Assembly (NCBI GenBank): GCA_964035545.1
Contig: OZ037768.1
Location: 2,698,741-2,762,740 of the forward strand
Length of the DNA: 64,000 nucleotides
Source: Bugula neritina
Lineage: Eukaryota; Animalia; Bryozoa
Direction of reading: 5' to 3'
The position numbers and the translations under genes were made by a program. The notes beneath the pieces were generated by a model. The model was not told the origin of the DNA, did not search any database, and saw only the letters and a list, made by a program, of their open reading frames with translations. Position 1 is the first letter of the stretch. The number at the start of each line of letters is the position of its first letter. Below are positions 1 to 64,000 of this stretch, in pieces.

Positions 1-1172
1 TACTATTAGTATTAGTATTACTATTAGTATTAAATTTAATATTAGTATTACCCTTACAGTTACTATTAGTATTAGAGTAGTATTACTATTAATAATTACT
101 AATTAGTATTGATCTATTATAAATATAATTATTATATTTATAATAAAATCATATTCATAATGATAACTTAAATATGCTATTAGTATTACTATTAGAGTAC
201 TACTATAAGTATAAGTGTAACCATAACTATTGCTATAGTATTAGCATTAGTACTACTCTATTAGTGTTTCAATTGGAACTTGCCCTCTAACTCCAAGCCC
301 TAAGGAGTAAGGACTAAATCTAATCCGGTAATCGCATTCAATTTCATTATTTCATTGATTAATGACTAATCACTAATGTCAGCAGACAATAAGACTAATG
401 TCTTATACTTATCTGTAGCGTAATCATAGTAATTATGATTATGATAAATTATAACTGATAGATTTAAATTATGCCTAATAATTTCAATAATACAGTTATA
501 GTATTACTATTAACTTGAAGTTAAAGTTTAATAGTATAACTAATACTTATAATACTAATAACTAATTGTAATATGTATAGTTACACTTACACCTTTAAGT
601 TTAATGTTTCATCACATCGGTAATCATTATCAGTAATACTAATAGTAATAGGTATAATTTATTAATAGTAATGATTAACTTTTAGTTTAAGCTATACTAA
701 CTTAAAAACTGAGAGTTAATGTTATATTCATATCTAGGCATAAATTACTGCTTGATCATCATTAATTTATTATGGTTTTGTAATTACTAATTGAACTATG
801 TGTATGTATGTATGTATGTGTATATATTTAGTATTTCTTCCAGTTAGTCATGTTTGTACTCAGTGGTTTTCGGTAGCTCCTGCATAAAAAAATACCAAAG
901 ATACTTGAATTTTCAATTTTAGCATTAGAATAATTTATTAATTTTGCTTGCAATTTGCAAATGCAAAATAAATATAACAATGTTATGTGCTAAAATTAGA
1001 TATACAATGTCACATATATGCAATCAGTTATATTTTCATACGAGCAACTTTTCTAGCTTCAACGTTTAAATTGGTTATTGATTGGTGCTGCAAAAACATT
1101 GATGCGTGTTTGTGTATTATTTCAGTTGGCTGGAAGTAACAAATCCGTAACTATTCATAAATTATTAGTAAG

Positions 1173-4100
1173 ATGCCTTCTTCACATGACGGCAGCAGGA
1201 AATCTAAGCTACTCACACAGTTTTGGACATACTCAAAGTTTGTGAGCGTGCTATGTGTAGCCTGGTGTCTAGGCTACTATGGACTCAGTGTGGCTTGGGT
1301 TGGGGTCGTCTCCATTTTCATCTACATCTGGATGTTTGAGAATTATCAATTTAATCTGTCATTTAGAAACCCTCAACAGTTTGTTCAGGTGAGATATGTC
1401 TAGGTGAGCTATGTCCAGGTGAGATATACGCAGGCGGGATATGTGTAAGTGAGTTATACAGCTAAATCTGTATTATAAAGCAAGTTTTTAAATTACCTTA
1501 TATCTGTTTTTATTGTGAGGGAAAGTACTTTAATTTTATTATGAATAATTTCCTGTTTTAATATTTTTGCTCTGTTCTATAAAAACGGACGTCGAGATGC
1601 ATTTTGGAATCTCTTGCTCTAGGATGTTTCTAGTATCAACTTTATTATGGTTTAGCTTTCAGCAACTTATGTATTTTGTTTTATTCTGTTATATTAATTT
1701 AATTTCATGTTTATTTTAGGCACTTCAGTCTCCTGACCCTAAGCAATCTGTCTGGTTAACAAAGGTACGTCAAATTTATTTACTCTTTGTTTTAAAAATA
1801 TTATAGTAAGTCTTCTTCAACTTTTGCAAAGTTAGTATAAATAAGTCAAGTGAAATGTTTAGTGTACATTTATATATCGTAAAAAGGTTAGATAGACATA
1901 TACAGCTTTTAAGGTGTTGTGCTTGTTGCAGTTAGAGTTTCATGTCTAATAATGTTGGTAGATATTTATGAAACTGTGGCCTTACGCTAAGGAGAAAATT
2001 GATGTGTTTATGAGGAGTCATCTGCAGAATAGTATTCGGAGAAACTTACCTTTAACCCTAAAGAGCTTTACTTTTACAGACATTAATCTTGGGGTTCAAG
2101 TAAGAGAAACTACTTATAATGTATAAGCTCTAAAGTTTCTAAGTATAATGTAAGTAGCATGTGTGTTAAGTAACACAAATATAGGGTAAGTACCATGTAT
2201 AAAATGGTAAGTAGTAGTAATAGTAAGTAGTAAGTGCATGTATAAAGTAAGTAACACATGTATAGAGTAAGTAACATTAGTATAGGGCAAGTAAGTTAGT
2301 ATAGAGTGAATCATGTAAGTATAATTTAAATAGTGTAAATGCAGTTTCTAGTGTAGGTATAGTTCAAGTATATAGTGTAAGTATTATGTAACTATACTCT
2401 ATAGTACGTAAATGTATAGTATGTGAGTATAGAGTATATAAGTATAAGACATGTATACAGTTAGGGATGTATAGTGTATGTCACATCATTTCAAAGTGGG
2501 GTTAGAGACATCAATGAGTACATGACCGATTGATGTCTAGATGTAATACCAGTATGCTGTATCTAATGTGTAGCAACAGACATCAAGTGTGAGGAATGAA
2601 TTTTCTTACACAACATCCTGCACAGTTCATGTAACCCAAACCTTCTCTACAGCTCTATAGGCTATCAACATCATCACTTTGCTCCATGACTGAGTAGCCA
2701 TATTGATTTCCCGTATGCCCCATGGATATTGTCATGTGTCTGTAATACTAAGTGCATACACTCCCTAATTAATTATTTATCGCTACTTATACCAGTTTTA
2801 TTCCTATTTATACGTATTAATTAAACAATCGTTCATTAGACTTCTGTGTAGGAACTTGACTATATGTCACACACCTTCATGTCACATGTCACACACCTGC
2901 ATGTCACATGTCACACACCTTCTTGTCACACACATGCATGTCACATGACACACACCTGCATGTCACATGCCACACACCTGCATGTCACATGTCTATTTGT
3001 CACACACCTTCATGTCACATGTCACACACCTTCATGTCACATGTCACACACCCGCATGTGACATATGGACAAGTCCCAGCATGTGCTACAAATATACACA
3101 ATAAATTACATATGTCTTTCTAAACTGTTCTGTGGTAAACAGATAGCCTACACTCCAGACTGGCTGCTGAGTACATAGGGTGGGGATCCACATGCATAGT
3201 ATTGATACTTCAGCACTGCGGCTAAATTATATAAAGTATAATGGAGTTTTGTATGTTTTTTACCCAAACAATCCACAAAACTATATATTTACTGATGAGT
3301 TATTTCAACATAATATTATGGGCAGTTATATTTAGTTCAAAGTTCAAACTCTGCTTCACTAAAACTAATTTAAACGAATTAAGAGATGTTTACAGCAGTT
3401 GTATTTCATATCCATATCAGTCTACATGTAATATTATGGATTATTTTACTTGAATGATGTATGTATCAGAGACAAGGTGCACCAACAAGTAATATTTATA
3501 GCTTGTCTCCTTTTTATGGCAGTATGTATTGAGATTAGAAAAAATCATAAAAATTTTTTTAGGTAACAGAACTATTTATAGGAAGTTTTTAGATTGGAAG
3601 CTTGTAACTTGTGTACAATATTGAATACCTCTGTAGACTTTTCTTTGAGAAAGACATGGCAGGGTTGATCAGGTAGTAATTTAACTGACTCATGAGTCAT
3701 AGGTTAAACTGTGATGTATTAAAACTAGTCAAGCTGTTGGAAACACACTGGACTTATATAGTAATGATGGACTAATGTAGCATATCATAACTGGTTTACT
3801 TTACTTTGTCTTGCGTCAGGTTCCACAGGTCTTGGCTGTTGATGTGAAAGAAGGGGAAGAAGATTATATTATCCTGGACTTGGAAATTCTGTTAGTATTT
3901 GCATTGAATGTTCCTCTTAGCACTATAAGGTGTTGCAGGTCGCAGCTAATATTGTTTTAACTTGTGAATCTTTTAGGTTCTTTGTCTTTTGAGTATTAAA
4001 TATTTTGAAATAACAAAACCTTCTGTAAACACCTCATTTTTCTTGATAAAACATTGATTTTGCCATGTGTTTTTTGTATTGATTAAGTAGGAATTGAAAA

Positions 4101-7100
4101 TATCGTATAACTAGCTTTGCCATATTTCTTGTGGAGTTGTCTTTTCTATTGAAAACTTTCCGCTGTAGATGTGACAGTGATGCTGAAATTGGGTTGACTA
4201 TAGGTAAACTGGAAAGCACTATAAAAGACATACAGGTAACTTGAAACCTAATATTATAAGTTGCAAAATAGCAGCTCTAATTTATCAGTACAGTTTGTTT
4301 ACGTACCTGATCATAATAAATTGTAAAGTACTGATAAAGACTTTTACAGAGCTTAAAAACTATAACGCTTATTTTAGTCAATTCTATTACTAAGATAAGT
4401 GCAAGTTGTATCATATGCAACATGTGAGTATCTACTATGCTTCTCTATAGATAAACCACATATTGTCTACACACTGTACCTGTGCTTCAGGTTCATATAT
4501 TGTCTACACAACTATACTACAGGTCCACGGTACACTTAGAGTTGTCCTCACTGACCTCAACTCCTCCTGGCCATTCTTTGGGAAGATGAATCTAAGTTTT
4601 GTGTCAAGTCCTTCACTCGCATTCCGATTGGCTAAAGCTGCCAGCATATTTAATGTCGCTGGCTTCAGGTAAGTGTCTTCCTGTTGCCTGGTGTTATTAG
4701 GAGGTGTGAGAGACTTACTATATCTACTCATTACGAGTACTGTGCATGTGAAAAGTAACTCTATTCAGTCTATTTGTATGTTTCAGTGATGTAATGCTCC
4801 ATACAATGTGTTATTTTGTACATCTTCCATGGATATAATACTATATGAAATGTATTATCTTGCATGTTTCAGGTACATAATACGCTATACACTATTATCT
4901 TACATGTTTCAGGTACATAATACGCTATACGCTATTATCTTACATATTGCAGGGATATAATACATGAAAGTATATCAGACCAACTGTCCAAACTACTAGT
5001 CTTACCTCATTTCCTTACCATTCCCATAAACAATGAGTATAGGGCGTCTACAGCCTACCCCCTACCTCAGGTAAACAACAGTAAAGGGCTATTCTGTAGG
5101 TATCAATGTATAAACTATTAAGTAATTTTTAACTATGGAGATAAATAGATGGTAGTTTGAAATAAATCGAAACATATATTAAGTTATTAGTGATTAGTAA
5201 TATTTTGAGATAAATTTTTAAATGGAAGGGTAAATGCTTGAATATAAATAGAATTATAATGTAATGTTTTTTTTGCCGATTTTATATCTTTTTCGCTAAA
5301 ATGTAATTAATATGATGTTTATACAAGATGCATTTAATTTATTTACTTTTTAAATTTGAAATAAAAATTTCTGCAACCTTTCACGTGCCCATAATAATAT
5401 AGTTCAAATTTTCACTTCCTTGTTTGTGATTTGAGATAAATTGAATGTTAGTAGAAGCTGGTTGTTGTGATATATAGACATTGCATTAAGCTAAATGTAC
5501 CACCATCACACTCTGGTTACAGGGTGTACTACGCATGCATATAAACAGAGCTAAAGACTTGCCCAGGAATGACCAGACCGACTCTATAGACCCTTACTGT
5601 GTGGTGCAGGTGGGAGCCACCAGGTGCCAGACTGGAGTCATACAGAAGACTGACAACCCCATGTGGAACGAGTCTTTTGAGGTAGTAGAACAGTGTCAAT
5701 CTGCAGCTAGTTGCCAATCCTTTGCTTAGTGTTGATATGCGGTAAATTTTATTTTTTTGGCGATTGTTGTTCACTTGTGGGGTAGTGATTACTTTAGATA
5801 CCAATAACCCTGTTTCTCATTGGATGAGAGCTAGTGCTGTTGTAGCTTATTGGATGAGACTGGGTTATTAGATGAGGTTCAGTAAAGCTGTAATACAGCT
5901 TATTATTTCTAGCAAGTAGCTCTGGCCAATCTTGTAATAAAATGTCACACATAGAGAACTGTATATGATAGTAAGATATGATAGTAAGATATATTATTAT
6001 ACTTGTTGTATTTACTCTGTAAGACTCTTGGCTAACATCTCAAGTCTACAGTTTGTAGTGAATGACAGTCAGGGCCAGTATGTAGAGGTGCAATGCATAG
6101 ATGCAGCTGACAACACAGATATTGGCAGTCTGGGAAGGTAAGAAAATACCAGTTCTAGTCAATAGATAGGATGACTCCTAATACTAGTGTAAACTTTTAT
6201 CATATGAGTGTGGACAACTCTAATACTAGTATAGATAACTCTAATACTAGTATAGATAACTCTAATACTAGTATAGATAACTCTATTACTAGTATAGATA
6301 ACTCTAATACTAGTATAGAAAACTTTATCAGTGATGTAGGAAATGCACAGTGCAGTTTCATGCTGATTTTAGCTGCTATGTAAGTATAGCTACTCTGATA
6401 GAATCGAGTGGGAAAAACATGTGGCTGACGATGGATAAGCAGACAGGCGGCAGCGTCAGCATAACTCCCACATGGTTGGAGCTGGCTGAAAACATGTCTC
6501 TGCTGCCAGAAATGGTAAAGAAACGTTTATTTCCCTTCTTCGGTTAAATTTAGTTTATTATCAAAATAAATATTGACGAGAATTTGATAATATAGCTTGT
6601 TTTATTTTTCAAGTATAACAGCAATATTATAGATGTTTTAGCATTGTTGGTGCGATGATTAAATTAATGGCACTGTAGGGTTTTGAATTATTCTCTTAGA
6701 TAAAAACACTGTAAACTTGGTTTAAACATGTGACCCTAAATGAGAACCTTAAAAGAATATTTGGTATTTTTCAGGAAATGATCGGTACCCAGTGGAAGTC
6801 TGTAGCCTTTGTTAATGTTGGTGTCGAGTCAGCGAGCTCACTTCCTGTTAGTATTTATTGGCATCATTTAAATGCTGACTATGTTTTTATTACTCAGCAT
6901 GCACGCGTTTAGTATTATATTTCCATCAGGTCTTGCTTTCTTGTGTACAAGTGTGATTTTTATTTGTTATTTTTTCTCATGCTGTGCTGAAGACTAATAC
7001 CATTCTTTCTCAGTTTCATTTGCAGTGTTTGATAGAGAATTAGTGTTTCAACAAGTTTATTTAGCATGTTTTTCTAACTGTTACGTTTGCTTGACAGTAT

Positions 7101-8782
7101 AGGTTGCATTATTTTAGGATATACCAACATTGAAACGTCAGGTGAGCCCGCATTGCTTCCTTTTCTCTGCTTAACAAACTCTTGGCCAAACATCTTCTCA
7201 TTTTATAGCAGCCCGAGGTAGCACTGTGACCTCATGCTGTCAATGCTGCCAATTTAAGGCTTCAATAATATTAAACACATCAAGAGTTATAAATGAAATG
7301 TTATATTCTCTGGTCAGCAGGCTCTGTAGCTTTCACACTAAAACATGCCATTAAGTTTTACCATTTGTTTCCTGTTTATTAAATAGTTTCATGTTTGTTT
7401 TAACAGAACAGAATAATTAAACAGTTTGACTTGTTTACATCTAGAATATTTTGCTTAAAGAAGTCCCTGTTGCCTGGAAAATTATGGATTAATACTAAAA
7501 AATCATAAAAAATAAAAACGTATTTTTTGTATGAATTCTTTATCCTGTTCATTTGTTTCTCCGATTAGCTTTGGTATTGTTTTTTGGTGGGTAACTTCTG
7601 AAAAAAATTGTTGCCGAACTATTTTATTAGTCTATTAGATGTGACTTTGAATTTCAAAGTTCAGTTTTTGTCATGTGACAGGAAACAATAATGACTGTAT
7701 ATGTGACCTGTAGTATAATAAATGCATGGGAATATGGCTGGTTACTAAAAATAGTGCATGTTGTTTTTTATTGGTCCACAATACGGGCAATTTTGTCAAA
7801 AGTATGCCTTTTAAAGTTATTGGAAGTTGTCATCTTTCCAAGTACTAACACAAAATCTAGTTCACTCAACTTATTTGGTGGGAAAATAATGTAGGACTGC
7901 ATGACAAACAGTAATTAGTGGCTAATGATATGCTAATCTGTTTTTAAGAAGGGTTTGTTTTGCAAATTTTTAGTATATCATGTAATTGTTTTAAAGTGGT
8001 TTTAAATCACTTATTTACATGATCTTTTTAAATAACACAGAATGGGGTTTCATTGACTATGTGTTTTACAAAGCTAAAAGGATTGACTTTTTTGTGGCTT
8101 CTTATGATCTTGGCCCTAAATGACAAGACAACTCCAAGTAAAACTAAAAAATGAAAGTGAAAGCTGTCCTTTAGATGATAGCTAAACATGGCTTATTACT
8201 TTTATTTTTATTCAATTGAAGCCATGTCAATAGTGCTTATCATCAGTAAACTGTGGTGAAGTCAATATTATATAGTTTATTGTGGTTGAATCTTTATAGT
8301 ATGTTGAGATAACGTACTGTGCCCCTACTTTGCATGCCAGCCATTGCTTTTAAACCAAATCTTACTACAAAGTATTTTATTTTTCCAAGATAAACAACTG
8401 GCTGTGAAAATAGCATTTATCTCATTATACACCATATGAAGGGATAGCTGGTTGCTTTTGCGATAATTTGTTTTTCTCTACACTATAGTTACAGCTCACT
8501 TTACTATAGTAACTATAAACTTTGATCAGTGATTTCAAATTGAAAAGATTAGCTTACTAACCTGAAATATGACCCCATTTATAACTACCCCTACAATGTA
8601 TTTAGTAACTACTATCAGTACTTAACAGCTACAAGTACTATAAGCATCATTACTACTAGCATTACTTGTGTTGCCATTGCAATCACTATAACCTTGGCTA
8701 AAGCAAACACTATTATAGCTACTACTAATACCTTTACTATACTATTACCACTACTACTACTACCACTACTACTTATACTACA

Positions 8783-8834
<52 letters not shown>

Positions 8835-11800
8835 TTACTACTACTCCTACTAATACTACTACTAGTACTACTACTACTACTACTCCTACTAGTACTACTA
8901 CTCTACTACTAGTACTACTACTGCTACTACTACTACTGCTACTACTACTACTGCTACTACTACTACTGCTACTGCTACTACTACTGCCACTACCACTATC
9001 ACTAATACTACTAATAATAATACTAATACCAATCCATAGACTAGCTTTCACTGCTTTTTGCTGACAGAGGTCCCTGCGAAGTCTCAGCAAGCCTTCCTCT
9101 TACGTCAGACTGACTCTTGACAAGCAGGAAAAATGCACAAGAGTAGTACAAGCTACAGAAACACCTGAATGGGGAGAAAACTTCTATATTTTAGCTTCTG
9201 ATCCTAGGAAACAAGAGCTACTTTGTGAGGTGAGCACATGGCTATGTCAGGTTCTAAACTGATTCATTTATACACAAGTTTATATGTTTTGCAGTCAAAA
9301 GGTGTTGGCACTTGCCATTCAGCTACACTATTGAAACTGTTTGTGAATTCTTTTCCACAAGGAGTTCAGTTTGAAAGTATCTCTTGTCATGTTCTGTCAT
9401 ATTTCTACAGTTTGTGTACCCCAGTGCAGTGCTAGCTTGAGCCGACTTCTCTAATACACCACTGGTATTCAAGTGTATAATTATATGTGTCCATATTTGA
9501 ATGTTGCGTCATAAAATCAAATTTTTAATTATATATCTTTGGTAGGTTATTGATCATGTGACAGACTCAGTGCTTGGCTCAACCTCTGTACCACTGAGGG
9601 ATTTAACAGGACAACCAAATATCGAAGCAAAGTCGTTTTCACTCACAACTAAGCTCTCAGCTGGTGCACAGGCTACCCTGACCCTCTCCTTAGCACTAAG
9701 GGTAAGATTTTACTGTGTTACATGCTTTGTTCACCTTTCACCTCATGGTTTTTGTGCTGCTTTTAACTATGCCAACTCACTGAAATCTTAGATGAACTTT
9801 AACATTTGCTTTCTTGTTGATTTTATTCTTTGTTTCAGAAGCACTGCAAGAGTTCAAACCCCAGAGCTAATCTTTTTTTGTTTTATAATAATGCATAATA
9901 AAATAATACATTAGTAATATACTAAGTTGTCTTGACAACTATCAATACATTAATGGGTCCTATCATTGCCTCCTTTTGGGTAATTCCTCTCCATATTATC
10001 TACTTTATCATTAAATAAAACAAAACCAGCAAACTGGTTGCAAACTCAACTTTGAAATACACTTGAATGGACTCGTTACTTTCAGGCTCTGGTGAGCAAT
10101 GACTATCTGCCAGAATCGCCCACAAAGTCAGCAGAGGGGACGGAGACTCCAGCGCTGTCAATCCCTTCTCAGTCACTTTCCTCATCTACAGCTCTCCTCT
10201 CCTCCCTGAGCACATCTCAGTTGCAGTCGGAGATCCCGCTGTCTAACGCTTCTACGCCCGCTAGGTCCAGGAAGACCGAGCCCCTGCTGCCGAAGGCAGA
10301 CAATGACACGGACTCCTGCGGAGGTCACTCGGATATCCTTGATTTTGACAACTGGAGTGAGACAGCAAGTAATAGCTGTAAGTTGCAGCAGATGACTCAT
10401 AACTAGTGGCATTTATGTATTGTTTTTGTAACATACAGATTTGGCTAGCTGGAAAACTGTTAGTTGAAAAAAGCTTTCTTAAAAGCTGTCTGCCACCTTT
10501 GTTACACGATTTAGAAGGCGCCTGATTGGCTAATTTTATCTGTAATGTTTTTAAGAATCTCTTCTACAATTTAGGAAAAGAAATAAAAAAATATGTAGAA
10601 ATCTTACATAATGTACTCAAGTGGCAGTTTTTCCATCATGTGAAATTTATTTGTCTGGCAAATTTATCTTTTGCCAGGCAAACTCAATCAATCTTCAGCC
10701 ATCTGGTGATAAATAATACAAATGCTGGATGTTAGAAGACATCTATCAAGTCACAATATCCTATTTGCCTACTTGTAGTTATTGTTCAAATGTCATTGCT
10801 TATGCCATTTCTCAAGTGCAAATTACATTTTTCATTGTAAATCAATTGTTTAGCTATCTTAATCTGTGGCCTCGAAACTCAGAATTATCTGTGGCTGTGG
10901 CCTCGAAACTAAGTAATGGTGACATAACACATGCATGCAGATTGACTGCTTGCAACCATCCACTTGCATTTTGGCTAAATATATATATATGGGATGATTA
11001 TGTGAAGCAAAGACCAGAAAAATTAAACCTATTTAATATATTTAAAAACTGTAAAATTGTAAACCTTCAATTCTCTCTAAAGACAGCCACTGATCTGTTG
11101 TTAGAGCACTTGTTATACTATGTCTAGTTCATAATATGACATGTTGTTTCAGTGATGACAGGTGGCGCTACATACATAGTCATCAGTCGGCCTGATGGTT
11201 CCACAGTCTCTGAGATAATTCAGAATGCTGACGAGACGCTGACCAGTGGCAAGGAGTGAGTGCGCCACAACAATGTTACTACTACATTTACTGTGTACCG
11301 CAACAATGTTACTACTAGACTTTCTGTGTACTGTCACAATGCTACTACTAGACTTGCTGTGTACGGCAATAATGTTCCTATGTACTAGACTTGTTGTGTA
11401 CTGTCACAATGCTACTACTATACTTGCTGTGTACCGCAACAATGCTACTGCTATACTTGCTGTGTACCGCAACAATGCTACTGCTATACTTGCTGTGTAC
11501 CGCAACGATGTTGCTACTAGACTTGTTGTGTACTCTAACAATATTTACACGAAATAATGTCAAACTGGGTAAAAGAAAGTTAAGGTTTCGAAAATTTTAA
11601 ACCTAGATGGCTTTAGTTAGTAGCTCACTAATGGAGGGTAAATTGGTAGCTTCATTTGTTTGTTTGAAACAGTATATATGTATTTTATGTTGAAACTGAT
11701 ATAAGAATTTAGTCAGTATTTCAACCTCTACTATGACCTTCTCTAAAGTACAACAACATGTTTAGTACGTGATCAACATGTCGATTTAGCTTTGGAGATC

Positions 11801-13192
11801 TCAATTGTTTTTAATGTTAGAGAGCTTTGCTCATTAATTTAGCTTAAAGTGTCGCGCATAGCGTTTACTATGTATAATTTTACTATAGTAGGTTAGTTAA
11901 CCAATTCCCACTTTAAAATTAGTTGATATTTGATCTAGCGTTGCTATAATGTGATTTAACGGCTGTAACTATATATGTATTAGCATCACACGCTTATTCA
12001 AATACAATCTTTTTTTTTATTTTTTGCAGGAATATAAGTTTTGATCGAACTCGGTTCGGTAAAATACAGATTACCCTTCGGTATTCTTCTACTCAACAGA
12101 GACTAATGATAGTAATACATCAGTGTTGGTGAGTAATACATCAGTGTTGGTGAGTAATACATCAGTGTTAGTGAGTAATACACCAGTGTTGGTGAGTAAT
12201 ACACTAGTGTTGGTGAGTAATACATCAGTGTTGGTGAGTAATACACTAGTGTTAGTGAGTAATACATCAGTGTTGGTGAGTAATACACCAGTGTTGGTGA
12301 GTTATAGGATCAGCATAAGATCTGCATTATGTAACATAGCCATATGTTTCTTTATATGTTTTGTTGCAGTAATTTAATTCCGGCAAGGGCGGACAAAGAT
12401 ACCCCTCCTGATCCATTTGTGGTGCTCACTCTATATAATGGAAGAAATAAGGTGGACAGGAAGAAGACTAAGCACCAAAAGTCTACACTCAACCCAGTAT
12501 TTGATGAAACGTCAGTAAAACTTCTTTAGCTTCTCTTGTATACTTTATGTTGGCCACTTTCCAGAAACTATTCAACATGCAAATAATTAAAGGGACTTTT
12601 AGCAATATTTGTTTGCTTTTATTTCTCCTTTATAAACAACTCTCTAGAATAAACTGAGTTTGACCTTTCAAGGTTGATATCAAATAACTCTAATTTCGTT
12701 TCAACCCTACCTTTGACTGTATTTATGTGATTTTCTGAAAAGCATTGACTAAACGTCACTCATTCTCCGTTTTGCAGAGTGTTTTGGATACATAGCCATG
12801 CTTTGAACTTCTTTATATTTCAATAATATGTTTATTCTATATGTTTTTTGCTTAAAGACTGGTTTTTGAAGTTTACATCACTGGAGTCTTCTAAAGACAT
12901 CTATTAGTATTGAATATCAAACTCTTTTTAGTTCATGAACTTTGAACTTTTATTAATAGCTAACTTTACTACATGTTGATGTGGTTTGCCAAAGTTATTG
13001 TTATGTTTAGAGCTCTTAGAATTCACACAATTTACCTGCATTTGTAGGTTTGAGTTTAAACTTCCAAAACCCAACTTAGAGAATGCAATGGTAGAATTGA
13101 GTATTAAAAATAAGAAGAGGTTGTTTCAAAAGGGGAAAGCTAGCATAGGATCAGTGAGTGACTACTACTACTATGGCTACTACTACTGCTAG

Positions 13193-13226
<34 letters not shown>

Positions 13227-13297
13227 ACTACTACTACTACTACTGCTGCTGCTACTACTACTATTATTACTACTACTACTAGTACTACTACTGCTAG

Positions 13298-13331
<34 letters not shown>

Positions 13332-13827
13332 ACTGCTACTACTACTACTTTGACTAAAACGGTTAGCTATCTACTACTCTATCAAATGGCATTGTACATT
13401 TTCACTCATAATTTTATTAATTTGAGTGAATAGATTTTGCTTGTCATAAAAGAGAAATTGTTATTGCTGGTTATAACAATATGTGCTGCCGTTGACTTTT
13501 AGCAGCATATATACTTTATTTTCTAAATTCAGAAATACCTGTAAAGTGCTGTCTTACTAAGTTTTTTTAAACCTTAATGTCAAAGTTGGTAACTGCCTCA
13601 AAGTTGGTGTCAGCTATAAAATGTTAATAATGTAACAGTGTTAATAACTCACTGGAGATTCCAGGTTTAATTTAAATGAGTTTTGTATTCAGGTGCTTCT
13701 GAGAGTTCAGGCATTGGACTTGAGTGAGGCCAGGACAGACTGGTATTTAATCAAGAACATCAAAGAATCAAATGAGTCCCTCAATGAGACGTTCACCTCC
13801 GTGGTGTCACAGCAGTCCAACAGCTGA
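1173..13827 (+). CDS. ESYT: Extended synaptotagmin-like protein (N-terminal membrane hairpin, SMP domain, C2A-C2B-linker-C2C), multi-exon
   Basis: In-frame GT-AG exons approx. 1173-1388, 1720-1764, 1962-2099, 3820-3890, 4169-4234, 4523-4668, 4953-5069, 5523-5681, 6051-6137, 6373-6513, 6775-6846, (7118-7141), 9068-9228, 9546-9701, 10086-10368, 11153-11255, 12030-12128, 12370-12510, 13049-13134, 13693-13827. Motifs: hydrophobic WCLGYYGLSVAWV; SMP-like PDPKQSVWLTKIFMKLWPY, SFTFTDINLG, QVHGTLRVVL, LVLPH; C2A RAKDLPRNDQTDSIDPY...DNPMWNESFEF; C2B ETPEWGENFY; C2C PDPFVVLTL...KKTKHQKSTLNPVFDETFEF. Confidence 0.88.
1383..1457 (+). repeat. 15-bp tandem repeat containing the ESYT first coding-exon splice donor
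   Basis: Donor-like GTGAG at 1389, 1404, 1419 and 1449, with GCGGG at 1434. Confidence 0.8.
2864..3062. repeat. ~22-bp minisatellite (ATGTCACATGTCACACACCTTC)
   Basis: About 9 visible degenerate copies in mid-intron; source of two spurious ORFs. Confidence 0.9.
4768..4963 (+). repeat. ~40-bp tandem repeat containing a splice acceptor
   Basis: TATTATCTT(G/A)CATGTTTCAG-GTACATAATAC units; the last copy supplies the real acceptor at 4952. Confidence 0.8.
6175..6330. repeat. 21-bp minisatellite (ATAGATAACTCTAATACTAGT)
   Basis: About 5 copies filling most of a short intron. Confidence 0.9.
8720..9030. repeat. (CTA)n microsatellite
   Basis: Direct observation; ends about 40 bp before the acceptor at 9067. 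Confidence 0.95.
11262..11542. repeat. 33-bp minisatellite starting just after a donor
   Basis: CTGTGTACCGCAACAATGCTACTGCTATACTTG-like units, about 8 copies. Confidence 0.9.
12111..12302 (+). repeat. 21-bp tandem repeat of exon end plus donor (GTAATACATCAGTGTTG|GTGA) x9
   Basis: GTGAGT recurs every 21 bp from 12129 to 12297. Confidence 0.95.
13141..13350. repeat. (CTA/CTG)n compound microsatellite directly after a donor
   Basis: Direct observation. Confidence 0.95.
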
Positions 13828-15099
13828 GGATGACTCTGTTTAACTGACCAGCCACTATTGACAGGGTCCCAGTGCGCACTGAATTGTGTAAACTGTCATT
13901 CATGCATATTTATTTTTCACAATTATGAACAAACTGTAACACGTAGCTCATCTTTATTTTAGGCTTTTCATGTTTTACTCGTAGTTTATGAAAGTTGTCT
14001 GTAGGTAGCTATTTATTCTGCACGCATGTGCTTGTACTGAAACAGAGTTTTACTTTACTGGAGTTGTCACACCATGACTGACTATATACTAATAGTATTA
14101 TTTTATAACTAAACGAACATTAGACGGCTCTATTCAGTTACTCTTAACAAACAATATTATCAACAATTAGTAAAGCACTAACTCGTGGCACCTTTTAGTA
14201 ACCTACCAAATAATTGGTTTAAGCTATTTTTAAATAGTCCTGGTATGAACTTTGATCAAATGTGTTTTATATGCATGTATTTAACTTGCTTTGGGTGCAA
14301 TGTTTCTTAGAGGAAAATTGTAGCATGGCTCTTTTGGCTTCTATTCAATTATGTAAAGTTTTGAAAAGGAATGTTCACTTGGTTAATCCATTAATCAATT
14401 TTATTCATCTTTAAGATTAATGTCTAATATATTATAGTAGTTTTATCAACACTTTATATCTATGCTGAATTTATATTAGGATTTTCTGGTCAATAAATCA
14501 GCAATTCTGTACAAACTCATCTTTAAAATTGATTTCACGGCTACTTTACTGGCCTCTTATCACAAAGGTGAGATACTGTAATGGTGGTTGTGTGCAATGC
14601 TAGAAACCTGCATATATTTGTGATGTTAGAATCCACCTTCATACCCATACTACTAATTTTGCATTGTTTCAGGGTGAAAGTTGTAAAGGCATGCAAATTA
14701 GTAGTATTGCAATAAAGTTTGAAATGTTTCAGCTTGCATACAGATGCACAAATTCATCAATATGAATAACTAAAGCTGACCTAATCTTGTAATATTGTGA
14801 AAGCACCTTACACTTGCAATTGTGACTTATAACTTATGCACAAAAGACTGACATTAAATGCACTTCAGCAAAATCGGTGAACTGTATAATAGCCAAGTAG
14901 CTTGAAAATATCAAATGTGTTTGCTCATGATTGCAGAGATATTCTTTGTAGGTCACTGGTATACTGTATTCACATGAACTGATGTACTAAATGCTATACT
15001 AGTCTTCTCCAAGCATGGAAATTGCAGCTTCTGCCAATAAAAGTTATATACGTACATATTCGAGAGCAAAATCTAAGACTAAGTTGGCATGTGTTACGC

Positions 15100-15500
15100 A
15101 AGCCAATTCTGAACACGGTTTGTAAACGCTTGTTTTGCAGAAACAGCATTGGCGCACGGTATATTCACGTGCAATGCCATGTTTACTAACAAATTAGTTT
15201 GAGGCCTTGAACGGTGCCGTACTTTAACCTTGATGTTAGATGTGATCAAGTCAAAACGTAAAATAAGCAAATGTTGTAATTTTTAACTTTTATCTTTTAA
15301 TTATTTTACAACAATAAGTCATTGTTCAAATTCTAAACAATTTTTTTAGTTAATTAGGTCAGGTAATAAGCAATCGTGTTTTCTCCTTAAAAGGCCTTTC
15401 TAAATGCACGATCGGTTCACGTGATACAAATGTTAAGGTTCATAGTTGAAACTTGACCAATAGAAGAATCATTTTCATCACGTGACATTGTTTACAATTT
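15100..15500 (+). promoter_or_regulatory. Putative TP53INP promoter with E-box/CLEAR-like and forkhead (FOXO-like) motifs
   Basis: CACGTG at 15166, TCACGTGA at 15417, TCACGTGAC at 15478 followed almost directly by TTGTTTAC at 15488; TGTTTAC at 15180; CCAAT near 15103 and 15457. Probable 5'UTR intron ends at the acceptor ttgcag at 15937. Confidence 0.5.
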
Positions 15501-15944
15501 GCCAGCTCAGTTAGCGATCAGCTGTTTCAGAAGTGGCTGCAAACACAGAAGATTGTGGATTGAAACTCAACAAAGGATCTGCATTAACTATTCCTTGTAG
15601 TTTATCAGCAACTAAGGTTTGAGCAGTGTAAAATTTATAGTATAGTATTTCTTCTTTCAATCTAGATAATATTTTTATTGCTTCTTGTGCAACAGTTCAA
15701 TCTGCAGCTGAAAATAACCATTGGTTAATTTTCAACATCTCATCAAGTTCAACTCTAAGTTCGAGTCCTAATTTTTGACTTCTTGCTGCTGGGAATATTG
15801 CTTGATTACTTTTATCAATATTACAACTTTTGTTTCAGTTTTATTTGCATAATACATTTGATCTTGTCAATATGAATATGACTAACTGAATATAGCCTGA
15901 GCGATGATCCATCAACTCTAACATTATCTGATTGCAGTGCAAGT

Positions 15945-18065
15945 ATGATCAGCAGCCTGACTAGTTTCTTGTTTGGTAATGGAGAGCATTCAGTGCCCAC
16001 TCCTGCCGAGTTATCATGTAGTCTCTATACAACACCAGTGGATGAAGAGTGGGTGCTAGTTGATAGAAGTAAGTATCTGGTAGTTACATGCAAGGTGCAC
16101 CATACTACTTTGTCTGTATTCCTTTTTATTCTATCAATAATCTTTGACAGCTAGACATGATTTTACAGTTATTTCAGCTTATATATTTCTTGTGTAATTC
16201 GGTGTGTTATATGCAACTCGAGATGTATGATTACTTGAAAATATTTTAGCTCCTCCTTTCAGTTTGATGTCTTCAATTTATGAAATTTCATGGGAAACTT
16301 GAATTGAATTCAAGATAATATACTAAATTAATTTTAAATCAAAGAACTGGAACACAATTCACTCTATGCTAAGAAGTCAAGCTCTCAATTTTGCACTGGT
16401 AAATTCATTTCCTGTATGGTTGCCAAGCAGCAAATGCCAACGTCTGCTCAGGTTTTAGTAACAACAATGCTATAAGTTTAAATCTTTTGTTAATTCTGAA
16501 ATTAGTAAATGCACACCTTTTCAACTAACGTACTTCTAAAGCAATATTGCATGCTACAGTTAGTTACATAATAATGAGGCAATAAATGCAAGCTTATAAA
16601 TACAATACCCTTGATCCAACCTGTATAGCCTGCCACTACCTACCCTGGTAATGTGCAGTACTAGAAATATTATTATAGTTACTTCTGTTGCTACTGTAAC
16701 TAGTATCTAATTAACTCCTATATAGGAAGGCCCACTTCATACTACATAGCTTTAATCTTCTGCTGGCATCCCATCACCCCAGAAAAGCTTATAAGTAAAA
16801 GTATGTAACTAGGCATTGCTAGGCAAGCCTCATTACTCATCTCCTATATCCTACCAGTATAGGCTGACCTAATCACTGCCCTGCCAATTCCAGTGCAAAT
16901 GTTGCCTCATATGTGGGCCTTGGCTATGTCATACTCTGTGTTAGGTACTGTATCACTTTGACAGTTTTAATCAATACTGATGCTACATGACATTGATTCT
17001 ACACAATAATTGTCAATGGTGAAATAGAATGACAGTTGAATGTCCACATATAGTGCAATGTTGTTGTTTGCTCCTATTGATATTGCAATGAAAAGGTGAT
17101 GCAGTGCGATATTGTGTGGTTTTCCTTATTTAGCTGTGGAAAAACATGCCTGTGAAATGCATTTCACGCATGATTTGAATTTCTTTCAATGGTGCAATAA
17201 ATTTGATCATCTGTAACTCAAATGGTAACAACAAATCGCTTTTCTAAATGATAGTATCATCTTACTATAGTAGGTAGTTTAATCCACCTTGTAGTTTAAT
17301 TGCCATAGTTGTTGTTTAGTGTTGAAGTTAAACAACATTGCATTGCAATCACGGCTGTAGCGATGGGTCAATGCCCTCAACTATAAACAAAATCAAACTC
17401 TTGAGACAGTAGATTGTACCACGTGACGCATTAATAGTGCACATCACGTGACATGTAGCTCCGCTCGTAGTTGATAACTGCACGTTTGGTTTTCTCAACT
17501 TATCTTGACTAGTAGTATTGAAATTATTTCCATTTTAGCTGAAATTAAAACTAAACCCATAACAGAGTGTGGTCAAAGCAATGTGGAAGAGGGTGAAGAT
17601 ACTGACAACAGTTCTTCTGGAATAAACACATCGCCAGTCTGTGGTCCCTCTAAGACTGCTGCTCTTTCCAGAGCTGAAAGTAGTTCTTCATTAGATAGCA
17701 ACTGGCAAATAACATTACCTTGTTTTAATGTAGGTATCGGTGTGACGACGGAGGTTGACCTAGCTGAGAACTTACTCATAGAGCATGCTAGTATGTCAGT
17801 CTATGAGAGTCTACCTTCAGCTTACTCCAACCCTGAAGGCGATAGTTCTAACGAGAGAGGAGTAGTAGCAGCTGGCAGACCCCCTCAGGCTGTCTGTCTA
17901 GGTAACAAACGCTACGACTTAAGAAAATTAGAATCTCGAAAGGCTAAGAAAAGCAAAAAAGTTGATACCAAACGAGCCTATAACCGCCGAAATCAAGTTA
18001 CGCACATTCAGCAACGTAACTGTCGTCGTCCTTCCCCCATCATGGTGTTCCAACCTCGCAAGTAA
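15945..18065 (+). CDS. TP53INP: TP53INP1/2 (DOR family) autophagy adaptor, 2 coding exons (15945-16068, 17539-18065)
   Basis: N-terminal MISSLTSFLFG, acidic LIR motif DEEWVLV, DOR-family signature ENLLIEHASMSVY, basic C-terminus ending RRNQ...QPRK. The phase-1 intron joins both ORF pieces in frame. Confidence 0.85.
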
Positions 18066-19412
18066 CTCAAAAGTTAAATTCTTTACTCACTGTGAGATCT
18101 TTGCTCCAGATTACTTTAATTTATGAATTTTTTAAAAAATGACTCATTTTATAAGTTATTCGTAAAACTTTATAATTTATGCATCGGCCCTTGAATATGT
18201 TTGAAATGGCTGATGAAAGGTGAAGGTTGCTGATAGAGTGTAAAGGTCATAACAGATATGAAATATATGGAGGAGTCCACTCAACATGATATTGCATAAA
18301 CTTCTATAGCAATTCTTCAACTTTCCAAAATAATATATAAAAAAATTATTTTTAGATATTCCTACTTATTGTTTTATGTAACAGTTTGTGAATTAATTTT
18401 TTGTTTAATTTTTTAGTAGCATTTTTAAAAATCTCATTCCATTACAAAGATCGTAGCTAATTTTCTCTTACTTTTTAAAACTCGTTTGGAATGTAGTTGT
18501 TTAGAATTACGCTTTTATCTGTCAGTATCTTCTTTCACCTAATTAGGACTGTCAACCATGCAGCTGAATGGCACTAAGTTGAATCAACTAGGCCTCATAT
18601 TATATATTAGAACTTTTCGTATCACTGCTAGATATTGTAGCCTGTTTTTAAAAACTTGATAATCTTGTACCTGTTTATGTGCTGCACCGTTTCAAGTTTT
18701 AAAATGAGAATTTGTGATCTAAACAGCTTTAAAATATCATTTAGAGCATAAAATTTTGTGTTCAAAGATTTTTGGATGCAATTAATGAAAAATAAAAAAA
18801 ATCGTAAAAGTACACCAACACTAGTAGTCTGATTACTATATAGTTGAATATATTTCAAAATAAATAAAAATTATAAAACCATAAATATATCAATATAACA
18901 TACATGTATATGAGATAAATAATAGTTGTTCAATTGAGCACACTGTCCACTGGTAAAGGAGGGCACAACTCTCAATATCAAGCCTTGGCACGGAATACAG
19001 CATCTTTCTTGATATTTCTTTTATTCTAAAAAGATAAAAGTAGCAGATAAATTTTTCTGTATCTCAAACATTGGTAACTAGAAGTTTAATATGCTAGGAT
19101 GAAAATCAACAGGGCTAAGGTTAATTGATGGAACTTCAAAAGTGTTTGTGGGCGCGGCCCTTACAAGCCACTCCCTCCCAAGGGTTGTTATCCAAACTAA
19201 ACACTGCAATTTTATGATATCCTTATTATTTTAGCATTAAATAACTAAAACAATAAAGGCTGCTTGTTGAACTGTGGGAAATTAGAAAATATTATAGAGG
19301 TAAAAGTAGCCTTACAGTATCAATTTGTACAGTTGTGGTGCATTGATGTAAGCTATGTATTGATCTACATTGTAATGCTACACATGACTACCAACTAGCT
19401 GCGAGTTTGCAC

Positions 19413-22400
19413 CTATTCTGCAGGCTTTTCTTCTGCAGCAGCGTCTGCAGGCTTCTGCGCTTCTTCTGCAGGCTTCTCTGCTCCTTCTTCTGCAGAAGCT
19501 GCTGGTTCTGTAGAAGCTGCTGGTTCTGCAGAAGGTGCTGTTTCTGCAGCAGCATCTCCTTCGGCAGCAGATTCCACTGCTGTCTCTTCTATAAATAGAA
19601 AGAATTGCATGGAATGTTTTAACTGTGTACTGATAAATATATCCAGGGACCAAATAACGTAATACGGCATAACTACACGCACTTTGCTTACATCATCAGC
19701 ATTGCAGCAGTCTATTTAAATATAGCTGCTATACACAACCTTTGCAGAACTGTAGGTGGTTAAAGCAACAAATTATAAAAGGGCGTGGCCTCTGCATTGC
19801 ATTGAGTGAAATTATACCCAAACAATCACTATGAGATTTTATATCAAAAGATGGTGCAATATCAGGTATTTCTGTGGTCAATTAATTCTTCTAAACAACT
19901 AATGAGTTCAAATAATAAAAACATGTTGTGAAATGGTGGGACGAACAACTTATGAATACCACAAATATGTCACCTTCTTCTTCGTCAGTATAGTATTCAG
20001 GTTCAGACTCTAAATATCAGCACAGGTTGTTCAATAGGGGTAAGGATTTATCTCAAAGGGTTAGAAACAAGATGCATTATTATCAGTACGTGCTGTACTC
20101 GAAATTACAAGCTGTGACAAACAATGCGAATGTAAGTAAATACAACAAGCACCTGCCAAGGTAAAGAGTGCTACATTAGCTTTAATGTAGTCCTTTGTTA
20201 ATAGTTACTATTAGTAGTTACTAGTAAAGTTTCACTAGCTAGTAGTTACTAGTAACTACTAGTTAGTAGTTAATAGTAGCAAGTAGTTAGTAGTTACTAG
20301 TGCTCTTAACACAAATGCCAAACCAGACATAAGAAATCTGAACTAGATGTAAATCTTCAACGCACCAAGTGCCAGTATATTATTATAACTAATGTTGCAT
20401 GCATCAGTTGTTTGACTCAACATTTGGGGTGAAATTAAGGAACTTTTAGCTTATATCACTTTAGTCAGATTAACCTAGCTGTAACCACATTGCATCATCC
20501 TCTCGCATTCTATTGGCTGTATCTACTTAAATTTACATCATGTATTAGTGCCTTTGTCAAAAACATCAGACCAATGCACCTGAACAAAATGTGTAGTTCA
20601 ATTTCTTTCATGCATTGAGCTGTAATATTTCTAATCCTATTTAGGGCTAAGAAATCGCTTAGCAACTGACCTATGTAGGGCTATTCACTGCTCTGGCCCA
20701 ATCAATACTGCATTAAGTTGTACAGTACAAAGTTCAATATGCTTAAGAACAGTACTCTGCAAGCGCTGCCTTCCAGGGGGCAGCTAGATCTGATGGTAGT
20801 GACTGCACAGAGTGAGTTATTGTAACTACGGTCATGTTACCTAAGGTTAGAGGGTAAGAAGAAAGAATAACTAATTAAATCCCTGGGGGCTTAGTGTGTA
20901 AAGTAGTGTTTTATCTTCAAATCAAAATCAATGAAACATGGCATAGTTAGTTAATGTGAGGGATTGTAGGATAGGGTGCTCGTCCATTTACTATGCTGCC
21001 TGTATACTGAATGATGCTTAGCTGCACTGGAAATAAGTGCGAGCTAGCTGCAGCAAGTACTTCTATGTTAGTGGGTGAATTTCCTGATCTCAGATGGTAG
21101 TACTGGCCGTGAAATTTGCTAGTAGTAGTCCTCAAGTAAAGGTGATAATACTGCAGAATTAATCATATTTACTCAAATAATACTTATAGAGAAAGTGTCC
21201 AAAGTGAAAACTGCAAGGATCCCCCACCCCCACCCCCACCCCCCCCCCCCTTTCCTTAGTAAAAACTATTTTAGCAACTAGAAATACTGTCACTAAAGTT
21301 TTAGTAGTAAAAGTGATCATAGTATGAGTGACTGTATAAGAGATCTGGGCAGGTATCAGAATATGTAATATTTTACTCTCAGTTCAAAGGAAAGATAACT
21401 CCTCATAAAATAACCTATGCTTAGTCATAAGCTGCTGTTGCCTTAGCAACGTGTAAACAAGTTGTGAGTTGAAAGAAACACAGACTGGGGTTAGACACTA
21501 AGTTAGGGGAGGGAAACGGTTAGCTCCACGACACTCTACTCGGACAACCAACAAACCTGAGGGCTTCTCAGCCTCAGCACTATCAGCCGCAGGTGCTGGG
21601 GAGGCTGCCTTTTCTTCTGCTGCTGCCGTTGCATCGCCTTCAGCTTGCTGCTCATCAGCAGCTGGCGAGGCCTCATTGGCCGGAGCATCAGCTGCTGCCG
21701 GCTCAGCTTCTGCACTTTCAGCTGCTGCCGGCTCAGCTTCTGCACTTTCAGCTGCTGCCGGCTCTGTAGCAGCAGCAGCTGGTGCATCAGTGGCTGGCTG
21801 TGACTCATCTGAGTCAGCGGGAGGAGAAGGTTCTAGAAGATTTTGTGAGCAAATAATAACTTACTGTAAGCCATTCACCACTAAGCTTACAAATAATAGC
21901 TCATTGTAAGCCAATCACCACTAAGCTTACAAATAATAACTTACTGTAAGCCAATCACCACATAACTTACAAATAATAACTTACTGTAAGCCAATCACCA
22001 GTAAGCTTACAAATAATAACTCACTGCAAGCCAATCACCAGTTAACTTACAAATTAAAATTAGTGAAATTATCAATACAGAACAACAGTCATAACAAATC
22101 AGTTTTCTAAAAAACTATTTATATCCATGAAACCCAATAAAATAACATAAAGGAATGAAGGCAGCACGAAGTCAACATGCTACACAAAAGGGTTGTCTTA
22201 CCCTGGGCAGATTCTTCTGCAATCGAAGGTTCGTCTGCAGGTTTGCTTTCTTCTGCCCCTGTCTGCTGATCGGCAGGAATATCTGCTACTTCCGTTTTAT
22301 CTTCAGAGTCTTTGGTGAATACAAAAATAAACAATTTTGATACAGAGAGCTGCAGTGTAGAGAGCAATGTATCTGGTGTAGAGAGCAATGTATCTCATGT

Positions 22401-25400
22401 AGAGAGCAATGTATCTTGTATATGCAGACTATATATCCAGCTCGTTGACAAAATACTTGGCAGACATATAGCAAGTGGAAGTAATATCCAAGACTATTAA
22501 GCATTACTATTTACTTCTGAATTAAAAGTACTAACTCTTCAGGATTATCAATTAAGCATAAGTTCTAGTTTTCAATGGAAAAACAGAATAATTATACTCT
22601 AGCACTAGAAATAACTTCTGCATCTGAAACTAAGTACATTGACTCTCACAAGTTCAGACCTTGTTTAGCAGGAACTTCCTTTGGTTCTTCAACCTCTACA
22701 CCTTCTTTTAGCACACTTGTTTCTATAAATAGCATATAATACACACTTTATTCTATAAATAGCATGTGACAAGCTTTATTGTTTCTATGAATAACATGCA
22801 TCATGCAGCTTCTTCCTAACAACTAATAATATGAAACACACTTGTATCTATAAACAACATTTAACCTAAAAAATGTAAATGTATTGTTTCAAATTAATGT
22901 TACTTTTTGTATTTTTTCCACATAATAAGATATTAATTTATTATTAAACTGTTAACACATTGATAATTTATTATCAATATAGTTGCAGTTGAACTTTTGA
23001 ACTTACAGCAAAAAGATCTGCACATGATGGGTAATTACTAAAATAATTATAATCTATAGCCTCTGTAAGAAATAGCCTTAGGCTATTAGCTACAAGCATA
23101 ACTCAAGAGAATTCTGATTGATAGGAATTTTGCCATGATTGCCTATTGACATGCATGCAGGCAATTAGGATTAGAGGTACGTGTGGGAGTTGTTCACACA
23201 CGCAAACTTATTTGTAAAGAAATTGTATGAGTTACGTCTATTAATTTTTTTGTAGCTTTAGAGCAGATACAAGAAGCATAAAGAATAAACAAAAAGGAAA
23301 ATTAGCCTGGGAAATAAACAACATATGCATGCCTAGAGCTACCAACAATCTGCATGGATCTAAAATGTATACAAACCTTCAGGTGAATCTAAAATTACAT
23401 AATTATACTGAGTCAAGTTTTTTTACCATTAGATGTTTCACATCTGCTAAATCATCATAACATTACGCAGTATAATATCTTGAGGGCTAATATATATATA
23501 AATAGCATGCTTGTATAACCTACTAACCTACTTTTATAGGAGGTTACTTTTACTATTGGCATGTTTTGCATATGCAATGCTTATATTAATAGAATGCATA
23601 GAACACAGATAAAACCTCAAACCGATAGTAAAAAGTTTTATGGGACATGAGCGAAAATTCCTACATCATTCTAAGGGCATGTAATGTGTATAGGTGAGTA
23701 ACGTGTAGGTATCTACAGGTAAGTAACATGTAGATATCTACAGGTAAGCTACATGTAGATATCTGCAAGTAAGTAGCATGTAGATGTCTACACTCTTTTA
23801 TAGGAATCCAACCTAGAGGTCTACACAATTTGTAGCACCATCTAAGTATAGCATGTTTATTGATTGCATGTTTATATATTGATGGCGCCTAATTTTGCTA
23901 TAATTCCCCTGTAGACCAACTGGTTATATAAAGTAATCATGTAACAGTGGTACACCTCCTTTGGGGTTTTACCTCCTATGGCTTTCACACTCATAGCTAT
24001 CACATGAACAGTATTATAATATATTCATGCGTAATGTAGCATAATTATGTAGAAGAAGCAGTACTGCGCTTATATTATCATAACTGCATTATATGTATAT
24101 GATGAATTATATACCAGAACACTTACGTCTGTCTAGTTTGCCATTTTGGCTAGTCTTCACATCCCCAAAGATCTCTCCAATGACAAGCTGGGCGTCCTCT
24201 GCTGTTGAGGGTCCGTGAACAGCGTTGGCCTTGACATCAGAGCCGAACTGAGCGCGAATGCTGAATTAGTAAACAGTAAATAACAAGTTAACTATTTATT
24301 ATACCAATTGATGAGTGAAGAAACTTAAATACTGTGCCAATAGCTACTGTGGAGCCCTTTTTATAGTTACTCAAATACAGTCAAGATATTAACAATGACT
24401 AATTATATATTGTGCTTTTTCTTAGAAAAATAAATTACCTTCGTTTGAGAATTAAGTGATGTATTTTGTGTGTTTGCTATTTTTACTTGATATAACAATA
24501 TAGATATAAAACAGGTTATAATAAAAATAAAATAATGTTATATAGGATAGCAATAGTCTATATAACCCTATAATAATATATTACTATATAATATTCATAA
24601 TATAAATCAATATGACTCACCTATGTGGTGCTTTCTCTTTGGCTTCATTAGGATCTGTAGGACCAATCACACCTCTCCAATTTTCTACAGCATCTTCCTT
24701 AGACAGCACCATAAATAGTGTCGGCCCGCTACAAGACCAAAAGGTGAGTCATATTTCTTTTAATAACATTCATTATTCAATGACCGGTATGAATAAATAA
24801 GCTACAGGCTATAATTTATATGAAAGAGCTGGTAAAGAAGTTGTATTAAAGTTGCAGATTCTAGAATATTCTATTTATAGAAGAATGGCTATAAATGTTA
24901 CCAGATGTATAAAATGCAGTACAAAACATAAGACTATAACGAGAGAAGACAGGTTAATATATTATAATTAAATATACTATTTATTTCATCAAGGGTTATC
25001 TCACCTTGTCATATGCTCAATAAGGTCATTATAGTATTCCTTATCAGCATTCTGTTTGTAGAGCATCTCAGCAATGTCTTTAGTGAGAGTTGTCTCCTTT
25101 CTAGCCGCCACGTGGAATCCAGCTTCTTTGATTTTATCCAGAATGACATCTAGAAGTTTTGCAACATTGTTTTTATATAACATGACATGATATCTGAACA
25201 AACTTGGCATACTTAATTTTAAAAAAAAATGTTAATATGTTTATATACATAATAATAACGTATAAGTAAATCAACCAGTAATAATCTGCTTAACAAAAAG
25301 TTACCGAAAGTTTATATTACATCTGCAAGAAGAGAAAATGCTGCACAAATCAAAAAGTTCAAAAGAAGGAAATCACAAATATTTCTGAGAAATAGTTAGA

Positions 25401-28400
25401 GCTGTAAATAGAAGTTCCACGTCTGCTTGAAATAATTTACATAAAATTGATAAAATACATTAACCATCATTATGCGGTCAACTGAAAATATTTTACATAT
25501 TACATCATTAAATTACTGATCTGATGCATAACTAGGAGAGTATTAAGAAGCGTTACCTTTGTTATCATAGGCATCAGGTTTAATGACTGCTACTGTCTGC
25601 TGCATCGGGAAAAAGTAATTCAGTTCCTCTTCGGCCTTTGACGTACTGTCGGAACCGTGGAGCATGTTCACTTCTGTTCCTTCTGCAGACAAGAATACTC
25701 AGCTGAGTTGATGTAGACTGAGCACCATAAACTCTACTCATTTGAATTAATATAGACTGAGCACCATAAACTTCCTTAGTTTCAATAGCCTTGTGTAATT
25801 TTCAATAAAAAAGACTCGGACTGAGAATATGTCAATGCAATGAAAAAAGCAAAAGTGTGTACAACATTAATAAACTTTCAAATGGAGATTATGTATATAT
25901 ACTAAAATTATATTTTCGAAAAGATTTCAAAAATTGATTGATTGAACTAAAATATGAATCTAATCAAACTTCACCTATAGAAAACTGAGCTCGTAGACTC
26001 TCAGGGGCTTGTTCTTTGGCTTCAGAAACTGTGGGCGGTCCTAATAGCTTCCTCCATTCAGATATCGCATCGTTACGGGCTAGACCTAAGGCTAATACTG
26101 GTCCACTGTATTAAAACAATCAATTCACTGAAATTACATCTTTTATAGAACAACTTAAAAATTTCAGAAACAAGAGAGTATAACTTTAATTATCATATCT
26201 TTTGAAACAAATAGAGAAAACTATATATTAATAAGGTGACTTTATAAAATTATTTGTAAGTCCCCACTCATACACCTGGCCATCACTCCATTCAAAATAT
26301 TATTTATTTGGCTTACCCAGTCATTTTTGCTATTAGTTCCTCAAAGTAAGGTTGTTCCATATGCTCTTTGTAAAAGTTCTCTGCCTGTTCTCTGGAAAGC
26401 TGAATTTCTTTTTGTAAAGCTATTTCAAAGCCGGCCTCTTCTATGCGTTTCAATATTTCATCTAAACAAAAGAAATAATGACGTACATTCAGATTTTTTA
26501 ACGTTATGGAACTGGTTTAAAATTTGATATATGCCATTTGAAAAAAATGCCAATTGCCATATTTGCAGGAGCATAAAACAGTTTTAAAAATAAAGTAGTT
26601 CAATTTAAATTCCATTTAAGATCGATTTATATATAAGTTTTAAATAAAACAACTAACAGAAGAATGACATAAGAAACTAAAATGTTTTATAACTCCATTT
26701 TGCATTGAGGGCTAGAATCTCATTCTACAGTGAAATTCTCATTTTGATTTTAAAGTAAATTAAATTTTGCCAATAATAAATGCAATTAGCATATATCAAC
26801 ATTTTAGTATGTGAGGACACAAACCTTTCTTTTCAACAAGTGCGTCTGGTCGGATGAGGGCTAGTGTCCTTTGCACCCCTCGTTGGTTTATTCTGGAAGG
26901 AACGCCGTGAGCACCAGGCTTAGCCACCGAAGGCACCTGGTACTCTGGGAAGAAAAACGCCAGCTCTCTGTGGAAAAAGGTAACAGCATGTTTAAATTAG
27001 AGTAACTACAAGTCCATAAAATCAAATTCGGTTTAAAATTTTATATACACATAGAAATTAAAACTCCTTTTGGAACATTAAACTATAACTAAAATAATAA
27101 ACTAAGGCTTTAATTTGAACACATGATACTAATGTAAGAAAATATTACATAAAAATATTGGCACAATCATACTTTTAGAAGTATTTCAACATTTTATTTT
27201 GAAATATTATACAGCAGAAAGAAATAATTAAAAGTTAACCTGAGAGAGGCCTCATGAGATGAGAAATACTAAGAAGCTAACCTGATTGAGGCCTCATGTG
27301 AGTCAGAACCATGCAAGGCGTTGAACATCTCTTTAGTACCGTACTGAGCACGTAAACTTTCCGGAGCCTTCTCTTTGGCTTCCTCCACATTAGTTGGACC
27401 AATCAGCTCTCTCCATTCTTCTATGATACCCACTCCTGTAGAAATTTAGTAATATAGGGCTTATCTAATATATTCTAGAATAATCAGATGGGCTGCAGTT
27501 AGTGCAGCATAATTTCAAAAAATAATTTCATGAAAACTTTGAAAATAAATATGAACTCAATGTGTAATAATTCGTAAAAAAAAACAGGTAAAACTCATCA
27601 AAATAAATAAATCGGACATGACGTGTTGTCATTGAGCTCTACTCATAGATTATATTACCAGCAAACTCTACACATTGATTATATGCACTGAAAGATTAAC
27701 TGGATAAAGAGACACTGCAGGTAAATAATACTGTGGTTGCTATATCTAATATTAAAAGCATATTATCATACCTGCCCCTGCATAAAGTAAAACACAACAA
27801 TCAAGAATTATCTTACACACAAGTAAAAACTGATAAGATATATAGTTTCATATATGATGATGTTTAGCAGACACACATGCAGGTATAATAAATTATATTT
27901 CTTTTTCTAAGTAAGCTAAAGCAATTGAAAATTAATCTTGTCAGACTTTAAATAGCTTGTATTCTTAATAAAAAATGCATTCAAAAATTCAGATAACGAT
28001 TGTCTTCACATCTGCCATAATAGGATATAAAAACCTGGTGTGTGGTACTTGTAGTTAATCAATTATTAAAAAGAATATAACAAACATGTTACACATCTGT
28101 TCCTTTTTACAGCTCTTTTTCTAAGTTTACCAGAAAAGACAACTCTTAACACATTTCAGCTATAACTGTAAATAGCACAGCTTTAAAATAATAAAAATAT
28201 GAACAGCTATAATTTCATTTTTTATTACTGCAAACTGCCTGCTGTAAAGATGTTCACTAATCAGCTGTGAGCACAAAGTGGTAATCAAAAAGCTATTCAG
28301 ACAGCAACATTGCATAGTCAGCACCTGTGCAAGACTACAGGTAAGAAACTAACCTGTATCAGGTTTGCTCAGCAGCAGCACATGGCTTGGCCCGCTGCAC

Positions 28401-31332
28401 ATAAATTGTACCAACTCTTCGAAAAACGTCTCATCTTTCAGATGGGAATAGAAATCTCTCGCCTCTTCCTCAGTGAGTTGTCTTTCCTCATGTTTGAGGA
28501 TTTCAATGCCGGAAGCTTCCATCTGCGTAATAAACAAATGTATCATATTGTTACTGCATATTATGTAAGCAAATTAAAACTTTAATTAACTTGAGTACCT
28601 GTTTACATTACTCAACACGAATATTTTCTACATAAAGCTAAGCTACTTGCACTAAAAACTGTACAAGTACTTATATGCAGCTTCACACTAAACACATCGA
28701 AACTAGTAACAATACATATATGCTTTATGTAGTAGTATATACAGCCGTCATCCATGTAGCTAAAGATAGCAATAGTTTACAGTTTACCTTAGCTAACACC
28801 TCCTCTGCCTTTCCTTCCTTCACAATGTCAGGTTTAATGAGAGCCACAGTAACTTCTTTAGGCACCATCTCAGCTACAAGTACAAACATGACACACATGC
28901 AACATATTTATTAAGCCAATTATTAACAGTTATAAAAATTATTGGTCATATAAAAGCCTTCTATCTATAGCTACTGGAACTTACAATAACATCAGTGAAA
29001 TTTGAGCTGTGGCTTTTCACTCAACTTGTTTGAAACAATAAATGTTGTACAAAGATAGATTTTATGTTTGAAAAATATTTTTGAAAATTTCCAACACTTT
29101 TTTTATGTAGAAAATTTATAAAGCAGACAACTCTGCTTACCTTCTTCTGCCTTTTCACTGTCATCAGAATCTTCCTGTGTGGATTTATCTCCCTCCAAAT
29201 GACCAAACATGGGGTCATGAATCTCAACTCTCTCAGCCTCACCATTTAAAACCTTGTGCTCTTTCTTTAGCTCGTCTATTACAGTGCTGGAAAGGATGGG
29301 GGCGTTTGCGCCCCTCACCACGGCAACCAGGGCCCCACCCTAAAATGTTCACCAACACAGTATAAGCTATCAACTATCAAACTGTTTAGACTTTAGTAGA
29401 TTATTACAGCATTAAATAAAATCCTAACATCAAAATTTATGTGATAATTTGGTTATATTCTGTAGCATATATAGCATTTCCATTTGTGTAAAGTGTATAT
29501 AGTATATGTAAATATGACCAGTATGGAAAAAAAGATGGCTGCTGTTATATATATAAGCCTGTGATCTTACCGCATAGAACAGGAAGCAGGGTTCACAGCG
29601 GCCACGATACCTCTCCAGGGAATCTATGGTATCAGCTTTAGCCTAAGACATCAGAATAAGCAATAAGTTTTAACACTCTAAAATAAATTACCTGCAACTT
29701 GCCCTTAATTTATGTTCTTTGTTAACCCATTAGGCTACACTTAGTAGATAGTCTATAAGTAACATGCAGTGTTTGGATTCTCATACATTATATTATAGGG
29801 TGTTTAAAGGTCCAAACATTTTTGTTAAATTAAAGTTTTGCTAATTTAACAAATTAATTGCTGACATTTCATTCTGTATTGTAAAACACACCACAATAAT
29901 TTTACTATAACACAACTATAGGGTTACTACGAACAAGTTGTCACCATATACAATATATAAAAGGTTACATAGTTTGAAAAGGAAGGTCCAACTCAACAAC
30001 AAGGTTCAGGGAATATTTTTTATTACTTGCCAAAAAACCCAATGCATCATTTTATTTTATATCATGTTGTATTACATTGAAGTATGTTTTATTTGTTGAT
30101 TAAAGCACTGAATGAAAAATTTACTCAAAAGATATGTTTTAACTTACACAGACCTGTGAGTTAGTTACACAACTATAATTACAGTTTAAGTTTTAAAAAT
30201 TTCTGTAATTTAGCCATCAACTTTTTACCAATGAAATTGCAAAGCATAATAAACAGCTAAAAAATTGTCTACTTTAACAACATCTTTCAACTAGCATTTG
30301 AAAAAAATGATATTGAGAAATATGTATTTGAACTAACATTTTTGTATGGAACAAAATTTTGCATATGTGGTTTTTGTATAATAATAAGTTTGGGTTTTGG
30401 AAATATCAACAAATGGAGTAAACACAAACTGATAAATGCATATTGATTGGTTGTAACAAAAGGGTGACAGTGCTGAAGCTTTTTCTATACATACCGCTAC
30501 CAGCTTGAGCATTTTATCATGCTCTAGTTTTACTAGACAGTCTTTGAAGACTGTCAGCATGGCAATAGATTTGCCAGCCCACTCTTGATATACTTCAATA
30601 ACTAAGATATACATGCATAGCACAAGTTAAAAAGATGAATAAAACGTTTCTACATTAATCCAGCCTTAGAACCAAAGCTGGGTAGAGAGCAGGTAGACCA
30701 AATTGTTGCATTGAGTCTACAATGTGCAGGACAAGTTTGATTAAGATAACCTAATAAATAGCTTTTACTCGCTAGCACATTGTAGGTCCCAAGGCTGCAA
30801 AATTTTCTACCCCTTCATTTAGTTACTTTTTCTGCTGACTTACCATGGCAAAACGCAATAGATTATCACTTAATTCATTGCGCAATCTCCTAAAGTTAGC
30901 AATCGTAGCTTTACACTGCCCTGCCCATTCTTGGTACACATCAACAACTAAAAGATTTGCTTAGTTAAATAGCATGCATTTAGTTTGATTATTTCAAGAA
31001 TTATGTCAAAAAGTAAGCAACTCCAATGTCTTAAAACATTATTATATGCGGTAACATCAGTATGTCATACAGTTAGAAATTATAACCTAAAAATTATAAG
31101 CATAAAAACTCAAAATGAAACAATCTTGCAAACATGACTAGGTAGGCCAAAAAAGTTTTGTTGCCAAACATCACCAACAACTGCTTTGCCAATGCACAAT
31201 AAATAGATGAATGAATAAAAGTACATAAAACAAAAACTCACCCACTAATCCTTCTTTAGTTAACATCTCTTCCCACTCTTCTTGAGTTTCAATTTCTGTC
31301 TGCAAAGCTATTTCTTGCTTCTTTCTAGCCAT
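19413..31332 (-). CDS. NME8: Thioredoxin-domain + three NDP-kinase-domain protein (NME8/NME9, TXNDC3-like; outer-arm dynein intermediate chain type) with acidic Ala/Glu/Pro tail
   Basis: Exons (minus, approx.) 31332-31242 MARKKQEIALQTEI; 30947-30844 or 30601-30495 (TRX active site); 29642-29571 YRGRCEPCFLFY; 29339-29141; 28873-28788 TVALIKPD; 28522-28354; 27436-27282 NALHGSDS; 26966-26825 TLALIRPD; 26461-26318; 26105-25975; 25683-25557 NMLHGSDS/TVAVIKPD; 25149-25005; 24728-24621; 24261-24127 NAVHGPS; tail exons to stop at 19413. Confidence 0.9.
21437..21460. promoter_or_regulatory. RFX X-box adjacent to a forkhead motif (candidate ciliary enhancer) in an NME8 intron
   Basis: GTTGCCTTAGCAAC (21437-21450) matches the palindromic X-box consensus; GTAAACA follows at 21453-21459. 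Confidence 0.5.
21850..22053. repeat. ~40-bp minisatellite next to a minus-strand acceptor
   Basis: CAAATAATAACTTACTGTAAGCCAATCACCACTAAGCTTA, 5 copies. Confidence 0.9.
23693..23792. repeat. 25-bp minisatellite (GTAAGTAACATGTAGATATCTACAG) x4
   Basis: Direct observation; each unit contains the palindrome TGTAGATATCTACA or a close variant. Confidence 0.85.
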
Positions 31333-31939
31333 TTTTGTTTTACTACAGCATATGTATTCAAAACAAATAAAACTTACATTTACTACTAATGAATGTACTA
31401 TTGGCAGTTGATTTTAATAAAAATTACTGTCAGAGTTTAATTATATTATTAGTGTTACTAGAAACAGCACGATTACGTACATAATAAGCAGAGCCAATAA
31501 AAATATAATTGCGACACTGCTTAAACTTAACTGACTCAATACTTAGGTAGCTGTTATGTGCTATATTTTTAGCTTACATGAAATGTTGTAATCGTTTTGG
31601 TAGCTTTACAAAACTAAAAGTTTAATCAAAACATTGAAAACTAATATCAATAAGTATAACACAATATAAGTATAAGCATGAACAAATATTTAGCATTAAG
31701 AAATGTTACAGTAATTTTAAAATTTCAAGAGCAAATACGCATGTTGTTGGTAATCTAATTCTAATTTAAATAAAACTTTAAAGCTTTATGAAAATAAAAA
31801 TAAAAATTGAAACTTGAGTTGATGCAAATATTCGTGCATCCCAACTAGAGCATGTGCAGTCTTGCTTTTGATAGTAGCAATACTTTGTTTAAACGTTTAC
31901 CTAACTACGCAAAGTAGCTAATGAATAAAAAAAACTTAC

Positions 31940-32243
31940 ATAAAGTAAATTAATTCACACAATTACACTTTGACTTTTGAGTTTCTATGCAAGCCGTTGC
32001 TGGGTTGTGCAGCACGTGAATTTTAATCGATTTGTAATTGGTTAATAGTGCTTAGCCTGCACGGCCGCTGTTGTTATCGAGATCATCTTGACTTTTCAAA
32101 AGCAAAATTGCTTACTTCCGAGTTTTTTAAAACGGGACACGAACGTTTTTTGTTATTGATCTCTTTTCTTGCAAAGCTGAGCAATACGATATCTGTGATA
32201 TAGACGTCATAGAGAAATTAGCTCAGATTTGATACCATACAGG
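31940..32243. promoter_or_regulatory. Probable bidirectional promoter between NME8-like (-) and TAF5 (+)
   Basis: Head-to-head genes with a local CpG-richer patch containing CACGTG and GACGTC. Candidate non-coding first-exon donors at about 31939 (-) and 32243 (+). Confidence 0.5.
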
Positions 32244-33144
32244 TTAAAGTAATGAATTTTAACTTGAATTGCAACTAAATAATAAATTAGTCCTTTGTAA
32301 ATAAACAAAATTGTCCTTTGGAGTTACTGTTACTGTTAGTTTAATAATTTTCAAAAGTAGAAGTAGAACTAGACGTACCGGTACTAAGTCTAATACTAAT
32401 AGTAGTACTACTAGTACTACTACTACTCCGACTCGGTCTCGTAGCAGTAGCACAGACTACGGGACACAGGTAGTGGTACTACTACTAGTAGTACGCCTCA
32501 CTACTAGTACTGTAGCAGTAGTACTAGTTATTAATACAATAACTTAACAATTAATATTAGTATTAGTAATAATATTACTAGTAGTGCGAGTACTACTAGT
32601 ACTAGTAGTAATAGTACAGTATGAAAAAGTATTAATATTTAGATTGAGATTCAATTTCAACATCATGTTCATGAATGCTAATACTAATAACTATAAGTAA
32701 TAAGTATAACTGTAGGTATAACTAGCAACTGTAAGTGATAAGTAAATAACTGAATAATAAGTGAATAAGTATTAAATTTGAATTAATATTTATAATTATA
32801 AGTGTAACAACATAAACATTTAACTCAAAGGTCACAACTGGCCCTCACAAGTCCAAGGTACCTGCAAAGTACAGATGACCCTCTTGTCAGTAACACCGCT
32901 CTTTGTCATTGATTTATTCTTAACCCTATTCTCAACAACTGAAATCACTTCTTATTAAACTAGATGTTATTGTAGATTAACGCGACACTTTCTATTATGA
33001 CTTTAAAAAAAACTAAATTGAATTACTGTAGTTGTAATAAATAGTAATGGAGGTTGAACTATGTGTAGCTCTAAACAAATAAAATTATTTTCTCCTTAAT
33101 TAGTTTTTGTTTTCCATATGCTTACCCTGTGTCTTAGTAGGGTT

Positions 33145-40426
<7,282 letters not shown>

Positions 40427-40620
40427 CAATTTTATGTAAATAACGTGTAAATAAAATATCTTGGAATAATTTAATAATACAAACTGTATGTATGTTTATT
40501 TCTTTTGCAAACAAAATTTCCTTTAAAAGCAAAATAAACTCGTATCAAATTTAATATTACTATAAGTTCTATGATGTTCACACACTACAGAAACCTTCAG
40601 TACATAATGTTAGAGTATGG

Positions 40621-41125
40621 TCAGTGATGACCATCATTGTGGTGAGATGGAGGATAGATCTTGTGATAGGCGGTTTCCCCTGCTATGATTGCAGCTGTTA
40701 CTCCAACTGCAATTGGGAATCCCCTAAACACTGACCTCAGAAATATTCTAAAAGTTGTTGAACCTTTTTGGCCAGCTTGTGTGTATCGCCATACTTCATT
40801 CCTTCAGAAAATAGTTATATTTAAAGTAGTTTATAGACAATAATAATTTTAAAATTAAGAGTTGGCCCGTGTCAATAGCAAGACACATCAGTGTTGAAAT
40901 GTGTCCACATGAAATAGATACCGTGAGTAGTGCAAGTTTGTAACATGTGGCCACATAAAATGAAAACTAATATCTAAGTTCCATTTTTGAAAAGCATGCT
41001 CACCTGAGCCAAGGGTCCTTTAATCCATGCTGAGCTAACTTTTCTTGTGTTTTTAATAAGTCGGGAGCATCTTCTACTTTGTAAATTCTATAATCTGGTA
41101 TTTTTGGAACCGAGGAGCCTCCCAT
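40621..41125 (-). CDS. NDUFB3: NADH:ubiquinone oxidoreductase subunit B3 (B12), 2 coding exons (41125-41004, 40801-40621), 100 aa
   Basis: MGGSSVPKIPDYRIYKVE...LAQHGLKDPWLRNEVWRY...single TM segment...HHNDGHH; DPWxRNExWRY is the B12 family signature. Absent from the ORF track because it is split by an intron. Confidence 0.92.
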
Positions 41126-43663
41126 GATGATTGGTTTCAGTATCGGATAATCTTAATTTTAGTCGACCTAAATAAAAATTGCAAACTGAAACTAGACTTC
41201 AAGTTTATCCAGCTGACCATTACTTTTTGATGTTATTTGAGACTGGGTATTGGTATTCTTTTGAATCTCAATATGGGTTTGGGTATGCAAGTTGTGTCAG
41301 TGTATGCAGCCTACGCTTACACTAAAATAAAATGATAGACACAAGATTATTATTAACTAGAAGCATATAGATACTCATTCACTATATCATGCTAGCAATT
41401 AAACTAACTAATTCATCTACAAGAATATCGCCAACGTAACAAGCCACCATACAGAAACATGATGAGTTATTTTAAATGTCATTGAATAAATATCTTGCAA
41501 ATAGGAGTCAGCATAAAATTTTAATTCTATGACTACCGCAAACTTATTATGAACTTAAACATTTGCATAAACCATACTTAGTTTCAGTAAGAAAAATGTT
41601 CTTAACATACACTTAGTAATCATTTAAACAAGCATCATTGTGAAAAAGATTAAAATTAAATATAATGTACATGTAAAAAACGTTTTCGCATAAGGACTTG
41701 TGTTATAATTATATTCAGTATAATACTTATTACCTATAATTATACGAATATTTAGCTAGTATGCAAATGAAATAGTCTTACCTTTAAGTTTATGGTTATT
41801 ACTACTTGTAGTATTACTATTAGTATAATTACTGGCCATTATAATTAAGTTTATACTACTTATACTTATAGTAATAGGTGGTAATACTATTACTAATAAA
41901 TCAATCTCATAATTTGTATTGTAATATAAAATTTAACATTAATAGCTGAAGTTTATAATAATACTAATAGTAACAGTAATACTCAGTAAAACTAAATGAG
42001 CAATACTTATACTAATAAACAAACAGTGAGTCATGTATAAGAGAGAGTGGTGTATGATCATGATGTATAAGATTAAGTCTCAGAGACACGCATGTCAATT
42101 ATCAGTATGAATATCAATATGTAGTAGTATTACTATTACTATTACTATTAGTATTAGTATAAGAGACACTCGTCAATCGTCCCTCATGTAGAAGAGAGTC
42201 GGGTATAAGATTAAGAGAGAGCCATGTACTGATGTAGTGTGTACAACTCTACAAGAGACACTCATGTAATTCAAATTCAAATTGTATAAGAGACACTCAT
42301 GACTCAGTCTCATGTAATTCAAATTGTTATTGCATATTTTACAATGACTTAAAGTTAAAGTTAATCAGTTATTTAGTTAATGTCTAACTATAACTAATAA
42401 TTATCATTTATTACTATTAGTTCAATTATAACTTACATTAACATTATAACTATAACTATAAGTATTAGTATAACTATAAGTTAGAGTATAAGTATAAGAT
42501 TAAGAGAGTAACTGTAAGTGTGTTTAATTTTACTATCATAATGATAATAATAATTTCAGAAAATTATTATTTATAACTTTCTTTAGTAAACAATATAAAC
42601 ATCATTCATAAAAATCTGTGATATGAGAAGCTTTATAACCTCGAATTGCAGATTGAAAACTTGCAGAAAATCTTTATTCCATAATCATTATGATTATGAT
42701 TCTGTAATTGAAGTACGGCAACGACCTCTCCACATATTTTGTCGAGCGTTTCAAATAAAAATAGAACACATCAATGAAATTGACTTGGGCCTGGTTTCGC
42801 TTTTAAAATTAAAGCAGCATTTAATATTAGATTTGATAAACAAAATTGAATTTAAAATTATTTTTATTATGAATCGTATTTAAATTTTTGTAAAACACTA
42901 TCATAAAAATACGACCAGGCATTTGTTAACGTTTGTCAATGAGCAGATAATTCTTAACCAATAATTTGACCCTTGCAACTATTCACATTTACTGTGTACA
43001 ACTTAGTATTGATGCTTTCACCACCATAATATATACGTATATTGTTATCTCATTTATTGGAGATCTAAAATCACAAATTCAAATATTTTTTCCCATTCAG
43101 TATGTATAGGAATATAGGGAGATGACATACCAACATGAGCTACAAGGCACAGCAAATCAAACATAGCAGTAATAATAATTTGTTAGAAAGTTAGCAATTT
43201 TTTATTGTGATTTGTGTCTAAACATACTGAATAAAGTAGATAACTGTACTAGCTCAAATAAATTGACAAGACTGCACTAATTTGATCCAATTTGTAAACA
43301 ACTTAAACAATGTAACAGTATAAGCTGTATATAAATTATAATATTGATATTATTTCACCAGCCCCTAAAACTCATCAAGATTTATAGAGCTACATACATA
43401 GTTTAAAGAACTATGTACATAGTTTTATAAAAACTACTCAAATACCGTTAGGTAAGAAAAGTTAGTAAAATAGCTAATTTTCAGACTGCTGTAGTTATTA
43501 TACTGTGTGAGTAACACAATAGCAGTACTGTAGGTGTTCTACAAATGTTGGATGAAAAGCTTGCACTTATAATAACACCTGACTTTATGATAATATATTA
43601 TATGCACGCAGTAAAATGTTATTTGTTATAAAATATAAAATAGTAAATAAACTGAATTGTGCA

Positions 43664-46600
43664 TTAAAGTGATTCAAAATGCTTCATCTGCTCCACAGTT
43701 TTAATGATCACAACAATTAAGTATATTATATAAGCTGTCCCCAATATTCTATCCAGTAGCATAGCTAAGCGAATCCGCTCTTCTTTGAATTGTCTTCTTT
43801 GCTTTTCAGCATTTAGTTCCATTAGAATATGGCGTAACGAGGTCTGCAATAAATACAAATTTAATCATATTTTATTACACTGTATTAAAATATTCTTTTA
43901 TTTTCTATTGTGTTTGAGCAACTTTTATCAACTGATTATTAGGCAATTCAAACAAATTGAAATTCATTGTCAGATAAAAATGAGTTAATGCTGCTAGCTT
44001 ATGTGAGCAATTTATATAGTTATTGCCAACTTTTAAAGTGAATATTATTATATTAAACACTAACTATACTTGTATAAGTAGTGCGGTAATGTTGTAATTT
44101 ATTAATGTCTTTTCCATTACTAAAAACATTAAATTGAAAACTGAAAAATCTAAGCCAACTTTTGCAAAATGTACAAAATATTAGCTTCTGTGAAAATTGC
44201 AACAATAATCATTTGTATATGTGAAATTTTAACTTAGTGTATGATCATACTATGCTATTTGCATGCAGTTTTATAACAAGATATGTAACACCACACGCCA
44301 TGGACAATGATATACTATAATTGGAAATTTTATTTAGAATGTAATAATAACTGGAACCCAGCATCTTATTAAAGATGGTTACTAGAAAATGCAGTGTTTG
44401 TGCAATGTCCAATGACTAATACTTCATCACAGTTTTATATGATGTAATGTAGCAACACAATATCATTGCCACAGCAAGAACAGTAACTTAGTTTCAAGCA
44501 TATACCTTTACAGATGAGCTAATCTGCTCGTTGGTCTCATTCAGTTCAATGCTTTCTGAATTTCTTCTCTTCATCTTATCCTTTGGTTTTTCCAAACAAC
44601 ACAGCGAAATAATACATCCGGAATTTGCGAACTATATTATTTAAAATAAAATGAATGTAGGCTAATAACTGATTTATAATACTTTTGCAATTTGAGTGGC
44701 TATGACTACAATGGCCGGTCTTCATGTTTGGATAGCATAGTTTGTCAGTATTTAAAATTCACAAAATCTTGATCTAATTTTTTTCTAAAACTTATACTGC
44801 TTAATCATGATATGGCAAACTGCATATATTTCAACCATGCATTTGCAACACATGGTCATTGTGCAAAGTTGCTTACTTAGCAGCTAAATCATCATTATAA
44901 TATGTTAAACACTCAACATAATATTATTGTTTTTTCTGTATTTCTATTTTATCCGTTATCTATCTTTATTATAATTGTTGAATTTTGAAAGCTTCTGCTT
45001 TCTTTTTTATGAATTCATGTTCGATACATTTATATATAACCTGGTAATTCTAGGTACTACAATTTATTTTTCTACTTTTCTTACTTTTTCTAACTTTTCT
45101 TTATATAAGCCAAGCTATTTTAGCAAGTTTTGTTACTGATCTCTCATAATATCCTTTTTCCGTTTTCTTAAGTTTTCAGAATATCTATCTATGATCAGGT
45201 AACCCACTTACCTGTCTCACACAAGATGTCAGTCTGCCACGTTTATTGATGAAAGAAACATTGATGGTGCTCACTACTATGCTAATCACTATCATTATCA
45301 GCTGTGTTGTGTAGTGAATCACTGCAATAAATATATCTTATTGTGTCATTTTCCAAAATTCAATGATGCAAATAATTTACATAATTGTTAATTTATTATA
45401 TATTTTTATTTGTAGGTAGTAGTTTTTATTATAATTATAATCAGTAGCAGTTATATCCAATACATATAAAATATGTACAGCCCAACTGCCATAATTCCTA
45501 ATATATAGCCTAATTTCTACATAACAAATAACTTTTTAAATGAAATTTAAATTAAATTTAAACTTCCTATCCAGTAGTTAGAGCTACTATTTGAGAAGCA
45601 TACACAATTTATTCCACATAATATGGTTAAACTCTTGTATTAAGTATATAAACTGGTTCTGTTTAAAAGAACTGCAGTATATAGGGCATTCAACATACCT
45701 ATAATTGGTGGTTTCTCATTTTCAGCCGCTTCTCCTATTTCATAGTAGATTAAAGTCCGTAATCCTATTGTTCCAATGAACAGGATACATACTAAAGCAA
45801 AATATATAATATTTATTATTATAATCTAATAATATATTATATTTAATATTGAAACTAGTAAAGGTTAGCTCACCTTTCAAAACAAGTCATTCACAAAATG
45901 GGAGTTGCCACAACATGCATATATGCATTTTTGACTGTTGTAAAGGATTAAACAAGTGTAGTAATTTATGTAACTACTATGCGTGGGTTCCTAGCTTGTA
46001 ATTATGTCTATTTATCTACACCAATAAAGTATTTAGGTAAAAGTTTCCAAGTTTATTTACTACTAATTATATAAAAGATACAGCACGTACACCGATTAGA
46101 GATTACATCTTCGCTTAGTTAGCACGCTCTCTCTACTGCAAAACTACTACTAACTGAGGCCTATCACGTGACGCAATTGGATAGGCTGAAGGAATGCGGG
46201 GGACGCGCGTATTACGTCCTCACTACACAAGGAATTAACATGACCTTTGTTACAAACACCACTAGGTTGTTGAACTTTTATTGTCAGCTTCTAAATGATG
46301 ATTATATTGTTTTTCTTTGAGTAATTTAATCTCTTATGCAGCAGTCAGTTGCCAAATAAGGATAGGGCCTAACCACGGTAGTACCTTTGTTAAAGTCAGG
46401 GGTCTAAGGGTGATGACAGGAACCAATCCTTTTTCCATAATTGTTGCTTATTTTAGATTTAATTACCTTTTTTATGATTGACCTGTTATTTAAGGCAGGA
46501 TAGAAACCCCAGAAAAACAGTCACTCACATAGCCTAAGCTGTGCTACACCCGCTGTGTTTAAATTTAAGTGAAAAGGTCATAGAAAGTAAAATTTATACT

Positions 46601-48243
46601 TGGAAATAACCAGCTGGTCAGGAGAATAATAGTAACATGATGCTTTTATGTGAGAAGTTATTGCTTTCATTTCCTAACATTATCATGATGTCTGCTATAA
46701 TATTATACAAGTGCTATTTGTATTAGGTATATAAGTTTTAACATACTATTATGTATGCATTATATCGATTGTAGTGCTTACGATTTAGAAGAATTAATAA
46801 ATGTGAGAGCTTTATTAAACCATCTCTTCTATGGCATGAAGTGCCAAATGGTCAAAAATTCACTTATTGTTGCAACTCATTATATGTTCATAATAAAGTA
46901 TCTAGACATTATTCTTTCTCAAAATATAGACCTATAAGAGCCTTTTGTGAGCAAATGAGAGAAAATAATGGCTAGATACTTTATTATAAGCACATGAGTT
47001 ACAATAATAAGCGAATTTTTAACCATTTAGCACTTCATACTCTTCGGAGTCCATATCAAAACAACTCTTTTGTGCCAAGACCTTGCTCAACAACGTACTT
47101 GCATTTTGTTTCTTGTAACATTTGTATAACACTGCGTTTTTATGACTGCGCATCATGCCAATGGACTTTCTCATTCAACTAATGGCAATCGCTGCAGCGA
47201 ATGAAACATGCAACTATAAGCTAATGCAAACCACAATCAACTATTCGCATAATGCGCAGTCATGGAAAGATAGTGAAGAGAAACGTAGTGTATGTAATAT
47301 GGGAACAGGGGGTTTAAAATTGTCTGCCCAAATACTTTTAGTTTGATTAACCAATAAGAACACACCAGTTCAAATTAAAGTTTGTGATGATGTGTGACAC
47401 ATATAGCATAGATTCCGAATTTATTTGCAACATATACTGTGTTTACAATATGAATAATTGACTTTATTAGCTAAAACAGGTCAAAATTGATGTGCTTTTT
47501 TAAATTTCTCAAGTATACACTATAACTTAGAATCATGCAGGTGTTAAAAACGTATTTAGGAAATTCTACTATCAGTTAATTATAGAGTTACCTAAAATAT
47601 CAGCACCTTTAAAAGTTCTATCTACTACATAGTTCATATTTCATTACAAACCTTGTTCACGGCAGATAAAAAGATAAGAATATATAACAGATCCTTTAAA
47701 CACGTAAAGTTGCGTTTATACCTCTGCTGAAAAAAGTACCGAGTTTAAGTTAATAATGCTTGTCCGGGTACCCCTTTATAGTCAAACCGAAACTCGTTGA
47801 AATCAGTGTGGTATATTAAGAGTGTTGCCATTAGCAAATCTTACGGAATCATATGGGCGCCATTATGCCGAGATTGGTACCGCGAGTTTATATAAGTTAT
47901 AAGGGAAAAATTTTGCCACTTTTGTTATTTTATTTTTTTTCTATTTTATGTGTACATTTTTTTTAATTTTTTTTATTGGTAAAGTTTTTAAACACATTTT
48001 TAATGCACATAAAATTAAAAGAAAAATTAAAACTCAATCATGCACATAAATACAAAGCTATAAAGTTCAAGCTTCGCTGTGTTTTTAATGTGAATATGAA
48101 TTGAATAATGCTTGCAATAACCATTATACACAAAATACGTTACAGTTGCTATAAATGTAAGACTAGTTAATTGGATGCAAATAAGCACGGTAATACTACT
48201 TAATTTATGCTATTTTTGAATTTTGTAGTAAATATTTGGCATG

Positions 48244-48274
<31 letters not shown>

Positions 48275-51200
48275 TATATATATATAATATTATTATATAT
48301 ATATAATATATAATATTATTGTTGTATTCTTACCTTCGTATGATGATGTGAACGTTGCAGTCAATGACAAGTACGTTACTAGTAGTAAAATAAGAATTTA
48401 AAAGTATTTCTATGGCTGGCCAGCCGAAACCTAAACTTGACTTCTAACATTCGAAATCTCGCTTCTGCCCCGCTGGGGGTATATCCGGTGTGACATTGTA
48501 ACACTAAACACAACATCCTCCCTCTCAACAAAGAACGGTGATAACCCGTGTAAAATAAACGTAACATCCTTTACCAGTAATATGACAGTAACAGTGAAGA
48601 TGAACATGGAAAGAAATAAAATAAAAAGTAACATATATGTGTAGAATCTCCAAAGAAGACAGGACAATAAGAGCTAACTGACTGAGTGTAGTAAAACAAA
48701 CTATGTACAAAGTAAGGAGTATCAAAGCCTCCTAGTTCATATCAAAATCTTTAAATCTTGATGGAAGCACCCCTCTACTGGACCTAACACCTCGCCTACC
48801 GATAGGGGGGACAACACTGCGAGTTGGGGTAACTGCTTTAACTTCCTGGTCTGACACAACTGGTGTTGGAAGATTGGGGTTTGGTAGCTCTTCAGTATCC
48901 GTTGGGCTAGAAGAGTCCAGCTCGGAACTAGGACGAACAATCGTGTTATTGGGTTTCAAATGAACTCGATTTCTCCTTAGGATTCGAGACCCATTATCAA
49001 CGAGGTATGACCTCGGTGCACCATGATGTCCAACCACACATCCAGGTGTCCAGATCTTTTCTGGACCAGCTCTCATAAATACTTCAGAGCCTAGGGGTAA
49101 ATTGGGTAGTTCCTTTGTCCGCTGATCGTAATATGCTTTAGCTGTCTGTTGTCTTGCTTTGAGAGCACCAGTGGAATTTACTGTACTTGGAGTCAGGAAT
49201 GCGGTAGTCGTCGGGAGTCCAGTTCTCAAATTCCTGCTGAAAAGCATCTCTGCTGGACTATATAGACAACCACTCAGTGGTGTCTCTCTGTAGACTAGTA
49301 GAGAGTGATACACATCAACCTGAGACTGTTCACACTTCCTTAAAAACTGCTTCACAGTCTGAACATACCGTTCAGCAAGACCATTTGACTGATGATGGTG
49401 TGGACTGGAGGTAACAATATCAAAACACCAATCCTTACCAAACTGTTTCATCACATGACTTGTAAAGGGCATATTGTCCGCCATAATGGATTTGGGCACG
49501 CCATGAATTGAAAATATGGATTTCAGGGCCATGACAACATGTTCTGCAGTTTTTCCACCTAATAAACGTAGTTCGGGAAAGTGTGACATGCAGTCAACTA
49601 CTAACAAGTAGTCCTGACCGCGAAACTGCATTATATCCATGGCTACAGTGTACCACGGCAATGTGGGCGTGTCATGAGGCATAAGTGGCTCCTTTGACTG
49701 CCTGTTTGCAAACATAGCACACTCACTGCACAGGCTAACCTTTGAATAGATGTCCTGATTCAGTCCCGGCCAATAAACAGACCTACGGGCTCGCTCTTTA
49801 CACTTCTGTATTCCCAAATGTCCCTGGTGAATCTTGTTCAACATTTCTTTTCGTGCACCAACCGGAACAACTAGGCGCTCACCTACGAAAAGAAAACCAC
49901 CAGCTTCATATAGTTCATCTCTTACCAACCAATAGGGTTGTAGGTTGGCAGGTGCATGACTACGATGCGTCCAGTCCCAACCCTCTTGGCACGCCTGCTT
50001 GAGATCCGACATTGTTGTGTCATCCGAATATGCCGTACTCAACCAGTCACTCATCTCACTTGCAACCTCCAGCGAGTGAACCATCACTACTTCATCCTCC
50101 AGGTCAGCTTGGGTCGACGGAGTCTTAGTGCTATACGCTCTAGACAGAGTATCAGCAAGATAGAGATATTTCCCTGGGACATAGGTGACCTGGGCTACTT
50201 CATAACGTTGTAATCTCAGGAGCAGTCGTTGTAGCCGTGGAGATGCTTTATGTAAAGGTTTCTTCATTATGGATAACAAGGGACTGTGATCAGTCTGTAG
50301 TGCTATAGGACGACCATAAACATAGCTATGGAAGTACTCACAGCCAAAGACCATAGCTAGTAACTCTTTATCAATTTGGGGATAATTGATCTCAGCACTG
50401 GTCAGGGCCCGAGAGCCATAGGCTACAGGCCTACCCTGCTGTAGTAGCACAGCACCAAGCCCAGACTTAGAGGCATCTACTTGGAGATTTACCGGCTTGT
50501 TTACATCAAAGTACTTCAAAACACTGTCATTCATGAGAACACTTCTGATATTGGCCATGGCTGATTGCTGTTCTGGACCCCAGAACCAATCCACATCCTT
50601 CTTCAAAAGGCATCTGAGAGGTTCAGTAATTGTGGACATATTCGGGATGTAGTTCCTAAGAAAGTTGACTGTGCCCAACAGCCGTTGTACACCATTTCTG
50701 TCTGTGGGTTCAGGCATGTCTGCAATAGCTGACACCTTGTTTGGGTCAGGCTTTAGACCATCTACGGACACAATATGCCCAAGGTAGTTGACTTCTTGCC
50801 GATTGACTTGAATTTTTTCTTTGTTAAAACGCACATTGCACTCCCGGGCTCTCTGCAATACTTTGTGGAGGTTATTGTCATGTTCCGCCTGCGTGCGACC
50901 GGCCACAATTAAGTCATCAAAGTATATGGAGACCGCTAGATCACCAAAAATCTGTTCGACACGTTTTTCGAACACTTCGGCAGATGAGTGAAGGCCAAAT
51001 GGTAGTCTTTTATAGCAATATCTGCCAAATGGCGTGTTGAACGTAGTGAGAAGACTACTTTCAGGGAATAGGCGGATATGCCAATAGCCATGCTTCATAT
51101 CCAGAATAGTAAAGTGTTTCATGCCATTAAACCTGAATGCAATATCCTCCAAAGTAGGAATTTTATGATGTTCACGTCGAACTGCACGATTTAAGTCTTT

Positions 51201-53578
51201 TGGGTCCAGACATATGCGCACAGAACCGTCTCTCTTTTCGACACAAACCATACTATTTACCCACATGGTTGGTTGATCTACTTTCCTGATAATGTCGACA
51301 GACTCCATCCGCTCCAGTTCAGTTTTAACACGATCCATCATGCTAAGGGGCACACGCCTTGGTGGGTGAATCACTGGTTTTATAGACGCGTCTATCGATA
51401 TATTATGTTCACCATCCAAGCATCCAATCCCTTCAAAAACATCAGGATATTTGGCCAGGATGTCTGCCGGAGTTATTTCATTAACTCTTTGCACAATTTT
51501 TAGTAACTCACATGCCTCTAAACCTAAAATCGGTGCTAGATTATTGGGAACCACCTCAAATCTCAAATTATAGCTCATGTCCGAATAAGGAAGACTCACA
51601 GGCAGTGTTACACAGCCTGAAGTCTGTATGCTAGACCTGTTGTACCCCAGGAGTCGGACCTTGGATGGTTTTATTTCTACACCCAATTTATTGGCCATCG
51701 CTTCAGTTACAGTATTTGTTTCGGCTCCTGTGTCAACTTTGAAAGAATTTCTTTCACTGTCCTTCAACTTGACATCCACAAACCACGACTTCTTAGCCTC
51801 GACTGTCTCTACCATTCCGATAAACAAGGTTGAAAGATTTTTATCCAGCACTTCTTCTCCAGTCTCGACTCCAACGGCATGAACGAGCTTTTTTGGGCAT
51901 CGTTTTTCAAAGTGATTTAAACCATGACAACTGTTACACTTTTTGCCATATGCCGGACATTTGCCGTAGACATGTTCATACGAACAGAATCTGCATTTTA
52001 TCTTCTTGTCAGTGGTAAGTCCACCCTTGTGAATGGGTTTGTTGACAACAGTGGCAACCTGTCTCATCGCTAAACTAAACTTATCCCCATCAGCAATCAG
52101 GCTCAGCTGTGCTTCAGTCATCTCAGTAGCCCGAATATCCTCTACGGCTTTTTCTAAAGTCATCGTGTTGTCACGAAGTAATCTTTCCTTCAGCTTTACA
52201 GATGTCAAGCCAAAAACGATACGACATAGCAACATCTTTGACTTCACACCCTCTGGAAAGTCACACCGCGATGCCTGTGACTTGAGTCGCTTTAAATATA
52301 CATCTATAGGCTCACTTTCAGTCTGCGACATCGACCAGAACACAAACCACTCATAGAGCTCATTTTTTCTCGGGTTACAATATGTATCAAACATATCCAG
52401 TACATCACTTAGTACCGTCTTACTTTTCCCAGCTGGGGCCTCCAACTGTGAGAAAATCTCATTGGTCTCGTCGCCAGCAATATGCAGAAACATTGCTATC
52501 TGCCTCCGGGATATGGCTGCATTGCCGGCAGGTTCAGGGTCTGTGGGATTCGCTTTGGGAGTTAGAACTACATCAATAGCCATCAAATAATTTTCAAAAT
52601 TTCTGCGGAATCGTTTCCAGTTCTCCGACACATTGCCCTCAAAACACATCCCAGAAGGCTGTCTGAGACCATCCATGACTTTATCAAACAACGGACAAAT
52701 TCACAAATAACAAAAGAAAACCACCACAATACTAAACTCAAACTGCAACCATCAAAAGAGCCGCAAGTTCAACATAAAAAGAAAAAACAAACACAAAACT
52801 TCAGGCAGAACAACAGCAAGTATCAAACAAACAATTCAAATCACTGGAAGAGTAGAGAAAAGCCGTCAATGAAATGATTGCTCACAACCAGTGAATCATA
52901 TAATCAGACTTAATCTGCAGCTGAAGTTAGTACGCGCTGCCACCATGTTGTATTCTTACCTTCGTATGATGATGTGAACGTTGCAGTCAATGACAAGTAC
53001 GTTACTAGTAGTAAAATAAGAATTTAAAAGTATTTCTATGGCTGGCCAGCCGAAACCTAAACTTGACTTCTAACATTCGAAATCTCGCTTCTGCCCCGCT
53101 GGGGGTATATCCGGTGTGACATTGTAACACTAAACACAACAATTATTATATGTATATATATATATTATATATAATATCATTATATATATATATATAATGT
53201 ATATAATTTAATATATAATATAATAATATATTATATATGATATTATTATATATATAATATAATATATAATATAATAATATATTATATATATTATATATGA
53301 TATTATTATATATATAATATATATATAATATATTATATAATATATTAATGCATAATATATTATTATAATATATATATATCATATTCAATATAATATATAA
53401 TATAATAATATATTATACATGATATTATATATATATATATAATATATATATAATATAATATATAATATAATAATATATAATATATTATTAAAAAATATAT
53501 ATATATTATATATAATATTATTATACTTGTATAATATATATATAATATAATATAATATATAATATATAATAATATATC

Positions 53579-53623
<45 letters not shown>

Positions 53624-54142
53624 ATAATATAATATAATAATATATTTTATATGATATTATATATATAATATATATATAATATATATATAATATAATATAA
53701 TAATATATTATATTATTATATTATATAATATATTATTATAATATATATATATATTATATATAATATTATTATACTTGTATAATATATATATAATATAATA
53801 TAATATATAATAATATATAATATATTATTATAATATATATATATATATATATATTATAAATAATATAATATAATAATATATTTTATATGATATTATATAT
53901 ATATAATATATATATAATATAATATAATAATATATTATATAATTATATTATATAATATATTATTATAATATATATATATTATATATAATATTATTATATT
54001 TGTATAATATATATATATATATAATATAATATAATATATAATAATATATAATATATCATTATAATATATATATATATTATAAATAATATAATATAATAAT
54101 ATATTTTATATGATATTATATATATATAATATATATATAATG

Positions 54143-54232
<90 letters not shown>

Positions 54233-55499
54233 CATGCCGAATATTTACTACAAATTTCAAAAATAGCATAAATTAAATAGTATCACCGTGCCTATTTGCA
54301 TCCAATTTACTAGTCTTACATTTATAGCAACTGTAACATATTTTGTGTAAAATGGTTATTGCAAGCATTATTCAATTCATATTCACATTGTAATCACAGC
54401 GAAGCTTAAACTTTATAGCTTTGTATTTACGTGCATGATTAAGTTTTAATTCTTTTTAAAATTTTATATGTATTGAAAATATGTTTAAAAACTTTACCAA
54501 TAAACAAAACTAAAAAAATGGACACATAATATAAAAAAAAAATAAAATCACAAAAGGGGCAAAATTTTTCCTTTATAACTTATATAAACTTGCGGTACCA
54601 TTAGCGACATAATGATTTTTCATGGTTTAAAGTCAACACTCTTAATATACCACACTGGTTGAAATCATATTGATGCGGTTGCTCACTTTCTGAAATTGAA
54701 ATTTGACTCGCATAATAGCTATTTGATGCCCTTTGTAAACGTCGTGAATTAGTGAAGCGGAAAGCATAAAAGCGATAATTAAGAAGGCGTAGGCTATGTA
54801 ATTATAACCGTATAAGTACGTTGTCTAATCGCCAAAGTAATATCTAAATAACGATGTTTACAAGGAGTTATTACTCCTATTCTAAAATTGGCCGATTAAG
54901 TTATCACGGTACAAAAATTTCAACGAGTGGCTTTTACAATGCAATGCAACTCGGAGAAATTTCAACCCGGCCAAATTGAAATTTTGACCGAAAATCGTGA
55001 AGGTATAAACGCAACTTAACTTTTTTAAAACAATCAGAACACTTAAAACAAACTTATGTATTCAGGTCAGGGACTCAAACTAACCTAGAACAGGTTTGTG
55101 AGCTTGTGAACTTCTGGATGGAAACAAATGTACAACAGAAAGTAGCAGCTGTATTATAGCTGTAGGCACAATGAAGATGTTGATGAAAACTTTCTCCCTC
55201 CGTTTGATAGTTAATGTCAGCCTAAACTACAGAATAATACTATTCATTTTATTATTACTATTTCATCAACAGAGTACTAAAGTATTCTGAACTAATAATA
55301 TTTAATGCAATTTTAATACCTTTGCTATCTCAAATTTCATTTTTACATTCTATGCGTTATACTGTTGCACAGTTATTTTATATGGTAAAAAAACTCTTTT
55401 AGGCTACGAAACAAACATGTAGGTGATTGATTTTAAATAAACATCTTAGCCAATTTAAACATATAAAATTACAGTTGTATGTATGTATGTTATATATAA

Positions 55500-55596
<97 letters not shown>

Positions 55597-57868
55597 AAAA
55601 TAGCACTTACTGCTTGAACAGGTTTTGTGTCTAAATTGGAGCGAAGATGTGAGGATATTGTCCAATCAGCAAGCTCAGTTTTATAGTAGGACTCCTCCCT
55701 ATTACTTCTCACAAATTTGATTGGTGGTGCTATAGTGCCATAAAACTACCAACATGTTTCAATAATAGAAAAAGGAAACCATGAAGCATTTGCAATAGCC
55801 TGTAATATAATGATATCTAATTTTATGTTCCAGTTTTTTTCACCAGTAAACTTTACTTTAGAGCTTAGCATCAAAGACTATAAAACACTCTACTATTAAG
55901 CAGATGGCAATGACTGGTCTGTTCTTATAGTAGCACTGTAAGAATTATACTGCGATGATTGCATATATATATATGTATGTATATAGCCTAAATCTTTTGC
56001 TTTAGTTTGGCCGTGCTATATATATATAGAACATAATTGTACTCTATTATGATTTCTCTATTATAGGTGCACCAAGCACCTATATATAATAGAGAAATAG
56101 ATAATAACAAAGCTACATTATATTATATAGCTAGCTGCTAGTACAATGCTTTCACACTAATTTGTGTTAGTTTGGGGTTTGTTTTACCTGCCATCGGGTG
56201 TATAGCCCATCTGGAAACTTAGATAACTAATACATGGTGGGGTCCACTGGCTATTCTATTTTAATGCTATTCTGAATGTATAGGCTATAGAGGCATACCA
56301 AATGTTCAATCTGCAAGTTACACTATCTAAGTAATACATTTTTTTCTCGCAAGTTTTATAAGATATAAAAGCATATAGCATATAGCTATGCCACTAAGAA
56401 CGCAAAAGGTGATTACATTATATAAATAATGTCTATGTTTTGTCATAATTTACTTATTATAAAGTTTCATAGATCATTGGCCATCTCCCAATTTTCAACG
56501 TATTTTTATTTTTTACTTTTGTTTATTTTGCCTAGCTGTTACAAAATCCAATATATATCAGAATAAACTTGCATTTTCATGCTAGTACATTCTCAATCTC
56601 AATGATGGTGAAGCTACAATATACCCTCTATTTGAATAACGTGCTGAAATTCAAAGTTGCTTACTCTGAAGAATTATTATTGTTACTGCTTTTAATCTTT
56701 AATAAATAATTAAAGTAGTGAACATGTAATTTCATATTATATATATGATATTATGTGGCACATGTTATATATATACTTCATACAAGTTCTAATTAATATT
56801 TTAGAATATAGTTACACTAAGCAGAAGAATATAAGCAGCACAGTGGGAACCAACAATAGTTGTAAACTTGTTGACTTACCTCATCCCTCCAAGAGCTGAT
56901 TAACAGACTACAAGTGTGGTAGTCAAAAGGGAAGTAAGTTAAGTCCATGGGGCAATAAAATCTGACAGACTTCTTTGTTGTGTGAGACACTTTTCCATTT
57001 TGTTCAACGTTGACCTTGTTCTCTTGGTCAGAAAGAAGGACATGTTCTCTGTCAAAATTATATTTTTGTGATTACAAATTCAATATGTGAATCAACTAGA
57101 TTCTTCTGTAGCATACAAAGTAAAACATCCATTAAAACTTGTTATTCAATAATTGTTTAGGAGGTTTTAGTAATAATTTTATAAAATTTAAAAAGGAGTG
57201 AGAGGTGCATAGTTTGGTACTGATATAAGTTTGAATATCATTTCTCTTCCATACAGTGAATAAATTAACACACTTCATCCTTAAGCAGGAGCTTGTATCT
57301 AATAGTTAATGTAATATTACCATGATAGGTTAAATTATAACTGAATAATGCATTGCTAACACCCAGTTCGAATATTCATATTGCAACTACATCTTATGGT
57401 AAAATGATACTTATACAAAATCCATTTGTCCGCACATACCCAGAATACATGATATATGGATCAGGTAGCCATATTAATTGTTTTGGAGAAGTATATGTCA
57501 GACTTAGATAGGGTCCACTCCATGCTAGTCTGTCATCTTCCCAGCTCTATATAATCACAATTATTATCACCCAAAAATAACTTTATACCATAGCTTTCTA
57601 ACGTTCCAGATAAAGTTTACTAACTGAAAACAGCCCGCCTCAGTACCGCCAATAATTAAAAACAGTATGCTGAGTACATCTTACTGTTTGCTGCAAGAAA
57701 GAGATGGTTATATGACGGTTATACTCATCTACTTGGTGTAGCCTGACTTGGCCATACTGAACTCCAACTTCAACATTTTTACCATTTGGTCTCGTCAACG
57801 CTAATACATCATTATCACTGAGGTGAAACCTTTGCTTTATCACTGCTTCAGCATAGCTTCTTGTTGCC
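43664..57868 (-). CDS. Divergent nicotinic-acetylcholine-receptor-like Cys-loop subunit, non-alpha type (gene A); signal-peptide exon not resolved
   Basis: Exons (minus, approx.) 57868-57685, 57546-57440 (SWEDDRLAW...IWLPD), 57051-56880 (Cys loop CPMDLTYFPFDYHTC), 55745-55611, 55226-55085 (M1), 45791-45700 (M2), 45321-45212 (M3), 44631-44506, 43843-43664 (M4, LAMLLDRI). The frame is continuous across all of these junctions. Confidence 0.85.
47130..47275. mobile_element. Small MITE-like element with CACTG...TAGTG termini
   Basis: Imperfect ~29-bp terminal inverted repeats with core ATGACTGCGCATCATGC / GCATAATGCGCAGTCAT, flanked by AA on both sides. Confidence 0.45.
48320..53141 (-). mobile_element. 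Full-length Ty3/Gypsy LTR retrotransposon (Mag/K02A2.6-like)
   Basis: Two identical 196-bp LTRs (48320-48515, 52946-53141; TGTTG...CAACA), 5-bp TSD ATTAT (48315-48319, 53142-53146), PBS TGGTGGCAGCG next to the 5' LTR (complementary to a tRNA-Leu 3' end), polypurine tract GAGAGGGAGGA next to the 3' LTR. Confidence 0.97.
48732..52676 (-). CDS. Single-ORF Gag-Pol polyprotein (Gag zinc knuckles, protease, RT, RNase H, integrase)
   Basis: CRFCSYEHVYGKC and CNSCHGLNHFEKRC knuckles, FKVDTGA protease, YFDD RT, VDAS/TDH RNase H, HQGH...CSEC and D-D-E integrase, in Gypsy domain order with no stops. First ATG at 52676 (the track starts at a TTG). Confidence 0.96.
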   Translation of the reverse strand: MDGLRQPSGMCFEGNVSENWKRFRRNFENYLMAIDVVLTPKANPTDPEPAGNAAISRRQIAMFLHIAGDETNEIFSQLEAPAGKSKTVLSDVLDMFDTYCNPRKNELYEWFVFWSMSQTESEPIDVYLKRLKSQASRCDFPEGVKSKMLLCRIVFGLTSVKLKERLLRDNTMTLEKAVEDIRATEMTEAQLSLIADGDKFSLAMRQVATVVNKPIHKGGLTTDKKIKCRFCSYEHVYGKCPAYGKKCNSCHGLNHFEKRCPKKLVHAVGVETGEEVLDKNLSTLFIGMVETVEAKKSWFVDVKLKDSERNSFKVDTGAETNTVTEAMANKLGVEIKPSKVRLLGYNRSSIQTSGCVTLPVSLPYSDMSYNLRFEVVPNNLAPILGLEACELLKIVQRVNEITPADILAKYPDVFEGIGCLDGEHNISIDASIKPVIHPPRRVPLSMMDRVKTELERMESVDIIRKVDQPTMWVNSMVCVEKRDGSVRICLDPKDLNRAVRREHHKIPTLEDIAFRFNGMKHFTILDMKHGYWHIRLFPESSLLTTFNTPFGRYCYKRLPFGLHSSAEVFEKRVEQIFGDLAVSIYFDDLIVAGRTQAEHDNNLHKVLQRARECNVRFNKEKIQVNRQEVNYLGHIVSVDGLKPDPNKVSAIADMPEPTDRNGVQRLLGTVNFLRNYIPNMSTITEPLRCLLKKDVDWFWGPEQQSAMANIRSVLMNDSVLKYFDVNKPVNLQVDASKSGLGAVLLQQGRPVAYGSRALTSAEINYPQIDKELLAMVFGCEYFHSYVYGRPIALQTDHSPLLSIMKKPLHKASPRLQRLLLRLQRYEVAQVTYVPGKYLYLADTLSRAYSTKTPSTQADLEDEVVMVHSLEVASEMSDWLSTAYSDDTTMSDLKQACQEGWDWTHRSHAPANLQPYWLVRDELYEAGGFLFVGERLVVPVGARKEMLNKIHQGHLGIQKCKERARRSVYWPGLNQDIYSKVSLCSECAMFANRQSKEPLMPHDTPTLPWYTVAMDIMQFRGQDYLLVVDCMSHFPELRLLGGKTAEHVVMALKSIFSIHGVPKSIMADNMPFTSHVMKQFGKDWCFDIVTSSPHHHQSNGLAERYVQTVKQFLRKCEQSQVDVYHSLLVYRETPLSGCLYSPAEMLFSRNLRTGLPTTTAFLTPSTVNSTGALKARQQTAKAYYDQRTKELPNLPLGSEVFMRAGPEKIWTPGCVVGHHGAPRSYLVDNGSRILRRNRVHLKPNNTIVRPSSELDSSSPTDTEELPNPNLPTPVVSDQEVKAVTPTRSVVPPIGRRGVRSSRGVLPSRFKDFDMN
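53147..54230. repeat. (TA)n/(TAA)n tract with ~235-bp higher-order periodicity
   Basis: The landmarks TTATTATACTTGTATAAT and TATAAATAATATAATATAATAATATATTTTATATGAT each recur three times (with minor variants). Confidence 0.9.
55491..55593. repeat. (TA)n microsatellite
   Basis: Direct observation; about 17 bp from a minus-strand donor. Confidence 0.95.
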
Positions 57869-59653
57869 TTTAGCAATTATAAAACTGTCTGTATTTACAG
57901 ATATTTTTAAACAAAACCTAAATTGTGACCATAGTAAGCAACTCTATAGAAGGTCAACTTATCACCAGCTGTTACTTCTACAAGTAGAACCATTTAGGAG
58001 CAATAGTGGAGAAATTGAAATAGCCTACGTTCTTTAATTTTATTATTGAATTTTGGTTTGGGGTGCGGGTTGAAATTTCTCCATTACTGCACCTACCTCG
58101 GTAGTACAAATAGTAAATGTAAATGTAAGTCTACCTCTCTTACTTATATAATGTATCTATACCTTAAATTTATGTATATTTGTATATTCCATATAATCTA
58201 TACTTACCACTGGTGTCTGGCATACAAATATAACTGCCAAAAAGTGATAAAGACGTGCAAATTCAACTTTCATGTTTATTAGCTCTGCTCCAGGTTTTCA
58301 GCATGAGTTGTTAGTATCATAGATTCTAAGCCTTTGCCTCAACAAGGAACTAACACTGCAAAGCATACGTGGGTGTAATAAAAGACAGGTTTACAAGGAG
58401 TGGATAAGACCAGTTAGGAGTATAAGGAAAGACAAGCTTTCAAGGGGTGGATAGAAATAGCCAGGTGTTCTATTGACATTCTAATACTGTAAGTTGATTA
58501 TCTCGCAAGCTGCAAAAACTGCAAACCATAGATTCACAAATAAATGATTATATTGTATATGATTGAATATCATATTGCAAATAGCATATAATGCCCAATG
58601 TTGCATTTTTCAACAAAAAATGAAGTTGATTTATTAAAATACATATCACCGATTGTATGAAATTACTTAACAGCTTAGCAACTTATGCTCTCAGTATATA
58701 CACCACTTGTGATCAATTTCACTTGTGTTTTCCCCATCTGATGCACACAAAAGGTTGCTTCACACTAAATTACACCTTTTTATATTTTGTGTGAATACAC
58801 TGCAACTATGTCACAACTTGCAGCTGTCTACGAAACAATTCATCTCACAATATACTGTACTTAATTGAATACATCAGTCACGGATTTATTTAATTTAAAA
58901 GTTTTATGTTGTATTACTACAATAATTTACAGGAGCTGCTATAACTTGCTATTAGAGCTTAGCTAGGCTATATTCTAAACATTATTGTAAAGTATGTATC
59001 TCAATAGGCATGGAATTGTTTATTGTAATGAATGCCATGAGTAAACTTCTGTCATCAGTCATAGGTTAACTTTATGCTGTAGTTAGTGTAGATGGGTTAA
59101 ACTCTACAAATGAATAGCTTTCTTTGCTGTTTTGTTGAATTTATTTCAAGTTCATAAGAAAATACAATAAACTTTTTACAAACTACTAATACATAAAATG
59201 TATCAGATAAATACACAGGAATGTAGGATTATTAGAGTGGTCATTAGTTGTGGATTTCTCAAATATTTGTTACGGCAGAATGGAGTTAAAAATACTAAGA
59301 AGGTGATAATGTCATTGCTAGTTACTCATAAAACATATAAAGAACATTTTTGAAGGAAATCCTGGACAGAAAACGATATTTAGAAAAATTGTATATATTA
59401 TAAGATCTTTGAGCACTATAATAAAGTTGTATTCTCTAAGGTCCTTACTAATAATTAGAACTTACTCACATTTAAATTGTAGTGGAAAAAACACATTGGT
59501 TCACACAGGCAACAATATTTACTAGGTTGAGTATTTCTTAATTGATAGTTCATATCTTTTAAGTATATGAGCTACTTTTATTTGTAAAAGAAGATAACTC
59601 AAAAGTTCACCTCAAAAGGTTTAGCATTCAGTATGATTGTTAAGGGTTTCATT

Positions 59654-62600
59654 TTACGAAACTTTGTTAAGATTAGAAGAAAATCTCGCATAAATGACAA
59701 TCGTGTAAATGATGAAGATAAATGCAGCCATTCTATCAATTAGCATAGCAACTTGATACCATTCCTTCTCAAGTTGTCTTCTCTCGCTTGCCAGTCTCAT
59801 CTCCTCACTCAGGTACTGCAGAGAGCTCTAAAACACACTTGGAACTGTAGAAAACATGCAAATAGTCTCTGCGCGATACTCCTGTGTAGTAAGGACAACT
59901 CCTAACTATTTGGCACACAACTTTATTAACCAGACAATATAGTAGAAAGAGAAACCAGGGACGCTCAAAGCATAGATGGCATGGTACTGTCAGAAAAGGC
60001 CTCCAATCTTGTTCTCTTAACGAAGAGGACGCTTAGGATAAGGTTAGGTGGAGAAGCCTAATTGAGCTAGGCCTCCGGCAGCCACCCGGAGATGGTGCGA
60101 AAAAGAAAAAATAGTAAAAAAACTATGTGTGTGATACATGGATGTACTACATACAGATCTCCACTGCATACTATTCATTTATTTATATATCTAGTGTATG
60201 TATGTAGTTGCTGTCAGCATTGTTACATTTAAATAATCTTTGTGGCCATTACGTTCCATTGACTGTATGCTGGGGGAACTTACCTCAATTGAAGACTGCT
60301 GCTGCCGCTGGTCACCATGTTCTGATTGTTCATTGCTGACAATTGGGGCGGAGTCATGGTTGGCATCAAACTGGACATTTGGCACCATTTCCTGTAACCT
60401 CGTGAAGTCTCCCTTCGCATCGTTTCGACCAAAACAGCAAATTCTGCCAAACACAACGCTGAGAATCTGCAACAGAGGTTAGAGTTCAAAGCATGTGATG
60501 ACTATTCTATATACTTGTGCTGCATATCAATTGTAGATTTCCACTTCGCATGTGAAATAATGTTTAAGCATAAAAGATATGTGGTACAAGTTACAGTGTA
60601 GTGATACTAAAAACAGCAACAAATATACTGCAGCTGTTAGTTATCTCGCCTGTGCAACTCCCAACGCACTCAGTATTACATGCAGTTGAAAATTTATAAA
60701 ATTAATTTTCTTACAGAAATTAAATCACACGAAATTTGTAGTTAATTAAATGCAAAAAACATATTATCAATGTTTTTGTAGCATATATACGAGTAAATTT
60801 CCTAGTAAGATGCAAAGATGATGTCGAAAGAAATTGCTCGCATGACGGTGTCTTACCTTTCTCATAAAAGCTGGTACTCGACAAGACGTATGCTTCACGC
60901 TTGCCAGGGATGCCGTGGAAGCGCTTATGACGATACTGATCACTATCATAGTCAGCTGAGTGTCAAAAATCTTCACTGCAAGTAATTCAAATATTTTAGA
61001 TACAACTTTAATAATTAGTCTACATAAAAATTCTATTATAAGGTTAGCTGAATTTTAAAAAGGACACAAATGATCAAAATTTCAATCTTATTTTGCCAAA
61101 TGAGACAAATTTTATCAAAAACAATAAATTAACTGTTTTTCTACTTATTATCATGTGACTGGTTTTATATAACATGCTATAAAAGTTGAACCTTTGGGAC
61201 TATAATATTGATTAGATTTGCAATTGTAAAAATTGTGTTAACCAGCTTAATTCATGCCGCAGTCTTTAATAAATAATGCTGATATGCTATGAAACTACAT
61301 TTACATTTTATTTAGCCCAGGAACAACCTAGAACTTGGCCATAAAATTGTTTTGAAACTTACAGAGGAGAGGGACCTTATCTTCGGCAAATCCTCGTAGC
61401 TGCTGGTACAGCATCAAGTGCATAATTATTGATCCAACCAGCAATAGTCCAGCTGCAACACAACTAGTTCAGTCATTATATTACATAATAATATATTATA
61501 TAATATAATGTAATATATCATATAATGTATCATATAATCATACCATTTTACTCATAATAAATACACACACTCTCTAAGGAATTGAAATGTAGTCTATTAA
61601 CTGCTGTTGCAGGCTAAGTTATAGAGTTCATTCAACTACTTCACTTTTACCTGCATTTGTCTTTTGACTGCCAGTGGGTGGAATAAAATGAATGAACGGG
61701 AGAATTACGTTGATAGTGGCCGTAGGAATAAGGAAGATGTAGTAAAAGAAGGCAGCTTTCCGAACCAGGATCAGTTTCAGGTCAATCTAACAAGTTATCC
61801 AATCAGAGCTATATTATTCATAGTATGAGCATATTCCTCAACTGCACAATAGTAAAACATTATGACAGACAAGGTAGATTCTTATAGAATCAAGCTGTCA
61901 ACACTGAAATTATTGTGACTGCAAACTGGTTGATTTAAACCCAACTTAAACTATTTTTTTAATTTTTTCTAAATCCTACTACATGATGTAATCATTAAGG
62001 CGAGTAATTTAGTAAAACAGAAGAGTTTTAAATCAGCCTTTTCATTACAAACATTGAAGCATCAAGTTAATGCCACACAGTTCAACAGCTCTGGTCACGC
62101 TATAAGCTTTTATTCAAGCATCAGTTAAATATTGATTTATGCAGAGTAAACGCCCCTTACAGCTGCAGATGTGAAAGATTCTAACATGACATGAGAACAG
62201 TCTCAATATCTTTAAATATATAAGTCAGTTTTAATTCTTACATTTGCTAGATTTGAATTTAATAATTATTGTTTTTAGTACAATTTTACAAAGCAATTTT
62301 TAAGCACTAATTTTTACATTTTTGTCAATTCTTTCAACTATTTAGAATTTTTATTTCACTGTTACTGTGACTTTGTGACAGCTTTGTGACGCTAAAAACT
62401 AAAAAAATCAAGCATATACATGTAGTAAATCTAGAGAAAGTAAAGATCATAGACTATAGAGTATAGACTATAATGTATAGAGCATAGACTATTAGGTATA
62501 GAGTATAGACTATAGACTATAGCGTATAGACTATAAAGTATAAAGTATAAACTATAGAGTATAGAGTATAGATTATAGACTATAGAGTATAGACTACAGA

Positions 62601-63689
62601 GTATAGACTATAGAGTAGAGACTGTAGAGTATAGACTATAGAGTATAGACTATAGAGTATAGACTATAGAGTATAGACTATAGAGTATAGATAAGAAAGG
62701 CAGTACTCACTGACTGATATGTTTCAAGGCAGCACGAGTAGACCTGTGAGGTGCTGGTGATCAGAGAAGAGTTTATCGTCCAGTCTTTATGGTGAAAGTC
62801 AAAGGAAGTATCTACTAATCCAAAGTTTCGTCCCACAATATTAAGCTGTAATAAAAGATAAACGTGCTAGGATGTACCTTTTCTGATAGAACTGCTATAT
62901 AATATGTACATAGAAGACTCAAAAGGAAATTAAGTAAGTCAGGGGTTATCATTAGCAAACATCAGAACATAATTTCATAGTGCTTAGAGCACCAGACCAA
63001 CAACCTAGCCTCAGCAAATAGACAATATGATAGGATAGATGATAATTGCTATACTAGGATAATGCTTACAGAGATACCCAGCCTTACATCTTAAAAAGAC
63101 ATAGAAATATTCTAAAAAGACAACTCAATTTTTTACATGTAGATTAGCAACATTTCACAACACTTGATGGCACAGTACAATACTTGGCAGTACATTGTGC
63201 AGTACATTATACTACAGTACACCATCTGGAAGTAAATTTTACATTGCATTACTTGGCAATACTTCACACTACTTGGCAGTACATTATGCTACAATACATT
63301 ACATTACACTAAATTACTATACAGGACACTGCATTGCAACACAGCATATTACAGTCACTACAATGAAATTATACGCTGCAGTATTACACATTGCTCAATA
63401 AATCACATCACAATATATACTACACATTATACTATTTCTACTGTATTATTTAACTCTTAGCAAATATATTAACATAAGACTATTGAGGTGCGCTGAAATG
63501 CATACCTCTTGTTGGTGGTGCACCCAGGATCCAACTTTCAAGTGACAGATTTGTATATCATATGGAAAGTATTCCAGATCTACATCACAACGAAACCGAG
63601 CTCTCTTGGTTGGAACGTACACTACAGTTCCATCTGACGATATGACTACTTTTCTTCCTGTCTCATCTTCAACTAATCCCAATTCAGAG
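59654..63689 (-). CDS. Divergent nicotinic-acetylcholine-receptor-like subunit, alpha type (gene B); 5' exons lie beyond the window
   Basis: Exons (minus, approx.) 63689-63506 (Cys loop CDVDLEYFPYDIQIC, GSWVH), 62845-62711 (loop C YSCCLETY), 61786-61651 (M1), 61451-61362 (M2), 60975-60857 (M3), 60466-60283, 59827-59654 (EWYQVAMLIDR, M4, stop). Same intron positions and phases as gene A. Confidence 0.88.
59885..60125 (+). mobile_element. 5'-truncated, decayed RTE-type non-LTR retrotransposon 3' end in the last intron of receptor gene B
   Basis: Translates to RKRNQGRSKHRWHGTVRKGL...EEDA*DKVRWRSLI, resembling the RTE C-terminal motif (R.RGRP..RW.D.V..DL...A.DR..WR), followed by an A-rich tail. 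Confidence 0.65.
62449..62692. repeat. 14-bp (2x7) minisatellite GTATAGACTATAGA
   Basis: About 17 copies, ending about 18 bp from the donor of the loop-C exon. Confidence 0.92.
63168..63440. repeat. Degenerate 5-mer repeat (ACATT/ACACT/ACAGT)
   Basis: Direct observation. Confidence 0.7.
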
Positions 63690-64000
63690 CTGCAATTTTA
63701 CCCGCAAATATCTTTTTTTAGTAACACATTTTCCTGCTTGCTTTTATGTCAAATGTTCTGACGAAGCTTCTGGTGTAAAAATACTTTTAGTCTTAAATTT
63801 CATAATTAAGTATTTAGCCCAAGCTACTTGTTCAATCAGGAAAAAGTCACCTTTGTTATACAAATATAATGGTATATCTGCAATACGGTTTGTTAAATGC
63901 ACTAAAAGTATAAATAATATACTATATTGAAGCAAGATGCTATGCTATCCTTTCAAATTCATAGTCCTGCAATGTGATTGATCAATCCAGTATACTGTTG

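Follow-up and report, generated by a model that had tools for sequence, protein, structure and literature searches.

Gene content and exon map

The window (the whole stretch of 64,000 nt of Bugula neritina DNA analysed here) carries on its minus strand a gene that, by its predicted domains, is of the NME8/NME9 type, with a thioredoxin domain and three NDK domains. Fourteen of its exons were placed via RNA joints. Exon 1 (31242..31332, 91 nt), the first coding exon, starts the thioredoxin domain and ends in phase 1, with RNA joints at 31242. It is followed by two alternative exons, a family-like copy encoding WAGQC (exon A, 30844..30947, 104 nt) and a derived copy encoding WAGKS (exon B, 30495..30601, 107 nt), separated in the sequence by an intron of 242 nt (30602..30843). 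The constitutive exon 3 (29571..29642, 72 nt) encodes the CEPC segment of the thioredoxin fold, and exons 4–14 (24127..29339) encode the end of this domain and three NDK repeats (HGSD, HGSD, HGPS); all were delimited by RNA joints. Ala/Glu/Pro-rich tail exons, also on the minus strand, occupy 19400-22730, the tail extending toward about 19400.

The gene model contains the I[KR]PD motif three times and HG[SP] three times, which points to three tandem NDK domains. The model is 62–64% identical to the Owenia protein P0139 over about 598 aa, and 51–64% identical over about 600 aa to five proteins matching both PF00334 and PF00085, with 38–39% identity to a rotifer protein. The PF00085 cut-off was passed by the relatives P0228 (39.4 bits) and P0015 (30.4 bits); exon A alone gave a weak match below that cut-off (E 0.022), and exon B alone matched nothing in Pfam. 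Judging from the Pfam match and from established knowledge of the fold, the exchanged exon probably spans two strands of the thioredoxin fold together with the active-site loop and the helix that lie between them.

The original prediction, made from the DNA letters, was that A and B are homologous, mutually exclusive exons that exchange the thioredoxin active site. Recomputation from the sequence returned the same coordinates, lengths, AG/GT ends, phase (1-0) and peptides. The two peptides are homologous beyond chance, with a global BLOSUM62 score of 57 that none of 5000 shuffles reached (maximum 19), and are identical at 13 of 35 columns. Exon B has one extra residue and a Cys-Leu-Val in the helix. 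As had been noticed, the WCGPC dithiol is absent here, the attacking N-terminal cysteine being missing from both WAGQC and WAGKS, and B has a cysteine in the helix. The claim that including both exons or neither shifts the frame also held. Isoform A is open for 602 codons and isoform B for 603, up to the end of exon 14, whereas in the 14-exon model double inclusion meets a stop at aa 81 that has 12 junctions downstream of it, and skipping of both meets one at aa 32 that has 11. When the window was searched by tblastn with the peptides of 14 exons, B excepted, no further tandem duplicate turned up; the remaining cross-matches were to exons annotated within the three NDK repeats.

An NCBI protein named Bugula neritina (P0001) contains exon B with 100% identity. 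That model begins at exon B, loses the frame early in exon 3 (window 29642-29571) and ends at 96 aa; being truncated and frame-shifted, it leaves the gene mis-annotated in the public record, with exon A missed. Seven matches to an RFX X-box pattern were found in the scan, versus 4.3 expected, and none lay upstream of the gene.

Several other features were seen in the window. A DOR-family (TP53INP-like) gene at 15882-18065 (plus strand) converges on the 3' end of the NME8-type gene, and a TAF5-like gene with a weak TFIID_NTD2 match and WD40 exons lies at 34374-38283 (plus strand). An intact ORF of 1322 aa, of LTR-retrotransposon type, with protease, reverse transcriptase, RNase H and integrase zinc-binding matches, occupies 48732-52700 (minus strand). 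Two ligand-gated ion channel exons at 56817-63697 (minus strand) match overlapping parts of PF02931 (91-151 and 102-159), which suggests either two tandem genes or another duplicated exon.

RNA joints of exons A and B

Seven of the 11 matching runs were examined, from six samples and three studies; X11, of DNA type, was left out. No run is recorded as RNA, and those examined were treated as such because their contigs skip GT-AG introns. The four joints named in the original prediction, 31242>30947 and 30844>29642 for exon A and 31242>30601 and 30495>29642 for exon B, were all present in public contigs. Exon B was joined on both sides in 7 of 7 runs, with long contigs bridging it in X3 and X5. 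Joints of exon A were seen in five of the seven: both joints in X1, X2 and X10, one each in X4 and X6, and none in X3 and X5. These A joints had 19–28 letters on their short side, under the 31-letter bridging rule applied, yet they were exact at the GT/AG sites in five runs of three studies.

A feature that the earlier reading had missed is that B was the deeper form in all five runs showing both. Joint depth, of which contig depth gives a rough measure, was 176–180 for B versus 89–103 for A in X1, 24.8 versus 4.0–4.6 in X2, 11.4–21.6 versus 4.5 in X4, 9.5 versus 2 in X6 and 23.9 versus 16.5 in X10. Neither an A>B joint nor a joint skipping both exons was found in the four runs with a full joint list, in contigs that drop rare forms. 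The RNA joints support mutual exclusion. The runs represent a slightly different lineage from the window, with 40 differences in 516 letters in one intron contig and 1–3 differences in each of exons A and B; four exon differences were tested and all were synonymous.

Conservation of both exons

A search with a profile of exon B covered 1.84 billion representatives and gave eight matches, six of them of B type; P0299 and P0300 were unrelated and were dropped as spurious. Among the seven distinct B-type sequences, the window included, 20 of 36 positions are invariant. In a metagenome locus, L009, A precedes B as it does in the window, at a distance of 109 nt. Relative to this locus, at pS values of 0.65–0.69 that represent a near-saturated synonymous distance, pN/pS was 0.23 in A and 0.15 in B; the exons on either side gave 0.09 and 0.11. 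Both exons are under purifying selection.

At L009:2738-3057, a single stop-free frame (protein P0295) runs through exon A, the 109-nt intron and exon B, so that retention of the intron there would yield an in-frame double segment, which is not the case in the window.

The same exon in other animals

The arrangement also exists outside the Bugula genome, which the original prediction had not recognized. Five of ten metagenome loci have two tandem copies, namely L009 and four rotifer-like loci in which W[A]G[PS]C stands beside YGGPC, with copies 139–149 nt apart. In L004 a single copy lies between exons 1 and 3, and in L007 one was seen without flanking exons; L002 is a spliced transcript of one version, and two further loci show no copy.

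Proteins from the best 120 of 158 matches were compared as 21 groups by source, with counts of single versions limited by annotation. Among the matches listed, the clams Mercenaria (20 proteins) and Ruditapes (15) have five 35-residue versions each, the scallops Pecten (37), Argopecten (33) and Mizuhopecten (17) two each, and three bdelloid rotifers two each; another group has two versions differing at one residue. A single version was listed for eight gastropods, Magallana (3), Lineus (12), Owenia (5) and one further group. Annotated isoforms, consecutive accessions and location on one contig suggest that the bivalve versions are arranged in tandem, as read from protein annotations rather than genomic DNA. 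Among the matches listed, relatives from molluscs and nemerteans reach up to about 39 annotated isoforms, and these differ in length. Four rotifer models (P0022, P0107, P0252, P0270) combine complete or partial sequences of both exon copies and keep the frame; they are probably annotation artefacts.

In a tree of these exons, versions clustered by type across species, rotifer A and rotifer B grouped at 88/73 (unstarred), and exon B sat on a very long branch. A species-specific duplication, with the window's A as sister to its B, was rejected (p 0.0007, 30 of 65 rows). A clade of bryozoan A and B had a p-AU of 0.55, and bryozoan B with rotifer B one of 0.40 (30 of 65 rows), for groups named after the tree was seen and on 35 columns that fit independent and shared origin alike.

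What differs between the versions

Cysteine status does not track duplication. Across 65 exon sequences, 30 have both motif cysteines, 21 only the second, six only the first and eight none. In L009, A has also lost the second cysteine, so that WSGPS (A) stands beside WSGKS (B). In the three scallops both versions read WCGPC, with the motif segment 0.94 identical, and both rotifer copies have the second cysteine only. The clam versions read WCGPT, WCGLC, WAGPV, WCGQC and WCGPV, and most types are kept between the two clams; these conserved differences leave room for a redox element there.

The helix cysteine of B is invariant in all seven B-type sequences. In its place, a hydrophobic residue occurs in 58 of 58 other exons and Met in human TXNDC6, so the cysteine is probably buried. 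At columns 23-25, the basic Lys/Arg-Asn-Glu turn of the family is replaced by Leu-Val-Lys in B. At column 3 of exon 2, Asp is shared by A and 58 of 58 other exons, and Glu by 7 of 7 B-type sequences and both Chlamydomonas dynein thioredoxins.

In the alignments, the versions differ mostly in what would be the helix (exon columns 13-26), and these differences persist from species to species. Two versions of the same gene had a helix identity of 0.25 for the bryozoan type (2 pairs), 0.38 for scallops (3), 0.36 for the rotifer type (4) and 0.36 for clams (20), versus 0.67–0.93 for the same version across species. Single-version exons of different phyla were 0.55 identical in the helix (40 pairs) and 0.91 in the motif segment; the helix is thus the most variable segment even there, and part of its signal is background. 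Compared with single-version exons, the helix of A was 0.54 identical and that of B 0.16. An AlphaFold2 model of the relative P0228, built on a 28-row alignment, failed, with a pLDDT of 49.4 and a pTM of 0.29.

A likely mode of exclusion

Steric hindrance can block the joining of two exons when the intron between them is no longer than about 50–60 nt. The A-B intron, at 242 nt, is far too long for this. Comparison of the introns of the window and L009 revealed no conserved block, and no inverted repeats of the sort expected from Dscam-type docking-site/selector arrays that could be matched by eye between these two genomes. Double inclusion seems to occur in a relative, since protein P0015 reads through exon 1, A and then B out of frame, with 10 of 23 residues identical to the off-frame B of the window; P0015 could be an assembly chimera. 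Taken together, the length of the intron, the lack of conserved pairing between the two genomes and P0015 suggest that exclusivity likely results from a competing splice choice, with frameshift and nonsense-mediated decay as a backup.

Interpretation

From its human, Xenopus and sea urchin relatives, the gene product would be associated with the outer dynein arm. We consider it probable, with some reserve, that it is an outer-arm dynein subunit into which splicing inserts exactly one of two exons, and with it one of two binding surfaces for different cilia or flagella. Transcripts with both exons or neither would be cleared by nonsense-mediated decay. The thioredoxin domain would sit at the neck of a beta-type heavy chain, as in the human and Tetrahymena relatives, the swapped helix would touch a partner at this neck, and the choice of exon would follow the type of cilium, for instance feeding cilia versus sperm or larval cilia. 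This reading is favoured by the helix, which tracks the versions, by the binding of relatives to the beta-type neck and by the restriction of NME9 in mammals. In the available text of the papers concerned, TXND6 binds the DNAH9 neck (PMC10886578), LC3BL changes contacts between heavy chains during stepping (PMC8500839) and mammalian NME9 is restricted to non-sperm cilia (PMC11779644); the thioredoxin surface that contacts dynein is not named in the passages of the literature searched. Both isoforms co-occur in the whole samples X1 and X10, which we count against a choice by cilium type.

The original prediction had offered either a redox switch or different docking, and docking proved the better half. 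A switch in which A is a monothiol sensor and B is insensitive, splicing toggling redox control of beating, is improbable in our view. It would fit the second motif cysteine, present in two of three A-type sequences and never in B, the invariant helix cysteine of B and the varied cysteines of the clam versions; moreover, redox state is reported to modulate beating in Chlamydomonas (PMC10886578), and sperm that lack the NME8 thioredoxin domain are described as more sensitive to oxidation (PMC13256974). However, the attacking cysteine is absent from both exons, L009 keeps both exons without any motif cysteine, three scallops maintain two versions with the same WCGPC, and the B cysteine occupies a position that is hydrophobic in all 58 other exons. 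In addition, thioredoxin activity is reported as absent from human NME8 and NME9 even with an intact motif (PMC13256974, PMC2777172).

A neutral partition, by which the duplicates do the same job and have split expression domains by chance, their differences reflecting drift and compensation, appears unlikely. The exon phase makes any duplicate automatically exclusive and so easily tolerated, and a single version is annotated, among the matches listed, in eight gastropods, a nemertean and an annelid, with one genomic copy in L004; but version-specific residues are fixed across species at pS 0.65–0.69, over half of the positions of B do not vary, and the five types match one-to-one between two clams. 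We find it rather unlikely that B has changed its job and docks elsewhere than A's outer arm, for instance in microtubule binding or dynein assembly. Its extreme divergence (low helix identity, extra residue, no Pfam match, very long branch) is in line with this, as is a human NME8 splice form without exon 7 that is reported to bind microtubules (PMC8754002). Yet B keeps the hydrophobic pattern of the fold, and its greater depth in the five runs with both forms, together with its being the sole form in two more, suits a main structural subunit. As for B being a decaying, unspliced duplicate, an alternative raised at the outset, it is refuted by splicing in every run, conservation in seven sequences and the pN/pS of 0.15, and where the RNA lineage departs from the window in B, the one difference tested is synonymous; we give this alternative next to no probability.

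Beyond the binding-surface swap in Bugula, a broader and rather doubtful proposal is that in animals feeding by cilia (bivalves, bryozoans, bdelloid rotifers) this exon has multiplied repeatedly, up to five copies, yielding splice-selected regulatory faces of the outer-arm dynein, one per cilium type or heavy-chain paralogue. If so, splicing of one dynein subunit would help set the beat of each ciliary tract. NME8 is a human ciliary dyskinesia gene. The array amounts to a natural swap experiment, in which one 35-residue segment is exchanged in a shared protein and every combination of motif cysteines is represented, and it tells the redox and binding-surface hypotheses apart. It further points to a way in which a single animal with one dynein gene set could make cilia that beat differently. 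In the passages available of two reviews, the role of the outer-arm dynein thioredoxin domain is called open (PMC10886578, PMC13256974).

Comparison with known systems

No description of this exon array was found in the full-text literature searched, as far as its available text goes and with supplements and most subscription papers outside its scope, and no paper in that search joined NME8, thioredoxin and mutually exclusive exons. Public isoform annotations already contain the bivalve versions, without remark. Systems of this kind are known: the mutually exclusive exons of Dscam1, PKM, ACOX1 and others are alike in homology, near-equal length, phase and use one at a time. In clams the present array reaches five versions. 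The available text of PMC8373072 describes tandem-duplicated exclusive exons as having more than their share of surface residues close to functional sites, and the ACOX1 duplication as having arisen three times; NME8, NME9, thioredoxin and dynein have 0 mentions in its main text, and its supplement could list NME8 or NME9.

Homologous domains (E 1e-18 to 2e-9) are found in Chlamydomonas LC3/LC5 and Tetrahymena LC3BL. The closest solved chain, and the best PDB match of the relatives, is human NME9 (TXNDC6) in the axoneme structure 8j07, reported to bind the DNAH9 neck; the next structure matches are the Chlamydomonas 14 and 16 kDa outer-arm light chains and LC3BL. The PDB chain of LC3BL reads WSGPC, its first cysteine likewise missing, and LC3/LC5 have Glu at the Glu position of exon B, against Asp in 58 of 58 other exons. 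In contrast to the Bugula protein, these chains stand alone, without NDK domains, and in Chlamydomonas they are two separate genes with intact dithiols.

Human NME8 (TXNDC3, SPTRX2, DNAI8), sea urchin IC1 and Ciona IC3 share the thioredoxin and three NDK domains and are reported as an outer-arm dynein subunit (PMC8754002, PMC2777172). The available text on them mentions no duplicated, exchangeable active-site exon, and WCGPC is degenerate in the Bugula gene. A functionally relevant splice variant, TXNDC3d7, exists for human NME8 too, but this is reported as an exon skip. With NME9 found only in non-sperm cilia, according to the text available, mammals too would vary this subunit by cilium type. 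The means differ: mammals are reported to have duplicated the whole gene, giving the NME8/NME9 pair (PMC2777172), whereas in Bugula a single 35-residue exon is doubled and all else in the protein is shared.
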